DNA of 64,000 nucleotides, from IMG/VR virus record IMGVR_UViG_3300020429_000539, positions 44,263 through 108,262 of that record; one strand, given 5' to 3'. Made by a program: the position numbers and the translations under genes. The DNA comes from a virus. Lineage: Duplodnaviria > Heunggongvirae > Uroviricota > Caudoviricetes. The notes beneath the pieces were generated by a model. The model made no database searches and was not told where the DNA came from. It was given only the letters and a program-made list of their open reading frames with translations. This document shows positions 1-64,000 of the stretch, in pieces (within the stretch, counting starts at the first letter, position 1; every line of letters starts with the position of its first letter).

Positions 1-701
1 GGATTATCGCCAACTTTGCCCACTCGCTGCTGAGCGGCATCAAGCAGGTCGCGAGCTTCGTCGATGGCTGCTTGCGTTGGGATATGTCCACCTTCGATGC
101 TAGCGCGTGTATAGTTGACTGCGCCTTGGTTCATTGCGTGCATGAGTTGCAGCGTTTGTGCATCAAACTTAGGCTTGGACTTGCGACTGGTCTTCTTCTT
201 TGTCTTTTTGCTGGCGGTTGCTGCATCATCAGCAGTAGCATCAGTATCCTTGTGGACGATGTTTTTGGCATCTGGCAAGCCGACATCACGCTTTGCGGCA
301 GGTCGCACGCGATAGCAGTCCTTGCCGGGCTTTCCACAGAGAACCTGCCGCCCTCCGATATCCTTGAACACTCCGCGACGGATGTTCTTAGATTCGCATT
401 GTTTGATGAATGCGTGAACCGCTTCTTCTTTTGACCCGCACTGCCAGAACTGAATGTCGCCCGTGGTGCCTGTTCTCCCCCATTGAAGATAGACATACCA
501 GGTATTGTTGATCTTGCTTTTGACAACAGCAGCGTGGTAGAACTTGTTGCTGTCTTTGCCGTCCTGATTGAAACAGCCGAAGTCAGCGATCATTGTGCCA
601 TCAAACTGACCATCCTTGAGAGCGGGTGGGCCGAAGCACTCAAAATCGTTGAGCGTATGACCTGATGGAAGTTCTTTGCGGCTGAGTTTTTTGACGGCCA
701 T
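1..701 (-). CDS. WGR-domain protein, probably PARP-like; runs off the window start
   Basis: Not in the ORF track because it is open at the edge. Manual translation from ATG 701 gives MAVKKLSRKELP...NQDGKDSNKFYHAAVV...WYVYLQWGRTGTTG (WGR motif), later HIPTQAAIDEARDLLD (similar to the start of a PARP regulatory domain). No stop to base 1. Confidence 0.7.
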   Translation of the reverse strand, partial: MAVKKLSRKELPSGHTLNDFECFGPPALKDGQFDGTMIADFGCFNQDGKDSNKFYHAAVVKSKINNTWYVYLQWGRTGTTGDIQFWQCGSKEEAVHAFIKQCESKNIRRGVFKDIGGRQVLCGKPGKDCYRVRPAAKRDVGLPDAKNIVHKDTDATADDAATASKKTKKKTSRKSKPKFDAQTLQLMHAMNQGAVNYTRASIEGGHIPTQAAIDEARDLLDAAQQRVGKVGDN

Positions 702-704
702 GAT

Positions 705-983
705 TTATCCTGTTGGGCGTCCACCCGTTTTCTCGTAGAACTCTTCGATGGACACGGTTGATTCGCTGCCAGTTCTGGTCATCCACATGCCGCCATCGGT
801 CATGACGCGATGGACTCCTGCTTTGGGCTTGCGTCCGTTGAATGGCTTGTAGTGGATGGTTTTGCAGCCTGTTCCGCTGCATCCATTGCAGATGACTGCC
901 GTGCCATCAGGCTCAGCAAACCCGCAATAAAGGCCAGTTCCTCCGCAATCGCGGCATTCAGTTTCAATCTTTTCCATGCTCAC
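705..983 (-). CDS. small DnaJ-type zinc-finger protein
   Basis: Two CxxCxGxG motifs (CRDCGGTG, CNGCSGTG). Confidence 0.7.
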   Translation of the reverse strand: MSMEKIETECRDCGGTGLYCGFAEPDGTAVICNGCSGTGCKTIHYKPFNGRKPKAGVHRVMTDGGMWMTRTGSESTVSIEEFYEKTGGRPTG

Positions 984-1017
984 ACCCTATGGGCCACGAA
1001 CGCAATCGTATGTGGCT

Positions 1018-1419
1018 TCAGTCGTATGGGTTGCCGTCTGAAAAGTGACTCTCATCGATAAGGGTATCGATGTCTTTACCCGTACCTTCCCCTTTTTCGG
1101 TCATGACCCACCCGTCGCTTGTTCTGCTGATCATGCCTTTTTCTTCGAGATCGTAACAGGTCAGCAAACGACCAATGCCAATAGCGAGTTTCTCGAATCG
1201 TTTCTCGCCATCGCTGTCAACGGGAGCATCAAGCGGCAGGTCATCACGTACGATGCGGTCGAGACCGTTGACAAGCGCCGCAGCGATAACACCGCTGGTT
1301 GTTACGGTTGTAGCGCTGTCGCCCAGCATGTTCTCCGCATCGCCGCGTAGCAGTTTGAGCTTGTTTTCGTTTTCGCGCGAATACGCGAAGAAATCAAAAC
1401 TGTCATCCAGTGGGTTCAT
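1018..1419 (-). CDS. hypothetical protein
   Basis: 133-aa ORF co-oriented with neighbours; SD-like AGAGGAAG upstream. Confidence 0.6.
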   Translation of the reverse strand: MNPLDDSFDFFAYSRENENKLKLLRGDAENMLGDSATTVTTSGVIAAALVNGLDRIVRDDLPLDAPVDSDGEKRFEKLAIGIGRLLTCYDLEEKGMISRTSDGWVMTEKGEGTGKDIDTLIDESHFSDGNPYD

Positions 1420-1455
1420 TGTCTTCCTCTCTTTTGACTTCCTGTCACCATCAGT

Positions 1456-1917
1456 TTATTCATCTGATGGTTTTTCAAGCTTTGGCCCTTCAAGTTGGTT
1501 GAAAGCTTCTGTCCATTCTTCGAATGTCAGGCCATAGATATTTAGGGTTTCTGAAAACTTGTTTGGAGGCGTGTGGCGGATGGAAAGCGCTGTTCCTGCG
1601 CAAGAGCTTGTGCTGTAGGTTACGCCCACGAGTCTGCGAGAATCGATGAGATGTCTTTTTTCTGAGACTTCGATTTTATCATTCGAAGCAGCAGGCATGA
1701 CAATCTCAATGGTGTATGGTTGATGAACTATCAGTTCGACACCTGTCTCAATTCGAAGGCGATTAGAGTGCAAAGAGTGCGAAGCAACAGCAGATATTCC
1801 CCAAATCATCAATGCTAAAGCAGCAATGCCAGCAGCTATCCATATCCGACCAGCCGTCAGTTCCGGCAATCGAATGATAGGCCGCAGGTTTCGCTTGAAT
1901 GATTGTGAGGTCTTCAT
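1456..1917 (-). CDS. hypothetical membrane-anchored protein
   Basis: Single N-terminal hydrophobic helix (IWIAAGIAALALMIWGI). Confidence 0.55.
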   Translation of the reverse strand: MKTSQSFKRNLRPIIRLPELTAGRIWIAAGIAALALMIWGISAVASHSLHSNRLRIETGVELIVHQPYTIEIVMPAASNDKIEVSEKRHLIDSRRLVGVTYSTSSCAGTALSIRHTPPNKFSETLNIYGLTFEEWTEAFNQLEGPKLEKPSDE

Positions 1918-1951
1918 CGTGTCATTATGCCATCAAAAACTGTTCACTTGA

Positions 1952-2278
1952 TTATTCTTCGCTTTTAGCAGGTGTGATGTCGATTTCGTCGCCAATGCGA
2001 TACGTAATAAATAGGTCAGGTAGAACTTCATGTCTGGTCACGACCTCGTATCCATGTCTGTTCTCGCCCGTAACCCAAAGAAGATAGACCTCTTCAGTGG
2101 ATTTGTAAATGCTATGACCAACATGCGTCTGTTGTGGAGGTAAATAATCTTTGCCTGTAACTACGCCAACATATGCTGGCTCTTGCATCCGAGCAGTCAG
2201 AATGGTCTGTTGCTGATTCTCTCCACAGCCGGTACAGAAGGCGGTGGTAAGAAGCAGTGCTGCAAAAATGCTTTTCAT
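1952..2278 (-). CDS. putative lipoprotein
   Basis: MKSIFAALLLTTAFCTGC signal peptide with lipobox-like Cys. Confidence 0.55.
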   Translation of the reverse strand: MKSIFAALLLTTAFCTGCGENQQQTILTARMQEPAYVGVVTGKDYLPPQQTHVGHSIYKSTEEVYLLWVTGENRHGYEVVTRHEVLPDLFITYRIGDEIDITPAKSEE

Positions 2279-2280
2279 AA

Positions 2281-2355
2281 CGCTCACGACAGGACTCGAA
2301 CCTGCGACTCGCTGGGCTTTAGAGGCCCCGGCTCTACCATCTGAGCTACGTGAGC
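2281..2355 (-). tRNA. amber suppressor tRNA (anticodon CUA)
   Basis: Cloverleaf GCTCACG/CGTGAGC, D arm GCTC/GAGC, anticodon loop CT-CTA-AA, T arm GCAGG-TTCGAGT-CCTGT. Confidence 0.8.
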
Positions 2356-2378
2356 ATAGGGCTAGTTCAGCCTATCCA

Positions 2379-2400
2379 ATTATAGGCCTTCAAGTTTCAC
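2379..2400 (-). promoter_or_regulatory. GTGAAA(G/C)-N9-11-TATAAT promoter upstream of the suppressor tRNA
   Basis: GTGAAAC-9 nt-TATAAT; the same motif recurs at several other gene starts. Confidence 0.5.
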
Positions 2401-2539
2401 CCGCTAGGAGCATTCCCGCTCCGATTTTTTGTCATCAATCTTCACCCAATTGTCAAAGTGGCAGCCGATATATTGAGCCTTCTCGCGTGGCACGGTCGCC
2501 ATGCGGAACGACTGTTCTTTTTATCAAGGGTATACAGCT

Positions 2540-4126
2540 ATGCCGAACGAAGAGAAAAATGTCTTCCAAGATGTTGCTCTGGAACACAGCGGGACCAAGA
2601 TCACGCTGCCGAGCATTCCCCGTCCCATGACCACACAGGAAGCTCGCGAGGCCCTGTACGAAATCGAGCAAGACCTTGAGACCGAGGTTATGCTCAACCA
2701 CGAAATCGAGTGCTTTCCGCTCGACGGCGCTGTGGCATTCGCTCGCGCTCTTCTGAAGAGGTACGGGCATCCCATCGGCACGAAGACGCCCCCGAAGCAT
2801 ATGTTTGATTCGGCGAAGCCGCCGACGCTCGTGACCGTTCCCATCTCCGCAACGGAGAAGATTCAGGTTCCGTGGGGTTCCGTGAAGGTTCCCAACATGA
2901 CGGGCCGTTTCGAGACGATGACGCCTGGTAACCCTGCCTCGGGTCCGAAGTTCATCATCGGCGGCGAGATTCTCAAGAAGCACGAGAAAGAATCGCAGGC
3001 CATCGCTGCTCTGACCGAGGAGTTGCTTGCGAGCAACTCGATCTACAAGGGCAAGGCGATTCGTGTCAGCTTCGAATACATCCGCGATGAGCGACCCTTC
3101 GACCCGTCGCTTGATTCGCCGACGTTCATCGATACTTCCAAGGTCCGTCCCGAATCGCTCATCTTCCCCGACGAAACGGCCAAGCTCATCGAGCAGGGTC
3201 TTTTCACTCCCATCAAGAGCGCCGATTCGTTCCGTCAGTACGGCATTCCGCTGAAGCGCGGCGTGCTTCTGACTGGTCCCTACGGCTGTGGCAAGACGCT
3301 GACGGCGAACGTGACCGCGAAGCTCTGCGAGGACAATGGCTGGACGTTCCTGTACCTGAAGGATGTCCGTGACCTTGTGCTGGCGCTCAAGTACGCCAAG
3401 CTCTACTCGCCGTGCGTTATCTTTGCGGAGGATGTTGACAAGGCAGTCGGTCACGACCGAAGCAACGAGGTCAATGCCATCCTCAACACGCTCGATGGTG
3501 TTGATTACAAGGACCAGGAAATCCTGACCATCGTGACGACCAACCATGCTGAGAACATCAGCAAGGCGATGCTCCGCCCCGGTCGTCTCGATACGGTCGT
3601 TCCCGTGCTGCCGCCTGACCAGTCGGCGGCTGAACGCCTCATCCGCTTCTACGGCGGCAAGCTGCTGTCGCCTGACATCGACATTTCGGCTGCTGCGAAG
3701 GCTCTCCAAGGCCACATCCCTGCCACTATCCGCGAGTGTGTGGACCGCTCGAAGAGCATCGTGATTGCTCGCGAACTCGCGGAGCATGGCAAAGCGGAAA
3801 TCGAGGGCAAGGTTACTGCTCAAGACCTGCAAGACTCGCTCGCCGGCATGAAGCCTCACATGGAACTCATGGAGGGCGCGAAGGCCAATGGCCCCTCGAT
3901 GATGGAGGCTGGTCTGAACGCTTTCGGACAGGCCGTGGGTGCTGGTGTTGGCCTCGCCATTCACTCGCAGATGAATGGGCTTGGCAAGGCTGTTACTCTG
4001 CCGCCTGAACTGATGGGCCTTTTGACAGGACGGGCGATGCAGGGCTGGACGCAGCCTGGTACCGGCTTCACTCCTGCTGAAGGCGAATCTGCGGAAGAAC
4101 CTGCCGAGGCTTCGGCTGAGGCCTAA
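2540..4126 (+). CDS. AAA+ ATPase
   Basis: Walker A GPYGCGKT, Walker B VIFAEDVD, second region of homology TTNH...AMLRPGRLD. Confidence 0.9.
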   Translation: MPNEEKNVFQDVALEHSGTKITLPSIPRPMTTQEAREALYEIEQDLETEVMLNHEIECFPLDGAVAFARALLKRYGHPIGTKTPPKHMFDSAKPPTLVTVPISATEKIQVPWGSVKVPNMTGRFETMTPGNPASGPKFIIGGEILKKHEKESQAIAALTEELLASNSIYKGKAIRVSFEYIRDERPFDPSLDSPTFIDTSKVRPESLIFPDETAKLIEQGLFTPIKSADSFRQYGIPLKRGVLLTGPYGCGKTLTANVTAKLCEDNGWTFLYLKDVRDLVLALKYAKLYSPCVIFAEDVDKAVGHDRSNEVNAILNTLDGVDYKDQEILTIVTTNHAENISKAMLRPGRLDTVVPVLPPDQSAAERLIRFYGGKLLSPDIDISAAAKALQGHIPATIRECVDRSKSIVIARELAEHGKAEIEGKVTAQDLQDSLAGMKPHMELMEGAKANGPSMMEAGLNAFGQAVGAGVGLAIHSQMNGLGKAVTLPPELMGLLTGRAMQGWTQPGTGFTPAEGESAEEPAEASAEA

Positions 4127-4170
4127 ATAAGCCTCTCTCTTCCCACTCAGCTTCGGCTGAGTATACCCTG

Positions 4171-4205
4171 GGGCCGTCCTGCTTCGTGCAGGCGGCCCTT
4201 TTTTA
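4171..4205 (+). terminator. intrinsic terminator after the AAA+ gene
   Basis: GGGCCGTCCTGC-TTCGT-GCAGGCGGCCC followed by a T tract. Confidence 0.75.
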
Positions 4206-4799
4206 TAGGTGCCTGTTCTTTGAAACGCATACAAAGTCTGCTCTCTGTAAGACCTGTTCTTTGTGCGATTTTTCAACTATAAAGCATATCTCTAGTAGCT
4301 TTCTCCATACGTTGATATCTGCAATAGTCATATGTAGATGGTTGCCGTCTTTATCGACAAAATAGCTTTGTCTGGTCGAAATAGCGAATACAAACTTGTC
4401 TGCATTAATGCGAGATAAAGCATCGAGTGTTTGCATGACCTTATCAGGCCAAACATGCTCCATGACATCCATTGATACAAGATAGTCAAATCTTTCGTTG
4501 CCAAGGATTTTTGGCATTTCGGTCATGCTGCAATGAATGAATCTGCCGGTTAGGTTTTTATCATTGTTGTTGTGATCGATGACGTATTTTGATACGTCAC
4601 AACCTACGTAGTCTTTACATATTTCATTAACTAAACCCCACCCGCACCCTGCGTCTACAACTTTCGAATCTCTTTTCAATCCAGCCCAATGAAGGACTCC
4701 TGGCATACCTTTGTCTACTCTTCTCTTTGGGGCTGGTCCATAAGAATTGGCATAGAGCCAACTGTATCGTTTATCTTCTGTTTTCTCCCAGTTCTGCAT
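4203..4799 (-). CDS. class I SAM-dependent methyltransferase
   Basis: Motif I VVDAGCGWG; later VSMDVMEH. Confidence 0.8.
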   Translation of the reverse strand: MQNWEKTEDKRYSWLYANSYGPAPKRRVDKGMPGVLHWAGLKRDSKVVDAGCGWGLVNEICKDYVGCDVSKYVIDHNNNDKNLTGRFIHCSMTEMPKILGNERFDYLVSMDVMEHVWPDKVMQTLDALSRINADKFVFAISTRQSYFVDKDGNHLHMTIADINVWRKLLEICFIVEKSHKEQVLQRADFVCVSKNRHL

Positions 4800-4806
4800 T
4801 TAGCTT

Positions 4807-5019
4807 TTATCCTAGAGTCAATATGTAGTTGGTGAAAATGACCATCGCAGCTTCGATAGCATCTGTATCGAGAGTGGTCATGTTGAGTTTGAAACTGATT
4901 TGACCATCGGATGCGGTTTCAATGATTGCTGTTGCATTGCTAGAAGCTTGAAATGTTTCTAGCGATACTTCGCTGAATTCGTTGTTGCCGTCATTGAAAT
5001 CAAAATATTGCATTGGCAT
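4807..5019 (-). CDS. hypothetical protein
   Basis: Short ORF in the - strand run. Confidence 0.45.
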   Translation of the reverse strand: MPMQYFDFNDGNNEFSEVSLETFQASSNATAIIETASDGQISFKLNMTTLDTDAIEAAMVIFTNYILTLG

Positions 5020-5063
5020 GAAAAAAGCCTCCCACCTGCTATTCAGCAAGGGGAGGCTTTTTC
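5020..5063 (-). terminator. intrinsic terminator downstream of the tmRNA/endonuclease unit
   Basis: On the - strand: AAGCCTCCC...GGGAGGCTT followed by a T tract. Confidence 0.65.
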
Positions 5064-5070
5064 CTTCAAG

Positions 5071-5085
5071 TGGAGCGCGGGGGAT
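5071..5085 (-). repeat. duplicated 3' end of tmRNA
   Basis: ATCCCC-CGCGCTCCA versus tmRNA end ATCCCCTCGCGCTCCA (5909-5924), a one-nt indel. Confidence 0.55.
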
Positions 5086-5855
5086 TATCCGATTTTTTCG
5101 ACTACTTCTGCTTCAATAATATACATGCCCCATTCTCCGCTATTTGATTTTGCCGATATTCGATATGTACCATCATAAGGGTGTGGAATGGCCTGAAATT
5201 CTTCGTCAGGTTCAAAGGTTCTAGTCATATCAGGACAGTCTGCTGTATCTATTCTATTGCTTGATTCAACAAATTGAGTGATACGTTGTTCAACAAATTT
5301 TACCCTTACAGATTGGCTTGCGGTAGTCATTAAGCAAAATCGAACCAAATCAAAATCATCTAAACATTGGCGACCAATATTGGCTATATACGAAACAAAT
5401 CGAACATTGCCTTGAATATAACCTTTTTTATGATCAATTCTATCCAAACTTGCTCTGTAAACAATATTAAAATCGTCCCAACCCTCAGTACTGCGAGGCA
5501 ATAATAGCTGATGTGATGTTATCGGGCACTTGCCTTCTTGCTTATCCCAAAGCTGCTTGAGATATTCAGGAGTTAAATTCGTAGAGCCCTTTTTTGATGC
5601 TCTATCTCTTGCTCTAGCTACAAACCAACGAAACGGGGTAAACTCGTCTCGGGTTCTGCCTTTTCTGAGGTTATCAGGTCTTGGTTTTATAGCCGGATTT
5701 TCTTGGGCAGCTATTTTAGCTGAACAACTGCGGCTACAGAAGTGACGAGAATTTCTTCTCTGAGTTCGATTGAACTCAGAAACACTCTTATTAAATTTCT
5801 TGCCGCATGCGGCGCAGGTTGCTTGTGTATATGACATACAATCACATACAAGCAA
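5085..5855 (-). CDS. HNH/His-Me finger homing-endonuclease-like protein with N-terminal zinc finger
   Basis: CxxC...FCSRSC finger; ASLDRIDHKKGYIQGNVRFVSYIAN, typical of phage His-Me endonucleases. Confidence 0.75.
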   Translation of the reverse strand: MLVCDCMSYTQATCAACGKKFNKSVSEFNRTQRRNSRHFCSRSCSAKIAAQENPAIKPRPDNLRKGRTRDEFTPFRWFVARARDRASKKGSTNLTPEYLKQLWDKQEGKCPITSHQLLLPRSTEGWDDFNIVYRASLDRIDHKKGYIQGNVRFVSYIANIGRQCLDDFDLVRFCLMTTASQSVRVKFVEQRITQFVESSNRIDTADCPDMTRTFEPDEEFQAIPHPYDGTYRISAKSNSGEWGMYIIEAEVVEKIG

Positions 5856-5908
5856 ACGACGGAGGCCTCCTTCTTTTAGATGGAAGCCACCGTCGTTTTT
5901 GTGATAAA

Positions 5909-6258
5909 TGGAGCGCGAGGGGATCGAACCCTCGTGTCGGTCTGGTTCAGAAGAGACATCTACGAGCGTAGCTGCTGATTTAGCTTTTCATCAATCCTGC
6001 CAGCAGCGGCATGATTTTCAGAGCATCCCATTTGATCTCGATAGTTCGTCCTAGGGAATCGAACGCGCTATCTATCCGAAGTTCATCCACTCCCCAATCA
6101 TCGGAGTCATCGGGTCGTGGGCAGGCTGATTAGGCAGCCATGCGGAGGGTGTTGCTGTTGGCAACTAATTTTCGCATACCTTTTTACGAGGCCAGAGCAT
6201 GCTTCCTCGACTCGCAGTCTTCCACCTACACCATCCGGTCGAAAACCAAATGCGCCCC
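5909..6258 (-). ncRNA. ssrA: tmRNA (tag peptide ANSNTLRMAA)
   Basis: 5' GGGGCGCATTTGGTTTTCGAC, 3' T arm GAGGGTTCGATCCCCTCGCGCTCCA, about 350 nt; tag ORF GCC AAC AGC AAC ACC CTC CGC ATG GCT GCC TAA after AATTAGTT. Confidence 0.9.
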
Positions 6259-6280
6259 AAGTTGTCAAAGAGGTATGAGC

Positions 6281-6309
6281 AGTCTAGTCGCTCAAGGAGC
6301 CTTTGTCAA
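6281..6309 (-). promoter_or_regulatory. sigma70-type promoter of tmRNA
   Basis: TTGACA-17 nt-TAGACT immediately upstream of ssrA. Confidence 0.65.
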
Positions 6310-6569
6310 GCAGTATCGGCATCAGTCTTGTCGTAAAAGATGAACTGCACTCCATTTTCTACAACATCCTCGACCCAGCAGTCTTTTCCAAGGCCATTGA
6401 AGTCGAAGAGCGTGTTCGCGGTGACTTGAACGACTGCAAAGCGTCCATGACCCATAGGCTCTTCTGAGAGCTTCAGGACGGCTTCTCGCGAATCGCAAAC
6501 CATGAATGGCGTGAGATGAAACGTATCCGTTTCATGATTCTCTGATATGGACAGAACAATATAGAGCAT
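6306..6569 (-). CDS. hypothetical protein
   Basis: 87-aa ORF in a tight - strand run. Confidence 0.55.
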   Translation of the reverse strand: MLYIVLSISENHETDTFHLTPFMVCDSREAVLKLSEEPMGHGRFAVVQVTANTLFDFNGLGKDCWVEDVVENGVQFIFYDKTDADTA

Positions 6570-6577
6570 GATTGAGC

Positions 6578-7036
6578 CTAGCGAATACCTGTGCTGATAC
6601 CACCGAAATCAACGCAAACAAGTCTTTGACCAATAATTCCGCAGTTGATAGGATGAAAGTCGCCGCCCATTCCCAGCTTGAGAAGCTTGTTTTCTAGGTC
6701 ATTTGCCTGGTTCTGCCAGATTTTGTCTTTGTAGTGAACCTTGCGCGCAATCTGTGTTTCGTATCCATACAGAGTGTCTGGGTATTTAGAGGTCTTTGTC
6801 CTTCGATAAATGACGACAAGACGCTTACCGACCTTTGGAGCCAAGCCTTTGCTGGCAGCGAGCTTTTGAGACCTATATGCATGTTCGGCTTCATCTTGCT
6901 CGTGGTATACCTTGATGCCGAACTTACTGGACTTAGAGAGACGGAAAAACATCGCTTCTGCTCCGGAAGCGGTTTTGTTTCCGACGAGCGATATCACATC
7001 ATAATTGGGGAGCTTTCTTCTGGTTTGCTTTGGCAC
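6578..7036 (-). CDS. minimal protein-kinase-like (PKL fold) protein
   Basis: GIKVY lysine strand, GLAPKV, GDFHPIN catalytic loop, VCVDFG. Confidence 0.65.
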   Translation of the reverse strand: MPKQTRRKLPNYDVISLVGNKTASGAEAMFFRLSKSSKFGIKVYHEQDEAEHAYRSQKLAASKGLAPKVGKRLVVIYRRTKTSKYPDTLYGYETQIARKVHYKDKIWQNQANDLENKLLKLGMGGDFHPINCGIIGQRLVCVDFGGISTGIR

Positions 7037-7101
7037 TTGTAAATCCTGATTCGTCCTTTTGCGGTTTCGACAGGATTCTACATCAAAGTTGTTTCACTTG
7101 C

Positions 7102-7266
7102 TCATTTCCCGAGCAAGAACCACAGAATAGCGCCAATCAGCGGGAAGAAGAAAACAAGCACACACCACAGGACTTTTGCGCCTGTCGTTGCTTCGCTTGA
7201 AATGATATCAATGATCACGAAGACCAAAATCAGAAACCAAATAAAGCTCAAAATACCGCTAAGCAT
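7102..7266 (-). CDS. small two-helix membrane protein (PLDc N-terminal-like)
   Basis: Below the ORF-track cutoff: MLSGILSFIWFLILVFVIIDII...AKVLWCVLVFFFPLIGAILWFLLGK. Confidence 0.65.
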   Translation of the reverse strand: MLSGILSFIWFLILVFVIIDIISSEATTGAKVLWCVLVFFFPLIGAILWFLLGK

Positions 7267-7912
7267 GAGAATGCTCCTCTCGTTTGTGGTTCAATGACGG
7301 GTCAATAAATCGAACCGCCTCAGCGACTTGTTCTTCTAGCGGCTCTGCAATGCCCTCGTAGATGAAGTTTGCCATTTTTCGAACATACAGTTCGGGTTTT
7401 TCAGTCATGTTGTTGAAGTTGACCCACAGCGCAGGCGGTTTGAAGTTCTCAAGGACCAAGGCTCGACATTCTCGAATCGTATCCTGCATACTGATGATAT
7501 TCGCGACATCGTTACGACCCCATTTATTTGCAGCGCTCCGGGCCGCAGCCAGTTCATTGCGCTCAACACAGATAACTCGCCAATCTTGAGGAATCGAGTC
7601 GTAAATCAAGTCGAACTTGACGCTGAGTCTCGGGTCTTTAAGGCCCCATAACCGATTTGTGTCAGCACGTTCAAACAGATATTCCTTGAAGTTTATCAAG
7701 TCCTGGTCTAATTTGTCTTCATCTTTGAGCGAAGAGAGATTGTCAATCCAGGTACCGAGTCGAATATCTTCGTAGTGTCCGCGAGGATTCGTAGGATGAG
7801 GACCACGAGTTCTTTTACCCATCGAGCAACCGAGATGGTGTAAAACTCCAGCGACAGCAGATGTTCCGCTGCCATGGACACCAAGCACGATGATACATCT
7901 TGACCTGCTCAC
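7259..7912 (-). CDS. sulfotransferase family protein
   Basis: IIVLGVHGSGTSAVA (PAPS-binding loop) and WGLKDPRL. Confidence 0.75.
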   Translation of the reverse strand: MSRSRCIIVLGVHGSGTSAVAGVLHHLGCSMGKRTRGPHPTNPRGHYEDIRLGTWIDNLSSLKDEDKLDQDLINFKEYLFERADTNRLWGLKDPRLSVKFDLIYDSIPQDWRVICVERNELAAARSAANKWGRNDVANIISMQDTIRECRALVLENFKPPALWVNFNNMTEKPELYVRKMANFIYEGIAEPLEEQVAEAVRFIDPSLNHKREEHSHA

Positions 7913-7919
7913 TATGTCT

Positions 7920-8372
7920 TTATCGTCCTACGAGATTTGATTCTTCAACCGCAAGCTCATCGCATCGCTCGTTTTCAGGATGACCGTTATGGCCTCGTAT
8001 CCAGTTGAACTCAAGCGTGTGTTTTGTTTTGAGCGCGTCGAGAAGCTTCCAAAGCTCTTGATTTTTGACAGGTTTCTTGTTTGCTGTTTTCCACCCTTTT
8101 TTCTTCCAGTTCTCAAGCCATTCTTCGAGCCCTTTGAGAACGTAGGTTGAATCAGAGTGAACGCGAACAAGACATGATGACTCAAGGGACTGGAGCCCCT
8201 GAATGACGGCCATAAGTTCCATTTGGTTATTGGTGGTGTCAGGCATTCCGCCCGACAACACCGTTTCAGTTCCATCCTGTGCTTTCAGGATACATGCCCA
8301 ACCACCGTTACCGGGATTGCCCTTGCACGCCCCATCGGTATACAGGTCTATTTCTGGTATCGCATCGCTCAT
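7920..8372 (-). CDS. rnhA: ribonuclease HI
   Basis: YTDGACKGNPGNGGW, TTNNQMEL, VHSDS, WIRGHNGHPENERCD. Confidence 0.95.
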   Translation of the reverse strand: MSDAIPEIDLYTDGACKGNPGNGGWACILKAQDGTETVLSGGMPDTTNNQMELMAVIQGLQSLESSCLVRVHSDSTYVLKGLEEWLENWKKKGWKTANKKPVKNQELWKLLDALKTKHTLEFNWIRGHNGHPENERCDELAVEESNLVGR

Positions 8373-8397
8373 CGACGCATTATACCATCGCTACCTT

Positions 8398-9582
8398 TCA
8401 CTTGTTTTCTTCGTAGTCTTCGATAAGCTCTTCCAGACTTTCGAATACTTTAGCGTTTTCATTTTTGTCTGGTAGTGTTGGGCCGATTGGTGGGAGCAAC
8501 TCGTTCTTGACCGCGTACTTGATCATCTCGTCGTAGACTTCTTGAAGGTTTTCTGCGAGAGGACCAAAGGTGATTGAGTTGGTAGGAACTCCGGTCAGAA
8601 TCCTTACGATACTGTGCGATATTTGAAACTTGTAACCGTAGCGAAGACCATCTTTGATGAGAACATTGGCGAGTCTTTCTGGTAACCATGTTCTCCAGTC
8701 AGGCACGTCTCGAACATCTACTCTATTGCCATCTGCATCTCGGTAGCCGCGATTTTCCATACGAAGGCAGGGGCCGGCGAGGTCTTCTATATGGGCTCCT
8801 GTTGCATCGCTATGAATATCAGGATTTGACCGTTGCCAGAAAGTCTCTAGCGCAAGCATAGGAAACTTGAACCACCATGGGGCGTTCATGTGGGGCTTAG
8901 GCTCGCCATAAATATTGCGACCCTGTATGGCTTTGATGCTTTGAATCAATGAGAGGAAGTAATAGTTGGGATGGTCAGGCCCGTAAACATCAGGTGGACC
9001 ATATGAGGCATCAAAACCTATCTCAATGTTTGGAGCTTTGAGCGCTGGCTCAATTGAGTGAAAAAGAACACTGAGCCACTCGTCTATTTTTCCTTCATCA
9101 AGCAATGGCTTGATATCAGGGTCGTATCGAAGCGTGCCAAAGTAGCAAAGAAACACTACATCAGGATAGTTTTCGTAGATTTCGGCAATACGCTCATAGA
9201 AGTGTTCGTAAGCAAAGGTCTGACCGTTTCGTTTGGCTTCAAGCAAAGCATCATAGGACATAGGCTCGCCCGTTCTGCCAGTTTTTCCGTGAGGAAGATG
9301 AATATGGAATCGTTTGACGCCTTTCTTGATTGAAGGCATAATGTATGTATCAAAAAACCAGTTGTAGCCGCTTTCTGGTATGCCCCATCCCATATTCCTA
9401 GTTTCAGGATTAGGCAGCGCAGAAGAGACGCTCCACATCGCGTAGAAGTTTTCTTCGAACTGCTGGTATGTATAATCGGGATGCCCAGTATATTCGGGAG
9501 CCTTGGGCACGGCTAGCTTAGCGGCAGATTGAGCCGAAAGAGTTTTGTTTACAAAAGTCGAGGTTATTTTTGCGTTTTGCAT
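8398..9582 (-). CDS. hypothetical protein, paralogous to 36550-37467
   Basis: 394-aa ORF; shares GVKRFHIHLPHGK, IGFDA and YGEPKP-like motifs with 36550-37467. Confidence 0.6.
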   Translation of the reverse strand: MQNAKITSTFVNKTLSAQSAAKLAVPKAPEYTGHPDYTYQQFEENFYAMWSVSSALPNPETRNMGWGIPESGYNWFFDTYIMPSIKKGVKRFHIHLPHGKTGRTGEPMSYDALLEAKRNGQTFAYEHFYERIAEIYENYPDVVFLCYFGTLRYDPDIKPLLDEGKIDEWLSVLFHSIEPALKAPNIEIGFDASYGPPDVYGPDHPNYYFLSLIQSIKAIQGRNIYGEPKPHMNAPWWFKFPMLALETFWQRSNPDIHSDATGAHIEDLAGPCLRMENRGYRDADGNRVDVRDVPDWRTWLPERLANVLIKDGLRYGYKFQISHSIVRILTGVPTNSITFGPLAENLQEVYDEMIKYAVKNELLPPIGPTLPDKNENAKVFESLEELIEDYEENK

Positions 9583-9708
9583 AAGGAAGTCTCCTAAAAG
9601 AGTTATCCTTATAATTCAACGCCAGGTATATTTTCCTCCTGTTAGGTGAGAATAATACCTGTTGAACAGCTTTCAGCTTTATACAAGCTGTATTTTATTT
9701 TGCGAAAA

Positions 9709-9755
9709 CAGGGCAGGAGGGACTCGAACCCCCGACATTCGAATTAGAAGTTCGG
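9709..9755 (-). pseudogene. 3' half of a split tRNA-Arg(UCU)
   Basis: CTAA-TTCGA-ATGTC-GGGGG-TTCGAGT-CCCTC-CTGCCCT-G; the acceptor strand pairs with the 5' half at 10611-10645. Confidence 0.8.
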
Positions 9756-9962
9756 CCACTTGAAAGATGGTAGAGTGTTATTTTGTAGAACTTTTATGGT
9801 TTCTTGTTCTTTGTTTATATGCACACTAAATTTAAGTTGCCTTCGATGCTTTGTCGTAGTAGATAGATAGATATAAAGATAATCTTTACAGACTTCTACT
9901 TTTTCAATGGCTTCAGGATTAACCGAAAAGCCTCTATTTTCAATAGGTATCATTATGGTCAT
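9744..9962 (-). CDS. hypothetical protein inside the split-tRNA insertion
   Basis: 72 aa; start overlaps the HNH stop, and its TAA lies in the anticodon loop of the 3' half. Confidence 0.5.
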   Translation of the reverse strand: MTIMIPIENRGFSVNPEAIEKVEVCKDYLYIYLSTTTKHRRQLKFSVHINKEQETIKVLQNNTLPSFKWPNF

Positions 9963-10477
9963 TCCAATACTCCCTGTGGGTTATGTAATTCAGCATGACA
10001 ATTGCGACAAACTAGGTCGCATTTGGCAAGCTCTTTGTCAATATCTACCTGTTTTCTGGTTCGTAGCTTGTTCCATTGGAACTCTTTTGTACTGCCATTT
10101 CTATGATGAAACTCAAGTGCAGCATAGTTCTTATTATATCCACAAATCGAGCAGCCTCCCCCTTTTTGTTTGATGGCTTCAATTTTTCGCTTTTGCCACC
10201 TTTCAACGCAGTATGCATTAAAGCAGGATTTGCAATAAGAGAGCAATCTATTTGTTTTTCCCTTAGTATTAAATTGGTCAAACGATTTTTCTTCTTTACA
10301 TCTGGCGCATGTTTTTGTAGTATTTGATATTCTATGTATCTGTTTTGTATTATGTTCCCCAAAAGGAGAACATTGAAGACAGTATTTTCTGTTTTGGAGG
10401 TTTCTTTTTTTGTCATCTACTACAATAGACGCTGGTATATTTTCACCGCAATTGCGACACTGGTTAGCCATAAGCAT
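9959..10477 (-). CDS. HNH endonuclease
   Basis: Several CxxC fingers; ALEFHHR...KCDLVCRNCHAELH. Confidence 0.85.
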   Translation of the reverse strand: MLMANQCRNCGENIPASIVVDDKKRNLQNRKYCLQCSPFGEHNTKQIHRISNTTKTCARCKEEKSFDQFNTKGKTNRLLSYCKSCFNAYCVERWQKRKIEAIKQKGGGCSICGYNKNYAALEFHHRNGSTKEFQWNKLRTRKQVDIDKELAKCDLVCRNCHAELHNPQGVLE

Positions 10478-10537
10478 TCTCCTTGAATACTTATTGCTAG
10501 CCTAACCGGATAATACCTTTATGTCTAATCTAGAAAA

Positions 10538-10610
10538 TAGGTCCACTGGGATTCGAACCCAGAATATCGGTTTAGAAGACCGATGTGATATCCGGTTTCA
10601 CCATAGACCC
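10538..10610 (-). tRNA. tRNA-Arg(UCU), replacement copy
   Basis: GGGTCTA/TGGACCT acceptor; TCGGT-CTTCTAA-ACCGA anticodon arm; CTGGG-TTCGAAT-CCCAG T arm. Confidence 0.85.
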
Positions 10611-10645
10611 AAATCCGACGCTCTGTCCAACTGAGCTACTGCCCC
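10611..10645 (-). pseudogene. 5' half of the split tRNA-Arg(UCU)
   Basis: GGGGCAG-TA-GCTC-AGTTGGACA-GAGC-G-TCGGA-TTT, ending at anticodon position 34. Confidence 0.8.
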
Positions 10646-10650
10646 GTGGG

Positions 10651-11676
10651 TTAGGCTTTTGCTGTCTGCTTGACTTGTTCAGCCACCCATTGATAGGTCA
10701 AGGTCATTCCTTCTCGTGTAGAAATACTAGGCGACCACCCAAGAACCTTTTGAATCAGTGTGTTATCGCTTGCCCTGCCGTCTGCGCCTGTTGCGCCCTC
10801 AACATGCTGCTTTTCGATGTTTTTGCCAGCGATTTCAGCAACAAGGTCAACAAACTCATCAATTGTGTATATCTCGTCTGAGCCGATATTGATAGGCTCA
10901 TGAAAATCAGAGCGAGTCAATCGCCAAATGCCTTCAATAGCGTCTGCGATGTAGCAGAAGGTTCGTCGTTGTTTTCCGTCTCCCCAGACTTCAATGCTGC
11001 CAGATTCTCCCTCGACTTCAGCAACCTTGCGAGAGATAGCAGCAGGCACCTTTTCTCTGCCACCTGTCCAGGAGCCGTGAGGACCGTAGATAGCATGGAA
11101 TCGGGCGACATAGACAGGAATGCCGTGGTCTTCCATAAAGTTGAGGCACATGCGTTCGCTAAACAGTTTCTCCCAGCCGTATCCGTCTTCAGCTTCGGCA
11201 GGATACGCCATGTCTTCGGTTAGCCCCTTGCCATTATCAAGGTCAGTTTTCTTGTTGCCGTAGATGCAGGCTGAGCTTGCGTAGAAATATTTGTTGGGCT
11301 TATGAATTCGGGCGCATGCATCGAGCAGGTGGGTATTGATGAGGACGTTGAGCATGCAATCGGCCTTGTAGTCGGTGATAAAGCCGATACCGCCCATGTT
11401 ACAGGCGAGATTGAAGACCTCTTCTGGTTTGATTTGCTCGATGATGCGGTCGCAGTTTTCTCGTAGGGTCAGGTCGGTGTTATCGATATTATGGACTCGA
11501 CCTGAGGTATCGGCTTGCCACCACTCATCGAGAGGCTTTATGTCTACCGCAGCAACGCGGAAGCCTTTGTTTACCAGAAACTTGACAAGGTGGCCTCCGA
11601 TGAATCCACCTGCTCCGCAGACGAGGGCATCGTATGTATTAAACATGGGTTCGTTCGCCTCTGTTAAATCTTCCAT
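10651..11676 (-). CDS. NAD-dependent nucleotide-sugar epimerase (GDP-mannose 3,5-epimerase-like)
   Basis: LVCGAGGFIGGH Rossmann motif; YASSAC; YGWEKLFSE (YxxxK). Confidence 0.9.
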   Translation of the reverse strand: MEDLTEANEPMFNTYDALVCGAGGFIGGHLVKFLVNKGFRVAAVDIKPLDEWWQADTSGRVHNIDNTDLTLRENCDRIIEQIKPEEVFNLACNMGGIGFITDYKADCMLNVLINTHLLDACARIHKPNKYFYASSACIYGNKKTDLDNGKGLTEDMAYPAEAEDGYGWEKLFSERMCLNFMEDHGIPVYVARFHAIYGPHGSWTGGREKVPAAISRKVAEVEGESGSIEVWGDGKQRRTFCYIADAIEGIWRLTRSDFHEPINIGSDEIYTIDEFVDLVAEIAGKNIEKQHVEGATGADGRASDNTLIQKVLGWSPSISTREGMTLTYQWVAEQVKQTAKA

Positions 11677-11790
11677 CTGTGTTCCTAAGAATAACTGATT
11701 TTGGGTTCACTCTCAAGGAGTTCTTGTACGAATTTGTATTTATAAGTGTCACTTGGTGTACCACCTCATTGCTAAAAGGAGAAAGCATAG

Positions 11791-12144
11791 ATGCCCAAGC
11801 ACACTAAAGGTTTTATCGGCGGTCTTATCGGTTTTGGCCTAGGCCTTGTTGTATCGTTTTCGCTTACGGTTGCTGTTCGCAGCGCTTACAACCACGCAAC
11901 GGCTGAGTTCGATGATAGTCGAGAAATCGACACTATCGGCATGGCTTATCGCTCTCTACTCAATATGCCTGAATACACAGCAAGCGTGCCGTTTGTTGAA
12001 GTAGACATTGACTCAAATGGGGAAACTGTTTATTGCGCAACAAAGCTATCGCATGCTGTTCTACCTGTTATAGAAGAAGGCTCTAAAGAGGGTTGCTGCG
12101 GTTCTGATTGTGGTAATTGCATCGCAGTTGAATGCAGGCAATAA
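11791..12144 (+). CDS. hypothetical membrane-anchored protein
   Basis: AAAGGAG SD; N-terminal TM helix; Cys-rich C-terminus; followed by a hairpin and T tract. Confidence 0.6.
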   Translation: MPKHTKGFIGGLIGFGLGLVVSFSLTVAVRSAYNHATAEFDDSREIDTIGMAYRSLLNMPEYTASVPFVEVDIDSNGETVYCATKLSHAVLPVIEEGSKEGCCGSDCGNCIAVECRQ

Positions 12145-12195
12145 CACATTCTTTTTCTACTCCTTACCTAACCGTAAGGAGTCGTTTTATTTGCT

Positions 12196-12513
12196 TTAAT
12201 TACTGGTCTTTTTGGAATTTGCTTTTCTTGCAGCAATCCGTTTTTCTTCTCTGATGACCATAACTGCGCCTGCAATCATATGAGCGATTCCCCACAAGCA
12301 GACGCCACCAGCAATGGTATAAGCCATCAACTCGGATGCGGTTATCATCGCGACCAGAGGCATGGTCGCTGTAGCGCAAAGAATGAGCAATGCGCCAAAG
12401 CAAAAGTTCTCAGCATGGCTGTGATAGAAGTTGCGAAACACAGGTCCAACGACGTACCAGTGAATAGGCTTCGTCCAGTTGGGCATTCTCATGATAAATG
12501 ATGAAATTGACAT
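12196..12513 (-). CDS. small membrane protein
   Basis: Two hydrophobic helices; AAGGAG SD and promoter motif upstream. Confidence 0.6.
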   Translation of the reverse strand: MSISSFIMRMPNWTKPIHWYVVGPVFRNFYHSHAENFCFGALLILCATATMPLVAMITASELMAYTIAGGVCLWGIAHMIAGAVMVIREEKRIAARKANSKKTSN

Positions 12514-12567
12514 ACATGCTCCTTATGGGGCATTATATCATGCTTTAGCTTTCACCTGTATAAGATT

Positions 12568-13038
12568 TTAGTTATCTGATTCCAAACGACCTGTTCGGCC
12601 TTTGAGCTTGGCAAGCTTCGATTCGATATTACGAACTTTAGAATCTATTGCCATACCTTGTTCAATAATATTGACAACAGACCTCATGGATTCGGCTATG
12701 TCGTCTTTAACGATATAGTCGGTAAGTCCAAGCTTCATGGCCGTGACAGCTACATTTTCATTGCCTTTACCTGTGAACATTACGATAGGAGTAAGGTCAT
12801 CTCTTTTGCGAACAGCCTTGATGATTTCTAAACCAGATTCGCCTGGTAAGATGTAATCAAGTATGTAGCAATCAAATCCATTTTTGTGAGCTTCAATATG
12901 CGCAAGAGCATCTTCTGCATTATTAAATCTAACAATATCTGCATCGATAATGCTGTTTAGGTTTCGCTCGATACTCATAAAATCTACATCATCGTCTTCG
13001 ACGACCATGAGTCTATAACTGTTCTTATTTTCTGTCAT
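12568..13038 (-). CDS. response regulator (receiver domain)
   Basis: MVVEDD, ILDYILPGESG (phospho-Asp), MFTGKG, YIVK. Confidence 0.9.
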   Translation of the reverse strand: MTENKNSYRLMVVEDDDVDFMSIERNLNSIIDADIVRFNNAEDALAHIEAHKNGFDCYILDYILPGESGLEIIKAVRKRDDLTPIVMFTGKGNENVAVTAMKLGLTDYIVKDDIAESMRSVVNIIEQGMAIDSKVRNIESKLAKLKGRTGRLESDN

Positions 13039-13444
13039 TTGGAACCTCACAAATAGACCAATAAGCATTGATAGTCTTGAGTATATCAACAAAGTCATCA
13101 AACTGTAGGGGTTTGATGACATAACCTTGTATACCTGTATCGTAGGCTGTGTCTTTGTCTGATTCTTCCGTAGATACTGTCATTACGATAACAGGTACTT
13201 TGTTGTACTCGGGATGGCTTCTGAGTAGCTTAAGAAACTCATGACCTCCCATCTGAGGCATGCTGAGGTCTAAGAAAATAATGATTGGATGCTCGATTTC
13301 GCCGCTTGTCAATATTTGCCAAGCCTCTGCTCCATCCTTGGCGCGTATAATAGGATTAATGATATTGATTTTTTGAAGAGAACGCTCGACATTCATGAAG
13401 TCAACGTCGTCATCTTCAATGACAAATATATTAAATCTCCTCAT
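13025..13444 (-). CDS. single-domain response regulator (Rcp1-like)
   Basis: VIEDD, FLDLSMPQMGG, VMTVS, YVIKP. Confidence 0.9.
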   Translation of the reverse strand: MRRFNIFVIEDDDVDFMNVERSLQKINIINPIIRAKDGAEAWQILTSGEIEHPIIIFLDLSMPQMGGHEFLKLLRSHPEYNKVPVIVMTVSTEESDKDTAYDTGIQGYVIKPLQFDDFVDILKTINAYWSICEVPNDRK

Positions 13445-13445
13445 A

Positions 13446-15026
13446 CTATCTCTCTCTCTTGGGCCAGGTGAAGTAAAAGGTACTTCCTTTACCTATTTGT
13501 GAAGAAACTCTAACGTTTCCTCCGAGTTGTGTTACAATTCTTTTGACAAGAGCGAGGCCAACGCCTACACCTTCTCCATCATCTTTAGGTGTTAGTTTAC
13601 TGAACATATCAAAAATCTTGTCATGGAACTTTTTATCGATTCCTTTGCCATTATCTTTGACATAAAACTCATAGAACTTTTCATTATCGCTACAGCCTAT
13701 TTTAATTGACGGTACTTCAGAATCGTTGTATTTTATAGCATTATCAACAAGATTGGATATTACCTGGGTAAAACGGGTTTGGTTGCCATAGATTACAGGC
13801 ATATTTTTGACATTGAACTCAGCGTTTCGACCTATCATTCCAATAACATTTTGGATCGCTTCTTGAGTATCGAACTCCTCTACTTCTGTGTCTTGCCTCC
13901 CGATGCGAGAGTATTCGAGCAGCCCATCTATTAGTTTCTGCATACGACCAGTTCGTTCGCGTAGTAGTCCGAGTTTGTGAGCTATATCTGGATCTATTGC
14001 TGTGCCTATATCCTCGGCGATCCATTGAGATAGATTGTCTATACCTCGTAGCGGCGCTTTCAAGTCATGAGAAATAGCATAAGCAAATGATTCAAGTTCT
14101 TGATTAGATTGTAGAATATCAGATTTGATATCTAGCATATCTTGGTCGCTTTGTTTTTGATCAGTTATATCAATAACTTCTACAATAAAATGCAGGTTTT
14201 TACCCTGTCTATCACGTATCATACTAACAGTTATTTCTACCCAAACAATATGTCCGTTTTTGTGTATATATCGCTTTTCAAGCGTGTAGTTATCTATTTT
14301 ATTATCTATCGTCTGTTGAACGAGATAAAGGTCTGTGTTAAGGTCATCTTTGTATGTTATGTCCTGAAAAGTCATATTCATCAGTTCAGATTCATCATAA
14401 CCCAAAATTTCATATAGTCTTGGGTTAGCCTTGATAAATCGGCCATCAAGAGCAACGTGGCATTTGCCTATTCTGGAATATCGGAATAGATTTTCTAGCA
14501 GGTCTCTTTCTGTTTTTGCTTTTTTTAGGGCTTGGATGCCCTCTGGCATTAGTTTAGCAGTTACCGCAAAAGCTATTAGCGAAATGATGGCTGTAAAAGT
14601 ATGCCATAAAGCAAGAAACCTGTAAATAGGCCAGTAAAAAATGGATGCATCTATTGCGTGACCAACGCCGCAAAGCATAATAAACAGGGCGAACAGCCAT
14701 AGCACTCCATTATATGATGAGCCTTGATTGCGTATGTAGTAAATAATAAGAGCAGATATTGCTATATAAGCTAAGCTAGTCGCTATATTGGCGCAGATAA
14801 AGAGCCAGCCTGTGAAGGCTGACCAGTTACCACAATTCCATCTTGCAGGATAATCAGATGTATCGAATAGTTTAGCGATGAACCATCCGTTATTGTCTGA
14901 TGCTGCGTAACTTACGCACAGGTCACAATCGTTAGCCTTTTCGGATATTGTCGATTGTGCAATAGACAAGCTTGCAGATGATATCGCTAATACGAGACAA
15001 GCAAAAACAAAGGCTTTTTTGAACAT
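13446..15026 (-). CDS. membrane sensor histidine kinase (TM sensor, PAS, HisKA, HATPase)
   Basis: H box FAYAISHDLKAPL; N box NLVDNAIKY; G boxes VKDNGKGI and GVGVGL; PAS-PAC segment; ETR1-like TM motif FIMLCGVGH. Start moved to ATG 15026 because the longer ORF overlaps a tRNA. Confidence 0.9.
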   Translation of the reverse strand: MFKKAFVFACLVLAISSASLSIAQSTISEKANDCDLCVSYAASDNNGWFIAKLFDTSDYPARWNCGNWSAFTGWLFICANIATSLAYIAISALIIYYIRNQGSSYNGVLWLFALFIMLCGVGHAIDASIFYWPIYRFLALWHTFTAIISLIAFAVTAKLMPEGIQALKKAKTERDLLENLFRYSRIGKCHVALDGRFIKANPRLYEILGYDESELMNMTFQDITYKDDLNTDLYLVQQTIDNKIDNYTLEKRYIHKNGHIVWVEITVSMIRDRQGKNLHFIVEVIDITDQKQSDQDMLDIKSDILQSNQELESFAYAISHDLKAPLRGIDNLSQWIAEDIGTAIDPDIAHKLGLLRERTGRMQKLIDGLLEYSRIGRQDTEVEEFDTQEAIQNVIGMIGRNAEFNVKNMPVIYGNQTRFTQVISNLVDNAIKYNDSEVPSIKIGCSDNEKFYEFYVKDNGKGIDKKFHDKIFDMFSKLTPKDDGEGVGVGLALVKRIVTQLGGNVRVSSQIGKGSTFYFTWPKRER

Positions 15027-15106
15027 AACTCTCATTTCTAGAAGTGAATTCGTACACAGAATTCTTCTAGACAGAAAGTATAAAACCTTGTTATTGTTGT
15101 CGGAAA

Positions 15107-15178
15107 TCCGCCCGGAGGGATTCGAACCCCCGGCCAATTGGTTAAAAGCCAACTGCTCTACCGCTGAGCTACGGGCGG
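15107..15178 (-). tRNA. tRNA-Lys(UUU)
   Basis: Canonical cloverleaf; GTTGG-CTTTTAA-CCAAT. Confidence 0.9.
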
Positions 15179-15185
15179 CTAATGA

Positions 15186-15443
15186 TTATGCTGCGCTGTC
15201 AAGAACCTTCTCGCCAGCAAGCTGCCTGCGAATCGCAAAAATGAGAGCGTCAACCTGCTCGCTGGTCAGCCTCTTGTTGTCCTTCGTGCGAACAAAGACC
15301 GGCAGATGTTTGACAAGCTCTTCCTCTGTCACGAGGGCATTGATTTCGTCTTCCGAAAGAGACTGCGCCGCTGCCCTAGCCTGATTGGCGCGCTCAATCT
15401 TTTCTGCTCTACGTCTTTCCATTTCTTGACGGTCCATTTTCAT
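15186..15443 (-). CDS. hypothetical protein
   Basis: 85 aa; ATGA overlap with the upstream ORF. Confidence 0.55.
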   Translation of the reverse strand: MKMDRQEMERRRAEKIERANQARAAAQSLSEDEINALVTEEELVKHLPVFVRTKDNKRLTSEQVDALIFAIRRQLAGEKVLDSAA

Positions 15444-15655
15444 TCGATTTCCTTTATGAGACGTTCAAGCTCTTCTTCCGCTGCTTTCATCGCGTCATCG
15501 CATTCATTGTAGTAATCAAGCATGACGCCAGTATCGCCAACGATGACGTTTGCTGTCCAGCCTTTTTTATCTAGAAACACACCTGCCCCGCGAAACTCGG
15601 TGCCTGTTTTCCAAGTGTCATCTCGTTCATCGAATGACCATTTATGATCGCTCAT
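15440..15655 (-). CDS. hypothetical protein
   Basis: 71 aa; ATGA overlaps on both sides. Confidence 0.55.
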   Translation of the reverse strand: MSDHKWSFDERDDTWKTGTEFRGAGVFLDKKGWTANVIVGDTGVMLDYYNECDDAMKAAEEELERLIKEIE

Positions 15656-16098
15656 TCTTTAGGCTCAATGCTGACAACCTTACCGATACCATCGTATTCG
15701 ATGATAACGTATTCGTCAATAGGAAAAGGCTTTGAATACAGCCCGTCGAAGTCATGGTGTCTGCCATCTTTGAAATGGATACGAGTAAACTTATTGGACT
15801 GATGGGTGATATGAATGCGAATACCCGGCTTCGGGTCACCATTTTCGTCCCTGTCATCTTCAAACGGGTCAGGACGGTTAAGCTGTTCAACATGCGAGAT
15901 TGTGCCTTCGATTGTATATCGCTCAGCCTTGAGGATTGCAGCCTGTTCTTCCATATGCTCTGAAATGGCTTTTGGAATAACGGCAATCATAGTGATCAAG
16001 AGCGATATAATCGCAAGTGTCATGACCATGCAACCAATTGCCTCAACGATGCTGCCGTCAAAATCGTCGCTATCGCTTTTCGGCCTGATTGACTTCAT
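15652..16098 (-). CDS. hypothetical membrane-anchored protein
   Basis: 148 aa with one TM helix. Confidence 0.55.
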   Translation of the reverse strand: MKSIRPKSDSDDFDGSIVEAIGCMVMTLAIISLLITMIAVIPKAISEHMEEQAAILKAERYTIEGTISHVEQLNRPDPFEDDRDENGDPKPGIRIHITHQSNKFTRIHFKDGRHHDFDGLYSKPFPIDEYVIIEYDGIGKVVSIEPKE

Positions 16099-16353
16099 TG
16101 TGTTCCGCCGCTATGCGGCAGACAGGGCAGGGGTTCGCCTAGTCAACAGGGCTTCGCCTTTGTCCTGAATGCCTTTTCGCCAGATGACGACAGCAGCAAA
16201 GCCTGTGACAGCCGCGTAAGGGCAGATGGGAGCCAAAGCTGCTGATGCCAATAGAGCGATTCCGAGTGATGCTTTTCGAGTAATCTGTGTCATTTTTGAC
16301 CTCCTGCCATTATATCGGCAAGAAGCTTTCACCCGTAACACTATTCACTCGAT

Positions 16354-16815
16354 TCAACAACAAGGCACGGGGCCATCGATTCGCTGAAACTTTCTGCCTT
16401 GAGGAATTTGAAAGGCTTGAATCAGGTCCACAACGTCCATGGAGTTGATGAAACCATCGAGGTTGTAGTCATATTCATTGCTGTAGTAGTAAAATAGGTC
16501 TTCTGAAGTCAGCACGCCATCCATGTTCAGGTCAGCAGGGTGATACGTCCAGGTAAGTGCTATTTCTGCGCGATTGGGTTCGTTCCTGTCATCCGGCTCT
16601 TCAAGAATGCGAATGTCGTACTGTCTGTTCAAATTAAGAGCGAGAACAATCTCAGAATCAAAGCAGGTAGGGTATTGCCAATCAAGGCAATCAGAGGTAG
16701 TTAGTTCGCCAAAGATGACTGTTCCTGCCCAGACTTCACGAGCAGGAGGTATAACCTCGGCAACTTCTGCGTTACGAAACGACAAACCCGCGATGGTCAC
16801 GAGTATTTCAATCAT
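16354..16815 (-). CDS. protein with C-terminal dockerin/EF-hand-like repeats
   Basis: PADLNMDGVLTSEDL and YDYNLDGFINSMDV (two DxNxDG Ca-binding loops). Confidence 0.65.
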   Translation of the reverse strand: MIEILVTIAGLSFRNAEVAEVIPPAREVWAGTVIFGELTTSDCLDWQYPTCFDSEIVLALNLNRQYDIRILEEPDDRNEPNRAEIALTWTYHPADLNMDGVLTSEDLFYYYSNEYDYNLDGFINSMDVVDLIQAFQIPQGRKFQRIDGPVPCC

Positions 16816-17116
16816 CGCCTGGTTGCTTCTGTGATTCACGGATGCGTTTGGCGGGGTCTTCAACAGACCTCTTCATGACTTCTTTGACGACATCACGGAG
16901 GCTCATCGGCTTACCTGCCTCGTCAAAGGCAACAGCTTCAGGATTCTTGCGCTTCAGTTCTTCGGCGTTATGACGGCCAGTTTTGAAGAGGCCTTCATCG
17001 AGAAGCTTTTTGAAGCGGGCTTCATGCCGTCTTTGGTCTCTATCAAGCTTATTGTAGAGGACTGCGATACCTGCGCCAACGGCAGTTGCGGTCCAGATGA
17101 TCTGCTTCAATCCCAT
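16808..17116 (-). CDS. hypothetical membrane-anchored protein
   Basis: AAGGAG SD; N-terminal hydrophobic helix. Confidence 0.55.
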   Translation of the reverse strand: MGLKQIIWTATAVGAGIAVLYNKLDRDQRRHEARFKKLLDEGLFKTGRHNAEELKRKNPEAVAFDEAGKPMSLRDVVKEVMKRSVEDPAKRIRESQKQPGDD

Positions 17117-17180
17117 TGGTCTGCTCCTTTTCCTTGCATTGTAGCACGGTTTGATTATTCACCTGAATCATGAAGCTACG

Positions 17181-17543
17181 CTACCAGATGCCCCAATGAG
17201 CGTCAGTCTCAACATCAGGCTTGAGTTCAACCATGTCTAGTTTGTCTGCAAGGATTTGCTTAAGGCCGTATTGAGTGCCGAAGGGAGGTAGTTCATCGAG
17301 TTCATCTTGGGCCTGGTCCCATTCTTCTTCGGTTATCTTACCGGCTTCTTTTTTGGCGAAAAGCTCATTGCATTTTTCGCGATAAACAGCATAATCACGG
17401 TCATACTGTTTTTCGATTGGCTCGATGATCGCACGAAGTTCTTCTTCTGTGTATTTCTTAGTAGAAGCCATCCAGAACTCTTGCTCATAGGTAATAAACC
17501 TGTAGAGATAGATTGGGTTTCCATCTTTATCGAAGAAAAACAT
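17181..17543 (-). CDS. hypothetical protein
   Basis: GGAGG SD six nt before ATG 17543; promoter motif upstream. Confidence 0.55.
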   Translation of the reverse strand: MFFFDKDGNPIYLYRFITYEQEFWMASTKKYTEEELRAIIEPIEKQYDRDYAVYREKCNELFAKKEAGKITEEEWDQAQDELDELPPFGTQYGLKQILADKLDMVELKPDVETDAHWGIW

Positions 17544-17591
17544 GAGGGCCTCCACGTACATACTATCGATCATTTCTTTCACTTGCAACAG

Positions 17592-18248
17592 CTATAGGCC
17601 GCGTCTAGAAGCATGCAAATCGCATTTTATCGAGTCGTGAACGTACCAGTCTTCAATGCCTGCGTCAAATGCCAACCTATATCCATTCATGACCAATATA
17701 CCGTAGATCGAACTTCTTTGAACGTGTTTGCATCTGTGCGAGATAGTTATTGTTCCAAAGGTATACCTGTTAAAATCTAATGATTCGAGAACCTCAACTT
17801 CAGCGCCTTCTATATTGAGACTAAGATATTCAATGAAATCTGGAGCCTTGTTTTCTTCAAGTAGTTCCATAAGGCAAACAGTCTTTACCGTATCATGAAC
17901 TATTTCTCGTTCTTCATCGAGGCCGCGTATGCTGTTGGCATTGAAATATCTCTCAAAGGCGCTACAGCGGTTATCCTGGTTATGAAAATCTATCAAAAAC
18001 TCTTCCTCGACATCTGATGCTTTACCAAGGGCTCGATGGTCTGTGCAGCAGAACCGATTTTTGTTGATGAGGTCAAAAGCGGGACTCGGTTCGATGAGAA
18101 TACCTGTCCAGCCATGTTTTTCGAGAATAAAAGTATTTGACAAACTGGTTCCGTCGCTTGCTCCTGCTTCTACAAAGAAACCGCTGTTTTTGCGGTTATA
18201 GACGGTTTGGAAAACCCATGAATCTTGTCCCAATTTACTTGTTAACAT
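17592..18248 (-). CDS. FkbM-family methyltransferase
   Basis: SKLGQD, FFVEAGASDG...SNT, ILIEP, LSLNIEGAE. Confidence 0.85.
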   Translation of the reverse strand: MLTSKLGQDSWVFQTVYNRKNSGFFVEAGASDGTSLSNTFILEKHGWTGILIEPSPAFDLINKNRFCCTDHRALGKASDVEEEFLIDFHNQDNRCSAFERYFNANSIRGLDEEREIVHDTVKTVCLMELLEENKAPDFIEYLSLNIEGAEVEVLESLDFNRYTFGTITISHRCKHVQRSSIYGILVMNGYRLAFDAGIEDWYVHDSIKCDLHASRRGL

Positions 18249-18331
18249 TCTCCAGTTGTCCTGTCGAAGGTATTTCGGACTTTTTTCGCTATTATTTGGA
18301 TACCATCTTACCGAATAGGAGACCTTCTAAA

Positions 18332-18631
18332 ATGAAACCAGAACAGATAATTCAGTCCCTTATGGGCCTGCTCATCCTTGTCCTCAGCGGCCTTTTTACA
18401 TGGTCGCTTGGCCGCATCAATGACCTTAATGATGATGCCGCTGCTTTACGCACGGAGATTGCTCTGATGCAGCAAACCCTCGAAGCTATTAAGGACAATA
18501 GCGAGGCTGATACAAGTCAGAACGTGCAACTAAGTAAACAATGGCGAATTGTTAGCACGCACAAGGACTGGATTAATGACCTTCGTGCAAGAGAAGGTCT
18601 GCCTATTGTTAGCTGGCCTCCGCTAGACTAA
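18332..18631 (+). CDS. membrane-anchored coiled-coil protein
   Basis: AGGAG SD; N-terminal TM helix followed by a heptad-rich region. Confidence 0.5.
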   Translation: MKPEQIIQSLMGLLILVLSGLFTWSLGRINDLNDDAAALRTEIALMQQTLEAIKDNSEADTSQNVQLSKQWRIVSTHKDWINDLRAREGLPIVSWPPLD

Positions 18632-19551
18632 AATACCTGGTCAAACACGAAGTCAGGAAACAAGTTTTGTTGAACCGTTCTTGGTATACGCTCATAGGCG
18701 TTTGTCAGGAACGGTTGCGATAATACGTAGTTTCTATTTACAGCCGAAAGTCGGCGAAAGTATTCTTCCGGTGTAAGACTGTTGCAGATGTTGAAGATGT
18801 CTTCTTCATCTTTAGCAAAGAGGATACCATCAGTATCAAAGAAGTCTCCGATGTTTGGACATCCAATATAGATTGGTATGGTTTTCGTACAAAAGCAATC
18901 GATGATTTTCTCTGTAAAGTAGTCCTTCTCGATGCTGTTTTCCAGGGTAATCGAGAACATGGCTCTGAACAGTTTATTCTTAGCTTCATCTCTTGTATGT
19001 ATGCTTGGTAGCCCAAAGTCATTCTTCATTGGCTTTCGTGAGCTATTGTAGAAGTGTTTGGGCGTAGATATCCTGTCTTGGTCGTTCCAGATGATATGAC
19101 GCATAAGCTGAAGAGGAGAATCTGTTTTATTCGTGCAAACGAACGATACAGCAAACTGCTTATCAAATGACCTGTATCTTGAAGAGAATGACTTGGGTAT
19201 AAAAGAGTACGCGCTGAGTGTGTGGATGCAGTTCGGAATCTTCCCTACAACACGTTCATCAAAATCAAAAACATAGCTGAGTTTGTGATGATTTTCTTTG
19301 ATGAAATCGGGGTATTCATCAGACTTGATGGTTGTCTTTTTGTCTCCATCCAGGATGGTAATGACTTTATAAAGTTGAGGTTCGCAGCTATAATATCCAA
19401 CTGTAACAATGCCTCTCTTCGCTCGGTCTTCTACTTCTGCATCCGATGGAAAGCGCAAGATAAAAGCTTCAACAGGCTTTGGAGTCAGGCATTCCTGTTC
19501 GACAACGTTCTTGTCGCTATACCAGGTACAATGTAGAGGATAAAGCTTCAT
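18628..19551 (-). CDS. glycosyltransferase family 10 (fucosyltransferase-like)
   Basis: FSITLENS...DYFTEKIIDCF...TIPIYIG, the GT10 alpha-1,3-fucosyltransferase motif. Confidence 0.85.
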   Translation of the reverse strand: MKLYPLHCTWYSDKNVVEQECLTPKPVEAFILRFPSDAEVEDRAKRGIVTVGYYSCEPQLYKVITILDGDKKTTIKSDEYPDFIKENHHKLSYVFDFDERVVGKIPNCIHTLSAYSFIPKSFSSRYRSFDKQFAVSFVCTNKTDSPLQLMRHIIWNDQDRISTPKHFYNSSRKPMKNDFGLPSIHTRDEAKNKLFRAMFSITLENSIEKDYFTEKIIDCFCTKTIPIYIGCPNIGDFFDTDGILFAKDEEDIFNICNSLTPEEYFRRLSAVNRNYVLSQPFLTNAYERIPRTVQQNLFPDFVFDQVF

Positions 19552-20168
19552 TCAGGCAGAAACCAATCTTCAAACTCGACTTGTTTTTCAAGCCTGTATC
19601 CATGCTGATGCATGAACTTTCTTACACCATCTCTGTTATCGGCTATATGGTTGTGTTCTATAGTCAGAGCCCCGAACTTCCTGCGAGAGAAATCGCATCC
19701 TTCGAGGCATGCAAGTTCAGCGCCTTCGATGTCAAGACTCATGTAATGAATATAATTTGGCGCATCAAAGAGTTCCAGAACAGCTTCAAGAGTCTGACAG
19801 ATAACAGTAATTGGCTGAATATCTGAGTTTTCAAATTCAGGAAAGAGTTCTTGAACTCGATTGATTTCTTCAAATGAGTTATAGCATCTATGACCTCTTA
19901 TAGAAACATCTAGAAACTCGCGCATACCACATTTTGCATCAACAGCCACGTTGATAACCTTGCAGTTACGGGTTTCTTTTAGATATTCATACAAAGAAGG
20001 GGTAGGCTCTATGCATATGCCATCCCAGCCTAATCGCTCTAGATTATAGGTATTGGAGTAAACAATAGGATCGTATGCTCCTACATCGAGGTAGTAGCCA
20101 TTGGTGACGCCAGGAAATACCTGTTCGATTATCCATTGGTCTTGAAGTAGTTGGCCTTTGTATTCCAT
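19548..20168 (-). CDS. FkbM-family methyltransferase
   Basis: QDQWI, YYLDVGAYD...SNT, GICIEP, MSLDIEGAE. Confidence 0.85.
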   Translation of the reverse strand: MEYKGQLLQDQWIIEQVFPGVTNGYYLDVGAYDPIVYSNTYNLERLGWDGICIEPTPSLYEYLKETRNCKVINVAVDAKCGMREFLDVSIRGHRCYNSFEEINRVQELFPEFENSDIQPITVICQTLEAVLELFDAPNYIHYMSLDIEGAELACLEGCDFSRRKFGALTIEHNHIADNRDGVRKFMHQHGYRLEKQVEFEDWFLPE

Positions 20169-20184
20169 GCGCTACCTCATCAAG

Positions 20185-20270
20185 CGGAAGGTGGGGGAAT
20201 CGAACCCCCAAGGGCTATGAACCCATGCTGGTTTTCAAGACCAGTTCCTAAGCCAATTCGGGTACCTTCC
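20185..20270 (-). tRNA. tRNA-Ser(UGA)
   Basis: CTGGT-CTTGAAA-ACCAG with a long variable arm. Confidence 0.9.
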
Positions 20271-20275
20271 AATAA

Positions 20276-20359
20276 CGGAGAGCAGCGGGGTCGAACCGCA
20301 AGCTTTAACACTCCAACCGCTTTCCAAGCGGTGCCCGTCGCCGTTCGGGATTACTCTCC
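20276..20359 (-). tRNA. tRNA-Ser(GGA)
   Basis: ACCGC-TTGGAAA-GCGGT with a long variable arm. Confidence 0.9.
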
Positions 20360-20659
20360 AAGAGTTTTCTTATACAACTTATGCGCTATGATATCAGATG
20401 TTAGCATCATGCATCCACAACAATCATCGCCGCATTTGTCCCAATCATCGTGTTGAACAATACCGGCTTTTCTGCCTATTTTATGAATAGTGTCGTCTAT
20501 ATTCTTAAGATGGTTGTAGTCCATCCGTAGTTTGCGAATTTCTTCGCGGAGTTCTTTTGCCTCTTTTTGAAGTTCAACATAGTCATCAAGAATCGAGCCC
20601 AAAATACTTTGTAGCTCTTGTTTGAATGGCTCGGATTCTTTTAGACTACTGCTATTCAT
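20351..20659 (-). CDS. hypothetical coiled-coil protein
   Basis: 102 aa; ATGA overlap with the upstream gene. Confidence 0.55.
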   Translation of the reverse strand: MNSSSLKESEPFKQELQSILGSILDDYVELQKEAKELREEIRKLRMDYNHLKNIDDTIHKIGRKAGIVQHDDWDKCGDDCCGCMMLTSDIIAHKLYKKTLGE

Positions 20660-21168
20660 GTCAGGTCTTCGATTTTAGTATCGGATGTTGCGTTTTTGAC
20701 GAGTCCGATTGCATGCTCGGCATCGGCTTTGTTCTTGTAGCCATCGCCAGAGTTTGCGATGATGCGACCGTTCTTGGCTCGTAGACGCCAGCGGAACTCG
20801 CCAGAAGCATCCTTGTATATCTCAAACTCGCGAGGCGAGCCAGTTTCGCAGTTACACCCCTTGGCGCAAGTTTTTTCGGCTTTAGGAACCGGATTCTCAA
20901 CTGGCGGAACAGGAAAATCCGTTCCACCAAATTCGCCAGCGCCATCAAAACCATAGTCTCCCATTGTCTTCTCCTTTTCATCTGAACGGAAGGCAGAGGG
21001 CACGATCCTCAACGGTCTTTCACGTCCACCTGTTTTCGAAACAGGGCCGGAACCAGCTTCCGGTTTACCTTCCATATGCTTGCTCGTCCTGAGAACGAGC
21101 ATAGCAATAAAAGTGGCAAATAAGAACCCGATTGTGATTCCGATACCTACGAGTAGAACTGCGTCCAT
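20656..21168 (-). CDS. YegP/DUF1508-domain protein
   Basis: C-terminal FEIYKDASGEFRWRLRAKNGRIIANSGDGY...AEHAI. Confidence 0.8.
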   Translation of the reverse strand: MDAVLLVGIGITIGFLFATFIAMLVLRTSKHMEGKPEAGSGPVSKTGGRERPLRIVPSAFRSDEKEKTMGDYGFDGAGEFGGTDFPVPPVENPVPKAEKTCAKGCNCETGSPREFEIYKDASGEFRWRLRAKNGRIIANSGDGYKNKADAEHAIGLVKNATSDTKIEDLT

Positions 21169-21222
21169 AAAACCGCCTTCCGTATTCGGATAGTATCGGC
21201 TTTCGTAGAATATCGCTTGAGC

Positions 21223-21970
21223 TTATTCACTCAGACAATCGAGGTTGCCTTTCATCACTTCTTTGATGTTGCGAGTCTTTCGACCTGTTCTGTGGTCTGT
21301 TACTCGGTTCTGCAAGAAGTTGTACGTCCTTGCTTTCCCTGACCTTGAACCTCCACCAATTTGTTCCTGACGCCTTTCGTTATGCTGAGAATGCCTTTTT
21401 TCTTCTTCAAGGCTCGCAACACGCGAAGCGAGGATTTCCATGGCTTTTTGTTTGTTCTGATGCTGCGACCGGCCATTGATGAACACTTGAAGACCTGTTG
21501 GCTTGTGGGTCATCCGAACAGCCGAATCCGTTTTGTTCTGATGCTGACCACCTGGCCCACTTCCTCCTTGGGTCTTGATTTCGAGGTCGCTTTCCCTCAG
21601 GTACGGTGCCTGTGCCTTGAGGATAGGCATGACCGCAACACTGACCGTTGAGGTATGCTTTCTACCTCCCCCATTCTTGGGGCATCGTTGAACAACGTGC
21701 TTGCCGCCTTCGTTTTGGAACGCTTGCCAGACGCCGCGACCCTTGACTTCGAAGGCAAACCAGCCGTAGTCCGTTGACAGGAGTTCTGTTTTGAATCCAC
21801 GATTGGCTGCATAGGTCAGGTACATAGACCCAAGAGTTTCAACGAAGTCTTTCGAGTCATCGCCACCTTCGCCAAAGCGAATTTCAACGATAATCGCTGA
21901 GGGGTCAAAGACGCTCCTGACCTCGTTGCTTGACCTGCTGTTTGTTCATACGCTTGCTTTTCTTACCCAT
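21223..21970 (-). CDS. class I peptide chain release factor lacking domain 1, translated via a +1 frameshift (about 248 aa)
   Basis: GPGGQHQNKTDSAVR (GGQ motif), RTYNF, RVTDHR. A 21-codon first frame ends AGGAG-CGT-CTT-TGA-C; the +1 frame continues DPSAIIVEIRFGEGG. Confidence 0.85.
21904..21918 (-). promoter_or_regulatory. RF2-type programmed +1 frameshift site
   Basis: Internal SD AGGAG, 3-nt spacer, CTT TGA C, the same geometry as bacterial prfB. Confidence 0.85.
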
Positions 21971-22199
21971 AGCCATCTCCTTTACGTTTTGGGCACTCTT
22001 CAACACCGCCTAAAGAGGGGGCGGCGATATGCAGACCTCGGAATAGGGCTCAACGGGCTCCCCCAAATAGGAAAACTTGCCCGTTTTGCCAGAAAAAACC
22101 TTTCCCCTCGCTTGCGGCCTTTCATTCACTTGCTATGCTCTGTCAAGATGGGCAACGCTGTGTTGCTCAGAGGAAGCATTCAGTTCAAGGAACCGAATC

Positions 22200-22937
22200 A
22201 TGAAGAAGCTTTTTTCGACCATCGCTCTCGCTTCGTTCGCTGGCCTCTCTGCCGGACAGCAGGTCAGTTTCACTGCGGCAAGCGCCGGGTCCGTGCAGGC
22301 GGGCTGCGCTTTGCCCAACCCCATCACTGTCGCTGCTTGCTGGGAGTGTTTTCAGGATCTTCTCGATGACTGCGACGATGACAACCCCAACGATGACCGT
22401 CGTCAGGCGTGCTACGACGGGGCCAACAACTTCTTTACCTGGTGCCTCGGTCGCGTTCCGGCGGCTACGCCGAACTCGCCTCGTCGCACCGGCCTCAATC
22501 CCGACCTGAATCTCCACGAGTCGTTCGACATCCGTGGCGACATGCAGTACGAGATGTTCGTGCCTGCGGGCACCGAGGCCGATGACATCGCCGTGTTCAT
22601 CCGCTACTTCGACGGCAACGAGAGTCGGCAGGTTCGTCTCGACGAGACTGAGTTCTTCGTTTTCGACCAGACCGGCGTCGAGGACTTCTTCTTCTTCATC
22701 GTCATCGATACCAACCTCGATGTCAGCGCTTCGAGCAGCGTCGGCGTCATCACGGGCATCGAGTCGGACTCGGGCACCATCGACTACGCTTTCGCTCTGT
22801 CGGCTGATGTCATCGATTCGTTCGACATCAACGGCGATGGCGTGTTCGATAACTTCGACCGCATCGAGGCGATGACTCAGTTCTCTCGTGGGGAACTGGA
22901 CCACGCGGCTCTGACTCGCATCTTGCACGCTGACTAA
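22200..22937 (+). CDS. secreted protein with C-terminal dockerin/EF-hand-like motif
   Basis: Signal peptide MKKLFSTIALASFAGLSAG; Cys-rich N-region; FDINGDGVFDNFD; GC-rich codon usage; terminator at about 22965-22991. Confidence 0.65.
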   Translation: MKKLFSTIALASFAGLSAGQQVSFTAASAGSVQAGCALPNPITVAACWECFQDLLDDCDDDNPNDDRRQACYDGANNFFTWCLGRVPAATPNSPRRTGLNPDLNLHESFDIRGDMQYEMFVPAGTEADDIAVFIRYFDGNESRQVRLDETEFFVFDQTGVEDFFFFIVIDTNLDVSASSSVGVITGIESDSGTIDYAFALSADVIDSFDINGDGVFDNFDRIEAMTQFSRGELDHAALTRILHAD

Positions 22938-23001
22938 ACCAGCGTCTTCTTCTTTCTTCCTTGAGCGTCGGCAGCAATGCCGGCGCTTTTTCATGCGCAA
23001 A

Positions 23002-23085
23002 CGGAGAGCAGCGGAGTCGAACCGCAAGCTTTGACACTCGCATTCCTTAGCAGGGAAGCCCCGTCGCCGTCAGGGTTTACTCTCC
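23002..23085 (-). tRNA. tRNA-Ser(GCU)
   Basis: TTCC-CTGCTAA-GGAA with a long variable arm. Confidence 0.85.
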
Positions 23086-23102
23086 ATGATTCCTATTTGT
23101 AA

Positions 23103-23174
23103 CTGAGGAGGCAAGGCTCGAACTTGCATTTCCGGGTTCAGAGCCCGGCGTCCTACCAATTAGACGACTCCTCA
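23103..23174 (-). tRNA. tRNA-Gln(CUG)
   Basis: CCGGG-CTCTGAA-CCCGG. Confidence 0.9.
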
Positions 23175-23181
23175 AAATAAA

Positions 23182-23252
23182 CAGGGACAAAGGGATTCGA
23201 ACCCCTAATACTTGGACCAAAACCAAGCGTGTTACCGTTACACCATGTCCCT
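23182..23252 (-). tRNA. tRNA-Gln(UUG)
   Basis: CTTGG-TTTTGGT-CCAAG. Confidence 0.9.
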
Positions 23253-23254
23253 AG

Positions 23255-23325
23255 CAGGGCGACTGGGACTCGAACCCAGAATAAGGGTGTCAAAGACCCT
23301 TGTGTTGCCATTACACTACCGCCCT
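23255..23325 (-). tRNA. tRNA-Gln(UUG)
   Basis: AGGGT-CTTTGAC-ACCCT. Confidence 0.85.
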
Positions 23326-23598
23326 AGCGGAAAATCAAACAGGTATTCACTTGCCAAAGAGGTACACGAAAACAAGACCTAATCTCTCGACTAGGCCTTG
23401 GACAGGTCTCAACTCAGTTCTGAACTGGGGTCAGTTCATGGAGCGAGAGCGCAAGGCCAGCCGAAGCTCGAAGAGCTTTGTGAGGACTGACTTTGCTGCT
23501 GTTGCATCAACATGAACGCGGTTCTCCGTGCCCCATTATACCACCGAACGAGGCTCTTTCCTTCTAAATCGGCGAAAAATCTTCCCAACGTGAGAAAT

Positions 23599-23793
23599 TC
23601 ACTCAGTTTTGATGGGGATTCGAGGATATTGCAGGTGGTGCGCTGCTATTTCTTGGCTCGGGTCAAGGTGAAACAGCAAGTCCAATAAATGCCCAACAGC
23701 ATCTTCATGGGCATCATTTTCAATGCAATACTTGAGAGCATCAAGCTTCTTTTGCATTGTAAGAACAGGTACGCCATTTTGGGTGTCATTCAT
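23599..23793 (-). CDS. hypothetical protein
   Basis: 64 aa directly after the deoxyribosyltransferase-like gene. Confidence 0.45.
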   Translation of the reverse strand: MNDTQNGVPVLTMQKKLDALKYCIENDAHEDAVGHLLDLLFHLDPSQEIAAHHLQYPRIPIKTE

Positions 23794-23795
23794 GT

Positions 23796-24353
23796 TTATC
23801 TCTTGATTGGCTTTTTGAGAATCGCCTTCGCTGCCAGTGAAACATCTTCAACGACATCATCAAGCTTGAGTCGCAGTTTGACTCGCGGGTCATACAGCCC
23901 AATCTGTTGCTCCAAATCGAACCTGCGAGAGTAATCAGGGTCGCATCCAACAAAGACCCACGGAAACTCGCCATCTGTTTGAGATGAGTTCTCAGAGAAA
24001 GCGTAGTCTCGTCCTCTTCCAAGAAACGTGCCAAGCTCGAAGAGCGCAATCGGGCAGACCGTTTCTTTCGGAAACCAGAACAATACGAGACGACATGCTC
24101 GCAAATGCTCGAACTCCCATTGAATTTGTGCAGCAGCCTCGTGTCCTGACTTGGCAAGGTCAACGCCCTCTCGCCGGGGATTGACGACATACAGAGAGGT
24201 CTCATCGAGAAGTTTTTTGGCTGCTTCTTTCTGCCAGTTCTGAGTGCCTGAGATTCCGCCAGCTAAGAAGACGGCTTCTCGACCAGAGTTATAAAAGTCG
24301 CGGATAGGAAGAACCTTCGGTGACTCGATATAACGTTTGTCTATGATCGTCAT
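23796..24353 (-). CDS. nucleoside 2-deoxyribosyltransferase-like protein
   Basis: VFLAGGI...NWQ, VNPRR, QIQWEFEHL, FWFP...CPIALFELG. Confidence 0.8.
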   Translation of the reverse strand: MTIIDKRYIESPKVLPIRDFYNSGREAVFLAGGISGTQNWQKEAAKKLLDETSLYVVNPRREGVDLAKSGHEAAAQIQWEFEHLRACRLVLFWFPKETVCPIALFELGTFLGRGRDYAFSENSSQTDGEFPWVFVGCDPDYSRRFDLEQQIGLYDPRVKLRLKLDDVVEDVSLAAKAILKKPIKR

Positions 24354-24676
24354 ATTATTTTCAATTCCATTAAGGAGAAAACACTGGAAGCAATAAAAAA
24401 CACTATTCCCAGAAATCCTATAAAGCCTTTGATCTGTACTTCATAACGTGGTTTTTCTTTTGGAAAGCAATCTCTAATATACACTCCAATTGGTGTGGTT
24501 AGTCCTCTAAATAATAAAGCAAACAGAACAAGCAAAATCGGCAATGCATCCATTTTTTGAGATGGAGGAGATGTAAGTGTCCCACCTTTTGTAGTCCAAG
24601 TCATAACTATCAGTAATACTGCAACAAGAGCCGAAGGCATTGCATCATGCAACCATAAATTACTTAAATCTTTCAT
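24350..24676 (-). CDS. small membrane protein
   Basis: Three hydrophobic segments; AT-rich. Confidence 0.5.
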   Translation of the reverse strand: MKDLSNLWLHDAMPSALVAVLLIVMTWTTKGGTLTSPPSQKMDALPILLVLFALLFRGLTTPIGVYIRDCFPKEKPRYEVQIKGFIGFLGIVFFIASSVFSLMELKII

Positions 24677-24684
24677 TATCTACC

Positions 24685-25839
24685 TCACGGGAAGAGAATT
24701 GCGTCCCTCACGTTGTCGATTTCCAACAGGTACATCACGAGTCGGTCGATACCGATGCCCATGCCGCTTGTTGGGGGCATTCCATACTCAAGAGCTTCGA
24801 TCAACCCATCATCAGCGCCTTCTGGTTTGCCTTCAAATCGTTCGCGCTGTTCGTCTGCTGTGTGAACCTCTTGGAAAGCGTTGGCAATCTCAAAGCCCCT
24901 GCCAAAGACCTCAAACCTATCAGCCTTGCCGTCTGGTCGGGCCTTGCAGAGCGGAGTCTGCTCAAGCGGTTGCCCAACGACGAAGCAGAGTTCCTGCATA
25001 TGCTCGTCGAAGTCTTCGCCATACTTCGCAACGAGGTCATCATACTCGTAGGTTGGCATGTCAGGACACTTGCCGGTCAAATGATGAATCAGGTCGATGA
25101 ACAGGTCTCGCATGTCTTCGATTGCGCCGTTTGACTTGTACATCTCGACCATCGTAAACTCAGGTCGGTGTGTGCGGTCAACGCCTTCGTTGCGGAAGAC
25201 ACGCCCAATCTCAAAGACGCTTGGGAAGCCTGCGATGATGGCCTTTTTGAGAGGGACTTCGAGAGCAATACGGAGATATTTGTCTCGGTTCTCTGCGTTA
25301 TGATGCGTCACGAATGGCTGTGCATTCGCTCCTGTGGGTCGGTCGCTCAGAAGCGGAGTCTCGACCTCCATGAACGCATGGACATCCTCAAGACGCCGGC
25401 GAATCTCACGGATGATTCGGCTACGCATCATGAGGTTGTGCGACTGGTCAGGATTGGCAATCAGATGAGCATATCGCTTGTGATGGATATACTCAGGATT
25501 CTCGATGCCGTGATACTTGTCGGGCCGACCGCCGTTGCATTCAGCGAGCAGCGTGTATTCTTCTGCCCAAACGGTATGTTCGCCCTTCTTGGTCTTGCCC
25601 GTTGTACCGTGAACAGAGATGATGCTCCACATCGGCGGCGGGTCCATTTTGCCACGCAAGCCAACCTGAATCGAATCGGCTGCGTCACGGATGACGACAA
25701 ACGTCAGTTTTCCGAATGTCCGCACAAAAACAACACGACCGACAACTTGAACAAATTCATCATCTCCGAGATGGTTTGCCCAAGTAATTCTAGTGTTGCC
25801 CTTGGTGTCGAGCATTTCTCCCCAGTCTATTCTATTCAT
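24685..25839 (-). CDS. lysS: compact class II lysyl-tRNA synthetase
   Basis: OB-fold (RTFGKLTFVVIRD), motif 1 FMEVETP, motif 2 FRNEG...HRPEFTMVEMY, motif 3 PPTSGMGIGIDRL. Confidence 0.9.
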   Translation of the reverse strand: MNRIDWGEMLDTKGNTRITWANHLGDDEFVQVVGRVVFVRTFGKLTFVVIRDAADSIQVGLRGKMDPPPMWSIISVHGTTGKTKKGEHTVWAEEYTLLAECNGGRPDKYHGIENPEYIHHKRYAHLIANPDQSHNLMMRSRIIREIRRRLEDVHAFMEVETPLLSDRPTGANAQPFVTHHNAENRDKYLRIALEVPLKKAIIAGFPSVFEIGRVFRNEGVDRTHRPEFTMVEMYKSNGAIEDMRDLFIDLIHHLTGKCPDMPTYEYDDLVAKYGEDFDEHMQELCFVVGQPLEQTPLCKARPDGKADRFEVFGRGFEIANAFQEVHTADEQRERFEGKPEGADDGLIEALEYGMPPTSGMGIGIDRLVMYLLEIDNVRDAILFP

Positions 25840-26261
25840 TACAGTGTCGCCGGGTGACTAAAAGGGATGGGGTTGCCGTCAGGATCAACAGAGACCATCG
25901 TGACATGCGCCGTTGTAACTTCCTCGGTCACGTTTGTATCATAGCGCATGACTTCAACACAGACCTCAATAGAGACGCTTTTTGTTCCTGTTTTTTCTGT
26001 TCGGGTATAAAGGCTTACGGTGTCGCCCACCCGAATAGGTCGTTTGAAATCGACTCTATCGAAACAGGCAGTTACCCATTTATGCATTCCATGCCTGCGA
26101 GCCTCGACGAATGCGGCTTCGTCGATCATGCTTAGTACGATACCTCCAAAGACTGTGCCGTACATATTGGTATGCAGAGGCCTCATGACCTGGCGAATAG
26201 CGCAAGACCAGTCTTGACCTTTTTCGATTGCTCGACTAAGACGCGGAGAAGGTGTCATCAT
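25839..26261 (-). CDS. acyl-CoA thioesterase (hotdog fold, YciA-like)
   Basis: PLHTNMYGTVFGGIVLSMIDEAA, VDFKRPI. Confidence 0.85.
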   Translation of the reverse strand: MMTPSPRLSRAIEKGQDWSCAIRQVMRPLHTNMYGTVFGGIVLSMIDEAAFVEARRHGMHKWVTACFDRVDFKRPIRVGDTVSLYTRTEKTGTKSVSIEVCVEVMRYDTNVTEEVTTAHVTMVSVDPDGNPIPFSHPATL

Positions 26262-26294
26262 GTAAGCATGATATCATAATGAGCTTTCACTTGA

Positions 26295-26925
26295 TTATCG
26301 AATAGCGAGCATCAGTCTGTCAATACCAACCGCGAAGCCGATTCCTTCATTATAGCTGCCGCCGCCAAGGACTTGCTTCTGGGCTCCCAGAGAGTTGACG
26401 CTTGCTTCAAAACCGTCATCGACGTAATACGCCAGGCCACGTTTGACCTGACTCGACCATTCGTAGTCTGCGCCGATTCGTTCAAGCATCGCCTTTCCAA
26501 GCGATTCAAGCTCGGCACGAGCAGCTTCAGGATCCCGAGGATTGAGCCATTCAATACCGAACTGAGTGAACTCGCGGTAACGACCCGCCTGTGGCTGTTC
26601 GTATCGCCAGCATCGCGTTTCGTACCAGAGTTTTACGTCTTTACGGGTTCCGAGCTTCTTGGCGAGAAGCTGAACCGTTGCTGTGCCTTCAGGACGGAGG
26701 CAGAGTTCTCGCCCTCCACGGTCCTCGAACACGTACATCTGTCCGAGAATCTCTTTTCCTGCCTTGTCTTCGTAGATTTTAGCAGGCTCGATGAGGGGAA
26801 GCATGATTTCATCGAAACCTTGCTTCTCAGCCGTTTCAGCGAGAGAGTTGATGAAGACGCCTCCGCAGCTTGGCTTCATCGCCAACGAGGAGTCGCGTTC
26901 CCTTTGCTTGCTGTTCCAATCGCAT
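26295..26925 (-). CDS. hisS: minimal histidyl-tRNA synthetase (catalytic core only), requiring a +1 frameshift after codon 24 (about 209 aa)
   Basis: Frame 0 MRLEQQAKGTRLLVGDEAKLRRRL; +1 frame INSLAETAEKQGFDEIMLP, LCLRPEGTA, RYEQPQAGRYREFTQFG, KRGLAYY, GGGSY, GFAVGIDRL. Confidence 0.85.
26850..26864 (-). promoter_or_regulatory. putative His-codon-gated +1 frameshift site
   Basis: GGAGG-CGT-CTT-CAT-C, the same geometry as the release-factor site, with CAT (His) in place of TGA. Confidence 0.7.
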
Positions 26926-26937
26926 GACTTTCTCCTT

Positions 26938-29900
26938 TTAGAATAGTCTAAACTGAACTTTTACAATTTTACTCTTGAAATTTGGGTTGTTAGGGTCAAA
27001 GTACCTGGCTTTGATAACAGTGTTATCAACACCAGTCAAGTTTTGAAATACCCTAAACGGTCCTGTATACAGCTTACTCTTACTCGTTGGATTTCTGTTG
27101 TTTGTCGTATAACGAATTTCTTGCCCTCTAGGTATGGCTCCAAAGTCAATCGTAACAGGCCCTCTAATTTGAGGGTTGCCTATACTCTTCTCCAGAAGAG
27201 GGTCAACTCCTGCTCGTGCAGAAGAAATGCCTCTGATGTTGACTGTAGGAGTAGAATTATTACTGGAGATTAAAGACAAGGGTCTACGTGGTCTACTGTT
27301 ACCTGCGTCAGGCTCCGGCTCAGGGTCAGGCGTAACTATAATAGTAGGAGCCCCATCGACTGCTCCTATAGCGGAAGTTGCATCGTATACTATCGCGTTT
27401 CCGTATATATCAACAGGTCGGCGGAATCCTGCTCCGTGGAAATAGAGTCTATTGTCAACAACAGATACGGGCTCATAATTGCTTCCAAGGGTGATTTCGC
27501 CTGTAGAGGTCCAGTCGCCTCTTTCGGTTCCTGATATGAAGTGATTATTGTTGATTGCAACTTCATTACCATCATCGTTCATTTGTAAAAAGATAGAATC
27601 GAGAATGGCGCAGTTAATTTCTGTTTCATCACCAAATGCAAAATTGCAACCAATGTGCGTAACAGCGTCCCAAACAACATGCTCTTTCTTGGTGTTCCAT
27701 TGCGTTTGCGCCGAACCAACTCCGTCATGATCTATGATAACATTTACGATAGCTGTATTGCGAGTTGTATCGTTTGCTGCATTATTATCAAACCAAGGTT
27801 GAGGATTAGCTTCAGTGCTAGAGAAGTAGTAAGAATCATAGTTTCCGCTTAAGATGCCTTCGTGATAATGATCAACAATTTTTAGGTAGCCATCTGCGGT
27901 GCTGCTAGGTATATCTTCAGAAACAGTAATAGTTGTATTCGTGGAAAATGATATATTTGATACAGTGTAGAAGCCATCATTTCCTGTGCTACCTTTGATC
28001 TCGATTTGGCGACCAACGACAATATCGTCAGTTAAGTCTGTATCATTTACGGTAAAAGTGTCAGCAGCGGTAGAAACCGCATCAACTGAATATCGACTAT
28101 CAGTAATAAATTGTCCTGAATCTGCATGCGCAACAATATAAGTCCATACCACATCAGATGATGCAAGCAACTCTGCTGTGTCATCGGGGTCCTCTACATC
28201 GATAGTGAATCCATCGCTATCAACGCCGCTTGTAACAATGTCCCAAAGATTATCAGAGTCTAACGAAGCAGAAGCAGCGTTGACAACTCGCAGTTTTTCA
28301 CCAGCAAAGCCGCTCCCGTATAATGTGGGACTACCAGAGAAAGCTATTCTTGTTTTACCAGCTTCAGGAGTATCGGCTGTTACGCTGCTAATGGTTAGTG
28401 TGTTTTCTAGACTTTTTCTCTGTTTAAAGTCCTGTGTAGGGCGGAAAAGACAATATCCCATACCATAAGAACCTGGATGGTTTTGAGAGACATAGATAAT
28501 AGAGTCAAAAGAGGCCACTACCTTTTGACCATATATACAAGAAGCGCCTGTAGGGCCAAGATAGTTGTCCCAGTACCCACCTATCAGGGTGCATCTTTGG
28601 CCTTCATTGCCACGGAGCATCTGTTGTGTGACTTCTCCGTCACGATAGCCATAAGTAGGCCCTGTTGCTCCATTGCTATCAACCCAGCTACAGTTGATAA
28701 AAGTTGTTACGCTTGGTATTCTGAGACTGCCGTCTACTGTGCTATCTTGAATATCTTCTACAAATACAACAGTTGTTGATCCGCTAGATTCGCTAAGCGT
28801 GTCTATGGTCCACCAACCTGTTTTGCCTGTAGAAGACGTGAGATAAACTCTATCGCCAGGAGCAAGAACATTTGTTAGGTCGGAGGCAACTGTTACAGAA
28901 TCATTAGCTGTTGAAACTGCCGTTATAGTATAATTGATTAATGAACCGTAATAATATGCAATGTCATCGGTTCTGAATTCTATATTCTTAAAGAAGATAC
29001 GCTGTAGCTTAGGCCTAAATAAATTCTCTTTACCCGGGCCACCAACAATAATATCGCCTAAAGATTTTCCATTTGCAGGTTCTACAAGAGTAGGTCGAGA
29101 AAGAATGTTATTAGAGCCAGATTCAGAAGTCGGCCAAGTGAAACTGCCTCCTGCATCAGACAGAATAATCGCCTCATTTTCTTCAGCATCTCGCAGTGCA
29201 TCGAATAGAGTATCAGCATCAACATGCGAAACAGAAGTTCTTGTTGAGTACAAGTCTCCAACGCTGCCAGCATTAGGATTGAATGTAACAGTAAACTTGA
29301 CTACGCGATTTAGGCCATTAATAGGGACGATATTAACAAATATGTCTACATCTCCCTGTAATGGACTTGCTTCAGACAGATCAATGGTAGCCTTGTAACC
29401 CCATAAAGTATCAATTCCTTCATTGATCAAATCAGAATGAATCGGTATGTTATTGTCATCTGTTACTAAGCCAGTGGTTTGCGTATAAATGCGTTTCTTT
29501 GTGCCTTCGCAATAAAAGTCTACATATGCAATACCGCCTGGGTCTTCTGTTCCTGCTGGAACAAATACGTCTAACGTGTTACTCTCAGTATAGAGCCAGG
29601 AACCATAGGCCGCAATCCAAGGGCGTCCAAATACTCTGTATGAGAATCCGGAGCCTTCAGCAGTGGAGCTTTCCGTGGGAACTGCTTCACCTCCACCACC
29701 ACTATTGCTGTATCCTGAGCCTCTTGAGCCATCCCAATCATCATGAGGCGAGATAGTCCTTGTTTCGCTCGTATCGCGCAGTGTAAAGGTAAACGTGTGG
29801 GTATAGTCTGCGAGTTCGCTGCTTGATATTGTTAGCGTGCCTGATTGGCTATCGCCGTTGGAGCCAGACGTTGTAAGAGCAATGATGAGATCATCTTCGC

Positions 29901-30798
29901 TTCCTGATGACAGCGATGATGGCAAGTCTGTGTCTATGGAGATATCGCCAGAGACAGATGTAGAAATACTTGTCAAATCGGCGTCACCTGTATTCTTGAA
30001 CCGCAAACGCGATTTGTATGAACCACCAAGTTCTATATTGCCAAGATTTAGAGATCCTGCCGATGTAAGAGAGTTGTTATCAATCCATTCAAGAACAATA
30101 GTAGGAGTAGGCGATTCAAAGAGATTAGAGTCGTTCCATACAGGGTTGCCTTGCCATCCGAGGGTATCAAAGTCTACGCTATCTCCGCCCTTGTCAGTAG
30201 CCGTATTCAGTCCATCTACAAAGTTATAGAATGCAACTTTTCGCCCGCTGCTGCGCTCGGTCGAAATATCGATAACGCTGTTGAATTCATTTGTGTATGC
30301 ATCGCCAGATCCAGCCACAAAACTTGAGATTTCGTCTGATGTAAACTTTCTGTCTAACCAAATAACTTGGTGAATTTCGACATCAAGGCTTGTAGTAGAA
30401 GCACCAGATGTAAGATTTGCTCCGGTGTTTTCTATATTTGACAACGCTGTGTCTGTATCAAATGCAGATGTTGAGTTGATGAACGCGCGGCTCACATTCC
30501 CGCTTGTATCAAAATCGCCTACGATGACATAGTTACCGTTTGATGCAGCCGGACCTGTAAGAGTAACAGTGCCATTCGATTCTGTAAAAAACTGAACCCA
30601 AAAGGTTCCAGTTTGAATCTTAACTGCAAAGTGATTGTTTGATGTATTGAAAATTTCAGACGAACCAGAAGTAAAGTCTGTGATTTTAAATGCGATGGCA
30701 AATCCCATAGCCGCTGCATTTTGAACAGTGGTCGATTGTGTCGAAGAGCGGTCTCGTGTCGCTGCACCATCAGTTTTTGCAGGATAACTTCTTGCCAT
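26938..30798 (-). CDS. large multidomain surface or virion protein (LamG-like, Ig-like, internal repeats, C-terminal FN3-associated domain)
   Basis: 1286 aa, Ser/Thr/Asp-rich; LGNIELGG...FKNTGDADL Ig-like motif; repeated Y.I.AVSTA.D..TV...G units; C-terminal IRYTTNNRNPT..SKLYTGPF. Confidence 0.65.
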   Translation of the reverse strand: MARSYPAKTDGAATRDRSSTQSTTVQNAAAMGFAIAFKITDFTSGSSEIFNTSNNHFAVKIQTGTFWVQFFTESNGTVTLTGPAASNGNYVIVGDFDTSGNVSRAFINSTSAFDTDTALSNIENTGANLTSGASTTSLDVEIHQVIWLDRKFTSDEISSFVAGSGDAYTNEFNSVIDISTERSSGRKVAFYNFVDGLNTATDKGGDSVDFDTLGWQGNPVWNDSNLFESPTPTIVLEWIDNNSLTSAGSLNLGNIELGGSYKSRLRFKNTGDADLTSISTSVSGDISIDTDLPSSLSSGSEDDLIIALTTSGSNGDSQSGTLTISSSELADYTHTFTFTLRDTSETRTISPHDDWDGSRGSGYSNSGGGGEAVPTESSTAEGSGFSYRVFGRPWIAAYGSWLYTESNTLDVFVPAGTEDPGGIAYVDFYCEGTKKRIYTQTTGLVTDDNNIPIHSDLINEGIDTLWGYKATIDLSEASPLQGDVDIFVNIVPINGLNRVVKFTVTFNPNAGSVGDLYSTRTSVSHVDADTLFDALRDAEENEAIILSDAGGSFTWPTSESGSNNILSRPTLVEPANGKSLGDIIVGGPGKENLFRPKLQRIFFKNIEFRTDDIAYYYGSLINYTITAVSTANDSVTVASDLTNVLAPGDRVYLTSSTGKTGWWTIDTLSESSGSTTVVFVEDIQDSTVDGSLRIPSVTTFINCSWVDSNGATGPTYGYRDGEVTQQMLRGNEGQRCTLIGGYWDNYLGPTGASCIYGQKVVASFDSIIYVSQNHPGSYGMGYCLFRPTQDFKQRKSLENTLTISSVTADTPEAGKTRIAFSGSPTLYGSGFAGEKLRVVNAASASLDSDNLWDIVTSGVDSDGFTIDVEDPDDTAELLASSDVVWTYIVAHADSGQFITDSRYSVDAVSTAADTFTVNDTDLTDDIVVGRQIEIKGSTGNDGFYTVSNISFSTNTTITVSEDIPSSTADGYLKIVDHYHEGILSGNYDSYYFSSTEANPQPWFDNNAANDTTRNTAIVNVIIDHDGVGSAQTQWNTKKEHVVWDAVTHIGCNFAFGDETEINCAILDSIFLQMNDDGNEVAINNNHFISGTERGDWTSTGEITLGSNYEPVSVVDNRLYFHGAGFRRPVDIYGNAIVYDATSAIGAVDGAPTIIVTPDPEPEPDAGNSRPRRPLSLISSNNSTPTVNIRGISSARAGVDPLLEKSIGNPQIRGPVTIDFGAIPRGQEIRYTTNNRNPTSKSKLYTGPFRVFQNLTGVDNTVIKARYFDPNNPNFKSKIVKVQFRLF

Positions 30799-30873
30799 AG
30801 GATACCTTTCTAGAACTCGGTATCAGTATATTCTTTATTGTTTTCAGAATACCTTTAGGCGTCGAAGCCAAAA

Positions 30874-30903
30874 TTGACCAGGTCGGATTCGAACCGACTA
30901 CCT
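30874..30903 (-). pseudogene. 3' part of a split tRNA (CAU)
   Basis: AGGTA-GTCGG-TTCGAAT-CCGAC-CTGGTCA-A; the acceptor strand is complementary to TGACCAG at 31519-31525. Confidence 0.8.
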
Positions 30904-31347
30904 GGATTTAGCCCAGCCAAATTGCTTAGCTGTTTTTCGCATATGACAGTTGGCACAGCGAAGTTCGCATTTGGCAATTTCTTTTTCAATCGTAGACCAT
31001 GAGTAGCACTGTGAGATCATTACAGATATAATCTCTTTCTTCTTTCCGCGAACATGGTCAAAGTGTAAAACAACAGGATCATTTTCTCCGCAATCCACAC
31101 AAGCTTTGCCAGAAAGGTACTCTATAAGCTTGTTTCTGTTAGATTCAATTTGTTTCTTAGAATGCCGTCTAGCTCTATCTTTGTAGATTTCTTTGTTTTC
31201 TTCGTAGTGTTTTTTAGAAGCTTGATTTGTGCAACTTCTACATCGAGAATGATATAGCTTTCTTTTCTTATCTTTGAAATTGAACTCTTTGGTAGACTTC
31301 GTTTTTTGACATCCAGAACAAGTTTTTGTATCCATGATTACCTCCAA
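30898..31347 (-). CDS. HNH endonuclease
   Basis: CxxC fingers; CVDCGENDPVVLHFDHVRG...KCELRCANCHMRK. Confidence 0.9.
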   Translation of the reverse strand: MEVIMDTKTCSGCQKTKSTKEFNFKDKKRKLYHSRCRSCTNQASKKHYEENKEIYKDRARRHSKKQIESNRNKLIEYLSGKACVDCGENDPVVLHFDHVRGKKKEIISVMISQCYSWSTIEKEIAKCELRCANCHMRKTAKQFGWAKSR

Positions 31348-31487
31348 GGATACTTTTCTTGCAAAGACTTGAATGTCTTTCTTTTATTTTGAATCTACAA
31401 AGAAGTAATAGGGCTACTCGGATTCGAACCGAGAACCTCGGAATTATGAGTTCCTTGCTCTGCCGTTGAGCTATAACCCCACGCGCA
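30904..31487 (-). mobile_element. HNH cassette carrying a replacement tRNA(CAU), inserted in a tRNA(CAU) gene
   Basis: Bounded by complementary tRNA pieces; contains an intact CAU tRNA and an HNH gene. Confidence 0.7.
31409..31480 (-). tRNA. tRNA(CAU), Met or Ile2; replacement copy
   Basis: GGAA-CTCATAA-TTCC; CTCGG-TTCGAAT-CCGAG. Confidence 0.85.
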
Positions 31488-31525
31488 TTATGAGTCGGGC
31501 GCTTAGCCGCTCAGCGCACTGGTCA
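31488..31525 (-). pseudogene. 5' part of the split tRNA(CAU)
   Basis: TGACCAG-TGCGCTGAGCGGCTAAGCG-CCCGA-CTCATAA-T, then breaks off. Confidence 0.8.
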
Positions 31526-31580
31526 AAAAGAAAGAGGCTTTCGCCTCTTTCTATGTTATCGTTTTTGTATTTTTAGAACT

Positions 31581-31922
31581 CTACCAGTCAATGAGTTCTT
31601 TTAGGCGTTCATTTGAGACGAATCGTTTCCATTTACCTGCTTTTATTTGAACAACGTCTTTTCCATCGGTTGTCGTTGTATGAGTCTCTTGCTCATCCCA
31701 TTGGTAGATAACAAATACGCCATCTTTGGTTTCTTCAAAGGTATAGTTGATAGAATAAACTTGAGGATATTCTTTATGGAAGTCTCCTCTTACCTCTTGA
31801 AGAACGACGGCCTGGTCTCCTGCTCTCGTGGCGTCAAAATGGGGATTGTCATAGCTGATGTCTGTCGCCTTCTGACAACCAGCAAGACAAAGGACTAGAA
31901 TGGTGGGGATTAGGTATTTCAT
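31581..31922 (-). CDS. putative lipoprotein
   Basis: MKYLIPTILVLCLAGC lipobox. Confidence 0.7.
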   Translation of the reverse strand: MKYLIPTILVLCLAGCQKATDISYDNPHFDATRAGDQAVVLQEVRGDFHKEYPQVYSINYTFEETKDGVFVIYQWDEQETHTTTTDGKDVVQIKAGKWKRFVSNERLKELIDW

Positions 31923-31973
31923 ACCTGGTACTTCGGTATGAACTTACCCCAATCCTCTGTTTCAAAGATTAAA

Positions 31974-32063
31974 CACTCCCGGAAGGATTCGAACCCTCAA
32001 CCACGGCCTTCGATGGCCTAAACCGGATAGAAGCCGGTTGCTCTACCATTGAGCTACGGGAGC
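31974..32063 (-). tRNA. tRNA-Arg(UCU) with a long variable arm
   Basis: ACCGG-CTTCTAT-CCGGT followed by GGCC-ATCGAA-GGCC. Confidence 0.75.
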
Positions 32064-32067
32064 AAAA

Positions 32068-32142
32068 CAACCCCACTAGGATTCGAACCTAGAACCTTCT
32101 GTTTAGGAAACAGACGCTCTGTCCTTATTGAGCTATGAGGTC
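32068..32142 (-). tRNA. tRNA-Arg(CCU)
   Basis: TCTGT-TTCCTAA-ACAGA. Confidence 0.85.
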
Positions 32143-32152
32143 AACAATCAAA

Positions 32153-32225
32153 CAGCCCTACCTGGAGTCGAACCAGGGCCGCATCCTTCGCAGGGATGTA
32201 TTCTATCCAATTAAACTATAGGGCT
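32153..32225 (-). tRNA. tRNA-Arg(GCG)
   Basis: CATCC-CTGCGAA-GGATG. Confidence 0.8.
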
Positions 32226-32228
32226 AAA

Positions 32229-32420
32229 TCAGTATCCATCGCCGCGTTCATAGTGACGATGAGACTTGCTGGGAGACCTGCTACCGCATACAGGACACTT
32301 TCTGCCAGGCGTAACAATATACCTGTCGCAGCCAAAGCACCAGTTGCTTTTACCTGCTCGACGAGGCCGCTGCGAAACATGCCTGTTTCGTTCCCAATCT
32401 TGTCTATCGTTCTTCTTCAT
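32229..32420 (-). CDS. small zinc-ribbon protein
   Basis: WCFGCD...KCPVCG. Confidence 0.55.
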   Translation of the reverse strand: MKKNDRQDWERNRHVSQRPRRAGKSNWCFGCDRYIVTPGRKCPVCGSRSPSKSHRHYERGDGY

Positions 32421-32422
32421 AA

Positions 32423-32548
32423 ACTCGCCGTCAGGATTCGAACCTGAAACTCCCCATTAGCAGTGGATAACCGTCAAACTATCGACTCCGAAGAGTAAGG
32501 CAGTGCCCAACGATGTTTTTTGGCGTTTTACCATTAAACTACAGCGAG
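32423..32548 (-). ncRNA. tRNA-shaped RNA containing a permuted Y-RNA-like module
   Basis: Acceptor CTCGCTG/CGGCGAG, D and T arms intact; insert CCTTA-CTC-TTCG-GAG-TCGATAG...GGTTATC. Confidence 0.7.
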
Positions 32549-32581
32549 AATAAATAGCTCCCATCTATTGACGAGAGCAAA

Positions 32582-32656
32582 TAGTCCCTGTCGGACTCGA
32601 ACCGACGACCTCTTGCGTGTCATGCAAGCGCTACTGGCCAACTGAGCTAAGGGACT
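32582..32656 (-). tRNA. tRNA-Val(GAC)
   Basis: CTTGC-ATGACAC-GCAAG. Confidence 0.85.
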
Positions 32657-32662
32657 GTAAAA

Positions 32663-32740
32663 CACAGGCGAAGGGACTCGAACCCCCATGTGTCCAAATT
32701 AACCTTTCTACTGGTTCGAAGCCAGAGGGTATACGCCTGC
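32663..32740 (-). tRNA. rearranged tRNA-like RNA with an Arg(UCG) anticodon arm and no normal D arm
   Basis: Acceptor GCAGGCG/CGCCTGT; CTGG-CTTCGAA-CCAG directly after TATACC; T arm GGGGG-TTCGAGT-CCCTT. Confidence 0.55.
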
Positions 32741-32746
32741 AACTAA

Positions 32747-32818
32747 ATCCCCCTCCCGGATTCGAACCGAGTTATCTGGCATACGAGGCCAGCGCATCTC
32801 CTACTATGCTTAGAGGGA
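32747..32818 (-). tRNA. tRNA-Thr(CGU)
   Basis: CTGGC-CTCGTAT-GCCAG. Confidence 0.8.
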
Positions 32819-33322
32819 ATCAACTTGAAACCACCAGAACGAATCGACTAAGTTCTGAGGTTTACCAAGCATCTCATCAACAGCCTGAACGAGGCCAGGC
32901 CACGTATCATTGTAGTCATGACCGCATATGATGCCACCCGATTTCAGCTTGGGCAGCCAAATAGAGACTTGTTCTTTCGTAGGCTCATAGTGATGGTTTG
33001 TGTCCACCATTACAAGGTCTATACTTGCATCATCAAAACTCTTGACAGCCTCAATGCCATCTTGTTCGATAATCGTAGCCGCGAAACCGCTCTGTCTAAA
33101 CCACTCGAAGAACGTGTTTCGTATCGTACGGTGCTGATGCAACCTCCAATCATCGATGCCAAAGAGCAGATTGTTGTTTTCTGCACAAACAGGTAAGATA
33201 TAGCTAAACGAACGACCTAGATATAAGCCAAACTCAACAATAACTCCATTGCGTATGTTTTGAACGAGGCCTGCATAAGCCTGTCCTTCTGCTTCTGAAA
33301 ACCATCCATAGGGTCGTTCCAT
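32810..33322 (-). CDS. class I SAM-dependent methyltransferase (Methyltransf_24-like)
   Basis: IVEFGLYLGRS, IDLVMVDTNHHY, LKSGGIICGHDY. Confidence 0.85.
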   Translation of the reverse strand: MERPYGWFSEAEGQAYAGLVQNIRNGVIVEFGLYLGRSFSYILPVCAENNNLLFGIDDWRLHQHRTIRNTFFEWFRQSGFAATIIEQDGIEAVKSFDDASIDLVMVDTNHHYEPTKEQVSIWLPKLKSGGIICGHDYNDTWPGLVQAVDEMLGKPQNLVDSFWWFQVDSL

Positions 33323-33360
33323 GTCTATGTTTTCAGAAGAAACGCAATAAAGCCTCTAAA

Positions 33361-33463
33361 TCCGGCAGCGGGAGTCGAACCCGCAACTCAGGTTGTCAAG
33401 ACCTGACAGACGGGGCACGGTGGCACATAACCGTCACGGCTTTACCTATTAAGCTACACCGGC
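33361..33463 (-). tRNA. tRNA-like RNA with a UGA (Ser) anticodon arm and an about 30-nt insert after the D arm
   Basis: TCAGGT-CTTGACA-ACCTGA; insert GACGG-TTAT...CCGTC between the D and anticodon arms. Confidence 0.55.
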
Positions 33464-34176
33464 ATGTTTGCCTGATAGCCAAGAAACTCAACCACTTCTT
33501 TATCTAGCAGAGAAGATAGTAGGTCCAGTGTCTTGCCATCGAAGCATGATAGGTATTGCTGTTGAGTGTACCATTCCGTGCCATCGAACCGCTCATTAGA
33601 TTCGATGCCATTTGTACCAACAATACCCTTGACAGTATATCGGCTATCAGCGTATTCCAAGCCAAATCGTTCTAGCTGAGAATCGTAATCCAATAACCAA
33701 TCTTCGTAGCGTATGAATACGCTATTTCTTTTTCCTCTCGCCCACTCTATCCATCCGCGATAGAGCCTATTCCATCGCAGAGCGAAGTCGATTGCGTCTT
33801 CTTCTCTGATATGTCTTACAGAGTATTTGAATGATTGAGCATAGGGCTTTTCATATAGCTTTTCTCGATAGTTGATGAAGCTGACGCAAGAAGCGAATGG
33901 ATTCTTGGCAACGAACACATATCGTATTCGGTTGCTCAAATAGGCGATGGTCATTTCAGGGGTTACGGAGTTTTCTAGTTTTTTCGCGTACCTGCGTGAC
34001 GACCAGTCTGGGTCCCAAGAACGGCTCGATGTGTCGATTTCATTCGGTATCGGGCCGTGCTTCCATCCAAACAGGTTCTTCAAACATTTGACGTTTTTGA
34101 AGCTGTTTGAGAGGATGATATCGGTGAGGTTGGTGCCTGACCTCTGTATGCCATATGTCTTGACGTAGATGGTCAT
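33454..34176 (-). CDS. sulfotransferase-like protein
   Basis: YGIQRSGTN, FVAKNPF, FIRYED. Confidence 0.7.
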   Translation of the reverse strand: MTIYVKTYGIQRSGTNLTDIILSNSFKNVKCLKNLFGWKHGPIPNEIDTSSRSWDPDWSSRRYAKKLENSVTPEMTIAYLSNRIRYVFVAKNPFASCVSFINYREKLYEKPYAQSFKYSVRHIREEDAIDFALRWNRLYRGWIEWARGKRNSVFIRYEDWLLDYDSQLERFGLEYADSRYTVKGIVGTNGIESNERFDGTEWYTQQQYLSCFDGKTLDLLSSLLDKEVVEFLGYQANMPV

Positions 34177-34192
34177 ACTCGTTTATCGGAAA

Positions 34193-34263
34193 ATCCCCCT
34201 GCCGGATTTGAACCGACACTACTTGAGTACAAAACAAGCGTGCTGCATTGACACTAAGAGGGA
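34193..34263 (-). tRNA. tRNA-Thr(UGU)
   Basis: CTTG-T-TTTGTAC-T-CAAG; T arm GTCGG-TTCAAAT-CCGGC. Confidence 0.7.
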
Positions 34264-34267
34264 GACA

Positions 34268-34572
34268 TCAGTCCAATATCTCTGATTGGTCTGGTTGGGA
34301 TGGCTGAGACTTATTCAACTGTTCGTATCTTTCTCGCTGCGCTTTTTCTTTGATAGATTGCTTGAGCGTACGAACCTCATCATCAGTCATCCATTCTTTC
34401 ATGCTTTTCATGTATGAAGACAGTTCATTAGCAGATTGTAAATTGATTAGCTTTAGCCAACCATGGTTTTCTCTGATTTCGAACAAATATTCTTGCCAAA
34501 AATCATCGTAAGCTATATTGTTTCTTACAAAAGGAACACAATCTTTTGTTCGATGGTCTGCTTCATACATCA
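34268..34572 (-). CDS. hypothetical protein
   Basis: MMYEADHRTK... (start trimmed to avoid the tRNA; 5' end approximate). Confidence 0.5.
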
Positions 34573-34587
34573 TGTACCTTTCTAGAA

Positions 34588-34660
34588 AGCCTGCGAGAGG
34601 ACTCGAACCCCCGACCGGAGCTTTACAAAAGCTCTGCTCTACCAACTGAGCTACACAGGC
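34588..34660 (-). tRNA. tRNA-Thr(UGU)
   Basis: GAGCT-TTTGTAA-AGCTC. Confidence 0.9.
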
Positions 34661-34667
34661 AAAAACA

Positions 34668-34758
34668 GAATGAGTAAGTTATGCAGATAGGCTCGTGGGA
34701 GTCGAACCCACAGCGCCGAAGCGCCTACATCAGGTAACCTAAAAGCTTCGACTCATTC
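34668..34758 (-). ncRNA. Y-RNA-like RNA with a tRNA T-arm minihelix
   Basis: Terminal stem GAATGAG/CTCATTC; GTCGAAG...GGTTAC; 3' CTTAC; internal GTGGG-TTCGACT-CCCAC. Confidence 0.7.
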
Positions 34759-34998
34759 GTTTTTCTTTTTCAGTTTATCGACCATTTCTTGAGCGGAGCC
34801 AATCAATGCGCCGATGGCGCTTAGATGTTCAGGGAAAGGATGCTGACCGTTGCTAGAGGCATGGTAATCTTGAAGCATACCTCCAAAATGCTTTTCAGCG
34901 CGGTCTATAACTCCCTGCCAGTGCTTGATTATTGCTGATTGGCTTTCGCTCATAACTGTATGTTCTTCAGGTTGCCAAGGGTAACGTGATATCCCCAC
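34753..34998 (-). CDS. hypothetical protein
   Basis: Short ORF whose stop overlaps the Y-like RNA start. Confidence 0.45.
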   Translation of the reverse strand: MGISRYPWQPEEHTVMSESQSAIIKHWQGVIDRAEKHFGGMLQDYHASSNGQHPFPEHLSAIGALIGSAQEMVDKLKKKNE

Positions 34999-35339
34999 GG
35001 TTTCTTGGGCAATCCCAGTTCTTTTCTGATTTCATCAAGGCGAGGACATTGAACGTCAATCCAAAATGACCTGCCATCTGTATCGACCTTCGGCTCGAAG
35101 GTAAACCACACGACCTCGTTGTCATACGGTTTCATCTCATCGAGTCCTACTACTCGGCTGTCCTTTTCTCCCGCGAGAAACGTGATGTGACAGCCGTTCA
35201 TTGGAAGTTGCCACGGCATTCCACGTTTGGATTGAAACCAGTTGTAGTAGGCTGCGAAGTCATCGCATACGTCAACGCCATACCAGCCAGGCTTTTGCCC
35301 TGTGCGTTTGATATCGATGTGTCCGTATGCTTGAAGCAC
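34950..35339 (-). CDS. 2H phosphoesterase family protein
   Basis: Two HxT motifs: GCHITFL and GYHVTLG. Confidence 0.75.
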   Translation of the reverse strand: MLQAYGHIDIKRTGQKPGWYGVDVCDDFAAYYNWFQSKRGMPWQLPMNGCHITFLAGEKDSRVVGLDEMKPYDNEVVWFTFEPKVDTDGRSFWIDVQCPRLDEIRKELGLPKKPWGYHVTLGNLKNIQL

Positions 35340-35374
35340 GAACCATTATAGGCTTTTGATGCTTCACTCGAAAG

Positions 35375-35450
35375 TAGTCCCGAGAGGACTTGAACCTCCA
35401 CATGACCCTGGGTGTAAACCAGGCGCTCTGGCCAATTGAGCTACGGGACC
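35375..35450 (-). tRNA. tRNA-Val(UAC)
   Basis: CCTGG-TTTACAC-CCAGG. Confidence 0.9.
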
Positions 35451-35475
35451 AAATGCGCCCGAAGGCGCTTGTGTG

Positions 35476-35817
35476 TTAGAGTTTATCTATCTGGCAGTCA
35501 GATGCAACAACATGGTTGCGAACCTGAATGTCAGATATGTCTGCGTTATCTGCGATATGAACCTTCGAGAAGCAGCAGCATTCTCCGTAAGGGTCATATG
35601 GGTCTACTGCGCCGCAACAGTATGGGTCATACGGATCGTATGGATCATACGGATCTCCGTCGTGACATGCGCAGCCGTTTGTATGGTTTTCTACGACGAA
35701 ACAAAGGCCGTAGACGTTGCAGAGCTTGTTGTATTGCACGAGGAATGCTTCGATTTGCTGTGGTGTTGCCATAAGATGTTTTCTCCTGTAAAAGCGAATC
35801 AGATGGTTGCTGTTCAC
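35476..35817 (-). CDS. Cys-rich small protein with DPY tandem repeats
   Basis: CHDG(DPY)4CCGAV(DPY)2GECCCF. Confidence 0.5.
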   Translation of the reverse strand: MNSNHLIRFYRRKHLMATPQQIEAFLVQYNKLCNVYGLCFVVENHTNGCACHDGDPYDPYDPYDPYCCGAVDPYDPYGECCCFSKVHIADNADISDIQVRNHVVASDCQIDKL

Positions 35818-35862
35818 TTATGAGGAAACGTCGAGGCAAACCTTTGTTGCGTCTCAAATAAA

Positions 35863-35947
35863 TTGGGCCGACAGGACTCGAACCTGCATAGGACTTTTCG
35901 TCCCCCGATTATCAGTCGGGTGCTTAACCAATTCAGCGCACGACCCA
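35863..35947 (-). tRNA. tRNA-Ile(GAU) with a long variable arm
   Basis: CCCGA-CTGATAA-TCGGG followed by GGAC-GAAAA-GTCC. Confidence 0.8.
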
Positions 35948-35955
35948 AACTAAAG

Positions 35956-36027
35956 TCCACCTAGCAGGACTTGAACCTGCGACACATCGGTTATCAGCCG
36001 ATTGCTCTGCCACTGAGCTATAGGTGG
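35956..36027 (-). tRNA. tRNA-Ile(GAU)
   Basis: ATCGG-CTGATAA-CCGAT. Confidence 0.9.
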
Positions 36028-36031
36028 GAAA

Positions 36032-36104
36032 CTCCCCGAGCAGGGCTCGAACCTGCGACACGGTGGTTAACAGCCACCCGCTCTACCAACTGAGCTATCG
36101 GGGA
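36032..36104 (-). tRNA. tRNA-Asn(GUU)
   Basis: GGTGG-CTGTTAA-CCACC. Confidence 0.9.
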
Positions 36105-36107
36105 AAC

Positions 36108-36228
36108 AGAACAGATAAGGGGTTAGCATTGGCGTTTTTACCCCCAGCATTTCTTGCTTCACAGACAAGCGCTTTGGGCATTTTGAATAAGGATCAAAGT
36201 GATAACCAAAAACTATTCGACCTGTTCT
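36108..36228 (-). ncRNA. Y-RNA-like RNA (linear type)
   Basis: Stem AGAACAGG/TCTGTTCT; GTCGAATAG...GGTTATC; 3' CCCTTA. Confidence 0.7.
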
Positions 36229-36232
36229 AAAA

Positions 36233-36315
36233 AGACTGGTGTGGGATTCGAACCCACGTAGGGGACATGCCCCGCAGGTTAACAGCCTGCCGCTTAACCG
36301 CTCAGCCAACCAGTC
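36233..36315 (-). tRNA. tRNA-Asn(GUU) with a long variable arm
   Basis: GCAGG-CTGTTAA-CCTGC followed by GGGG-CATGT-CCCC. Confidence 0.8.
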
Positions 36316-36319
36316 AAAC

Positions 36320-36434
36320 TTGCAAGTAAGGGAGTGGTAACGGAAATGCCCCCAAAGGGCGCTTCCCCATGAGTTGTGAAAGCGGGGAAGATAAGAGTCG
36401 AACTTACAGATAACCGTCGCCTATCGACTTGCAA
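36320..36434 (-). ncRNA. YrlA-like Y RNA (Ro stem, T arm, loop-closed acceptor-like stem, D-like arm)
   Basis: TTGCAAG/CTTGCAA stem; GTCGATAG...GGTTATC; GTAAG-TTCGACT-CTTAT; CTTCCCC/GGGGAAG closed by a loop; CCCTTAC. Confidence 0.75.
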
Positions 36435-36549
36435 ATATCTTATTTGCCTAGGGAAAACACCTGATTGTTATACAGTAATGGATATTCCTAAAGGCTCTGA
36501 AGCCTAGCAATCTCAACTAGAAACACGAGATTGTTTTGAAAGGGAATCA

Positions 36550-37467
36550 ATGACACGAAACTGTATGACTTTCAACTGTAGACCAGGCTTCAGCCATTGG
36601 GACCAAAATCTAGGACTAAACCGAAGATGGGCCTCAGATGACGAGGATTTGTTTCCATGGCTTGAGGACAACTTAGATGCCGCGTTTGACGCGGGTATCA
36701 GAGAGTTCAAGTTCCAACTACCAACAGGTAAATACCGTTGGGAAGTCGAGCAGCCCTTCGTGATGGCCTCTCGTTTTCCTGTAGGAAGACTCAAGAACTT
36801 GGAGGCCCTCTTTGGTAAGTATCGTTCTCAAGACGCTGATGTCACCTTTACAGTCCGTTCTGGCTTTTGGTTCTCTCACTACGATGATACAACAGGAGAT
36901 GTTATCTCGAACAGAGGCAGCAAGGCTTACTGGCCTATCAACGCACAGTCCGAAACAGATGAAGACTTTGACCGTGCTATGGATTACTTGGCCGGTCTCG
37001 TCGAAGGGCTGAATCCAACCTTTGACGCCATTGATTTTGACGCTTTGTGCTGGCTTGGCTGGGAGAAGACTTCCGTTGTTCTTGAAGCTCTCAACGAACG
37101 ACTAAACTTCCGTTACATAGGCGGAGAGTTGCCTGGTCCTTACGCTTTTAAGAATGGCTCCAACGAAGAGTGGTTTGATGTTGTTGAGAACTTTATGCCA
37201 GAGAAAACTCGCTGGTCTATAAAGGGCATTCATAGGCTCAATAACCGAATGCACCGCAATCCTCGTGTCTGGGTCTTTGACAATGAAAAGACAGATGAGA
37301 TTGTGAGGGCTGGTGTCAATATCGACTATTGGTCAGGTAGCTACCAAGATAGCATCGGAGACAAGCTTGTTGACAAATCAAGTCGCATCATCAATGCTAA
37401 GGCTGTTCGCATTAGTTCCGCGAGGGTAAGCGGTTCTATAAGGAACGTTGCTCGTAAGCGATTGTAA
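36550..37467 (+). CDS. hypothetical protein, paralogous to 8398-9582, on the opposite strand within the tRNA array
   Basis: 305 aa; GIREFKFQLPTGK, AIDFDA, YIGGELP motifs. Confidence 0.6.
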   Translation: MTRNCMTFNCRPGFSHWDQNLGLNRRWASDDEDLFPWLEDNLDAAFDAGIREFKFQLPTGKYRWEVEQPFVMASRFPVGRLKNLEALFGKYRSQDADVTFTVRSGFWFSHYDDTTGDVISNRGSKAYWPINAQSETDEDFDRAMDYLAGLVEGLNPTFDAIDFDALCWLGWEKTSVVLEALNERLNFRYIGGELPGPYAFKNGSNEEWFDVVENFMPEKTRWSIKGIHRLNNRMHRNPRVWVFDNEKTDEIVRAGVNIDYWSGSYQDSIGDKLVDKSSRIINAKAVRISSARVSGSIRNVARKRL

Positions 37468-37468
37468 A

Positions 37469-37540
37469 TACCCCGAGAGGGATTCGAACCCCCGACAAAG
37501 TGGTTAAGAGCCACCTGCTCTGCCGCTGAGCTACCGAGGT
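37469..37540 (-). tRNA. tRNA-Lys(CUU)
   Basis: GTGG-CTCTTAA-CCAC. Confidence 0.9.
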
Positions 37541-37544
37541 AAAA

Positions 37545-37620
37545 GTGGGTTGCCAGAGATTCGAACTCTGAAGACTCCTGGGTAAGAACCAGGTGCTTTA
37601 CCTAATAAGCTTGCAACCCA
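37545..37620 (-). tRNA. tRNA-Lys(CUU)
   Basis: CCTGG-TTCTTAC-CCAGG. Confidence 0.85.
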
Positions 37621-37625
37621 TGAAA

Positions 37626-37699
37626 CGAGGATGAAGGGATTCGAACCCTCAGTCGCCAGATCGACAATCTGGTGCATTAACCGATTATGCTACATCCCC
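37626..37699 (-). tRNA. tRNA-Asp(GUC)
   Basis: CCAGA-TTGTCGA-TCTGG. Confidence 0.9.
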
Positions 37700-37710
37700 A
37701 AAGATGAAAG

Positions 37711-37794
37711 TGGGCCAGACAGGATTTGAACCTGCGCATGTCGCCGGGTTTCAACCGACCGCTCTACCATTGCTTGCGCTTGAGCTACTGACCC
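37711..37794 (-). tRNA. tRNA-Phe(GAA) with an enlarged D loop
   Basis: D loop AAGCGCAAGCAATGGTA (contains a GC-GCAA-GC mini-hairpin); anticodon loop TTGAAAC. Confidence 0.7.
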
Positions 37795-37890
37795 TTTTCT
37801 GGTGGGTTGCAACCCACCAGAGCCCACTTGTCTGCGTTATTTATACTCGTCAAGTGGTCCCACGAGTACGGCCAACCGGCAGCCGTTAAG

Positions 37891-37973
37891 GGTGATCGAC
37901 GGGATTCGAACCCGCATTGTCGTTGCCGACCCTGGACCACAACCAGGTGCATTACCAATCTGCCACGACCACC
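37891..37973 (-). tRNA. tRNA-His(GUG) with a long variable arm
   Basis: Encoded G-1 and C73; CCTGG-TTGTGGT-CCAGG followed by GTCG-GCAA-CGAC. Confidence 0.8.
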
Positions 37974-37979
37974 ATCTAA

Positions 37980-38139
37980 AGACAGGTATCCGCAACTTGA
38001 AGGACCAGAGGAACGGTCGTTTACTCGACGCCTCCGCTCTTGGCTACCCTTCGGGCAAGGGTTCCCGTTTACGCTCACGAGTTCGCTAACGGTTCACCTA
38101 TTGCTTTTGTATAGCGCTGAGCCTCCTGCGCTACTGTCT
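37980..38139 (-). ncRNA. candidate long-hairpin RNA (6S-like?)
   Basis: Nested complementary segments AGACAG/CTGTCT, GGAGG/CCTTC, GAAC/GTTC, CGTT/AACG, ACTCG/CGAGT around an A-rich bubble; fills the gap between two tRNAs. Confidence 0.35.
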
Positions 38140-38144
38140 GAAAG

Positions 38145-38216
38145 GGTGACTGACGGGATTTGAACCCGCATAAGACTGCTTCACAAGCAGTTGCATTACC
38201 AATCTGCCACAGCCAC
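38145..38216 (-). tRNA. tRNA-His(GUG)
   Basis: ACTGC-TTGTGAA-GCAGT; C73. Confidence 0.85.
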
Positions 38217-38218
38217 AA

Positions 38219-38292
38219 TGCCGATAGCAGGACTTGAACCTGCGCTGACGGAGCTTATGAGACTCCCGCTCTACCAACTGAGCTATACCGGC
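38219..38292 (-). tRNA. tRNA(CAU), Met or Ile2
   Basis: GGAG-T-CTCATAA-G-CTCC. Confidence 0.85.
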
Positions 38293-38296
38293 TACT

Positions 38297-38450
38297 GTTA
38301 GAACTTCCCGTAAGCGGGATCCTGTTTTATCCCATCATTTCTCTAGCGGCCCTTACCCGACCATCATTGCGTCACACCCGCGCTCCGGTCTGTTTAGGTT
38401 GCTACCTCTGCGGTCCAAACGGCTGTTTAGGCCTCCCCCATTCGCGAAGT
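38297..38450 (-). pseudogene. 3' part of a split RNase P RNA
   Basis: GAGAAATGATGGG...ACAGGATCCCGCTTAC-GGGAAGTTCTAAC; supplies the P2, P4 and P1 strands complementary to 39936-40011. Confidence 0.75.
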
Positions 38451-38454
38451 GCAG

Positions 38455-38769
38455 CTATACAAGCTGCGAAACGAGATTTCTCGCCAAATCTATGTCATCC
38501 GCATTCAGCATGCGATTGTTTGGCTCGGAAATGAGTAGAACCTTTTCTACTTCCCAGCAGTTATATGCATCCCAATCCCAACCATCATGAGATATTGAAG
38601 AAACGCCTTCATAAGGAGTTGCATTGCCGATGATGAGCATTTTTGGTATAGCAGAACCATCATTCTTGAGGTATATTATCATACCGGGCTGTAGCCCATG
38701 CAGTCGGATAAAATCCCCAAGCATAACTTTTGTCTTCGACAGGTCATGTATGATTTGAGTTTCCATCAT
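38455..38769 (-). CDS. hypothetical protein inside the RNase P insertion
   Basis: 104 aa with a TGAAAGG SD-like sequence upstream. Confidence 0.55.
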   Translation of the reverse strand: MMETQIIHDLSKTKVMLGDFIRLHGLQPGMIIYLKNDGSAIPKMLIIGNATPYEGVSSISHDGWDWDAYNCWEVEKVLLISEPNNRMLNADDIDLARNLVSQLV

Positions 38770-38782
38770 TGCCTTTCATTTA

Positions 38783-39044
38783 TTGGAAAAGAAATAAGCT
38801 CATAGCCAGGGTTCTGTTTCAACCTCTTCATTTATCTCATTCCGAAGAATGGCAAGCGTTTATAGCCTGCTGCCCGCTACCCGCCGGATCGTGCTGCTCA
38901 CCCACTACGGCCTATATGCGGTTAGTCCCTCGGTAGTCCAAACGGCTTATTCAGCCTCCTACCTTGTTAGCAGTGGACCCCTGAACTTCCTCACCAACAT
39001 GGTTTTCCCTTGCGGCGCGAAGAGTCGGCCCATTCCTTTTCCAA
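38783..39044 (-). ncRNA. rnpB: compact RNase P RNA (intact inner copy)
   Basis: 17-bp P1 (TTGGAAAAGGAATGGGC/GCTTATTTCTTTTCCAA); P2 CTCTTC/GAAGAG; P4 GAGGAAGTTCAGGG/ACAGAACCCTGGCTA; AGATAAATGA joining motif. Confidence 0.8.
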
Positions 39045-39889
39045 TTCCTTTGATAACACCTATTAGAACAGAAATAACGACTATTGGTTTCGGTGTCGTA
39101 TTCTACTCCGCATTCTTTACACTTGCGGCCTTTGTAACTCTGCTTAACGATTGAATCCCATTTGTAAGCGAAACAAGACAGAGGACAAGGGCCTATGAAT
39201 TCAAAGAACTCGAAAACACTTCGATTCGGAATCAATATCCTGTTTCTTTGGGCTACGGAAGACTCTACTCCTACTCCTTCGAGTTTGCCCGTCAAGATAT
39301 GCAAGCTTTCACTGTTAAAACTATCTGTGCAAAGCCAAATGCCTCGTTCATTATCAAGACTCCCATCTCCGAGAAACCAATGCAAGGCAGTTAAGGGCTT
39401 CATTGACAAATCTTGAGGCACTTGTTTGCCTTCAGTTGTATACCAGACATTGTGAAGCAATGTCATCGTGGGGCTGTTTCTGGTCCGAAGATAGAATGCT
39501 TTTTTGCAATGAACTTTTCGACCTAGTATTGATGACTCATGAGCTTTCCGACTAGATTTGCGAAGAGGGAAGGACAATGAGTCTGATAGGAAATCACTAT
39601 ACTCCTCATGGATTGAGGCGTGTATTAGTTGGTAGTTCTTTGCCCGGCTTGATTTACTAATACATCCGTCAGATAGTAAAAGACCATTCAGTATTTCTTG
39701 GTCTTCTTGATTCAGTTCGAAGGTATTTTCGGCTTGTATCTTAGCAAACCTGCAATCTTTGCTGCAAAACTTTGTAGCCTTGTCTTTGCGGGCAAGGAAA
39801 GATGTTGAGCAAGATTCACAAGACCTTTCAATAAACTGATGATTACCGTCAGTCCAATGACCAAACTCTGTTTTTCGTAGTTTCCCCAT
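38951..39889 (-). CDS. LAGLIDADG homing endonuclease with zinc-finger termini
   Basis: ILNGLLLSDGCI and ALHWFLGDGSL motifs; CxxC...FCS fingers at both ends; own TATAAT about 25 nt upstream. Confidence 0.85.
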   Translation of the reverse strand: MGKLRKTEFGHWTDGNHQFIERSCESCSTSFLARKDKATKFCSKDCRFAKIQAENTFELNQEDQEILNGLLLSDGCISKSSRAKNYQLIHASIHEEYSDFLSDSLSFPLRKSSRKAHESSILGRKVHCKKAFYLRTRNSPTMTLLHNVWYTTEGKQVPQDLSMKPLTALHWFLGDGSLDNERGIWLCTDSFNSESLHILTGKLEGVGVESSVAQRNRILIPNRSVFEFFEFIGPCPLSCFAYKWDSIVKQSYKGRKCKECGVEYDTETNSRYFCSNRCYQRNWKRNGPTLRAARENHVGEEVQGSTANKVGG

Positions 39890-39935
39890 TGTATTATCCT
39901 TTCTATCAGATATTATACATACAAAGGGGAGAACT

Positions 39936-40011
39936 CCTTCTTGCAGTCCCGACTTTCCTCTCGTCCGTATGGAATCAGTGACGGATAGAGCGATGGGTCG
40001 GAAGTTCTAAC
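39936..40011 (-). pseudogene. 5' part of the split RNase P RNA
   Basis: GTTAGAACTTCC (P1), CCCATC (P2), a P3 hairpin and GAGGAAAGTCGGGAC (P4). Confidence 0.75.
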
Positions 40012-40027
40012 CAGTTTATCTCGAAAA

Positions 40028-40151
40028 AGCCTGCGTCAGGATTCGAACCTGAACAACCTCTGTTGCAAAGAGATAACCTTCTATCCATCGACTCCAAGGA
40101 GTAAGGGGCGGCAGAAGACCGTTTAGCATGCTACCATTACATCACACAGGC
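40028..40151 (-). ncRNA. tRNA-shaped RNA containing a permuted Y-RNA-like module
   Basis: Acceptor GCCTGTG/CGCAGGC; insert CCTTA-CTC-CTTG-GAG-TCGATGG...GGTTATC, then CTCT-TTGCAAC-AGAG; T arm TCAGG-TTCGAAT-CCTGA. Confidence 0.7.
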
Positions 40152-40153
40152 AT

Positions 40154-40378
40154 TCAATCAGTTTTTGCTTTATGACCGCAGTTGCGGCAGCAAATCGTTT
40201 TGTTTGTATGCCCCACGTTGCAGTCGGGACAGTAAATGAAACCGTATTTTTCACGAAGCTTCATAGCTCTTTCGTGACTTGCTCGCAGTCTTTCTTTCCA
40301 TGCGGGCGAATCCCAATCTTCTTCGTAAGGCCAATCTGCTGGTCGTTTCCAGCCAGGATTTCTGAGTCTGTCATTCAT
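40154..40378 (-). CDS. small zinc-finger protein
   Basis: MNDRL...YCPDC...CCRNCG; start trimmed to avoid the RNA gene. Confidence 0.5.
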   Translation of the reverse strand: MNDRLRNPGWKRPADWPYEEDWDSPAWKERLRASHERAMKLREKYGFIYCPDCNVGHTNKTICCRNCGHKAKTD

Positions 40379-40391
40379 GACAATCTCCAAA

Positions 40392-40511
40392 AGCGCCGAG
40401 CAGGACTCGAACCTGCAACCCACAATGGATGTTAACCGTTGCTCTTCGGCTTCGAAAAGCAAGTTGACGAGGACGGTGGAAATTGTTGCTCTACCATTGA
40501 GCTACCGGCGC
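40392..40511 (-). ncRNA. tRNA-shaped RNA whose anticodon loop is replaced by a permuted Y-RNA-like module
   Basis: Acceptor GCGCCGG/CTCGGCGC; anticodon stem ACAAT/ATTGT encloses CTTG-CTT-TTCG-AAG-CCGAAG...GGTTAAC. Confidence 0.7.
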
Positions 40512-40516
40512 TAAAC

Positions 40517-40945
40517 TTACCAACTGACCGTAAAGGCGAGTTTGCCTTTGTGAGACTCAAGGAAGTCGATGACTTCTTGTTGGCTGGTGACGCTGTAGGC
40601 AGTCTTGTTCTCGTGTCCGAGAGCTTCTTTGACCTTGGCAATCAACTCGTCATCAATCTTAACGAACTCTTCTCCTTCGTTGATGATCTCAGAGATGGCT
40701 CCAACAGGATCAGGAATGAAGGTTTTGTTGTCTTCGAACAGAGCCGCTTTTAGCCAGGAAACTTCGCCAACCCAGACGTTCGGAAGAGAAGAGATAATGG
40801 AGTAACTATCCATTTCTTCGTCTCTATTCCTGTTGCGGTCTAGGTTGAAGTACTTGGAGCCGAGGGTTCCGCTGAAGAAGTCTTCAAAGACAGCTTCTTC
40901 AACTTCTCCTTCAGCGAAGACATGGATATGCAAATCTGCTGCCAT
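40517..40945 (-). CDS. hypothetical protein
   Basis: 142 aa; AAGGAG SD. Confidence 0.65.
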   Translation of the reverse strand: MAADLHIHVFAEGEVEEAVFEDFFSGTLGSKYFNLDRNRNRDEEMDSYSIISSLPNVWVGEVSWLKAALFEDNKTFIPDPVGAISEIINEGEEFVKIDDELIAKVKEALGHENKTAYSVTSQQEVIDFLESHKGKLAFTVSW

Positions 40946-40964
40946 TGTTGTTTCTCCTTGTAAG

Positions 40965-41052
40965 TGGGAGAGACAGGAATCGAACCTGCAAAGACTTACT
41001 TTGATGCGGGACGTTTACAGCGTCCTGGGCTCACCACCTGCCCAACTCTCCC
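40965..41052 (-). tRNA. tRNA-Tyr(GUA)
   Basis: GGACG-CTGTAAA-CGTCC; long variable arm. Confidence 0.85.
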
Positions 41053-41057
41053 AAAAG

Positions 41058-41140
41058 TCCACCGGGAGGGACTCGAACCCCCAAACCCGAAAGGGAACAG
41101 ATTTACAGTCTGTCTGCGTTACCAATTTGCATACCGATGG
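41058..41140 (-). tRNA. tRNA-Tyr(GUA)
   Basis: ACAGA-CTGTAAA-TCTGT; long variable arm. Confidence 0.9.
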
Positions 41141-41143
41141 AAA

Positions 41144-41216
41144 AGCCATCACAGAAGGAATCGAACCCTCGCCTCTTCCCTATCGTGGAAGTGTGCCCAT
41201 TTACACCATAGATAAC
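41144..41216 (-). pseudogene. degenerate tRNA
   Basis: CTTCC-ACGATAG-GGAAG arm with a non-canonical loop; T arm present; acceptor disrupted. Confidence 0.4.
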
Positions 41217-41372
41217 TACCGTCTTTTCCGGTTGTCACAGGTCTTTCCCTTGTCTCTTGCTTACTGCATATGAACTGATCAGGTTCAGGGAAGCAATCGG
41301 CCTAAGTTTACCGACCCTCTTTCTATCTCGGGGTGTTGCCCAAGATAAAGGCGTGTGGGTTATACCTTGAAG

Positions 41373-41446
41373 TGGAAGCGACGAGATTCGAACTCGCAAT
41401 ACTCTTGGTTGCAAACCAAGCGCTTTACCTGATAAGCTTCGCCCCC
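41373..41446 (-). tRNA. tRNA-Ala(UGC)
   Basis: CTTGG-TTTGCAA-CCAAG; G3:U70. Confidence 0.9.
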
Positions 41447-41450
41447 ATAA

Positions 41451-42251
41451 TCAGTGCGGATTGACCCAGTGTTGCAATCCGTCTTCTGTCATTCTTTCTC
41501 CGTATTCGGTTTGAATCCATTGACGGAAAGGAAGATTGGCTATACAAGTCCAACCCCAATCTCGAAAAAGGTTTTCTATGCTCGTATGAATCGATTCGCT
41601 GTGCGTTCCGATGAGAACTCTGCGAACTCGCTTCATGCTCTGTTTATGTTGTTCAAAGAGGCCTTTTTCGCCGCTTTGGATGTCGCAATCAAGGAGGTCT
41701 ACAGTTCCGTGCCTCTCAATGATTTCTGTCAGGTCTATTCTTGGATAAGCAAGCCCTTTCATATAGCAATTGTTGATATATCCAACCAAGACTTCATGGT
41801 TTAGTTGTTGATAGTCGTCGAGTTTGTTTTCAACAAACGTTCTTATGAGAGCCTTGAGCGAGTCGGGATGACTTTCAATACTCGTAATTCTCATGGGCAA
41901 GTTTTTATGTTGCTTGTTTGCTTCACAAGCAAATGCTTCCCACCGACCTTGATAGGCCCCTAGCTTTATCAGAGAGTAGTTCTTTTCTGCGCTGAGGATG
42001 GACTGTAGTAGCGCGACATATTCGTAGTAATCGTCGCAGTTGGCATACCGAGGGCTCTTGCTAACCTGTCTTATAGCTTTAGTAACGTATTTGTAGTGGA
42101 TCTCTTTTTCTATCAATGGGAAAGACGATTGAAGAAACTTAGAACCAAGAAAGTTTGTGATCCATGTCTCATCTTCTTTGTATCCGTCTTGACGGAAGCT
42201 AGCAAAGCAAGGATCGATATTGTCGTAGGGTATGTTGTTGAAAAACTTCAT
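41451..42251 (-). CDS. FkbM-like methyltransferase
   Basis: LIKLGAYQGRW, ITSIE, VDLLDCDIQSGE, VLIGTHS. Confidence 0.65.
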   Translation of the reverse strand: MKFFNNIPYDNIDPCFASFRQDGYKEDETWITNFLGSKFLQSSFPLIEKEIHYKYVTKAIRQVSKSPRYANCDDYYEYVALLQSILSAEKNYSLIKLGAYQGRWEAFACEANKQHKNLPMRITSIESHPDSLKALIRTFVENKLDDYQQLNHEVLVGYINNCYMKGLAYPRIDLTEIIERHGTVDLLDCDIQSGEKGLFEQHKQSMKRVRRVLIGTHSESIHTSIENLFRDWGWTCIANLPFRQWIQTEYGERMTEDGLQHWVNPH

Positions 42252-42270
42252 ACCCGTTTATCGACCGAAG

Positions 42271-42343
42271 TGGAGTTAAGGAGATTCGAACTCCTGGCCT
42301 ATTGCATGCCATGCAATCGCTCTACCAACTGAGCTATAACCCC
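42271..42343 (-). tRNA. tRNA-Ala(GGC)
   Basis: ATTGC-ATGGCAT-GCAAT; G3:U70. Confidence 0.9.
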
Positions 42344-42348
42344 ATAAG

Positions 42349-42423
42349 TGGAACAGGTCGGATTTGAACCGACGACACGCGGTTCTTCAGACCGCTGCTA
42401 CTACCAGGCTGAGCTACTGTTCC
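42349..42423 (-). tRNA. tRNA-Phe(GAA)
   Basis: GCGGT-CTGAAGA-ACCGC. Confidence 0.9.
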
Positions 42424-42431
42424 ATAGTAAG

Positions 42432-42504
42432 TGGAGCCAAGGAGACTCGAACTCCTAACCCTTTGCTTGCAAAGCAAATGCGCTACCAGTTGCGCCATGG
42501 CCCC
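42432..42504 (-). tRNA. tRNA-Ala(UGC)
   Basis: TTTGC-TTTGCAA-GCAAA. Confidence 0.9.
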
Positions 42505-42634
42505 AAAATCCTGAAACAAAGCGTTCAACAAGACTGTCATGCAAGACCCGCCAAGGCGCAAGCATCGTCCTTTGTATCTAGTGCCTGTTTCAGCCTTGCT
42601 CTCTTGAGTATTGGCGTACTCTCAACAAGGGAAA

Positions 42635-42708
42635 CATCCCGAGAGGGATTCGAACCCCCAACAACAAGATTCGTAATCTTGCGCTCTGTCCAGTTGAGCT
42701 ACCGGGAT
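42635..42708 (-). tRNA. tRNA-Arg(ACG)
   Basis: CAAGA-TTACGAA-TCTTG. Confidence 0.9.
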
Positions 42709-42711
42709 AAT

Positions 42712-42800
42712 AAACAGGTAAGGGGTGAGTATCGGATATGCCTTTCGGCAGGTTTGATTACAATTCAAAGTTGATAACCGATGGTCTCTTCGACCTGTTT
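42712..42800 (-). ncRNA. Y-RNA-like RNA (linear type)
   Basis: Stem AAACAGG/CCTGTTT; GTCGAAG...ATCGG-TTATC; CCGAT...CCCTTAC. Confidence 0.7.
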
Positions 42801-42803
42801 GAA

Positions 42804-42876
42804 CGAGGATGACGGGACTCGAACCCGCACTCTTCGGATAGACAATCCGCTGCATTGCTCTTTATGCTACATCCCC
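42804..42876 (-). tRNA. tRNA-Asp(GUC)
   Basis: CGGA-TTGTCTA-TCCG. Confidence 0.85.
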
Positions 42877-42896
42877 AATAGTAAGTCAGAAATAAA

Positions 42897-42968
42897 AGCT
42901 CCCTACAGGAATCGAACCTGTGACCCTATCGTACCAAGATAGTGTGTTACCACTAGCACCAAGAGAGC
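42897..42968 (-). tRNA. tRNA-Thr(GGU)
   Basis: CTATC-TTGGTAC-GATAG. Confidence 0.9.
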
Positions 42969-43090
42969 GTAAGCCGTGGCGCTTTCGCGCACACGGCGAT
43001 GAGACTTACTGATTACTCGCTATTCACTTGTCAAAGATGCTGGAACTTTCGACCCATCCGAGCCTAGGTTCCTATGAATTTGCATTCAAA

Positions 43091-43161
43091 TGCGAGATAA
43101 GAGATTCGAACTCTTGAGAACTGCTTGGAAGGCAGTCATGTTACCACTACATCAATCTCGC
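43091..43161 (-). tRNA. tRNA-Gly(UCC)
   Basis: ACTGC-CTTCCAA-GCAGT. Confidence 0.9.
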
Positions 43162-43165
43162 AAAG

Positions 43166-43251
43166 TGGGCCGCACAGGATTCGAACCTGCAATGGAGCTT
43201 TCGCTCGCCGGATTAAAAGTCCGATGCCTTCAACCGTTCGGCCAACGACCC
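43166..43251 (-). tRNA. tRNA-Lys(UUU) with a long variable arm
   Basis: TCGGA-CTTTTAA-TCCGG followed by GAGC-GAAA-GCTC. Confidence 0.8.
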
Positions 43252-43319
43252 ATAGTGTTCCTATTGGGTCGCATATGTTTTCGTCTGTGCATCATAGTTT
43301 CTTTTCCTTTCACCTTCAA

Positions 43320-43391
43320 AGACCGCCTCCGGACTCGAACCGGAATGTAGTGGATTTGCAATCCACACCCTAACCATTCGGGCAGACGGCC
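43320..43391 (-). tRNA. tRNA-Cys(GCA)
   Basis: GTGGA-TTGCAAA-TCCAC; U73. Confidence 0.9.
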
Positions 43392-43401
43392 AAGCTATCA
43401 A

Positions 43402-43474
43402 AGAGGTAGACGAGATTCGAACTCGCGGACTTCTCGTTGGCAACGAGACGCTAAACCAACCTAGCTCCTACCTC
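43402..43474 (-). tRNA. tRNA-Gly(GCC)
   Basis: TCTCG-TTGCCAA-CGAGA. Confidence 0.85.
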
Positions 43475-43485
43475 ATATTGTCAAA

Positions 43486-43558
43486 CACGGCGGAGAGGAT
43501 TCGAACCTCTTCATTTCGGATTTGGAATCCGAACGCAACTCCAGTGTGCTTCCGCCGC
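43486..43558 (-). tRNA. tRNA-Trp(CCA)
   Basis: TCGGA-TTCCAAA-TCCGA. Confidence 0.85.
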
Positions 43559-43572
43559 AACTGGTTGTCAAA

Positions 43573-43643
43573 CTGCTCGACCTGGATTTGAACCAGGGAT
43601 ACTTGATTCAGAGTCAAGCGTGTTGCCGCTACACTATCGAGCA
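43573..43643 (-). tRNA. tRNA-Gln(CUG)
   Basis: CTTGA-CTCTGAA-TCAAG. Confidence 0.9.
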
Positions 43644-43645
43644 AT

Positions 43646-43675
43646 AAAAAAGCCCCGAGCTTTTGCTCAGGGCCT
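43646..43675 (-). terminator. attenuator-type terminator directly upstream of the tRNA array
   Basis: GGCCCTGAGC-AAAA-GCTCGGGGCT followed by a T tract. Confidence 0.75.
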
Positions 43676-43703
43676 TGGTGGTTTTTTCTGTTTGCTTTAC
43701 GGG

Positions 43704-43850
43704 TTAGCCGTTACGCTCCCTCAAGCTCGCAGGTCCACCAAGACCCTTCGTACCGCATCCATTGGCATCATACCAGCGACGCATAAACGCATCGACAGCA
43801 TGCTGCTTGGCTGTGGTCGTAATGGTTTTGGTGAACTGTCTCATGGTCAT
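43704..43850 (-). CDS. putative leader peptide (48 aa)
   Basis: MTMRQFTKTITTTAKQHAVDAFMRRWYDANGCGTKGLGGPASLRERNG; its GGGTCTTGGTGG segment is complementary to the terminator 5' arm. Confidence 0.55.
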   Translation of the reverse strand: MTMRQFTKTITTTAKQHAVDAFMRRWYDANGCGTKGLGGPASLRERNG

Positions 43851-44080
43851 TCTTTCGTGAGGCGACACGCCTCGGTTCATCATTCTACTTGCGAGGGTTG
43901 ATTATTCCTCCCTCGTCTTGAACTTTTCGGCCACAATTCTTCGTGGTCATCAGTATTTCACACCGTTTTCCCAAAGTCAAGCGCGGAAAGGGAAAATTCT
44001 GCCCCTTTTTTCGAGCCGTTGGACGGCGATGAGAGGATTCTACCAATCCTATGTGGCACTTGCAAGGAATCTGCGGATTT

Positions 44081-45637
44081 TCAGACCACGGCGAGGGCAT
44101 CCGCGACAGGATACAGGGTCAACGGTCCCGAAATCTCATGACCTGTCAGAATAGGAAGACAAGGCCCCAGGTTTTGATACGATTTCAGGTTCCATTTTTG
44201 CTGAAGTCTGGTCGTTCCTTCGGGACAGATGGGATGAAGCAGCGCTGCTGCAATCTGAATCATCTGAACGGCGCAGACCATGCACCAGTCAAATTTCTCT
44301 TGAGATTCAGGGTCATTTTGCTTCGCGAGCTTCCACGGTTCCATATCACTCAGAAGCTTGTTTGCATCATTGATGACAATGTTTGCCCTGCGCACGAGCT
44401 TAGGGATATTCAAGTTTCGCGCATCTTTACCAGATTTGACGAGTTGCTTGAGAGCAGAGAATCCACCCGTCGCAGTTTCGATGTAGTCAGGAAAGTCGCT
44501 TTCTGGTCGAACGAGTTTATTGTCTCGATATGTCTCGATGAGTTTGCCCACACGGTTGACAAGATTTCCGAAGCCTTTCGCGAGATTGGAGTTATAAAGG
44601 GCAAAGACTTCTTCCGCATCGAAGTTGGCGTCAGAGGCTCCCCATGGACCTTGAGCGGCCAAATAATAGCGGATACCATCGATACCAACTTGCTCAGCGA
44701 GTTTCTTAAGGCCTTCGATACTCACGAAGTTGCTGCTGCTCTTACCCATCTTGCGCTGGTCATGAACCCAAAAGCTATGAGCATGAATCCGTTCAGGCAA
44801 AGGCAAGTCAAGCGCGATAAGCAGCGCGGGCCACACAACAGCATGGAACCACAGGATATCCTTGGCGATAATATGTGTCGGAGGCCAGATTTCTTCTGTC
44901 TGCTTACTGTTTTTATCGCTCAATGCGCTGATGTAGTTGAACAGCGCATCAATCCACACGTAGACAACCTGTTCTGGTTCGCTGGGCAGAGAAATGCCCC
45001 AACTACCGTCAGGCACTTTTCTTGTAATCGGAATGTCGTTGATCTCGCCTTCAAGGCGCTTGATAACTTCGTTGCGCCTCTGTTCTGGCGTGATAAAGTC
45101 GGGCGTTGACCTGACATGGGCAAGGATGGCTTCGCGGTATTTGCTCAGCTTGAAAAACCAGTTCTTTTCTTTTCGGCGTTCGAGAGGCCTGTCGGTAATA
45201 GGGCACTTGTAGTCAGATTTTTGAGCAGCATGTTCGGTCACGTATTCTTCTTGGCCAGCGTTATACCACCCCTCGAAGTCATCCTCATAGACATCTCCCT
45301 TACCAATAAGGTACGAGACATGAAGAATTACTGTCTCTCTGTGACGGCGTTCAGTCGTGCGAATGAAATCATCGTTTCTGACTCCAAAGGCTGCAAAGGC
45401 ATCACGGAAGTTCTGAGCGTGCGTATCGCACCATTCTTCAACAGGCACTCCTGCTGAGATAGCTGCCGCTTTCACTTTGTCCGCATGCTCGTCCGTACCT
45501 GTGACGAAATGGACTTGTTCATCAGCATACAATCGCAGCGCCCGCGCAGCGATATCGGCCATCAGGGTCGTGTAGATATGACCGATGTGCGGGTTTGCGT
45601 TGACGTAATAGATGGGGGTCGTGAGGTATTTCGTCAT
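44081..45637 (-). CDS. metG: methionyl-tRNA synthetase
   Basis: TTPIYYVNANPHIGH (HIGH), YVWIDAL, AKDILWFH, KMGKS. Confidence 0.95.
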   Translation of the reverse strand: MTKYLTTPIYYVNANPHIGHIYTTLMADIAARALRLYADEQVHFVTGTDEHADKVKAAAISAGVPVEEWCDTHAQNFRDAFAAFGVRNDDFIRTTERRHRETVILHVSYLIGKGDVYEDDFEGWYNAGQEEYVTEHAAQKSDYKCPITDRPLERRKEKNWFFKLSKYREAILAHVRSTPDFITPEQRRNEVIKRLEGEINDIPITRKVPDGSWGISLPSEPEQVVYVWIDALFNYISALSDKNSKQTEEIWPPTHIIAKDILWFHAVVWPALLIALDLPLPERIHAHSFWVHDQRKMGKSSSNFVSIEGLKKLAEQVGIDGIRYYLAAQGPWGASDANFDAEEVFALYNSNLAKGFGNLVNRVGKLIETYRDNKLVRPESDFPDYIETATGGFSALKQLVKSGKDARNLNIPKLVRRANIVINDANKLLSDMEPWKLAKQNDPESQEKFDWCMVCAVQMIQIAAALLHPICPEGTTRLQQKWNLKSYQNLGPCLPILTGHEISGPLTLYPVADALAVV

Positions 45638-45738
45638 GAAGCCATTATAGCCTCTTGAACCTTCACCAGAAAAACCCCTCCGCCACGGTCGGCAAGAGGG
45701 GTGTTAAGGGGGCAACCAGAAGAGCCATTTAGCTCAGA

Positions 45739-46056
45739 TTACCAGTTCTCGGCTTCGCCATCGCAACAGATTCCGTCGCCACCGCCGTCGTCATGGAACT
45801 CGCGGACACGGATATCCAGGTCATCGGGCTCCCAGGCTTCAGCGCCTTGGAGCTTGACAATCTCCTGGTAAGCGCGAAGGGTGGCTGCTCGACGGCTGGT
45901 TGCAAAAACGGTCTTGGGGCCATAGACGATGTTGCCATCGTCTTCGCGCATGACCTTCTGGTCTTCTCCATCCTGAGTGTTCGTGGTCATGCGAACCGAG
46001 CGAGGACGATGGATTGCGATGACTTCGAAGGGCTGCTTTTTGCGGGGTCGTGCCAT
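45739..46056 (-). CDS. hypothetical protein
   Basis: 105 aa; AAGGAG SD. Confidence 0.6.
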   Translation of the reverse strand: MARPRKKQPFEVIAIHRPRSVRMTTNTQDGEDQKVMREDDGNIVYGPKTVFATSRRAATLRAYQEIVKLQGAEAWEPDDLDIRVREFHDDGGGDGICCDGEAENW

Positions 46057-46133
46057 GGTTTGTGGCTCCTTTTCTTGCAGCTACCTTAGCTGCGGGTTAT
46101 GAATTAGGGGTTGCTCCCCCTCTAATTTGGTTC

Positions 46134-46904
46134 TTACCAATCTTCCTTTTCGCCTTCGGGCATTCCCTCAAACTCCATTTGGAAACTTTGCAGGTTTGCA
46201 CGAACGACTTGAGGAACGGGATGCTTACGCAGCATCTTTGTAAAGCCCGTCACGAGCAGCGTAGCTGCGAGCGATGAGCAATGGCTGGTTGCTCGTGTCG
46301 TGCAGGTTTCAGGCGCAGCCTCATTCTGAGGAAACCAACGCTCATTCCACGCTTCACGACTGGCATCATCATACACGAAATGAGCTTCACACGATTCGGC
46401 TCCCATTCTTGCCTCTGCAAAAAGCCGAACCTTGTTTTCACTTGCTGCTTCGAAAACTTGCTTTCTCACTTCCATATTATCGACACAGCAGAAAATCCAA
46501 TCCGCGTCTTCGATGTGTTCAGGTTCAAAGGCGATGTCATGGATGTTGAGTTCGAGACCAGGATTGATTCGCTCGACCATGCCCTTGAGCGCGTCAACCT
46601 TTTTGATTCCGATTTCGTCCTCGAACCACCCCTGCGGCCCTAGATTCTCGCCGCTGACCTCATCGAGGTCCACGAGGGTCATCCCTTCGACGCCGATTTG
46701 GGCAAGCTGAAGAGCCGCCTGGCGGCCCACAGCGCCCGTGCCGATAATGGCGACGTTTGCTCGCATCAGAGCCTTTGGCGGAATGATACCTGAAAATCGA
46801 GTCATCCTTGCAGGGGCCGACTGATGAACTCGCTGAACGACCTCGGCGGCTTCAGGCTTGACTTCAACCGCCGCTGCTTGTGTTGCTTCTGTTTTTGCCT
46901 TCAT
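46134..46904 (-). CDS. ThiF/E1-like ubiquitin-like-protein activating enzyme
   Basis: VAIIGTGAVG, VDLDEVSGENL..Q, CCVDNMEVR, EARMG; distal Cys in PETC. Confidence 0.9.
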   Translation of the reverse strand: MKAKTEATQAAAVEVKPEAAEVVQRVHQSAPARMTRFSGIIPPKALMRANVAIIGTGAVGRQAALQLAQIGVEGMTLVDLDEVSGENLGPQGWFEDEIGIKKVDALKGMVERINPGLELNIHDIAFEPEHIEDADWIFCCVDNMEVRKQVFEAASENKVRLFAEARMGAESCEAHFVYDDASREAWNERWFPQNEAAPETCTTRATSHCSSLAATLLVTGFTKMLRKHPVPQVVRANLQSFQMEFEGMPEGEKEDW

Positions 46905-46907
46905 CAG

Positions 46908-48521
46908 TTACCCCTTAACTGCGTCTTCGTCGAACTCTTCGATTTCTTCTGATTCATCCCAGGCTTCAGCTTCGGTATCTTCTTCTTCCTCCTCGTCTTC
47001 CCATTCGCCCTCTTCTTCTTCGGAAGCTTCAGGTTCTTCTTCTTCGTCTTCGTCTTCGTCTTCGTCTTCGTCAGAGTCTTCTTCGCCCTCTTCTTCGTCA
47101 GAGTCTTCTTCTTCCGATGTGTCTTCCTCATCAGAGTCATCTTCATCATCGAAGTCCGTTGAGCCATAGGCTTCTTGGACAACATCGATGCGATCGACTG
47201 ACTCGCTTCCGTTTTCTCCTCGCCACAACGCTTCGAGCATCATCTCGTTTTCTGCGAGTTCGAGGGAGATAGCAGTGGGGTCTTTTGCTCGTGCTTTGAG
47301 GCGAATGAGGTCTGGATCCGAGAGACCGTAACGGTCGCGAATTGCTTCCCAATCGATATCGCCTTCTTCATCCATGAAAGCAATAAACCACCAACGATGG
47401 TCGGTCGTGTCGTAGAACTCTCCTCGGTTTGGGTCGAGTTCAATGCGTCCAGGGTGGCGAAAGTCACGGGAGTTTTCCTCCCCCTCCTCAAGCCATCTTT
47501 TCAGAGCCTCATCATCGCATTCATCGAGTTCATCGAAAAGGCGGTCATCGACTCGCCCTCCACCGCTTCGCCTCTTCTCTTGTTCAAGCGGACTCGGGTC
47601 GTTCTTTCGATTCACACCATTGCCACTGAGATTTGTGCGACCCATTCCCTCCCAACTATGAAAACCTGCGCCGGTACCTCCCCTGTAAGCGCCCGTGTAA
47701 GGCTTGACTTTCGGAGGCGGAGGAATAATGACGCATTTCTCATGCTCTTCGATCCATTCTTCGAAGGGCAGCTTTGACATGATGCGAGCATCAAGCTGGT
47801 CAAAGTCGATAGCGGCTCGGTTTTGTCCTTCCATAGCCTCGACCATGACCTTCAGCGGAATGTCAATCCACATCGGCCTCTGAACACGTTCGCCGCGCGT
47901 AATGTTGCCATCAAAGTCTTCCTCTTCTTCGTAAAGACCCGATGTTTTGACGCGCATGGTTGCTGTGATTGCGCCTTCAACAGCGCGGATAAGCATAATG
48001 TGCCAATCCATCGTGGCAAAATGCTCATCGAAATAGTGCCTGTCTTCTCCGCTGGGGTATGCAGAGTTGCCGGGATGCTTGTGCCACCAAATACGGCTGC
48101 ATTGCGCAGCTTGCAACCCGTCTTTCGTTTGTTCGGCGATGAAGTCTGCAAGGCCATCATCATCGAACTCAATGTGGCCGGGCGTGCAGGTAGCCTTGAC
48201 CATCTTGATATCGGTAACGTGCAGCGGATCATTGCTCTCCGTAATACACATACCGCCAATCTCGACTTTGCTGAGACGAGAGATATAGACGAGCTTCAGC
48301 CAAGGAAGCTGGTCAAACGTCAAGCATGCGCCATCGCCATCCTTCTTAATAACAACACGGCGAGGGTCGATCTTCTCAGCTTCGGTCGGTTCCCTCTTTG
48401 GGGTTTTGACCGTGACGATGCTTTTGCTGCCTGTTTTTTGACTGGGGTCGTAGACGCTACCTCCCGGCGTGATGATTCTGGGCGGAAGAGGGTTTGTCGT
48501 ATCAAGTTTCTTGGCTTTCAT
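46908..48521 (-). CDS. JAB/MPN metalloprotease with a long acidic tail
   Basis: VEIGG (catalytic Glu) and WWHKHPGNSAYPSGED (HxH-x7-S-x2-D); E/D-rich C-terminus. Confidence 0.85.
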   Translation of the reverse strand: MKAKKLDTTNPLPPRIITPGGSVYDPSQKTGSKSIVTVKTPKREPTEAEKIDPRRVVIKKDGDGACLTFDQLPWLKLVYISRLSKVEIGGMCITESNDPLHVTDIKMVKATCTPGHIEFDDDGLADFIAEQTKDGLQAAQCSRIWWHKHPGNSAYPSGEDRHYFDEHFATMDWHIMLIRAVEGAITATMRVKTSGLYEEEEDFDGNITRGERVQRPMWIDIPLKVMVEAMEGQNRAAIDFDQLDARIMSKLPFEEWIEEHEKCVIIPPPPKVKPYTGAYRGGTGAGFHSWEGMGRTNLSGNGVNRKNDPSPLEQEKRRSGGGRVDDRLFDELDECDDEALKRWLEEGEENSRDFRHPGRIELDPNRGEFYDTTDHRWWFIAFMDEEGDIDWEAIRDRYGLSDPDLIRLKARAKDPTAISLELAENEMMLEALWRGENGSESVDRIDVVQEAYGSTDFDDEDDSDEEDTSEEEDSDEEEGEEDSDEDEDEDEDEEEEPEASEEEEGEWEDEEEEEDTEAEAWDESEEIEEFDEDAVKG

Positions 48522-48540
48522 AAGTTCTCTTTTCTGTTTG

Positions 48541-50295
48541 TTATGCCAGCATCACGCCTTGATTATCTTCGAGAGTACCTCTCCAAGCAGGCGACTGGTG
48601 CAACCAATCAGGCAGGTAATAGCCATTTGTTGCTCCTCGCTCATACTTGTTACTCAGGTACGACATGAGATTCTGCATTTGGTCTTTCTTTTCTCGCGAC
48701 CAGTTTCGCAGAAGATTTCCACGCGATCCAAAGTTAGTCGTATCATCAAGCAGAGCGAGGTCAAGCATGCACATGGCAACCCACCGACCGTCTTGCAGTT
48801 CAACAATGTCATCGGGATATTGAATCTGCTTATTATTTCCATCCATCTTGCGACCAGCGATGCCTGAGATTTCGCAAACCGCGACATTTGCGGGATGAAT
48901 CTTCTGCTGACTCAGAACGCTTGTAAATGCTGCCGGGTCGGTGGCAGGCATCGGGTCATGGCCTTCAGCATGCAAGAAGGCATCGCGGTGATAAATGACT
49001 CCATCGTGTTCAATCGAGTCATCTCCGCCTTTGATAACGTTTTGACCTGTGACAGGGCATCTTGCAACAAGCTCTTTCTTGACCTGGATATCCCTGCCCT
49101 TGACTCGGACAATCTGTGCATCTCTTTGAGACATCCACTCGTTACTGATGGCACACTTGATTTCGCAATCAGGCCAACGCTGAATGCTGTACATTCCATG
49201 CTCTTTGGCATCGCTGAGAAGCGTTTCGATAGTCTTGAAAACATCGAACACGCGACCCTCTTTGACAGACCCGCCGAGTTCAACATCAGCGTTGCCCAAA
49301 CAGATATGATTGCCTCTCATAACATGAGGGTGCTGCCTGCCGTCATCAGACAACTTCGGATTTGTGTATTTCGCAGAAAATTCAACGCCCTGGTAGGGGT
49401 TCCAGTAGATTTTAGCGCTGCTGAGAGAAAGGCGATGCTTCTTGTTTTTGGTTTCGAGAATTTTGGCAGGAATCTCGACAACCAATTGGATTGCCTTGTC
49501 CTTGCCTTTGACCTCGACATTATCGATACCGTAGTTATTGATGAGGGCGACCATCTGCCTGGCAAGACGGAACTTCATATCGCCATCGTTATCCACAGAC
49601 ATGACTTCAATAATCATGCCATCTTCAAGATGACGGCGAGTCGTGTCGAGCAAGTAAGAGGATTCCTGACAAGAACGCGCTGCCTTGTCTGTCTCCCGAT
49701 ATAGGCTACGAAACTTCTTGCGAAACTCCTGTTCGAGTTCATCAAACTCATTGAACTCTTCTTCGTTTTTGATTCTTTCTTGCGCGGCATGAAACTCATC
49801 CATGAGCGCTTGGAGCTTCCCTCCGAGCCCGTCAATGCGCTTGATGGCTTCTTCGACGGTTTTGAAATCTGGTTTCAAAGAGTCACGCCGACGCCGATGG
49901 GTGACGCCCTTGTAGACCAGAGCAGCCATTTTCTGTGCTTTCTCGATGACAGCTTTTTTGTCGGCTGCATCGCCAGCGATAGCTTCTGTAGTGAGTTTTT
50001 CGATTGAAGCTGCATCGAGTTCGACTGCTACTGCTTGCGCCATTTCGCTAGCCTCCGGGTCTGTTGTCCAATCGTAATCCTCATGATCAGCGTCAACTGG
50101 TTCATGAGGGTTTGCTCTAAAAGTGGTCCAGGTAACCTTTCTGGCTCTTCCAAGTATATCAAAAAGATTACCCGCTTCTGTTGTTGTTCCGTATGCCGCC
50201 CCTCCTGTTGTTGTGGCTGCTGCCACTACGTCTGTCCACGTAATCGTGGTTGCGCCAGTTGTATCGTTGGCATTGAGACGATAGTTGAGCGGCAC
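48541..50295 (-). CDS. multidomain protein with a prokaryotic E2-like domain
   Basis: Coiled-coil N-half; QHPHVMRGNHICLGN matches the E2 HP-x-C active-site signature; sits between the Ubl and JAB genes. Confidence 0.7.
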   Translation of the reverse strand: MPLNYRLNANDTTGATTITWTDVVAAATTTGGAAYGTTTEAGNLFDILGRARKVTWTTFRANPHEPVDADHEDYDWTTDPEASEMAQAVAVELDAASIEKLTTEAIAGDAADKKAVIEKAQKMAALVYKGVTHRRRRDSLKPDFKTVEEAIKRIDGLGGKLQALMDEFHAAQERIKNEEEFNEFDELEQEFRKKFRSLYRETDKAARSCQESSYLLDTTRRHLEDGMIIEVMSVDNDGDMKFRLARQMVALINNYGIDNVEVKGKDKAIQLVVEIPAKILETKNKKHRLSLSSAKIYWNPYQGVEFSAKYTNPKLSDDGRQHPHVMRGNHICLGNADVELGGSVKEGRVFDVFKTIETLLSDAKEHGMYSIQRWPDCEIKCAISNEWMSQRDAQIVRVKGRDIQVKKELVARCPVTGQNVIKGGDDSIEHDGVIYHRDAFLHAEGHDPMPATDPAAFTSVLSQQKIHPANVAVCEISGIAGRKMDGNNKQIQYPDDIVELQDGRWVAMCMLDLALLDDTTNFGSRGNLLRNWSREKKDQMQNLMSYLSNKYERGATNGYYLPDWLHQSPAWRGTLEDNQGVMLA

Positions 50296-50301
50296 TTCGA
50301 A

Positions 50302-50526
50302 TCAGGCTCCAGCGAGTTTCGAGCGGGCGAAGGTCAACCTATCGCCTTCGCCAAGTTCCTGGTTGAAGTTTGCGACCTTGTTCTCGTTCACGCGGACGTT
50401 GTAGTTGTCAGGCGTGAAGTTTGGCTTCTTGCGGTCGATGTATCCCTGAATCGTTGTGCCGGCAGGCACGTTGACTCGACGGGTGGTTCCTCCATGGTCC
50501 ACATCGCAAACGTTGATCACGGGCAT
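50302..50526 (-). CDS. ubiquitin-like (beta-grasp) protein
   Basis: 74 aa; VNVPAGTTI...VRVNE...LGEGDRLTF; C-terminus KLAGA. Confidence 0.8.
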   Translation of the reverse strand: MPVINVCDVDHGGTTRRVNVPAGTTIQGYIDRKKPNFTPDNYNVRVNENKVANFNQELGEGDRLTFARSKLAGA

Positions 50527-50575
50527 GGGTATTGCTCCTTTGCTTTCGGGCGACTATTAGCCCAGGTTAAGGGTC

Positions 50576-51371
50576 TCAGAAATCATCATCAAAATCAAAA
50601 TCAAATTCATCATCGTCGTCGTCTTCATAGTAGTCATCTTCGTAGTAATCATCTTCATCTTCATCTTCATCTTCATCTTCATAGGCGGCATCTGCCATTT
50701 CTTCTCTGTATTCATCGTTCCAGAAAAGAGGTTCAGGTTTCTTTGCTGCCTCTGCTCGCGTTATACCTGGCGGAGCATCAAAGTCTTCGATGTCGTCATC
50801 GTTATCGTTGTCGCTATCGCGTTGGCCGTTTGCGCCGTTCGCGTCGGCGTCGCCTAAGTCGGTCGTCACCTTTTTTTTTTTTGATTCCCTCGAAGAAACC
50901 TGTTTCAGGCTCTTTCGCGATGACATCGCAAATGATTTGGTAAGCTTCGCCAAGCTGGTCTCGCAGCGATTGACGGTACTCATCCGAGTACACCCCATTG
51001 TCATATGGAGTCTTGGCTTCGGGTTTTTCAATCCAGTTCAGAATAACGCTTGCGAGTTCGATGGCATGACGAGACTGAATGGTATCATCATACATGCCCC
51101 AATGCTGAAGTAGAGTTCTAAATAGATGAGAGTCAAGAATGAAAACGACTGGCTTCTCATCTCCGATACGAATAGCCAATCGCGAATGTGAACGAGAAAT
51201 ATGACAGTATTGTGCGCTTACTTTCAGGTCGCTGATAACCTTATTAGCGCGCTTACCTGCCTCAACGTGGTCAATAACCGCGTCGCCATGGCCTCCCTGC
51301 CCTCGACTGTTATAGGGAAGGTAAGCAGGATTGATTTGTCCGATTGTCTGCGATGTTGCAAGTGCAGTCAT
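50576..51371 (-). CDS. hypothetical protein with an acidic tail, frameshifted at an A12 tract
   Basis: ORFs 50814-51371 and 50576-51031 join in frame if one A of the run at 50871-50882 is removed. Confidence 0.5.
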
Positions 51372-51412
51372 GTTTTATGTCCAAGAGGCTTCGGTTTTCG
51401 AACAAGCAAATC

Positions 51413-52324
51413 TTACAGCAAGCTAGTTTCACTTGCAAGGCGTTGAATAGCTCGGTCTTTTGCCTTGAGTTCAATATCAAAATCAACCTCATGGCCGAAG
51501 CTATTGGGTGAACCAACTGGATAGTCTGCGTGCTTGCGAAGCAAGGGCTGACCAGGCATCGTTTCGCAATAATGAAACAATGGACGGGCATTTTTCCAAG
51601 TCGGCAAGCAAGCCTCGAAAGCCTCTTGCTCGCTCATACCACCGTCGTTGCAGAGATGATGCAAATTGTCGAAGGTTACGGGAACGCCAACAATCGGGTA
51701 GAAGATGTTGATAAGGTTGCGAACGCTCCACACTCCCTTGTCTTCATTCTCGACTGTTAAGCGGCTCGTGACAGACTCATCGCATCGTGCGAGATTGTCG
51801 CGAAACAGTGTAGCGATGTCTTCCAGATTGCCCGATGAGCGGTTGACATGGATATTGATAGGAGCTTCGTGCGAGCGTTCAGCGCCGAGTTGGTCCATGA
51901 ACCACCCGTGATGATTGAGTTCTGTAATCGTGCGATCAACAGACTCGTCGTTGAGGCTGGCAAGAACATTGAACTGGTCTGGATGACAAGAGATGCGGAG
52001 GTTGTTTGCTTTTTTCAACTCGCGACACTGAGCAAAAAGTTCTCGAAGTTCATCGGCGTTATCGAGTTCGTCAAAAACAATACCTGCATCTGGGTGAGTC
52101 ATCAGAGGAAAGATACTGCTGCTAACTCGGTATGTCCAGCCCTCATTCACGCATTGTTGCATGATGGCGTAAATGACCCGAAGATTACCCGCATATCGTT
52201 CTGTTAAAATAGAAAGGCTCTCGTCACGGGGGAGCGACGAGAACCTTTTGAATGTCATCGTTTGAAAGCGATGACCTTTATCTTGCAGAGTAGCTGAGAT
52301 GCAGCAGAGGCCGTATCGGTTCAT
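51413..52324 (-). CDS. uvsE: UV damage endonuclease (UvsE/UvdE)
   Basis: RYGLCCI, YRVSS, SCHPDQF, INIH, LTVENED, VTFDNLHH. Confidence 0.9.
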   Translation of the reverse strand: MNRYGLCCISATLQDKGHRFQTMTFKRFSSLPRDESLSILTERYAGNLRVIYAIMQQCVNEGWTYRVSSSIFPLMTHPDAGIVFDELDNADELRELFAQCRELKKANNLRISCHPDQFNVLASLNDESVDRTITELNHHGWFMDQLGAERSHEAPINIHVNRSSGNLEDIATLFRDNLARCDESVTSRLTVENEDKGVWSVRNLINIFYPIVGVPVTFDNLHHLCNDGGMSEQEAFEACLPTWKNARPLFHYCETMPGQPLLRKHADYPVGSPNSFGHEVDFDIELKAKDRAIQRLASETSLL

Positions 52325-53396
52325 CCCGCCATCATAAGCTCTTCTTCATTCACCTGATACTCTGGGAAAGTGCCTGGGATGCGAAGTTCAACACGAGTCT
52401 TGATTTTTCGCATTGCAGAGATAATAACCTGACGAATGCGTTCTTTGGTCATCTTGTTTCGATGGAGTTCACGACTGACCATCTCTGCAATCTGTTCGAG
52501 CGTATATCGTTCTTCATTTGCGTATCGCAGAATGAACGACAACCTTTCTTCAGGAGTCAGTGTTGGGCAGGAAATACCGATACCAGTCGGCTTCTCGTTG
52601 AGCATGGCATAGACAATGGTGATTGCATCAGGTTCGATATGCCCAAGCATATCTGGTCGAGGACCAAGACCGATTCCTCTGTCATCATCGCCATCAACAA
52701 TTTGATTGATGAACTCGATGTCTTCGCCTTCGCGAGCCAGCGACGAAGCGACTTTGAACCTGCTGGCAATTTTGCTTTCTCTCATCGAGAGACGCCGCAT
52801 ACTATTGAAGGCAGCATTGAAGAAGTACGTGCTGAACTTGAAACCGTACTTCGCGTTGAAGTTGTCGATTGACCTCAGCATTGAGGCAAGGCATTCTGAC
52901 CATCGCTCTTGAGCATCAAGGTTCTGTGCGTGCCCTTTTTGGTAGAGCTTCTTTGACGCAGCAAAAACCAGGCCAAGGTTGAAGAGCGTGATCTGTTCGC
53001 GCGCATGCATGAACTTGCGGTAGTGCCTGAGGATTCTACGGCGCTCATTGTAGTCAGGTTCTCGCTTTTCTTCGATGCATCGTTGTTGGATTTTGTAGAG
53101 CATCTTGCGATGCCAGTTCATATGAAGAAAAACTTCATATGAAGAAAAACGGCCTGTTCTTCATCTTTGGTCAGCAGTTCAAGTTCGATTGACTTGACAT
53201 CGCTTTCGTCAAAGTCTCCCAACATGGCATGAGCCCATGTCCAAACAGGTTCTTTTTCCAGCGGATACTGCTTATGCGAAAAGTTGGCGCTATCGAATTC
53301 CTCATGGTCGATAAACTTGATCTCGCGGCTAAGAAAAGAGTCAAGAAAATCAGACTCCTGCGAGGAAGGAGCCATTGAGGTCTTTGTGCTGGTCAT
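52321..53396 (-). CDS. sigma70-family sigma factor, interrupted by a 17-bp tandem duplication
   Basis: Region 1.2-like LLTKDEEQ in ORF 53118-53396; region 2 NLGLV...FNAKYGFKFSTY; region 4 YTLEQIA...TKERIRQ. Removing 17 bp gives one 352-aa ORF. Confidence 0.8.
53117..53150. repeat. 17-bp perfect tandem duplication
   Basis: (ttcatatgaagaaaaac)x2 at 53117-53133 and 53134-53150. Confidence 0.95.
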
Positions 53397-53403
53397 GTTT
53401 GCC

Positions 53404-54327
53404 TTAGTGTTCTGTGTGCATGCGAGCTTCAACTTCTCGCAATGCCTTTTCGGTTTGCCGTGTCTCATCATCAAACGCGATGTCGATGGCCTTGTCTTTG
53501 ATGTCTTGCCATGCTGTATGGTCTTTGATGTCGTGCGGGTCGTAGACAGGGCAAGGCTGATCGAGAACAATGGTTGCGCCAGGACATTCATCATACTTGC
53601 CTTCCCAGTGGCGGAACTGAGACAGCGCGAGCATGCGTTCGCTGACATAAATCGCTTCGTTGAGTTCGTGCGTAACAATAATGACTGTGTAAGGCGGGTC
53701 CAATCCTTCTTCAATGGCCTTACGGTTTTCTTCTCCCATTTCCAGAAGCATACGATTTGACCTGGCTCGTGTTGCTTCATCGAGCGCACTAAACGGCTCA
53801 TCCATGAGGATGATTTTGGGCTTGTTGATCATCACTTGCGCGATAGCCACGCGCTGCTTCATGCCGCCGCTGAGAGCCTTCGGATAGCGGTCGCGAGCGT
53901 GGGCGATGCCGAACCGCTCCAGCAGTCTCTCGGCCTCTCTGATATGCTCTCGACGCTTCGGGAGCCAACTCCAAGGCGTGAGCCAACGGCTGAAGATGCT
54001 CGACTGCGCCAACTGAGGAGCGAGGGCGATGTTCTTAACGGATGTCAGGTGCGGCATGAGGTCATAGTTCTGTGGCACGATGCCAACGAGACCTGATGGG
54101 CCTGTAACCTTTTGAAGCTTTCCCTCGTTGTTCTGAACCAGAATCTCACCTTCTGTTGGGTCTTCGATTCCGAGCAACAGACGGAAGAGAGTAGACTTAC
54201 CGCAACCACTGGGACCGACGAGCGAGGTAATAGAACCAGGCATCAAGTCAAAGTTGATGTCATGTAGAACCTGTGTGTCACCGTAATCCTTGTGGACGCC
54301 TCGAAAGCTGACGATTGGGGTACTCAT
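53404..54327 (-). CDS. ABC transporter ATP-binding protein (NitT/TauT-like)
   Basis: GPSGCGKST, LSGGMKQR, LMDEPFSALD, VTHE. Confidence 0.95.
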   Translation of the reverse strand: MSTPIVSFRGVHKDYGDTQVLHDINFDLMPGSITSLVGPSGCGKSTLFRLLLGIEDPTEGEILVQNNEGKLQKVTGPSGLVGIVPQNYDLMPHLTSVKNIALAPQLAQSSIFSRWLTPWSWLPKRREHIREAERLLERFGIAHARDRYPKALSGGMKQRVAIAQVMINKPKIILMDEPFSALDEATRARSNRMLLEMGEENRKAIEEGLDPPYTVIIVTHELNEAIYVSERMLALSQFRHWEGKYDECPGATIVLDQPCPVYDPHDIKDHTAWQDIKDKAIDIAFDDETRQTEKALREVEARMHTEH

Positions 54328-55346
54328 GAGTGGCCTCCTTCCGAGAACCATGGGCAGTGGATTTTCTGCGCGCCTCGAAGAAGAAGGGTCAATCCAAACG
54401 CGAACGCTGCAAGAATAATCAGGTATGGGTAGACGATGTTCATTGCCAAGAGTCTTGATTGCAAGCGAAGCTGATAGCCAAAACCAGCATCGGCAGCAGC
54501 CCATTCAGCAGCAATGAGAAAAATAATGGTTGGCCCAATCGCGGCGATGGCAGCGCGATAGGCATATGGGATGGTTTGAGGAACCACGATGCTCATGATG
54601 ACATCCAGGTGGCTGCCATACATCGTATATCCCTTCTGCAATCGCTGACGAGGAATATCTCTCACGCTCTGCATGATGGTTGTTGCATAGTGCGGAATCA
54701 CGCCGAATGCGATGAGGCCGACGAACAACGGTTCGTATTTGATGAACCAGAGCTTTTGCTCTTTTGTGCCGAGCAGAGCGAAGAAGACAGCAAGAGCAGC
54801 GGTAGGGGCGATGTACTTCGCTAGAGCAAGCGGAGGCGTCAAGAGAGCTTCGATACTACGGAAACATCCCATCAAGAGACCGATGAAGAAGCCAAAGAAG
54901 CAAGACACGATCAGCGACTCGTAGAATCGGCTGAATGATGCTTTGGCGTCGTCATAAAGCATGATATCAGATGGGTATTTCTCATGAGCCGCAGCTTTCC
55001 ACACGCGAAGCTGGTCGGCTGGCATATCGGCTTCCCATGACTCTCGCGATTGAGACTCATCATCCCACTTTTCAAACGGCTTGTTGCGTGCAGCCTGCCA
55101 TTCTTCAAACTCGCTGTCGATATACCGTTGACGACGGCGCTCAGTGCGACCTGAAATCGTTGTCATGCTCTTGATGCCATCAAGAAGCTGAATATGATTG
55201 GGGATGGTAGTGTTCTTGGGGTTTTTCTTGTGCGCGCTATACGAGAGCCAAGAGTATCCGCCGATGAGCAGCGTGATACCAATGAGCATAAGAATCCATC
55301 GTCTCTTGATGGGGATTGGTTCCCGTATCATTCGCATTTGGGCCAC
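54324..55346 (-). CDS. ABC transporter permease
   Basis: Multiple TM helices; AAEWAAADAGFGY C-terminal motif. Confidence 0.85.
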   Translation of the reverse strand: MAQMRMIREPIPIKRRWILMLIGITLLIGGYSWLSYSAHKKNPKNTTIPNHIQLLDGIKSMTTISGRTERRRQRYIDSEFEEWQAARNKPFEKWDDESQSRESWEADMPADQLRVWKAAAHEKYPSDIMLYDDAKASFSRFYESLIVSCFFGFFIGLLMGCFRSIEALLTPPLALAKYIAPTAALAVFFALLGTKEQKLWFIKYEPLFVGLIAFGVIPHYATTIMQSVRDIPRQRLQKGYTMYGSHLDVIMSIVVPQTIPYAYRAAIAAIGPTIIFLIAAEWAAADAGFGYQLRLQSRLLAMNIVYPYLIILAAFAFGLTLLLRGAQKIHCPWFSEGGHS

Positions 55347-55447
55347 CCTTCGTAGCAGTTATCGAAACAAGAAAGCACGCCCTGCCCTGTAAGACAGGGC
55401 GCGCTGTAGGAGACATTGGGAACAACAAGTCCCCGTCCTACGAAGGG

Positions 55448-56533
55448 TCAGTTCTTGCTGAGGTACAGCGTGATGTACTGCGGGTCGAAATCGAGGTCAA
55501 GCCCCGCCGAGCCGTTGATGGGATTGCCGTTGATACCGATGTTGGGAACATTCTCCACGACATCGTATTCCTCGGCCCACTTCGTCACGGTCTGCATGAT
55601 GACGCTCAGGTTCTCGACGGCAGGCGTGGACGGAATGTCGCGGCCAGCCATGAAGAGAATGCTCTCGTCGGGGTTCGAGAAGAAGCGGGTTTGGCGGCAG
55701 ACAGTTCGCATATCGCCGACACCCAGGTTACTGAACCTCTCGCCGAGGGCGATGTAGGTGTCGTCTTGAACATCGATGTCGCTGTCGGTCATGCGCTCGG
55801 TGACGGCATAGAAAGCGTTGGCGATGCACGCAGCCGCGCGGTCTCCGCCCTCGCGCTCAAGAGCGCTATTGGTCGCCACCACCGAGTCGATGATCTGGTT
55901 CTCGATGAGAGTCGAATCGAACATGACGCGAAGATTGGGATTGGTGTTGAGCGTCTGAAGCAGGTAGGGGTTCCAGAGCATGCCCGCCTGAATCTCGCCG
56001 CTGCTGAGCTTCTGAGCCGTTGTCTCGGGCGGAGAGTTTGCCCAGTCGTAGTCGTCTGCGTCCTCGCCCTGAGCCGCGAGGCCTTGTGTGAAGGTGTACT
56101 GCTGAACAGAAGCATCGAAGCCGTAGACCGTGTGGTTTCGCAGGTCATCGAAGCTCGTAATGCTCTTGTCCACGACAAGGGCATCAGCGCCGTAGCTGTT
56201 GCTCGTGGGCAGCACGATGGTCGAGGGAATGCTCTGGGCGGGAATCAGCGCGTCGCCAGCGACCAGACAGACGAAATCGAGGTCGCCAGAGCCGTAGAGC
56301 GTCATGCAGGTGTCATAGTCCACCTGAGCGAGCGTGATGTCCACGTTCCACTTGCGCTCCAGCGAGCCCATCTGTCCCTCCTCGCCGTTGATCAGCCCCA
56401 TTTCTTCGGCAACGCCGAAGGCGGACCATGACGGGTACTCGCTCCATCCGAGCGAGAAGACAGGAGCATTCTGTGCCTGAGCCGCACCCGCGAGAGCGAG
56501 GGAGGCAACGATAGCGAGGTTCTGAATCTTCAT
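55448..56533 (-). CDS. ABC transporter substrate-binding protein
   Basis: Signal peptide; FSLGWSEYPSW; SYGADAL; AGMLWNPY; NitT/TauT-type. Confidence 0.8.
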   Translation of the reverse strand: MKIQNLAIVASLALAGAAQAQNAPVFSLGWSEYPSWSAFGVAEEMGLINGEEGQMGSLERKWNVDITLAQVDYDTCMTLYGSGDLDFVCLVAGDALIPAQSIPSTIVLPTSNSYGADALVVDKSITSFDDLRNHTVYGFDASVQQYTFTQGLAAQGEDADDYDWANSPPETTAQKLSSGEIQAGMLWNPYLLQTLNTNPNLRVMFDSTLIENQIIDSVVATNSALEREGGDRAAACIANAFYAVTERMTDSDIDVQDDTYIALGERFSNLGVGDMRTVCRQTRFFSNPDESILFMAGRDIPSTPAVENLSVIMQTVTKWAEEYDVVENVPNIGINGNPINGSAGLDLDFDPQYITLYLSKN

Positions 56534-56588
56534 GATGCGTTCTCCGTGAGGGTAAGGGATTGCTGATTGTAAACCTGTTGTCGTGTGA

Positions 56589-57425
56589 TTACGACTTGTT
56601 TTCTTCGCCGATCGAAACTTCGGTTTCAGCCGTGCCGAGGTCGAGTTTTTCGGCGGGAGCCTGCTTCTTCTGACCTTCGAAGATGAAGGCGTCGAAGTCA
56701 GAAGTTGCCACATCGCTCTTGCCGGCAGAGATAAGCTCCATTTCGAGCGCTGCGACATCGGTGCCTGCCATCTCCGAAGAGATGCTTGCCTTGGCAGCGG
56801 CCTTGTTGCGAGCTTCTCGCAAACGAGTCAGGTCGTTCTCGGTCTTGTCATCGCTGATACCGTTGAGAGTATCGTTGATCTTCTTGTCGAATGCAGCCGC
56901 GCGAACATCAGCCACGGCATCCTTCGACTCGTCCTTGAGCTTCTGGATCTCCGTCTTCATCTGGCGCAGCCGCGCCTTGTGGTTCTTGATTTCCTGCTCA
57001 TCCTTGCGGATGGCGTCTTCGAGGTCGGCGATTCGCTCTTCCTTCTCAACCAGCGTGTGCGAGCGGTCGATTGCTGCCTGTCGAAGTTCCTGGTACTTCT
57101 CATCAGTGCGGAGCGCTTCTTCATCGAAGCCGAGTGCTTCGGCACGCTCCTTGGCCTTGATCTTCGCGCCGTTGATGATATCGCGAAGCTTGGTCGCGTC
57201 GCCGTTGAGTCGTTCGAGGCGAGCCATCTTCTCGTTTTTGGACTCGACCTTGGATGCAACAGCATCCATGTAGTCTTGGGCATGCTTGGTTTTCTCTTCG
57301 ACTACCTTCTGGTAGCCGCCTCGCATGGCGTCAGGATTGGTGTAAAGAGCATCGGCTGCCTTGTCGAGTTTGCCGACCAGCAGATATCCGATTGCTCTGA
57401 AAACTCGTTTGATTGCGCGGAACAT
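56589..57425 (-). CDS. PspA/IM30 (ESCRT-III-like) family protein
   Basis: MFRAIKRVFRAIG amphipathic N-helix followed by a long coiled coil. Confidence 0.7.
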   Translation of the reverse strand: MFRAIKRVFRAIGYLLVGKLDKAADALYTNPDAMRGGYQKVVEEKTKHAQDYMDAVASKVESKNEKMARLERLNGDATKLRDIINGAKIKAKERAEALGFDEEALRTDEKYQELRQAAIDRSHTLVEKEERIADLEDAIRKDEQEIKNHKARLRQMKTEIQKLKDESKDAVADVRAAAFDKKINDTLNGISDDKTENDLTRLREARNKAAAKASISSEMAGTDVAALEMELISAGKSDVATSDFDAFIFEGQKKQAPAEKLDLGTAETEVSIGEENKS

Positions 57426-57451
57426 GGTGTACTCCTTCGTAAGACTTGGGG

Positions 57452-58174
57452 TCAGGCGGTGCCAACTTGCAGTTCGGCCATTTCTTCTTGGGTTCGACGA
57501 ATCGCGACCAGTTTGTCAGACAATGACGACCGTAGCTCGTCGGTGGCGTCGAGGTCATTATCTCCGGTCACAGATATCACCTGTAAGCCACTGATGATGT
57601 TGCTCATCTCGTTCACGGTGATTTCGACATCGGCAATCAGCCGTTCACGACGCTCTAGGATGGGTTGCTTGGCCTCCGAACCAATCAGACTATCTGCGGT
57701 CGCCTTGAGGGTCAGAGTTGTCTCAAGAGCCCTCACGCTATCCGCAAAGAGGTCTTCCACCCCAGCGATAATGCTCCCCGCTGCTCTGGCGCACGTTTGA
57801 TCATTCGAGCAAGAGGAGAATGTTTGACGCAGACGACGCATGTTTCGGAGAAGAGATTGCGTTCGCGGGTCTCTGTCGTTCGCAAGACGACTGTCAAGTT
57901 CATCAAGGCGGATGCGCTCTTCTCGCTCCGCATGCAATTTGAGTTTGTCGATAACTCGTTGCTTGACTCCGTTTGAAGTCATTTGCTTGAGGAAAATGCC
58001 AAAGGACACAGCAATAAACGCTGCTCCAATAAGACCTGCCACAAGACCCTTGAGACTCAATCCCCAAGCGAACAAAAGAATGGTTGCGCCAATGGCGAAT
58101 GGTCCAAGAACAGTCCAAGAGGTGATAACCTCCCACATCAGCTTTTTCTTGATTGAGTCGCGGTCGTAGCTCAT
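57452..58174 (-). CDS. two-TM plus coiled-coil protein
   Basis: MSYDRDSIKK; two TM helices followed by a helical cytoplasmic domain. Confidence 0.65.
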   Translation of the reverse strand: MSYDRDSIKKKLMWEVITSWTVLGPFAIGATILLFAWGLSLKGLVAGLIGAAFIAVSFGIFLKQMTSNGVKQRVIDKLKLHAEREERIRLDELDSRLANDRDPRTQSLLRNMRRLRQTFSSCSNDQTCARAAGSIIAGVEDLFADSVRALETTLTLKATADSLIGSEAKQPILERRERLIADVEITVNEMSNIISGLQVISVTGDNDLDATDELRSSLSDKLVAIRRTQEEMAELQVGTA

Positions 58175-58181
58175 GGTGTTC

Positions 58182-59795
58182 TCAATACGGCTCCTGCGCG
58201 ACGATGAACATGACAGATGACGAACCACCTGAACCGTTCTGCGTTGCGGCGATGTGCCTGATTCGGTTCTCGTGAATGCCCATGCTCTGCAAGCGATTTG
58301 CCACAGTCTCGGCTCGTGCTTGCGCTAGTTCGAGATTGGCCTTATTAATGGCTTCAATGTCTTCGTCGCTTGCGTCTGGCGAAGGTGGGACGTAAGCTGC
58401 GCTGCCAACAACCTGAATGTAGTAACGAGGGAACGATTTCAGCTTATCCACCAGAGAGCGGAGATCACGCTCGGCTTGAATATGAAGCGTTGATTTGCCA
58501 CGACCAAAGCTGATAGGCTTTGCTTGAAACTCGCCCACAGCAATCAGACGGTCCCATTCGCTGTCTTGCAGTTTACGAAGCTGGTCAACCCCACGAATAG
58601 CCTCCATTTGCATGCTGCTGTTGAGGTCGCCAAGCGTAGCAGGGCCAGTTACGACGCTAACGGCGCGTCCGGGGTGAAAATCTTCGCGTCGCAGTTCGGC
58701 AAGAATCTGATCGAAGTAGAGCAGGTTAGTCTGACCCGCGATACTGTTGCTACGAGGCATCTTGCCTGTCGCGACAAGGACACGGAGAATGTTGCGAATC
58801 ATGTCTTCAATATGGTCAAGACCACCCGTCTCGTGCCGAGGCAGCAGACCAAAGTGAGCGTAGTTTTCAAGCGTATTTTTCCACACGATGCCGTTGACGA
58901 TGTTGTTGGCGCTTTCATCAGAAAGCTTGTCGCCGAGAATTTTGGCATCATCAATGACAAGCTGTTGAAGTCCGTTTGTTTTGGACTGGTACGTGTATTG
59001 GGCTCGCAGGTACGCTTCTGCAACGTCCTTTACGAGTTCGTAGTTGCTGGTAATCAAGTCGCGTCGGACGACAATGACATCAACAATAAAACCCTTGACA
59101 TTTGCGGAAGTTATGAGGCTGTGGATGCCATCGATTTCGAGAGCTTTGGAAACCCACGGCTCCCACATCGCGACGGCAACAGGTTCTCCACGGCTACCGC
59201 GAAGCTTCGAGAAAAGCTCATCGGGGCTGTCTGCTCCTTCGAACCAGTTTTCCGACAAACGAGGCAGGTTGAAGTTCGCTACCATCGTTCGAGGAAGGAA
59301 CTCGGCGGGCGAGTTGGAAATCCCCCAGATGCGAGCATTAGGGTTGTTGAGGTCTTGGATATTGCCGATTGAGTCTTGCCATGCAAGAATAGCATCTGCG
59401 CCCTGCGTTTCATCGCCAACAAGAATGATGCTTGCAGGGAGTTCTCCAAGCTCGTAACAGTTCGTGATAAAGGAATCGAGCGTAAAGAATGCGAAGTCGG
59501 CCTTGCCGTCACGGAGAGCTTTGATACGAGCCTTCGTGTCTGCCTGGTCATCTTTGAACGACATTTTGATGCCGCTGTCTCGGAGGTTGGCAGCAAACTC
59601 AGGAGAACGAGCAACTGCGTACCCGCTGAAACCATCGCCCCACCAAGTCAGTTCATGCTCATACTTGGTATTGGAGCCTGTTTGTTCGAGTTTGTCGCGA
59701 TTGATTTGCGGCATCACAACAAACTTGATGACCACAGCCACGACAATCGCGATGACCAACCAGATCGAAACTGCAATGATTGGACCCTTCTTCAT
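58182..59795 (-). CDS. membrane-anchored substrate-binding-domain plus OmpA-like fusion
   Basis: N-terminal TM; DGFSGY, DETQGADA, MWEPW; C-terminal NLELAQARAETV OmpA-like motif. Confidence 0.75.
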   Translation of the reverse strand: MKKGPIIAVSIWLVIAIVVAVVIKFVVMPQINRDKLEQTGSNTKYEHELTWWGDGFSGYAVARSPEFAANLRDSGIKMSFKDDQADTKARIKALRDGKADFAFFTLDSFITNCYELGELPASIILVGDETQGADAILAWQDSIGNIQDLNNPNARIWGISNSPAEFLPRTMVANFNLPRLSENWFEGADSPDELFSKLRGSRGEPVAVAMWEPWVSKALEIDGIHSLITSANVKGFIVDVIVVRRDLITSNYELVKDVAEAYLRAQYTYQSKTNGLQQLVIDDAKILGDKLSDESANNIVNGIVWKNTLENYAHFGLLPRHETGGLDHIEDMIRNILRVLVATGKMPRSNSIAGQTNLLYFDQILAELRREDFHPGRAVSVVTGPATLGDLNSSMQMEAIRGVDQLRKLQDSEWDRLIAVGEFQAKPISFGRGKSTLHIQAERDLRSLVDKLKSFPRYYIQVVGSAAYVPPSPDASDEDIEAINKANLELAQARAETVANRLQSMGIHENRIRHIAATQNGSGGSSSVMFIVAQEPY

Positions 59796-59809
59796 CGCGA
59801 GCGCCTCCC

Positions 59810-60757
59810 TTAGTGGCCGAGAATCGAAACAATGACGATGATGAACACGACCACGACTACCAGTCCGATGACAACAAACGTCATCACGCCCGTTGACGGC
59901 GGTGTCGCCTGCTGTTGAGGTTGTTGCTTCTGTGCAACACGCTCTCGTTCTTGTGCAGTAAGACTGGTAGCGGCGCTAGTAGGGCGAGGAGCCTCTGTTC
60001 CGATTGGATGATTCGGAGGATTCGACAAGCGCTGGATAAACGCCGTGGCTGCTTCATCTGAAAGGGGCGCGATCGTGTCGAAGTAGAACTGCGCATCCTC
60101 TGGCGAGCCTCCGCTGACTTCAGCCGTCAAAGAGGCGGAGATTGCTTTTGACAGGTCACCGGCGTTCCGAGCAAGACGATAGTTTGTGGCCGCTGTCTTG
60201 AGCGACGCATCTTCGTCCATGTCGAGCCCGATGACATTGCAAATGATACCACGCTCAACAATCTCAGGCGTATACCGTTTGACGAGACGCTGCTCGTTGC
60301 CTCGGTCAGCTTCGCCATCGGTCAACACCAGCAAGGTGTAGCTCTTGCCATCATTGTGTTGTTCTTGGCGAATATCCATCAGGCGGTCTGCCCCTCGCTT
60401 CAGGTATGTCCCAAGGGGCGTGCCGCCATCGGGCGAGAGCCGGGCAACAGCAGCTTCAAGCTTGGCGTGGTCGAGCTTCGAGAAGTCGTAGACCCAACCA
60501 TTGTTACCTGCATTTGCGCCGAAAACCAGCAGGCCAAGATTGGTGTTTTCAGGAAGTTGCCGCGTGACTTCGAGCAGGGCTTCGACAGCAACATCCCATT
60601 TGGTTCTGTTGCGGTCGCTTGTGATGGGCCTGTCCATCGAGCCGCTGCCGTCAAGAACGACGATGTAGTTCTCGACCTGCCTTGTGGTTCCGACTTGCGC
60701 GATGGCTTGCGTTGCGAGCGCCGTGACCGTCGCAATGAGAACGAGAGCGTATCTCAT
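59810..60757 (-). CDS. secreted or membrane vWA-domain protein
   Basis: MIDAS VVLDGSGSM, GGTPL, VLTDGE; C-terminal TM. Confidence 0.9.
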   Translation of the reverse strand: MRYALVLIATVTALATQAIAQVGTTRQVENYIVVLDGSGSMDRPITSDRNRTKWDVAVEALLEVTRQLPENTNLGLLVFGANAGNNGWVYDFSKLDHAKLEAAVARLSPDGGTPLGTYLKRGADRLMDIRQEQHNDGKSYTLLVLTDGEADRGNEQRLVKRYTPEIVERGIICNVIGLDMDEDASLKTAATNYRLARNAGDLSKAISASLTAEVSGGSPEDAQFYFDTIAPLSDEAATAFIQRLSNPPNHPIGTEAPRPTSAATSLTAQERERVAQKQQPQQQATPPSTGVMTFVVIGLVVVVVFIIVIVSILGH

Positions 60758-60790
60758 GGTTTTCTCCTTTGTCTGGTATGTATGCGACGA

Positions 60791-62704
60791 TCAGAAATCG
60801 AAGTCAGATGCTTCCATGGCCTCGGCCTTGACACGCACGATACGGAACTCGACCCGCATGTTCTCTCCCGCCTGAGCAGGATTGCGAGGCTTGGCGATAA
60901 TGGGCTCGCCAATACCGACGCTCTGAGCGTACAACTGTGATTCGTCGAAAATCAGGTTACGCTCACGCGCCATGTCACGAATGGTATTGATGACGTTTTC
61001 AGCGCGCTGAAGCGCAAGACCGTTGGCTCGTTGCATGCGAAGAACAGGATTGAATTCTTCCGTATTGCCTGTGCGAGGGTGAGGTCCAGTCCATGCGCGG
61101 AAAGAACCACGGTCGATGAGTTCGATGATCTTGTTGGTATCCGTCAGGTCAAGCGGACGGCCACCCATGAAGTATCGAGTGCCTGTTCCCTCGCCTCGCG
61201 TTGTGATCTTGCCGTTGTTGATACCGGCGATGACCATATCGAACAGAGTGCGAGTTGGGTCGCTATGACCACGCACAACGATGGCAGCATTGCCAAAACC
61301 AGCGGCAGTATCAATGACGCGCTGAAACGTGTCTTCATACTGTTCGATGGGAAACTCAGTTTGATCAGGGTCGAAGTAGATGACGAACGTTTCAACAGTC
61401 CGCTGATTCAACTGACCAGTGTTGAGGGCTTCGATATCGTCAGCAACAGCTTCCGCGTTGAACCGTGCGGTTCGCTGCACGTTGGTCTTGTTGAGATAGG
61501 AGAGGAACGCATCGCTTCCGTAGTCGAGCGAGGCGCTACGAAAATCCTGCCAGTTGCTCACGATGCCGCGCGTCTCAACCATTTCTCGCGAACGACTGTT
61601 GTAGGAGCCGATACCGTTCGGGTTGTTCGGCTCGTTCATGAACGCGACCTGACCGTTGTAACCAAGGAAGGTACAGTCGAGCAGAAGGCCGTGAGCATCT
61701 TCTTCGAGCGTGGGAAGGTTGTCAGCGCCATAGATGTCCTGAGCCATCTGCATCAGCGCCATGTAAGGCTTGCTGCCGCGAGACTGGTAATCTTTGCGCA
61801 TGTCGATGATTTCTTCGCATGCACGAAGGTAGCCGCGAGCGAAGTCTTGGCAGAGTTCGTAGTTGTCGTTGAGGAAATCAGAACGAACGAACACGCCATC
61901 AAGAATCGAACGAGAAAACTCGGCTGTCGAGACGACGACGCGAGCGCCACGAATCGTACCCTCAGCGCCGTTGCCCGTATTCTGCAAACCGCTCGTCAGT
62001 CCAATCATTTCGGGCGTAACAACGCAGACCCAATCGGCATCAGGATTTGACCTGAATGCAGCAGCGGGACCGTTGTCGCCCATGATGTCATCGACCCAAG
62101 TGATGTTGATGTCGGACCACTTGCCAGGTCGCATGTTGCCCGAACCAGGAGGGTCTTCAACACGGGCGTTCTGAAGCGTGTCCCAAATCAAACCCTCGTG
62201 CGGCCCACCGCGCTGAAGGATACCCGAAGTTCCGATGATATCGGAAATCGTCTTGATCTTCGGATTGCGTGTAACGATGTGGTCGCCTTGCGAATAGGTC
62301 ATCGCAATAAGAAGGCGAGGCTGAATCCGAGGGTCATCGTTGAGCGAGTCAGAGAAAAGCGACGCCATTCGGTAGGTCATACGAATGAACGGCGTCTTGC
62401 CCGAGCGATAATCCTTGATTGCCTGAATCGGGTCATCGCCAGAGGTGAAGTTGATGTTGAGTCCGAGGTCGTCATAGATAGACCCGCTTTGAGTGGAAAG
62501 GCCACCGTTGGCGTGAAAGAAGCCGTAGTCGCCACCCCAGAAAATGAACTTGGCTTCGAGTGGGTCGGTGCTGCTGACCTCGCCGATGGGACTGTTGCCG
62601 ATGAGTTGGCTGTATGACTGTTGTGCGACAGCTTGAGCGCAGGTCATCGCAAGAGCGACGAACAACGCAAGCTTTCCAAGCGTGCTTCTCATGATTGTCT
62701 CCAA
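60791..62704 (-). CDS. substrate-binding-domain plus OmpA-like fusion
   Basis: Signal peptide; YSQGDH; C-terminal VRGHSD...NGLALQRAENV...NMRVEF. Confidence 0.75.
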   Translation of the reverse strand: METIMRSTLGKLALFVALAMTCAQAVAQQSYSQLIGNSPIGEVSSTDPLEAKFIFWGGDYGFFHANGGLSTQSGSIYDDLGLNINFTSGDDPIQAIKDYRSGKTPFIRMTYRMASLFSDSLNDDPRIQPRLLIAMTYSQGDHIVTRNPKIKTISDIIGTSGILQRGGPHEGLIWDTLQNARVEDPPGSGNMRPGKWSDINITWVDDIMGDNGPAAAFRSNPDADWVCVVTPEMIGLTSGLQNTGNGAEGTIRGARVVVSTAEFSRSILDGVFVRSDFLNDNYELCQDFARGYLRACEEIIDMRKDYQSRGSKPYMALMQMAQDIYGADNLPTLEEDAHGLLLDCTFLGYNGQVAFMNEPNNPNGIGSYNSRSREMVETRGIVSNWQDFRSASLDYGSDAFLSYLNKTNVQRTARFNAEAVADDIEALNTGQLNQRTVETFVIYFDPDQTEFPIEQYEDTFQRVIDTAAGFGNAAIVVRGHSDPTRTLFDMVIAGINNGKITTRGEGTGTRYFMGGRPLDLTDTNKIIELIDRGSFRAWTGPHPRTGNTEEFNPVLRMQRANGLALQRAENVINTIRDMARERNLIFDESQLYAQSVGIGEPIIAKPRNPAQAGENMRVEFRIVRVKAEAMEASDFDF

Positions 62705-62810
62705 GTGTTTTCGGACATACGCGGCCCTTCGTGGACAGTATGGTCTCAGCCCACCATTCTATGTGGGTTGAGCATCCTTATAGTATGCCACGGAGGTTTC
62801 ACCCGCAAGG

Positions 62811-63365
62811 TCAGCGCTTGCGGCCTCGGAGACGCGGTTGGGCAGCCTTAAGAGAGGCTTCGTCTGTTCGGTCGAGGATGGTGATACCGTCGATATGATC
62901 GATTTCATGCTGTGCGCAACGAGCAAGTAGGCCAGAGACCTGTTGCTCATGTTGTTCGCCATGCTCATCTTGCCAAATCAGCTTGCCGCGCAGCGGTCTT
63001 GAAACAGGAACACCAATACCAGGCAGGCTAAGGCATGCTTCTTCTGCCCTCACTGGCTCTGCACCATCTTCGGGCTCGAATGTAGGATTGATGAAGACCG
63101 CTACGTCACCAGGAGGATTCTCGCCTTCGGGATTATCGTAGCAGACAAAAACCCGCTGCATCCACGCGGTTTGCGTTGCAGCGAGTCCTAGTCCGTTGGG
63201 AAACGACTTGAGAACCTCTTTAAGCCGATTGACTCTTGCTCGCAGGTCATCATCGAAATCGACAACTTCTTCTGCTCGCTCTGACAAAGCTTCGTGAGGG
63301 TAAAGAACTACCCGAATGTCAGCTATTTTGGGATGCAATGATTTCTTTGATTTTGTCTTCGACAT
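62811..63365 (-). CDS. def: peptide deformylase
   Basis: GLGLAATQ, EEACLS, QHEIDHIDG. Confidence 0.95.
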   Translation of the reverse strand: MSKTKSKKSLHPKIADIRVVLYPHEALSERAEEVVDFDDDLRARVNRLKEVLKSFPNGLGLAATQTAWMQRVFVCYDNPEGENPPGDVAVFINPTFEPEDGAEPVRAEEACLSLPGIGVPVSRPLRGKLIWQDEHGEQHEQQVSGLLARCAQHEIDHIDGITILDRTDEASLKAAQPRLRGRKR

Positions 63366-64000
63366 CGCCTGTATACTCGCAGAATGAATAATCCGCCGCA
63401 AACTCTACATGAACGTCAAATATATAGCGCACGAATTCTGCACCCGTTACAAACTTGTACCTTGAATCGCCAGAAGCTTTCTTCTCGGCGATGATAGTAT
63501 CAAAATCTTTACCTGTTTCTTGATAAGTCTTCAAGAGATCAGGCGCAACGCCTTCGGTGCCTGTGTCTTGTTCCTTGTGGACTCGAAGCAACTGACCGCC
63601 CTCAACGTCTGTTGTTATTTCGCAGTTGTGGAAGACCATCTTCTCAATAGGGACAAGCCAACTGGGAACATTGAGACCTGCCTTGCCTCGAAGGGCATCT
63701 CCTATATCCTTACGATATTTGTCTTTAGCAAGTTCAACACAAAGGTCTTTTTGAAACTGCTCAATTAGGGCAGCGTCCGCCTCGGTCGCGTCATCGCTTG
63801 CAAAGGTTTCGCTGATAGCGGCCTTAATCTCTCCTATGGGAGAATCATCTTTAATATCAAACTTAAAGGTGGTATTCGGAGAACCAAGACCGCCCTTCAT
63901 TTTACCTTCGGTAATATGGAAATCCATTTCTAAGTTATCAGGTGTGGCTTTTGAGCTAAACGCAGAAACAATTTGCTCTGCGCACTCTTGAATCTTTTGT
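63319..64000 (-). CDS. hypothetical protein, open at the window end
   Basis: The frame stays open from 63927 to the end of the window. Confidence 0.55.
   Translation of the reverse strand, partial: QKIQECAEQIVSAFSSKATPDNLEMDFHITEGKMKGGLGSPNTTFKFDIKDDSPIGEIKAAISETFASDDATEADAALIEQFQKDLCVELAKDKYRKDIGDALRGKAGLNVPSWLVPIEKMVFHNCEITTDVEGGQLLRVHKEQDTGTEGVAPDLLKTYQETGKDFDTIIAEKKASGDSRYKFVTGAEFVRYIFDVHVEFAADYSFCEYTGDVEDKIKEIIASQNS

Follow-up and report, generated by a model that had tools for sequence, protein, structure and literature searches.

Results

A histidyl-tRNA synthetase-like gene divided between two reading frames

The window, by which we mean the whole stretch of 64,000 nucleotides analysed here, comes from a complete virus record of 488,051 bp that has terminal repeats. 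The virus is a giant marine phage, and the sequence of its record is present in marine metagenome runs. At the genome ends (C1:1-200 and 487850-488051), a tandem 11-nt unit, TCTGTAGGTGG, constitutes the reported terminal repeat. The minus strand of the window carries a gene whose product resembles histidyl-tRNA synthetase (HisRS) and is spread over two reading frames; we refer to it as mini-HisRS. Its features are as follows.

26932..26937, minus strand: Shine-Dalgarno sequence (SD) AAGGAG for initiation of frame 0, read directly; similar SDs stand before the frame-0 ATG in homologs
26854..26925, minus strand: frame-0 segment, codons 1-24 (MRLEQQAKGTRLLVGDEAKLRRRL), corresponding to the N-terminal strand and the first half of helix alpha1 of mini-HisRS
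26860..26864, minus strand: internal SD-like GGAGG, a putative stimulator, 3 nt 5' of the shift codon; the spacing is kept among homologs
26850..26856, minus strand: shift heptamer CTT-CAT-C; the A site is CAT or CAC in every shifted locus
26836..26838, minus strand: frame-0 stop TGA, five codons past the His codon; the product of standard decoding has 29 aa
26295..26852, minus strand: +1-frame segment, 185 codons and TAA (26297-26295), encoding the rest of the HisRS-like catalytic core

Frame 0 starts with ATG at 26925-26923 and translates as MRLEQQAKGTRLLVGDEAKLRRRL-H-QLSR up to the TGA; codons 21-25 read CGG AGG CGT CTT CAT and are followed by C 26850. Within the heptamer, the P-site Leu codon CTT occupies 26856-26854 and the A-site His codon CAT 26853-26851. 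The skipped base is C 26853, and the first +1 codon shares the last two bases of the A-site codon. The frame-0 segment aligns without gaps with the N-termini of in-frame homologs and with HisRS residues ~5-30. The +1 segment carries motifs 1-3 together with the RGLxYY and GGGxY histidine motifs, and matches PF13393 (tRNA-synt_His, 2e-20) and TIGR00442 (hisS, 2e-44). Joining the 24 frame-0 and 185 +1-frame codons gives a product of 209 residues. An initial annotation of this DNA had described a HisRS-type start in frame 0 that runs into the cassette and stops five codons later, with the rest of HisRS in the +1 frame; translation of the minus strand bears out each of these points, and the junction that it predicted, RRRL-INSLAETAEK, is the one that the joined reading would produce.

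The bases themselves are secure. Four runs, each from a different study, gave independently assembled contigs that match region 26200-27000 of the window without a substitution or an indel, and two of the four contigs are not candidate sources of this DNA. Identical bases in four studies rule out an assembly error, and a simple indel, which had been named as the finding that would overturn the initial annotation, is contradicted by these contigs and by the homologs described below. None of the public runs containing the stretch is on record as RNA, and all matches are DNA contigs; a megablast search of the locus against GenBank phages gave no match.

Mini-HisRS resembles the catalytic core of HisRS

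Sequence comparison and structure prediction characterize the protein as a HisRS-like catalytic core and not a canonical full HisRS. It scores 152-162 bits against hisS, below the equivalog cut-off of 286.75; the comparison of 162 bits for hisS with 80 bits for hisZ is one between two scores that both lie under their cut-offs. In the in-frame homolog P0013, residue 4 aligns with residue 5 of solved HisRS structures (1.5e-24), and the alignment falls into two blocks, in which query residues 4-154 and 158-196 match chain residues 5-153 and 258-295, so that the insertion domain is skipped. The AlphaFold model of P0013 (pLDDT 92.7, pTM 0.90) superposes best on E. coli HisRS (1kmm/1kmn), with a TM score of 0.84-0.86. 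Invariant columns of the family include RPEGT, WRYE.PQ.GRYREF, RGL.YY, G.G.Y and G.A.G.DR.

Mini-HisRS shares with the canonical enzymes (E. coli 1KMM/1KMN, T. thermophilus 1ADJ/4RDX) the class II catalytic fold, motif 2 RYE.PQ.GRYREF, RGLxYY, GGGxY and the motif 3 Arg. Unlike them, it is half the size (~210 aa), ends ~10 residues past motif 3, and lacks both the insertion domain and the C-terminal anticodon-binding domain. The earlier assignment as HisRS thus holds for the class II core motifs and the fold, but it does not extend to the two missing domains or to a score above the hisS cut-off. Given a protein limited to the core and a hisS score below the cut-off, charging of tRNAHis is a presumed activity, supported indirectly by the tRNA-His genes that adjoin mini-HisRS in more than 20 loci. 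Were the protein HisZ-like, or able to form no more than His-AMP, feedback would still be sensible but would differ in its working. A HisZ identity is not indicated, since hisS outscores hisZ and the genes sit in tRNA arrays, not among his genes. In the P0013 model, the junction between the two frames falls inside helix alpha1 (residues 18-36), and an internal start in the +1 frame would therefore lose a strand and half of a helix.

Cellular relatives exist as well. Loci L018-L052 encode an in-frame mini-HisRS of ~212 aa in Undibacterium, Massilia, Hahella, Pleionea and Pseudomonas megaplasmids (~1 Mb). These copies lie away from tRNA genes and usually contain 1-2 His residues, and one of them is named 'ATP phosphoribosyltransferase regulatory subunit' at NCBI. 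The neighbors of the Undibacterium and Hahella homologs (unknowns, a two-component system, a methyltransferase and an OmpA protein) are uninformative.

The cassette is conserved as a nucleotide sequence

A protein search yielded at least 2,134 homologs of ~210 aa, and DNA was compared for ~150 loci from viral, genomic and metagenomic collections. About 95 of these loci are open in one frame (start MELKIEKQAKGVRIISGEQAKNRRKVLNQMIELAE), and ~55 require a +1 shift; a frame break of any other kind or at any other place was found in none of the ~150. The ~55 shifted loci represent ~42 distinct sequence contexts, with protein identity down to 46%. Recurrence of the cassette on this scale is far beyond chance, and on comparative grounds the ~55 loci with the same shift contradict pseudogene status.

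The initial annotation had proposed asking whether homologous genes keep SD-CUU-CAY-C, and they do. All ~42 distinct shifted contexts place a His codon, CAT or CAC, in the A site. The P-site codon is mostly CTT, sometimes GTT and once CTC (L184), and a GGAGG- or GGGGG-like purine run usually stands 3 nt 5' of it. At the main site, for which 27 distinct contexts and four more from further look-ups are available, the 27 contexts divide into 24 with CTT and three with GTT in the P site, and into 22 with CAT and five with CAC in the A site; 22 of the 27 have CGGAGG exactly 3 nt 5'. Frame 0 ends 1-14 codons beyond the His codon, and each of the three stop codons is used. The frame-0 tail in between varies in length and sequence, making a functional short peptide unlikely.

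Across 35 distinct sequences, only CGGAGG, even at its synonymous positions, and NTT-CAY have a per-column entropy close to zero. Variation before the site is greatest at the third positions of frame-0 codons and after it at the third positions of +1-frame codons, with the switch exactly at the heptamer. This change of periodicity indicates that both frames are under protein-level selection. Moreover, the joined products align gaplessly with the ~95 in-frame homologs. Among 77 distinct in-frame homologs, Arg-Arg is found at the same place, but the CGG-AGG pair encodes it in none, and no Arg codons are rarer in this phage than CGG and AGG. The retention of these rare codons, and the absence of the pair from in-frame genes, indicate that the purine run is selected as a nucleotide sequence, at the 3-nt spacing known to stimulate shifting in prfB.

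The same is suggested for the His codon. CAT and CAC have replaced each other in several separate clades and in both subfamilies. Each such change is silent in the abandoned frame and non-conservative in the translated one, where CAT to CAC turns the first +1 residue from Ile into Thr (ATC or ATT to ACG or ACT); among the 77 in-frame homologs, 69 have Leu at this position and none has Thr. Therefore, selection appears to act on CAY itself and not on the protein residue. The C of CAY is also retained where the P site is GTT or CTC and no re-pairing benefit arises. Many public gene calls begin with M....GGVFI, which is the +1-frame reading of GGnGGnGTnTTCATn, i.e. of the cassette.

Products of shifted genes are nearly free of histidine

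The 48 distinct joined products contain one His in 10,074 residues. The 36 from the main group have none in 7,618 residues, and the 12 of a second subfamily (described below) have one in 2,456. By comparison, His makes up 2.2% of the long ORFs of this phage and 0.27% of the in-frame homologs, in which bacterial copies mostly have one or two and phage-like copies mostly none. Since in-frame phage homologs are also His-poor, to a lesser degree, the depletion is a trait of the family and not of the shifted genes alone. The candidate sensor codon is thus the sole His codon that a ribosome meets on this mRNA, and the enzyme could be completed under a shortage of His-tRNAHis. Phage codon usage favors CAT (1353) over CAC (740), so that the codon would be slow only if His-tRNAHis were truly limiting.

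Three sites of the cassette within the gene family

The cassette was found at three alignment positions: at the main site, where it joins RRxL to I(N/D), four residues further on (L119), and eight residues further on, in the second subfamily. In L119 (1383-1389 of metagenome contig Ga0163152_10038021), CTT-CAT-C lies four residues downstream and joins RRKILNCL to IDLAE. It has no upstream purine run, a sister sequence is in frame, and no relative with this placement was found in viral contigs. L119 may thus be a young or weak independent cassette.

The second subfamily comprises 12 genes in phages of 400-600 kb, with 62-70% identity to L001. Their cassette consists of (A/C)GG (A/G)GG NNN, CTT or GTT, and CAT or CAC, usually with TGA next, and two relatives of this subfamily are in frame. 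Although the purine run translates differently from member to member (RG, RR, RV, RS, RE), the run itself persists, and (A/C)GG(A/G)GG is kept at 3-nt spacing in most members. One member, L186, has AGG GGG TCT CTT CAT TGA; but for the inserted CAT, this is nearly the prfB cassette of E. coli.

A maximum-likelihood tree of 132 proteins calls for at least six changes in the shifted state, and the AU test rejected a single gain or loss (p = 0.002) for a group named after the tree had been seen. Next to shifted clades, a few in-frame genes have CTC ATC (Leu-Ile) here, which is what a one-base reversion would be expected to leave. The alignments and the tree together indicate that the cassette evolved repeatedly, at three positions within the gene.

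Genomic context and a second split gene

In phage and metagenome contigs, mini-HisRS genes sit in tRNA arrays. A tRNA-His(GUG) gene lies within ~120 nt in more than 20 loci, often just 4-16 nt away. ARAGORN identified 64 tRNA genes and a tmRNA in the present phage, several of the tRNAs with odd structures. The tRNA-Leu set comprises GAG (one gene), UAG, CAG, CAA and UAA, all of them ordinary. No other HisRS-like gene was found in this phage. Two tRNA genes and a comparison site concern us here.

38216-38144 and 37972-37890, minus strand: two tRNA-His(GUG) genes, identified by ARAGORN and from the sequence
21904..21918, minus strand: RF2-like cassette AGGAG-CGT-CTT-TGA-C, identified from the sequence, the comparison site in the same phage

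The two tRNA-His are presumed to be the substrates of mini-HisRS and the decoders of the sensor codon. C73 is common to both. The 73-nt tRNA-His gene has T at -1, hence no encoded G-1, and the 83-nt gene, whose variable arm is long, has G there. The differing -1 bases bear on what mini-HisRS recognizes. Two tRNAs with CUA anticodons (2280-2356 of the window, minus strand, and C1:40480-40552 of the genome) and a 71-nt tRNA with a UCA anticodon (C1:176826-176896) would be suppressors of UAG and UGA, which suggests stop-codon recoding in part of the genome, in a phage whose RF2-like gene is itself gated by UGA. The tmRNA is at 5909-6258 of the window (minus strand) and encodes the tag peptide ANSNTLRMAA.

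Immediately downstream of mini-HisRS, at 24685-26261 on the minus strand, lie genes for a 4HBT thioesterase (140 aa) and, two genes downstream, a compact LysRS (384 aa; lysS 1e-100, under the cut-off). They look like one operon of shrunken translation genes.

The truncated RF2-like gene (21223-21970, minus strand; PF00472, 6.9e-32) is also split, into ~21 and 229 codons, lacks domain 1 and is expressed through a classic +1 site. As had been pointed out in the initial annotation, its site has the same geometry as that of mini-HisRS, with the SD, the CGT spacer and CTT in both cassettes. Scanning the 488-kb genome for SD-N(2-5)-CTT/GTT/CTC followed by a long +1 ORF gave 50 hits. The four inspected, which have CTT-CAT or CTT-stop, are all within ordinary long genes, and the remaining hits of this loose pattern are likely due to chance. 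With four of the 50 hits inspected, the RF2-like gene and mini-HisRS are the only confirmed split genes of the phage, and the scan gave no sign of the same arrangement in its LysRS or TyrRS.

Discussion

We describe a family of mini-HisRS genes in which two reading frames meet at a His codon. The two-frame architecture, the conservation of the cassette and the invariance of its His codon can be read in the sequences themselves, and from them we infer that ribosomes shift frame at this site. A programmed, prfB-like +1 frameshift very probably makes mini-HisRS. That the shift also reports the supply of His-tRNAHis is a further step, which we regard as likely. The same His-codon design recurs in ~55 related genes and looks like a built-in sensor of charged tRNAHis; the conservation of SD-CUU-CAY, the His-poor products, the three positions of the cassette and the proximity of tRNA-His genes support this interpretation.

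We propose the following sequence of events. Ribosomes would initiate at ATG 26925 and read 24 codons. At that point the P site would hold peptidyl-tRNALeu on CUU, the anti-SD would be paired with GGAGG 3 nt upstream, and CAU would stand in the A site. When His-tRNAHis is ample, CAU would be decoded in frame, and translation would end at the stop five codons on with a 29-aa peptide. When it is scarce, the ribosome would pause, and tRNALeu(GAG), which the phage itself encodes and for which CTT-C offers UUC, could re-pair from CUU to UUC (G-U, A-U and G-C pairs). AUC would then be read in the +1 frame, and the enzyme would be made. Enzyme output would climb as charged tRNAHis drops, and because the gene family makes His-tRNAHis, the circuit would form a negative feedback loop. 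At the RF2 site, as at Ty1 (PMC5009743), the frequency of +1 shifting depends on a competition with the rate of A-site decoding. Curran and Yarus are said to have exploited this in 1989, putting sense codons in place of UGA at the RF2 site and measuring rates of aminoacyl-tRNA selection.

The main rival to a sensor is a genuine programmed +1 shift of fixed efficiency, which would set low expression or a ratio of peptide to enzyme without responding to His-tRNAHis. The geometry of SD plus CUU alone drives shifting at prfB-type sites (PMC5009743), and CAT is commonly used by this phage. Mechanical causes could also account for part of the CAY pattern, with C kept for re-pairing on UUC, and A and Y as parts of the first +1 codon, where an A-starting codon would be favored for out-of-frame binding. 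This account is weakened by the GTT and CTC P sites, which re-pair poorly, although these sites also mean that the slip mechanism is not uniform. A shift of fixed efficiency leaves unexplained why His occupies all ~42 A sites, those with GTT and CTC P sites among them; why CAY is retained even at the cost of an Ile to Thr change; why the products avoid His almost totally; and why the gene belongs to a family that makes His-tRNAHis. A function for the short peptide is unlikely in view of the unconserved tail. We consider a fixed-efficiency shift improbable.

Accounts that dispense with a programmed shift, or with the pause at the His codon, fare much worse. Without recoding, the gene would be a pseudogene, an assembly error, or the source of an N-terminally truncated product from an internal ATG or TTG of the +1 frame. 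Such a start is what the public gene calls P0002-P0012 adopt, with ORFs of 194-197 aa from an internal Met, and the window does have a +1-frame ATG nine codons upstream of the site. That ATG, however, is a by-product of GAT-GAR (Asp-Glu) codons, has no SD and is missing in many clades, and a truncated product would forgo the strand and half-helix mentioned above. The agreement of bases across four studies, the conservation of the frame-0 N-terminus as protein (RGTR...RR.L) with frame-0 periodicity, and the lack of breaks elsewhere in the ~150 loci make this explanation highly improbable. A special phage tRNA, for example a tRNALeu that reads CUUC as a quadruplet, would shift the frame with no pause at the His codon. 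The idea draws on the 64 phage tRNA genes, some of them with odd structures, and on the CUA and UCA suppressors; but ARAGORN shows ordinary tRNA-Leu only, with no 8-nt anticodon loop for Leu, GTT and CTC P sites would each demand additional special tRNAs, and the invariant AY after C and the His-free products would go unexplained. We give it equally little credence.

Two other candidates were rejected. Transcriptional slippage or RNA editing does not fit CTTCATC, which has no homopolymer run. Read-through of the frame-0 TGA by tRNA(UCA) would lead only to more TGA stops and a TAA, in a stretch without homology.

We thus return to the sensor. Taken together, the comparative data lead us to assign a probability of roughly 0.6 to the reading that the cassette serves as an aminoacyl-tRNA gauge, in which a His-free mini-HisRS would be switched on by a +1 shift at its own cognate codon under a shortage of His-tRNAHis.

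The closest known system is prfB, with which mini-HisRS shares a purine run exactly 3 nt upstream, a CUU P site that would re-pair one base on, a short frame-0 leader and a functional protein in the +1 frame. At the level of logic, the A-site codon would likewise be read by a factor supplied by the gene's own product, here His-tRNAHis. In contrast to prfB, the A site of mini-HisRS is a sense His codon (CAT/CAC) and not a UGA stop, the molecule sensed would be an aminoacyl-tRNA and not a protein factor, the frame-0 stop comes 1-14 codons later, and GTT and CTC P sites occur too. Re-pairing would be on UUC instead of the UUU of prfB, and UUC pairs better.

The yeast Ty1, ABP140 and EST3 sites (CUU-AGG-C) likewise have CUU in the P site and skip one base at an A-site sense codon that is slow to be decoded, and the Ty1 site shifts because AGG is decoded slowly (PMC5009743). 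They differ in that the tRNA is permanently rare, there is no feedback to the encoded protein, the setting is eukaryotic, and no SD stimulator takes part. His-leader attenuation and T-box riboswitches resemble the proposed circuit, since they raise expression when the cognate charged tRNA is scarce, as read through cognate codons or uncharged tRNA; they act on transcription termination or on initiation through RNA structure, whereas here the reading frame would change within the coding sequence.

A literature search in a limited collection, which is not proof of novelty, found no paper describing this cassette or such control of a synthetase. No synthetase case of this type is mentioned in the accessible part of a 2016 recoding review, nor in the GeneTack survey. 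The kind of event, an SD-stimulated autoregulatory +1 frameshift, is known; what is new is the cognate sense codon as sensor, the synthetase gene, the His-free product and the repeated origin. To our knowledge, proven regulatory +1 programmed frameshifts are very few (RF2, antizyme and a handful of yeast genes), and every bacterial case that we know of senses a stop codon. We know of frame choice as a report on the charging of a single tRNA only as a laboratory assay.

If the proposed circuit is true, mini-HisRS would provide the first known case of a synthetase, and of any bacterial or phage gene, under autoregulation by a 'hungry' frameshift at a sense codon. It would mean that the choice of frame by the ribosome can report the charging level of a single tRNA, and would add a mode of synthetase control to T-boxes, attenuation and operator mimicry. 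There are practical consequences too: gene callers now annotate these genes as truncated ORFs of 150-200 aa, and the ~20-nt cassette is a portable candidate biosensor for His-tRNAHis. The same principle could be sought in other phage translation genes, and it would help to explain how giant phages manage their private sets of tRNAs and synthetases during infection.

What the first reader, a model, noticed from the sequence alone, without database searches (positions are those of the whole stretch)
32423..40511. tRNA/Y-RNA chimeras: a circularly permuted Ro60-binding-like module inserted into tRNA bodies
Seen in three genes (32423-32548, 40028-40151, 40392-40511). Each has normal acceptor, D and T arms, but the anticodon region holds a 55-65-nt insert with the order C(C)TT(A/G)-3-bp stem-tetraloop-G(T/C)CGA...GGTTA(T/A)C. 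The same motifs occur in the opposite order in four free-standing RNAs in this window, so these are true circular permutations. Established (from recall): Y RNAs carry GGUCCGA...GUUAU on the 5' strand and CUUGAC on the 3' strand of the Ro-binding stem, and bacterial YrlA mimics tRNA but has its ends at the Ro stem. Here the ends are at a real acceptor stem, so RNase P and CCA processing and even aminoacylation are possible. Two also keep 7-nt anticodon-like loops (GCU, GCA). Inference: Ro60/Rsr tethers or decoys fused to chargeable tRNA scaffolds.
Basis: partly seen in the sequence, partly recalled or inferred. Interest (0 to 1): 0.9.

Follow-up and report, generated by a model that had tools for sequence, protein, structure and literature searches.

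The report
tRNA-shaped Ro60-binding RNAs in phage
A 488-kb marine phage that encodes its own Ro60 (Rsr) protein carries small RNA genes built like real tRNAs but with a Ro60-docking (Y RNA) hairpin spliced into the anticodon region; this is the reverse wiring of the known bacterial tRNA-like Y RNA and is not described in the papers I could search.

Summary
Three genes in the window (32423-32548, 40028-40151, 40392-40511, all minus strand), and a fourth elsewhere in the genome, have covarying acceptor, D and T arms. Each carries a 53-56-nt insert with a CUUR-stem-tetraloop-stem-YCGA hairpin (bulged C), a second helix and GGUUAWC. Four free-standing RNAs in the window, and three more near the phage's rsr gene, carry the same motifs in the opposite order.

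The phage encodes a full Ro60/Rsr (TROVE + vWA). The same module lies directly upstream of rsr in other phages, both free and embedded in tRNA bodies, and each phage's variant of the helix is shared by its two forms. The motifs match two published YrlA signatures (GNCGAAN0-1G and YUAY). Rfam's YrlA and Y RNA models do not detect the window's copies.

Nothing points to splicing: there is no endonuclease gene or intron fold, and one metatranscriptome contig retains the insert.

Best reading: these are Y RNAs with true tRNA topology, matured by tRNA-processing enzymes and bound by phage Rsr. Binding, CCA addition and charging are untested.

This scan has already reported the same class on other DNA (cyanobacteria, myxobacteria, other phages, archaeal and giant viruses). 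I found no paper describing it. It is a new variant of a known kind.

The parts
32423..32548 (-). Chimera 1 (126 nt): tRNA-shaped Y RNA. Acceptor CUCGCUG/CGGCGAG, D arm, T arm, discriminator U followed by UU.
   Evidence: Sequence. Model R1 scores 126 bits. Covariation. Its 3' part alone scores 28 bits against Rfam tRNA. ARAGORN calls it only in intron mode.
32468..32523 (-). 56-nt Y module of chimera 1, inserted between position 26 and the anticodon-like hairpin. It comprises a linker, helices H3 and H2, CUUA-CUC-UUCG-GAG-U-[C]-GA (at 32482-32499), and GACGG-UUA.
32453..32467 (-). Anticodon-like hairpin of chimera 1: 4-bp stem and 7-nt loop CUGCUAA (U33, GCU, A37).
   Evidence: Its position relative to the T arm (5-nt variable loop) matches an anticodon arm. 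It could instead correspond to YrlA's V stem-loop.
40028..40151 (-). Chimera 2 (124 nt): tRNA-shaped Y RNA. Acceptor GCCUGUG/CGCAGGC, discriminator U followed by UU.
   Evidence: Sequence. R1 scores 112 bits. Covariation.
40074..40126 (-). 53-nt Y module of chimera 2. The Rsr-type hairpin CUUA-CUC-CUUG-GAG-U-[C]-GA lies at 40088-40105, followed by AGAAGG-UUA.
40057..40073 (-). Anticodon-like hairpin of chimera 2: 5-bp stem and loop UUGCAAC (U33, GCA, A37). With U73 it looks tRNA-Cys-like.
40392..40511 (-). Chimera 3 (120 nt): tRNA body with an intact 5-bp anticodon stem (ACAAU/AUUGU) whose loop is replaced by the Y module.
   Evidence: Rfam tRNA 53.3 bits, full length. R1 scores 112 bits. An RNA-library contig covers 40393-40607 with no gap.
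40427..40481 (-). 55-nt Y module of chimera 3. In order: UUCCA, CCGU, CUC, GUCAA, then CUUG-CUU-UUCG-AAG-C-[C]-GA (at 40446-40463), A, GAG, CA, ACGG, UUAAC, AUCC.
42712..42800 (-). Free-standing Y RNA in canonical order (5' GGUCGA-A-...-GGUUAUC ... CUUACC 3'). It fills the gap between tRNA-Asp and tRNA-Arg, leaving 2-nt spacers.
   Evidence: R2, trained on other phages only, aligns it full length at 17.2 bits, E 0.057.
36320..36434 (-). Free-standing YrlA-like RNA: Rsr stem, GGUUAUC, T-arm-like hairpin (UUCGACU loop), closed 8-bp hairpin, a further hairpin, then the 3' strand CUUACUUG.
   Evidence: R2 aligns it full length at 16.9 bits, E 0.068.
36108..36228 (-). Free-standing Y-like RNA between two tRNA-Asn genes: terminal stem AGAACAGGU/AUCUGUUCU, GUCGAAUAG and GGUUAUC.
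   Evidence: R2 does not report it, so it rests on motif and end-pairing only.
34668..34758 (-). Free-standing Y-like RNA with GAGUCGAAG, GGUUACC, a UUCG-capped hairpin, a T arm (GUGGG-UUCGACU-CCCAC) and the 3' strand CUUACUCA.
   Evidence: R2 aligns it full length at 15.8 bits, E 0.13. Rfam YrlA gives only 20 bits.

Best explanation
The three genes are Y RNAs, the non-coding partners of the phage's own Ro60/Rsr protein, built with the native topology of a tRNA.

- Transcription and processing: they are transcribed within the phage's long minus-strand tRNA array. I infer that the enzymes that mature the neighbouring tRNAs excise them: RNase P at the 5' end, cleavage after the discriminator at the 3' end, then CCA addition by the phage or host enzyme.
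- Fold: acceptor, D and T arms give an L-shaped tRNA body.
- Two architectures: in chimera 3 the module extends a 5-bp anticodon stem and replaces the loop. In chimeras 1 and 2 it sits between position 26 and a retained anticodon-like hairpin.
- The module: a long hairpin whose distal helix, capped by a tetraloop, has a bulged C next to G.U and A-U pairs (5' N-Y-[C]-G-A / 3' N-R-U-U). This is the signature of the Ro60-binding helix of Y RNAs. GGUUAWC corresponds to the YUAY element of YrlA.
- Function (inferred): Rsr docks on this helix, so the RNA couples the Rsr ring to whatever recognises a tRNA shape, as proposed for YrlA. Such a partner might be a processing or repair enzyme, a synthetase or a nuclease. 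The likely purpose is surveillance or repair of the tRNA pool during infection.

Shown here: gene structure, covariation, motif identity with free Y RNAs, the link to rsr across phages, and no sign of splicing. Inferred: Rsr binding, end processing and the biological role.
For: 1. The phage encodes a full-length Ro60/Rsr: TROVE plus vWA_Ro60, 567 aa, E 1e-109 to 1e-114 against 1YVP, 2NVO and 9NEN.

2. The fourth chimera and three free Y RNAs lie about 3 kb from rsr across the junction of the 123-bp end repeat.

3. Chimeric and free forms share the same 5'-strand block, (A/G)G(U/C)CGA(A/U)-N-GG-UUAWC, and the same 3'-strand block, CUU(A/G)C, at fixed spacing. There are 9 genomic matches against 0.46 expected.

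4. The blocks fit the published Rsr-associated motif GNCGAAN0-1G and the YUAY element of YrlA (PMC4201824). On a canonical YrlA of a related phage (L012), Rfam YrlA aligns GAGCCGAAGC and GGUUAU to those model positions (36.5 bits, E 1.4e-6).

5. Structure covaries: 18 of 27 pairs have compensatory changes and 98.5% of cells are paired.

6. Model R1 finds full-length chimeras (119-147 nt) directly upstream of rsr in other phages, which supplied no training sequence except L005. Hits: L015 at 79 and 67 bits, L017 at 71 and 62, L011 at 54 and 52. It also finds them in tRNA arrays far from rsr in a 360-kb relative (G005, 66, 57 and 46 bits) and in G007.

7. Model R2, trained only on rsr-adjacent free Y RNAs of five other phages, ranks this genome's free copies as its top five hits, with exact boundaries.

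8. Each phage's variant of the helix is shared by its free and embedded copies: GGUACGG/AUUACC in L015, GGACCC/UUUUGUCC in L011, AACCG/UUUGUU in G005. This is expected if both bind that phage's Rsr.

9. Chimeras 1-3 have the same 3' flank as the phage's real tRNAs: no encoded CCA, and UU directly after the discriminator, as in 53 of 63 tRNAs. The phage encodes a CCA-adding-type nucleotidyltransferase and RtcB.

10. A metatranscriptome contig identical to the phage spans chimera 3 with the insert in place.
Against: - No binding, processing or charging data exist for these RNAs.
- Rfam's YrlA (RF02553), Y_RNA and sbRNA models give no hit on the window's copies, even at E up to 10 with lax filters.
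- The window's three chimeras are 79-87 kb from rsr, so synteny supports them only indirectly.
- Only one of the three matches GNCGAAN0-1G exactly. The other two read GUCGAU.
- Three of the window's free copies reach only borderline E-values with R2 (0.06-0.13), and one is not found at all.
- Minimum-free-energy folds do not recover the comparative structure of the insert.
- The RNA evidence comes from assembled contigs. These cannot show ends, strand or rare spliced forms.
Confidence: 0.78

Rival explanations
1. The inserts are introns. They are removed to give ordinary tRNAs, for example Cys(GCA) and Ser(GCU) from chimeras 1 and 2, and the similarity to Y RNAs is incidental.
For: ARAGORN in intron mode calls all three as intron-containing tRNAs. 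Deleting the 53-56-nt insert from chimeras 1, 2 and 4 leaves 70-72-nt class-I-like bodies with 7-nt anticodon loops. The phage encodes the ligase RtcB.
Against: - No group I or II intron or other ribozyme model hits the inserts.
- The phage has no tRNA-splicing endonuclease, and bacterial hosts have none.
- Insert positions differ: 26/27 in some, inside the anticodon loop in others.
- Any excision from chimera 3 leaves an abnormal loop. ARAGORN's version gives UUCAUCC with C37.
- The insert is the most conserved part across phages, and it equals the free Y RNAs next to rsr.
- An RNA-library contig retains it and no skipping joint was seen.
Confidence: 0.05
2. Chimeras 1 and 2, and the fourth, are still working tRNAs. 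They are charged and perhaps decode, and they carry the Rsr handle as an extra arm. The tRNA function would then be primary and the Y module an accessory for protection, tagging or quality control of that tRNA.
For: - The anticodon-like hairpins have U33 and a purine at position 37, and sit 4-5 nt before the T stem, as in real tRNAs.
- The fourth chimera has G-1, C73 and GUG, the tRNA-His identity set, plus the same C73-C-UU flank as the phage's tRNA-His genes. It is most similar, weakly, to a phage tRNA-His.
- Chimera 2 combines GCA with U73.
- A HisRS-family match exists in the genome.
Against: - A 53-56-nt arm at the 26/27 hinge is unknown in any decoding tRNA and would disturb D-stem/anticodon-stem stacking.
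- The anticodon stems of chimeras 1 and 4 have only 4 bp.
- Chimera 3 and most relatives in other phages have no anticodon loop at all.
- Chimera 1 pairs GCU with U73 and no long variable arm, which is not a tRNA-Ser identity.
- A similar 7-nt-loop hairpin follows GGUUAUC in a canonical YrlA of another phage (L012), so it may be YrlA's V stem-loop.
- The phage already has ordinary tRNA-Cys and tRNA-His genes.
Confidence: 0.1
3. The module binds some other factor and not Rsr, for example a phage tRNA-modifying enzyme or a host nuclease. Its co-occurrence with rsr would be coincidental or indirect.
For: No binding data exist. Rfam's Y-RNA models do not hit the window's copies. The window's copies are far from rsr.
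Against: - The module sits directly upstream of rsr in at least six independent phage contigs: L005, L008, L011, L012, L015, L017.
- It carries the bulged-C helix and the CGA(A) motif tied experimentally to Ro60/Rsr binding in other systems (PMC4201824; PMC12135203).
- The helix variant changes from phage to phage in step across free and embedded copies.
Confidence: 0.05
4. The chimeras are decaying tRNA pseudogenes into which a mobile or recombining Y-RNA cassette happened to insert, and they have no function.
For: The array shows much rearrangement: homing endonuclease genes, duplicated tRNAs and odd tRNA-like remnants.
Against: - All stems are intact and compensatory changes maintain them.
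- Tertiary-interaction nucleotides are kept.
- The same architectures recur in phages whose Rsr is only 40-47% identical.
- The region is represented in metatranscriptome contigs.
Confidence: 0.02

Closest known systems
YrlA (Y RNA-like A; Rfam RF02553; S. Typhimurium, M. smegmatis, mycobacteriophages; Chen et al. 2014, PMC4201824; structure in Wang et al. 2018, PDB 6CU1)
   Same: A Y RNA that partners Rsr and combines an Rsr-binding stem (GNCGAAN0-1G), a YUAY element and a tRNA-like domain with T arm, acceptor-like stem and D arm. It is encoded near rsr and occurs in phages.
   Different: YrlA has its 5' and 3' ends at the Rsr-binding stem and its acceptor-like stem is closed by a loop (order T, acceptor, D). 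That makes it a circular permutation of tRNA (PMC11472068). Here the ends are at an open 7-bp acceptor stem with a discriminator, and the Rsr stem is the part closed by a tetraloop. RF02553 does not detect these genes. Three of the four also carry an anticodon-like hairpin.
[quoted passage not shown] 2014)
   Same: [quoted passage not shown]
   Different: There the open acceptor end is made after transcription by cutting a closed stem-loop, which gives a two-piece RNA. Here the open acceptor end is encoded by the gene and the RNA stays a single chain.
Free phage Y RNAs: Thermus phage phiLo Yrl1 and Yrl2 with phage Ro60 (PMC12135203)
   Same: A phage-encoded Ro60 with several small RNAs upstream of it carrying the CGAA motif in a stem-bulge-stem. 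Binding and a complex with host PNPase were shown experimentally.
   Different: Those RNAs are simple stem-loop Y RNAs with no tRNA body. They correspond to the free-standing RNAs in this window, not to the chimeras.
Metazoan Y RNAs and nematode sbRNAs (Rfam RF00019, RF01656)
   Same: They share the bulged-C Ro-binding helix (GGUCCGA / CUUGAC) and a UUAUC element. The RF01656 consensus printed reads GGUCCGG...GGGUUAUC...CAACUUGACC, and the model scores free Y RNAs of a related phage above its own threshold.
   Different: They have no tRNA-like domain. Those models give no hit on this window's copies.
tmRNA and viral tRNA-like structures
   Same: They are non-tRNA RNAs with a tRNA-like acceptor/T domain that is processed and charged.
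   Different: tmRNA lacks a D arm and carries an mRNA module. It does not bind Ro60. The resemblance is only by analogy.

Membership tests
YrlA (RF02553) | Scores at or above the family's covariance-model threshold (69 bits) | tested here: not met
   No YrlA hit on any chimera. Best hits in the region are 20-28 bits on tRNA pairs. A canonical-order relative in phage L012 reaches 36.5 bits, E 1.4e-6, still below the threshold.
YrlA (RF02553) | GNCGAAN0-1G motif on the 5' strand of the Rsr-binding stem | tested here: met
   Chimera 3 reads GCCGAAG, an exact match. Chimeras 1 and 2 read GUCGAUAG and GUCGAUGG, with U in place of the second A. The free copies read GUCGAAG, GUCGAAU or GUCGAUA. Motif definition from PMC4201824.
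YrlA (RF02553) | Conserved YUAY about 16 nt downstream, at the start of the V region | tested here: met
   Reads GG-UUAU-C or GG-UUAA-C, 11-13 nt after CGA, in all copies. Rfam aligns the GGUUAU of L012 to the model's CUAc.
YrlA (RF02553) | Order T arm, closed acceptor-like stem-loop, D arm, with the RNA ends at the Rsr stem | tested here: not met
   The chimeras have the order acceptor-5', D, module, T, acceptor-3', with open ends at the acceptor stem and a tetraloop closing the Rsr stem.
YrlA (RF02553) | Encoded next to rsr | tested here: inconclusive
   The window's copies are 79-87 kb from rsr. The fourth chimera is about 3 kb from it. Relatives in L005, L011, L015 and L017 lie directly upstream of rsr.
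Y RNA (functional class: Ro60/Rsr-bound RNA) | Physically bound by Ro60/Rsr | not testable with these tools
   Needs immunoprecipitation or a gel shift. Only the presence of the protein gene and motif and synteny evidence are available.
Y RNA (functional class) | Helix with a bulged C flanked by conserved pairs (metazoan U-A, C-G, [C], G.U, A-U) | tested here: met
   The pairs R-Y, then [C], then G.U and A-U are present in all five aligned chimeras. Columns 53-58 with 66-72 are 100% paired, and 3 of those 6 pairs show compensatory changes.
tRNA (RF00005) | Cloverleaf reaching the family threshold (29 bits) | tested here: inconclusive
   Chimera 3 scores 53.3 bits full length with the insert treated as an insertion. 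Chimeras 1 and 2 reach only 28 and 19 bits, on their 3' parts. ARAGORN calls none of them without intron mode.
tRNA (decoding function) | 7-nt anticodon loop on a 5-bp stem continuous with position 26 | tested here: not met
   In chimera 3 the loop is replaced by 55 nt. In chimeras 1 and 2 a hairpin with a 7-nt loop exists, but 56 and 53 nt separate it from position 26.
Intron-containing tRNA | A recognisable splicing mechanism: group I/II fold, or a bulge-helix-bulge motif plus an endonuclease | tested here: not met
   No intron model hits the inserts. PF01974 is absent from the phage. An RNA-library contig keeps the insert.

The most novel reading that the evidence does not exclude
The chimeras that keep an anticodon arm (GCU and GCA in the window; GUG with G-1:C73 elsewhere in the genome) are CCA-tailed and aminoacylated. 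That would make them charged tRNAs physically carrying a Ro60 ring. Rsr surveillance would then be coupled directly to synthetases, EF-Tu or the ribosome. Alternatively they could act as bait for host anticodon nucleases. Either way, this gene family would be a living intermediate showing how Y RNAs arose from tRNAs.
Probability: 0.12. Interest if true: 0.9.

Novelty: new variant of a known kind. Interest (0 to 1): 0.66.

Why it matters
Bacterial Y RNAs of the YrlA type are known to mimic tRNA, but always as a circular permutation with a closed acceptor stem. What their tRNA-like domain binds is still unknown.

Genes with the unpermuted layout put a Ro60-docking helix on a molecule that RNase P, 3'-processing enzymes, the CCA-adding enzyme and perhaps synthetases should accept as a tRNA. 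That has three consequences:

- It makes the proposed tRNA origin of Y RNAs concrete.
- It offers a natural single-chain substrate for finding the partner of the tRNA-like domain.
- It suggests that large phages use Ro60 to manage their own large tRNA pools (63 tRNAs here) during infection.

There is also a practical point. tRNA finders miss these genes or call them intron-containing tRNAs, and the Rfam YrlA model misses them, so they are currently unannotated or misannotated.

Tried and rejected
- Exact-pattern scan of IMG/VR for the chimera 1/2 hairpin (CCTTACTC-N4-GAGTCGAT): three matches, all in coding-like DNA with no GGTTA or tRNA context, so chance.
- Megablast of 38000-42000 against GenBank phages: only a 78-nt tRNA-His match, so no close cultured relative.
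- Rfam at the gathering threshold and at E up to 10 on the window, on the genome start and on 176 nt holding two free Y RNAs: no Y_RNA, YrlA or sbRNA hit on this genome's copies.
- A first, looser motif pattern gave 6 matches against 3.3 expected and was uninformative. The tightened pattern gave 9 against 0.46.
- Unconstrained and cloverleaf-constrained minimum-free-energy folds did not reproduce the comparative module structure. I rely on covariation instead.
- The lead that a phage CysRS might match the Cys-like chimera failed. The PF01406 hit is a MetRS (tRNA-synt_1g, 286 bits).
- tblastn of two neighbouring ORFs (142 aa and 266 aa) against the other phage loci found nothing. The small Zn-ribbon ORF was submitted in the wrong frame, so it was not tested.
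- Metatranscriptome contigs cannot show RNA ends, strand, CCA tails or abundance. No joint skipping an insert was listed, but contigs drop rare forms. Uncovered bins are not evidence.
- Three giant-virus-like records (L018, L020, L023) were not held, so their whole contigs could not be searched.

Full report
**Setting.** The window is bases 44263-108262 of a 488,051-bp virus record whose ends share a 123-bp repeat. The record holds 63 tRNA genes and a tmRNA. Most of the tRNAs lie in a minus-strand array at window 31.4-43.6 kb. The same DNA is found at full identity in marine metagenomes from several studies, so it is not an assembly oddity.

**The observation.** The three genes are at the stated coordinates on the minus strand.
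- Each has a 7-bp acceptor stem, U8, a 4-bp D stem with loop AAUGGUA, a 5-bp T stem with loop UUCGA(A/G)U, a possible A15:U48 pair and a single discriminator base.
- The inserts are 56, 53 and 55 nt.
- Each insert contains, in order: one strand of a 4-6-bp helix (H3), a short helix (H2), a 3-5-nt bulge, CUU(A/G), a 3-bp stem, a tetraloop, the return strand, (U/C), an unpaired C, GA, one nucleotide, the H2 and H3 return strands ending in GG, and UUA(U/A)C.
- A fourth gene of the same build lies at genome 622-748 (Rfam tRNA 46 bits).
- Four RNAs in the window (42712-42800, 36320-36434, 36108-36228, 34668-34758) and three near the genome start (752-827, 833-911, 1107-1299) carry the same blocks in the other order. 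Their 5' and 3' ends form the bulged-C helix, and GGUUAWC follows the 5' strand.
- When the chimeric inserts are cut at the tetraloop and laid beside the free RNAs, both strands align column for column.

**Is it more than chance?**
- The combined 5'-strand pattern occurs 9 times in the genome, all on the minus strand and all in the two tRNA-rich regions. A first-order Markov simulation gives 0.46.
- In an alignment of the four chimeras plus one from another phage, the proposed pairs (acceptor, D, H3, capped bulged helix, T) are 98.5% paired. Eighteen of 27 pairs show compensatory changes, and no shuffle or slid register comes close.

**Link to Ro60.**
- The phage encodes a 567-aa protein with TROVE and Ro60-type vWA domains. 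It matches X. laevis and human Ro60 and D. radiodurans Rsr at E 1e-109 to 1e-114.
- The gene lies about 3 kb, across the end repeat, from the cluster with the fourth chimera and three free Y-like RNAs.
- I fetched 20 viral contigs that encode a relative of this protein at 37-47% identity. Several carry the same module directly upstream of rsr.
- One example is L005. Behind a single promoter-like site it has free RNA, free RNA, tRNA-shaped chimera, free RNA, and then rsr.

**Models in both directions.**
- Model R1 was built from the chimeras. In this genome it scores the four chimeras at 112-126 bits, and the next best hit, an ordinary tRNA, at 47 bits.
- In other phages R1 finds full-length 119-147-nt chimeras just upstream of rsr: L015 (79 and 67 bits), L017 (71, 62, 42) and L011 (54, 52, 36).
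- R1 also finds chimeras inside tRNA arrays far from rsr in a complete 360-kb relative (G005: 66, 57 and 46 bits) and in G007 (59 bits).
- Six of the seven rsr-encoding phage records that I could search whole contain at least one chimera-length hit. The seventh (L012) has a canonical-order YrlA instead.
- Model R2 was trained only on rsr-adjacent free RNAs of five other phages. With filters off, its top five hits in this genome's sequence are the free RNAs I had delimited by eye: 34.7, 21.1, 17.2, 16.9 and 15.8 bits, with noise starting at 11 bits.
- Each phage has its own spelling of the bulged helix, shared by its free and tRNA-embedded copies: GGUACGG/AUUACC in L015, GGACCC/UUUUGUCC in L011, AACCG/UUUGUU in G005, GYCGA/CUUR here. 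That is what co-evolution with one protein partner predicts.

**Comparison with what is known.**
- Chen et al. 2014 (PMC4201824) defined YrlA by four features: a GNCGAAN0-1G motif thought to contact Rsr, a YUAY element at the start of the V region, a tRNA-like domain in the order T arm, closed acceptor-like stem-loop, D arm, and a position near rsr, including in phages.
- The blocks found here fit the first two features.
- On the canonical-order relative in L012, Rfam's YrlA model aligns GAGCCGAAGC and GGUUAU to exactly those model positions (36.5 bits, E 1.4e-6, below the 69-bit threshold).
- The nematode sbRNA model (RF01656, a Y RNA homologue) scores two small RNAs of L012 near or above its own threshold. 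Its printed consensus carries GGUCCGG...GGGUUAUC...CAACUUGACC. GGUUAUC is therefore an old Y-RNA element and not a local quirk.
- None of the Rfam Y-RNA families hits this window's copies, and the domain order of the chimeras is the reverse of YrlA's. They work like YrlA but are not members of the family as it is defined.
- YrlA's tRNA-like domain is already known to be a circular permutation of tRNA (PMC11472068). M. smegmatis YrlA is cut by RNase P and CCA-tailed in vivo.
- The new element is a gene that encodes the unpermuted, single-chain form. In four full-text searches I found no paper describing it. The papers read include the 2025 phage Ro60 study and the jumbo-phage survey.
- This scan's own notes record the same class on other DNA: cyanobacteria, myxobacteria, a cyanophage, a crAss-like phage, archaeal viruses and a giant virus.

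**Two architectures.**
- In chimera 3, as in L005, L015b, L017a, L017b and L011c, a normal 5-bp anticodon stem encloses the module. The RNA is then a tRNA whose anticodon arm is extended by about 20 bp and ends in the Rsr-type helix.
- In chimeras 1, 2 and the fourth, the module sits between position 26 and a hairpin with a 4-5-bp stem and a 7-nt loop. The loops are CUGCUAA, UUGCAAC and AUGUGGA, each with U33 and a purine at 37, and each hairpin lies 4-5 nt before the T stem.
- The fourth chimera also has G-1, C73 and the C-UU flank of the phage's tRNA-His genes. Chimera 2 pairs GCA with U73.
- These hairpins may be inherited anticodon arms, or the equivalent of YrlA's V stem-loop. A similar hairpin follows GGUUAUC in L012's canonical YrlA. 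I cannot decide between the two.

**Processing and splicing.**
- No tRNA gene of this phage encodes CCA, and 53 of 63 are followed directly by UU. Chimeras 1-3 share that flank.
- The free Y RNAs fill the gaps between tRNAs with 2-4-nt spacers, so tRNA end-processing would release them as well.
- The phage encodes a CCA-adding-type nucleotidyltransferase and RtcB, but no tRNA-splicing endonuclease.
- No intron or ribozyme model matches the inserts.
- In marine metatranscriptome assemblies, a 219-nt contig identical to the phage covers 40393-40607, which is chimera 3 with its insert. Another contig runs from the upstream ORF into the gene. No insert-skipping joint was listed.
- Coverage in the RNA libraries is patchy where the DNA run is flat: zero at 33784-34611 against 13.4 in DNA. 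This argues against plain DNA carry-over. It remains weak evidence, because contigs hide ends and rare forms.

**Mechanism.**
- Most likely (about 0.78): the chimeras are Y RNAs matured like tRNAs and bound by phage Rsr through the capped bulged helix. The tRNA body serves both as a processing and stability scaffold and as the effector-recruiting domain, as proposed for YrlA.
- A role in surveillance or repair of the phage's tRNA pool, together with RtcB, the CCA enzyme and host PNPase, is plausible by analogy with PMC12135203 and PMC7824862. It is not shown.
- Rivals, with my odds: spliced introns 0.05; still-functional charged tRNAs carrying an Rsr handle 0.10; another binding partner 0.05; pseudogenes 0.02.

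**Verdict.** This is a new variant of a known kind (Y RNA with a tRNA-like domain). It recurs in phages and, according to this scan's earlier notes, well beyond them.

Noticed in passing
window 38787-39036 (-): A short RNase P class A-like RNA: 53 bits against a threshold of 100, E 3e-14, spanning model positions 1-367 in 250 nt. Metatranscriptome contigs of high depth (94.5 in X13) cover exactly 38839-39045. It overlaps the 3' end of a LAGLIDADG endonuclease ORF (38951-39889).
   Followed up: partly
window 31973-32064, 35862-35948, 36233-36315, 37890-37972, 43165-43251 (-): tRNA-Arg(UCU), Ile(GAU), Asn, His and Lys(UUU) genes of 83-92 nt carry an extra hairpin in the variable region, several capped by GNRA-type loops. 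These isoacceptors are normally class I tRNAs without long variable arms.
   Followed up: no
window 33360-33463 (-) and 37711-37794 (-): Two further aberrant tRNA-like genes that ARAGORN misses. One is 104 nt (Rfam tRNA 31 bits) with ACGGUUAU in the anticodon region and a long extra arm with loop CUUGACA. The other is 84 nt (46 bits) with an insertion in the D loop.
   Followed up: no
window 42710-42802 and 36106-36232: The free Y RNAs fill tRNA-to-tRNA gaps almost exactly, with 2-4-nt spacers, so tRNA end-processing alone would define their ends (tRNA-punctuated maturation).
   Followed up: partly
window 2280-2356 (-); genome 40480-40552 and 176826-176896: Suppressor-type tRNAs with anticodons CUA (two copies) and UCA. 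These hint at stop-codon readthrough or recoding in this phage.
   Followed up: no
window 5906-6258 (-): A phage-encoded tmRNA (101 bits) with tag peptide ANSNTLRMAA.
   Followed up: no
window 44081-45637 (-); window 26295-26885 (-): A MetRS (tRNA-synt_1g, 286 bits) lies directly beside the tRNA array. A HisRS-family match covers only model positions 18-143 in a roughly 200-aa frame. Another note of this scan proposes a frameshift there.
   Followed up: partly
window 40160-40378 (-): A 73-aa ORF with a CPDC...CRNC zinc-ribbon motif sits between chimeras 3 and 2. Its homologues were not tested, because the tblastn query was in the wrong frame.
   Followed up: no
window 42505-42633, 37973-38143, 41141-41371, 42969-43089 (-): Other tRNA-gap segments of 120-230 nt have no ORF and show obvious hairpins. 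The last contains GGGUCGAAAG and CUUUGAC. None is explained.
   Followed up: no
L012 9652-9720 and 9885-9958; L012 9742-9870: The Rfam nematode sbRNA family RF01656 scores two phage Y RNAs at 40.4 and 36.0 bits (threshold 38), a cross-kingdom hit of a eukaryotic Y-RNA-homologue model. Between them lies a canonical-order YrlA that RF02553 scores at only 36.5 bits.
   Followed up: partly
window 32810-33322, 33454-34176, 34950-35339 (-): Methyltransferase, sulfotransferase-like and 2H-phosphoesterase-like ORFs are interspersed in the tRNA array. The last is a family linked to RNA end healing.
   Followed up: no

Follow-up and report, generated by a model that had tools for sequence, protein, structure and literature searches.

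Organization of the locus

The window (the whole 64,000-nt stretch of DNA that was analysed) is part of the 488-kb genome of a marine phage, and contains a miniature RNase P RNA gene of 223 nt that is split in two by a 1,487-bp insert (Table 1). All features of the locus lie on the minus strand. On either side of the insert is a copy of the 5-nt repeat CTGCA, which includes the palindrome TGCA. Within the insert are the gene of a LAGLIDADG endonuclease, a complete second RNase P RNA gene (hereafter the inner copy) and an orphan open reading frame, ORF104; an initial annotation had proposed these contents, and all of them were found using Pfam, RF00010 and the ORF list. The nesting of one RNase P RNA gene inside another is confirmed, and the locus is best read as a resident gene of the outer type that has been invaded by a mobile cassette. 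The placement of a tRNA-Met gene next to the outer gene is common to the window and to its syntenic relative, the metagenome contig L053.

Table 1. Coordinates of the nested RNase P RNA locus in the window.
Feature	Position	Strand	Remarks
tRNA-Met(CAU)	38219..38292	-	4 nt downstream of outer gene 3' end
Outer RNase P RNA, 3' piece	38297..38454	-	truncated RF00010 match; R1 44.6 bits
Outer P1 3' strand	38297-38308	-	3' piece
Outer P4 3' strand	38312-38319	-	3' piece
Outer P2 3' strand	38331-38336	-	3' piece
Outer AGAGAAAUG	38336-38344	-	3' piece
Outer P6 5' strand CUUCG	38445-38449	-	3' piece
Second CTGCA copy	38450-38454	-	outer 3' piece
Cassette, 1,487 bp	38455..39941	-	missing from syntenic relative L053
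ORF104, orphan cargo ORF	38455..38769	-	GAAAGG ribosome-binding-like site
Inner RNase P RNA, complete, about 250 nt	38787..39038	-	RF00010 53.2 bits, E 5e-15
LAGLIDADG homing endonuclease gene, 312 aa	38951..39889	-	Pfam PF03161
Cassette left end and leader	39890..39941	-	resembles L013 cassette left end
Outer RNase P RNA, 5' piece	39942..40011	-	truncated RF00010 match; colinear with intact L053 gene
Outer P5 5' strand and A (CTGCA)	39942-39946	-	5' piece
Outer GAGGAAAGUC / P4 5' strand	39947-39955	-	5' piece
Outer P3 hairpin	39959-39989	-	5' piece
Outer P2 5' strand	39992-39997	-	5' piece
Outer P1 5' strand	40000-40011	-	5' piece

The endonuclease matched PF03161 (LAGLIDADG_2) with 64.8 bits (E 1.2e-17; curated cut-off 25) and PHROG 11023 with an E-value of 2e-30, and it carries two LAGLIDADG motifs with their acidic residues, LNGLLLSDG (residue 67) and LHWFLGDGS, as well as zinc-ribbon-like CxxC pairs at both ends. 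It is present in a single copy in the genome and has 13 homologues at 27–52% identity; a further match (L001) was dropped, as it lay in the zinc-ribbon motif only, and a comparison with PDB sequences gave no match. The leader in front of its ATG contains, on reading of the sequence, TATAAT-like and AAAGGA ribosome-binding-like elements; a strict promoter scan found none on the minus strand. ORF104 matched no Pfam family above cut-off (one weak match to DUF7765, E 0.02) and no PHROG family, had no paralogue, and was unlike the cargo ORFs of other cassettes. A search of 5.8 billion sequences returned only the phage's own protein, and the Atlas gave no informative match. Among the neighboring proteins, one of 266 aa had no relatives, and one of 142 aa had relatives in ten smaller phages, all of them without rnpB.

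The interrupted outer gene and its uninterrupted allele

The pairings of the outer gene across the insert in P1, P2 and P4, as described in the initial annotation, were all re-found. P1 (GTTAGAACTTCC/GGAAGTTCTAAC) is paired at 12 of 12 positions and is the sole 12-nt perfect inverted repeat within 38200-40100, P2 (CCCATC/GATGGG) is paired at 6 of 6, and P4 comprises 8 bp between AAG(T)CGGGA and TCCCGCTT, or AAG(U)CGGGA with UCCCGCUU at the RNA level, forming the P4 pseudoknot of class A RNAs. The 3' piece also holds a small stem-loop with AGCCGUUUGGAC and the 3' parts of P5, P15, P16 and P17. Searched separately against 4,227 Rfam families, each half gave a truncated match to RF00010 and to no other family (5' half: model positions 1-66, 12.8 bits, E 0.0099; 3' half: model positions 184-367, 16.1 bits, E 0.0014). 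These scores take no account of the long-range pairs. The core motifs GAGGAAAGUC, AGAGAAAUG and ACAGGAUCCCGCUUA are all kept, and the helices are all intact except for P6, in which CUUCG faces UGUGA with two mismatches in five positions; in intact outer-type alleles, CUUCG is paired with CGAAG. Compared to these alleles, P17 shows a compensatory change from GAG/CUC to GCG/CGC. The cofolding energy of the two halves relative to shuffled sequences gave a z of about -0.2. Because every core motif and all helices other than P6 are retained, the outer RNA may not have lost its function.

Empty alleles in relatives had been suggested as a check on the insertion, and one was found in L053, which is syntenic with the window over 34-44 kb at 85–96% identity. 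In this contig the outer gene is unbroken at the exact predicted junction and the endonuclease and ORF104 are missing, so that the insertion is directly visible as a presence/absence polymorphism at one defined site in colinear genomes, as is characteristic of LAGLIDADG elements. Window segments 38139-38454 and 39942-40162 abut in L053 (6857-6542 and 6546-6326) with an overlap of CTGCA, and the empty site reads GTCGGGACTGCA joined directly to CTTCGCGAATG; the fused junction is contiguous in two metagenome contigs. The intact gene scored 67.1 bits against RF00010 (E 1.2e-18) and 87.1 bits against R1, our purpose-built model. The joined outer gene is identical to it at 207 of 223 positions (93%), with 95.9% identity for the 5' piece and 92.7% for the 3' piece.

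Misassembly had been raised as a concern in the initial annotation, and we found no chimera, since both junctions are crossed, without a single difference, by contigs assembled from independent DNA runs of other studies (left junction: X10 39734-39978 and X12 39867-40136; right junction: X10 38396-38619 and X12 38296-38500). Among the contigs of four runs, two of RNA and two of DNA, none joined across the insert, a comparison of assembled contigs that says nothing firm about splicing or empty alleles.

The inner copy and a family of miniature RNase P RNAs

The 488-kb genome has no complete RNase P RNA gene other than the inner copy, whose P1 could extend it to 38782-39045. The inner RNA folds into P1, P2, P3, P4, P5, P6, P15, P16 and P17 with two additional hairpins and without a canonical S-domain. 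Its identity to the outer copy is 71%, and the repeat that the initial annotation had noticed in both copies, AGCCGTTTGGAC, is indeed present at 38413-38424 and 38936-38947. The reported overlap with the endonuclease gene was likewise recovered and amounts to 88 nt, the first 88 nt of the inner RNA doubling as the coding sequence of the endonuclease C-terminal tail. Infernal analysis upheld the inner copy, with a match over the full RF00010 model that falls below the gathering cut-off of 100 bits, and with 314.8 bits against R1. An RNA-library contig covering 38841-39042 had a depth of 94.5, compared to 3-5.5 at its neighbors, which is a hint only, as contig depth is unfit for ranking genes and RNA libraries may contain DNA.

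The inner copy is conserved, and also passed the test of covariation. Across seven full-length members of the inner-type family, with the structure written by hand, 98.5% of cells were paired and 48 of 62 pairs showed compensatory changes, a level of pairing that none of 500 shuffles equaled and that compares with 33–49% in slid controls. The P4 and P6 pseudoknots were 100% paired even though they lie outside the model, and four of the eight P4 pairs had compensatory changes. An RNAalifold consensus was dropped because it confused P2 and P4, and MAFFT alignments of the outer pieces and distant members were misaligned and discarded. The family has the helices of the catalytic domain (P1, P2, P3, P5, P15-P17 and the P6 pseudoknot) and lacks the S-domain (P7-P14): about 140 RF00010 positions are reduced to about 40 nt in the cmscan alignment, and the family alignment has only a 5-bp stem and a 3-bp hairpin in this place. 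The specificity domain P7-P14 recognizes the elbow of tRNA formed by the T-loop and D-loop.

Complete genes matched RF00010 with E-values of 5e-15 to 1e-18, and all scored below its gathering cut-off (intact outer-type alleles, 67.1 and 56.5 bits; family members, 197-276 nt long, 44–67 bits). At the gathering threshold, Rfam gave no RNase P match within the window, and an RF00010 search of the phage genome was also empty; because the family lies below the cut-off or is filtered out, these blanks are not evidence of absence. Blastn against GenBank phages gave no match, and a scan of viral contigs for the motif common to both copies returned nothing. Of 30 motif loci in viral contigs, 26 were confirmed as family members. 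The initial annotation had called a phage-encoded ribozyme RNase P unusual, and this holds for the literature that we searched, with incomplete coverage, where neither RNase P RNAs encoded by phages nor rnpB genes borne by an endonuclease turned up, but not for the sequence data, in which the family is common.

The architecture of the catalytic domain resembles that of bacterial type A RNase P RNA (RF00010; E. coli M1 RNA), with P1-P5, the P4/P6 pseudoknots and P15-P17, and the stretches GAGGAAAGUC, AGAUAAAUG and ACAGAAyCC-GGCUA are common to both. Unlike the type A RNA, the phage family has a stem-loop of about 45 nt in place of the S-domain, and its genes are phage-encoded and lie within tRNA arrays, with no RnpA gene found in this phage. 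Reduced RNase P RNAs have been described previously, including the type T RNA of Pyrobaculum and engineered RNAs consisting of the catalytic domain only (PMC5839562). Given the missing S-domain, the score below cut-off and the lack of a phage RnpA, activity of the inner RNA is proposed by analogy.

Recurrence of the module

The association of endonuclease and ribozyme gene recurs: endonuclease homologues (34–52% identity) adjoin such rnpB genes in eight of the nine other contigs examined. One of these loci, L015, is a second fully nested case, and in both L013 and L015 the insertion occupies the same structural site as in the window, directly after the P5 5' strand, giving three loci in all. 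Remnants of displaced copies in other contigs are at varied stages of decay, with 5' stumps ending at GAGGAAA in L012 and L017, a degenerate stump in L016, and a copy without P6 in L019. The window itself also holds two tRNA-gene cassettes of like design (9709-10645 and 30874-31525) with HNH endonucleases, whose ORFs gave no Pfam match and clear PHROG HNH matches. In relatives of the phage, the inner type occurs at a different locus and is unaccompanied by an endonuclease, which clouds the history of the two types in this lineage and counts against the replacement proposed below.

Proposed replacement of the target gene and alternative explanations

We consider it probable that a homing-endonuclease cassette disrupts the outer gene and supplies a replacement RNase P RNA gene. 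Endonuclease-driven replacement had been put forward in the initial annotation, and it is supported by the empty site in L053, the covariation of the inner RNA, the bridged junctions and the recurring module. The lack of any other intact RNase P RNA gene in the genome, the decay of displaced pieces elsewhere and the two tRNA-gene cassettes also speak for it. The endonuclease would cut unbroken outer-type alleles at the DNA encoding the P5/P6 junction, and the break would be repaired from a cassette-bearing genome, with the flanking gene halves serving as homology arms and the cassette being copied in. We propose that RNase P function survives the destruction of the target because the cassette supplies a replacement ribozyme gene. 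As the replacement differs at the target site, it is presumably immune to cutting, and the extension of the endonuclease ORF into the replacement gene links the two closely. The inner RNA may then be the working ribozyme for the large tRNA array of the phage, probably partnered by the host RnpA protein. Judging by sequence identity, the outer gene appears to be the native one and the inner gene the foreign one, and the outer halves are probably a young relic. The 5-nt duplication of CTGCA is unlike classical homologous homing, and hints at a different founding integration.

It is conceivable, although unlikely, that the outer gene instead persists as a two-piece ribozyme, with the insert looped out or cut away and the halves assembling via P1, P2 and P4 beside the inner RNA. 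The retention of these helices, of P3, P5 and P15-P17 and of the core motifs agrees with such an assembly, as does the compensatory change in P17. Only one weak terminator-like site was seen on the minus strand of the locus, at about 39341-39360 inside the endonuclease ORF, making read-through co-transcription likely. There is also a precedent in proteins, as the nrdA gene of phage Aeh1 is split by a homing endonuclease and yet functional (PMC3045599). However, the displaced pieces have been shortened, have degenerated or are absent in L012, L016, L017 and L019, indicating that they are not maintained, and the outer P6 of the window is mispaired where intact alleles are perfect. The insertion separates the P5 and P6 strands, and therefore interrupts the core fold rather than a hairpin tip, and a recent insertion accounts equally well for the near-identity to L053. 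The two-piece ribozyme of the initial annotation thus found no support, given the decay of the pieces in other loci and the lost complementarity of P6, and we think it likewise unlikely that, once the array is transcribed, the 70-nt and 158-nt pieces anneal and the phage runs two different miniature RNase P RNAs. If this were true, homing endonucleases could make fragmented ribozymes besides replacing them.

LAGLIDADG genes are common residents of group I introns within structural RNA genes, and the insert here is precisely placed and oriented like its host gene. The insert might thus be a self-splicing or otherwise excised intron whose removal restores a contiguous outer RNA, with GGGACUGCA joined to CUUCGCG, but we regard this as very improbable. 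No intron family matched 38200-40150 at E-values up to 10, and no group I or group II core was found; the two ORFs and the rnpB fill the insert almost completely, and the free sequence, about 50 nt at the left end and nothing at the right, cannot accommodate a ribozyme core. Splicing would also make it futile to carry a complete replacement gene. An assembly chimera or a collapse of two rnpB loci, a natural suspicion where a genome assembled from a metagenome contains two homologous RNA genes, has next to no likelihood given the bridged junctions, the divergence of the copies, which is too great for collapse, and the presence of the architecture in L015, L013 and L012 as well.

Comparison with known systems

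The locus adds to the evidence for a widespread family of S-domain-free phage RNase P RNAs that annotation has missed, and it offers natural minimal ribozymes together with a naturally occurring endonuclease whose candidate target site is well defined. Taken with the two tRNA genes, the involvement of rnpB in several phages suggests a general route by which structural RNA alleles are replaced horizontally in giant phages that are rich in tRNAs. Replacement would represent a third lifestyle for a selfish endonuclease in an essential gene, in which a spare copy of the target is provided, beside the self-splicing intron and the intein, and for a ribozyme gene both alleles are now in hand, before (L053) and after (the window) the insertion.

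Free-standing phage endonucleases are known to promote intronless homing, as with SegB of T4 in a tRNA gene cluster (PMC2330249; reviewed in PMC2988022). Like that of SegB, the endonuclease gene described here lies in a phage tRNA array and adjoins the region that it would target in rival genomes, and repair would co-convert flanking RNA genes along with it. SegB, however, is a GIY-YIG enzyme rather than a LAGLIDADG enzyme, and swaps homologous flanks without a nested gene, whereas here the cassette is nested and carries a substitute. In Aeromonas phage Aeh1, mobE likewise is a free-standing endonuclease gene that splits an important phage gene, nrdA, with no intron or intein, leaving it functional (PMC3045599); the Aeh1 protein halves reassemble in the absence of any carried replacement, while the cassette in the window brings a replacement and reassembly of the outer halves is unsupported.

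The closest parallel to insertion with replacement comes from the mobile endonuclease ORFs (mORFs) of fungal mitochondria, which insert with a foreign replacement segment in atp6 of Allomyces macrogynus and in atp6, atp9, cox2 and nad3 of Glomus (PMC3630166). As with these elements, which encode LAGLIDADG or GIY-YIG enzymes, an endonuclease gene is accompanied by a diverged copy of its target, and the native leftover is nearer to the allele of relatives (outer copy 93% identical to L053, inner copy 71% identical to the outer). Unlike the mORFs, the cassette supplies a whole gene and not a C-terminal segment, so that no hybrid gene arises, and both native halves stay in place. The endonuclease ORF overlaps the replacement gene, which is a further difference, and the target is a ribozyme and the host a giant phage.

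An empty site for the nested RNase P RNA gene

The initial annotation had read this locus as one RNase P RNA gene (rnpB) inside another, with P1, P2 and P4 of the outer copy pairing across the interval, and these long-range pairings proved exact on the minus strand. No perfect inverted repeat of 12 nt other than the outer P1 occurs in this region of 1.9 kb. Each outer half alone gave a truncated match to the bacterial class A model (RF00010) and to no other family; the split copy is not scorable whole, and the scores of its halves give no credit for P1, P2 or P4.

Features of the nested rnpB locus, its surroundings and related contigs
Feature	Sequence	Position	Strand	Evidence
Outer rnpB, 5' piece	window	39942-40011	minus	RF00010 positions 1-66, E 0.0099
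Outer rnpB, 3' piece	window	38297-38454	minus	RF00010 positions 184-367, E 0.0014
Outer P1	window	40011-40000 with 38308-38297	minus	12/12 paired
Outer P2	window	39997-39992 with 38336-38331	minus	
Outer P4	window	39955-39947 with 38319-38312	minus	
Insert	window	38455-39941	minus	empty site in L053
LAGLIDADG gene	window	38951-39889	minus	PF03161, E 1.2e-17; PHROG 11023, E 2e-30
Inner RNA	window	38787-39036	minus	RF00010, 53.2 bits, E 5e-15
Endonuclease/rnpB overlap	window	38951-39038	minus	
Endonuclease/rnpB overlap	L012	1379-1465		
Endonuclease/rnpB module	L015	2403-7938		
Endonuclease/rnpB module	L014	1208-2380		
Inner-type rnpB	L025	1004-1254		
Inner-type rnpB	L039	7647-7897		
tRNA-like element, degenerate	window	40028-40092	minus	RF00005, 19 bits, E 1
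tRNA hit with large insertion	window	40392-40511	minus	120 nt
tRNA hit with large insertion	window	33360-33463	minus	104 nt
tmRNA, phage-encoded	window	5906-6258	minus	RF00023, 101 bits
tRNA-Arg(UCU) gene split in anticodon loop	window	9709-10645	minus	sequence reading
CAU tRNA gene split by intact CAU tRNA and HNH gene	window	30874-31525	minus	sequence reading

In a pairwise alignment the outer pieces met at one homologous position of the inner copy, and the uninterrupted rnpB of another phage (L027) aligned straight across the junction, fitting best when the pieces were joined via a single CTGCA. The predicted fusion, sought as a contiguous 21-mer, was present in two metagenome contigs, L052 (486,890 bp) and L053. 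The latter is syntenic with 34-44 kb of the window at 85-96% identity and supplied the empty allele that the annotation had proposed looking for in relatives: window flanks 38139-38454 and 39942-40162 lie adjacent there (6857-6542 and 6546-6326), overlapping by five bases, CTGCA. The window thus carries a 1,487-bp insert with a CTGCA repeat at both sides, and the insertion is demonstrated by the empty site. Neither the endonuclease nor ORF104 was found in L053, whose uninterrupted gene matches RF00010 at 67.1 bits (E 1.2e-18); a tRNA directly follows rnpB in both L053 and the window. When joined, the outer copy shares 93% identity (207/223) with the L053 gene and 71% with the inner copy, indicating that the outer gene is the resident and the inner one the incomer.

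An assembly chimera is excluded, as contigs from other studies' runs bridge both insert junctions with 0 differences.

The inner RNA and its family

The second complete, compact rnpB claimed within the interval was recovered by a sensitive scan as a full-length match of 250 nt; at the Rfam gathering threshold, no RNase P RNA is reported in the window. The inner copy and its counterpart in L012, a contig with a related endonuclease, served to build a covariance model (R1) with a hand-written RNase-P-style structure, to which seven full-length members (197-257 nt) were aligned. Across this alignment 98.5% of cells were paired and 48 of 62 pairs had changed on both sides; none of 500 shuffles was as good, and sliding the partners reduced pairing to 33-49%. 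The P4 and P6 pseudoknots, which lie outside the model, were 100% paired with compensatory changes. The canonical specificity domain (S-domain) is absent from the inner family, a short stem-loop standing in its place. The inner RNA genuinely belongs to a conserved phage family.

A motif scan across viral contigs yielded 30 loci, 26 of them confirmed by R1 (32-244 bits); many lie on contigs of 100-500 kb, and the endonuclease is absent from all of them. Nine were re-scanned with Rfam; most of these rnpB genes lie among tRNA genes, and seven were detected by RNase P models at 44-63 bits, below cut-offs. Judging by the viral contigs L022-L051, with L052 and L053, mini-RNase P RNAs of about 165-340 nt without an S-domain are common in large phages. 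Every one that Rfam detected on re-scanning scored 44-67 bits, under the gathering cut-offs, and for some the archaeal model is a closer fit than the bacterial. In three relatives of this phage (L025, L034 and L039) the inner type occurs without an endonuclease at a locus different from the window's; in L025 and L039 it adjoins a homologue of the gene at about 116.5-117.6 kb of this genome, a position outside the window at which this phage itself has no rnpB.

Cassette contents and overlapping coding

The proposed LAGLIDADG gene and additional ORF were both present, the former as a 312-aa ORF with both LAGLIDADG motifs and the latter as a 104-aa ORF (ORF104), for which family and homologue searches found only this phage's own protein. 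The overlap that the annotation had noted also held: the last 88 nt of the endonuclease ORF lie within the inner RNA, where P1-P5 encode the final 29 residues of the protein. L012 has the same overlap with an identical stop position, while the L013 ORF ends sooner, in P3. The P1/P2 strands code for the residues W(K/R)(R/K)NGPTLR, indicating that the overlap is dual-coding.

Other endonuclease-associated loci

Endonuclease homologues (13 proteins, 27-52% identity) pointed to other metagenome contigs, and a mini-RNase P RNA lay right beside the endonuclease gene in eight of nine contexts examined. In L015 both halves of a displaced rnpB persist and their P1, P2 and P4 strands match; between them lies a cassette made up of an ORF (ORF138), the endonuclease and a complete rnpB. 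L013 retains the full 5' piece of a displaced rnpB, 5' stumps in L012 and L017 stop at GAGGAAA, the stump in L016 is degenerate, and L019 has a 3' piece that has lost P6, with no 5' piece nearby. The 5' piece stops at one structural spot, just past the P5 5' strand, in the window, L013 and L015, and the window and L013 cassettes look alike at their left ends; both findings fit site-specific homing of one element family.

The modules of L015 and L014 lie among genes of RNA repair and processing, encoding RNA ligase, Tpt1-like 2'-phosphotransferase, RNase T and RNase H.

It is conceivable, if unlikely, that the outer halves still function as a two-piece ribozyme. They are nearly pristine: all helices but P6 are kept relative to intact alleles, and P17 shows a compensatory change. 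However, P6, which pairs CUUCG with CGAAG in intact alleles, sets CUUCG against UGUGA in the window, and the varied decay of displaced pieces elsewhere speaks against maintenance of the displaced copy. That the insert is an intron is highly improbable, as no ribozyme core was detected in it and it has no free space.

Genome setting and further split genes

The window comes from a complete virus record of 488,051 bp with direct terminal repeats, and this stretch was found in marine metagenomes of several studies. Among the features of the window are a very large tRNA array on the minus strand (43 hits) and a tmRNA. We found no RnpA gene and no further rnpB in the phage genome. Directly upstream of the outer 5' end lies a degenerate tRNA-like element with a good T-arm (GGTTCGAATCC). 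Besides the two tRNA hits with large insertions, several further tRNAs measure 82-92 nt, though their isoacceptor families normally have short variable arms.

Two tRNA genes in the window are likewise split. The tRNA-Arg(UCU) cassette begins with an intact tRNA-Arg(UCU), next to which comes an HNH gene; the cassette also includes a 72-aa ORF. The HNH ORFs of both cassettes match HNH families of PHROG (E 1e-44 and 1e-32), PHROG 2255 in each case, and no Pfam family. Beside the LAGLIDADG case, these cassettes make split-and-replace a recurrent arrangement here, shared by different endonuclease families.

Proposed mechanism and comparison with known systems

The empty site, the outer and inner identities and the recurring module support the endonuclease-driven replacement that the annotation had suggested: a homing-endonuclease cassette that probably destroys the rnpB resident there and brings an immune substitute for it. 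Overlap of the endonuclease ORF with the replacement gene should stop recombination from parting the endonuclease from its immunity allele. More speculatively, processing of the inner RNA to its mature form would sever the endonuclease mRNA ahead of the stop codon. Within the CTGCA duplication lies the palindrome TGCA, and LAGLIDADG enzymes leave 4-nt 3' overhangs after cutting; end joining may therefore have played a part in the founding integration.

A literature search turned up no paper on an RNase P RNA encoded by a phage or on an endonuclease-borne rnpB, and a nested rnpB with a documented empty site appears, as far as that search shows, to be new. The closest described analogues are the mobile endonuclease ORFs (mORFs) of fungal mitochondria, which arrive together with a foreign segment that replaces the C-terminal part of the gene, while the native segment stays behind (PMC3630166). 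Intronless homing in phages, as described for T4 SegB in a tRNA cluster (PMC2330249, PMC2988022), forms the phage background. Unlike either system, the rnpB cassette replaces a whole ribozyme gene while both native halves are kept, and its endonuclease ORF overlaps the replacement gene.
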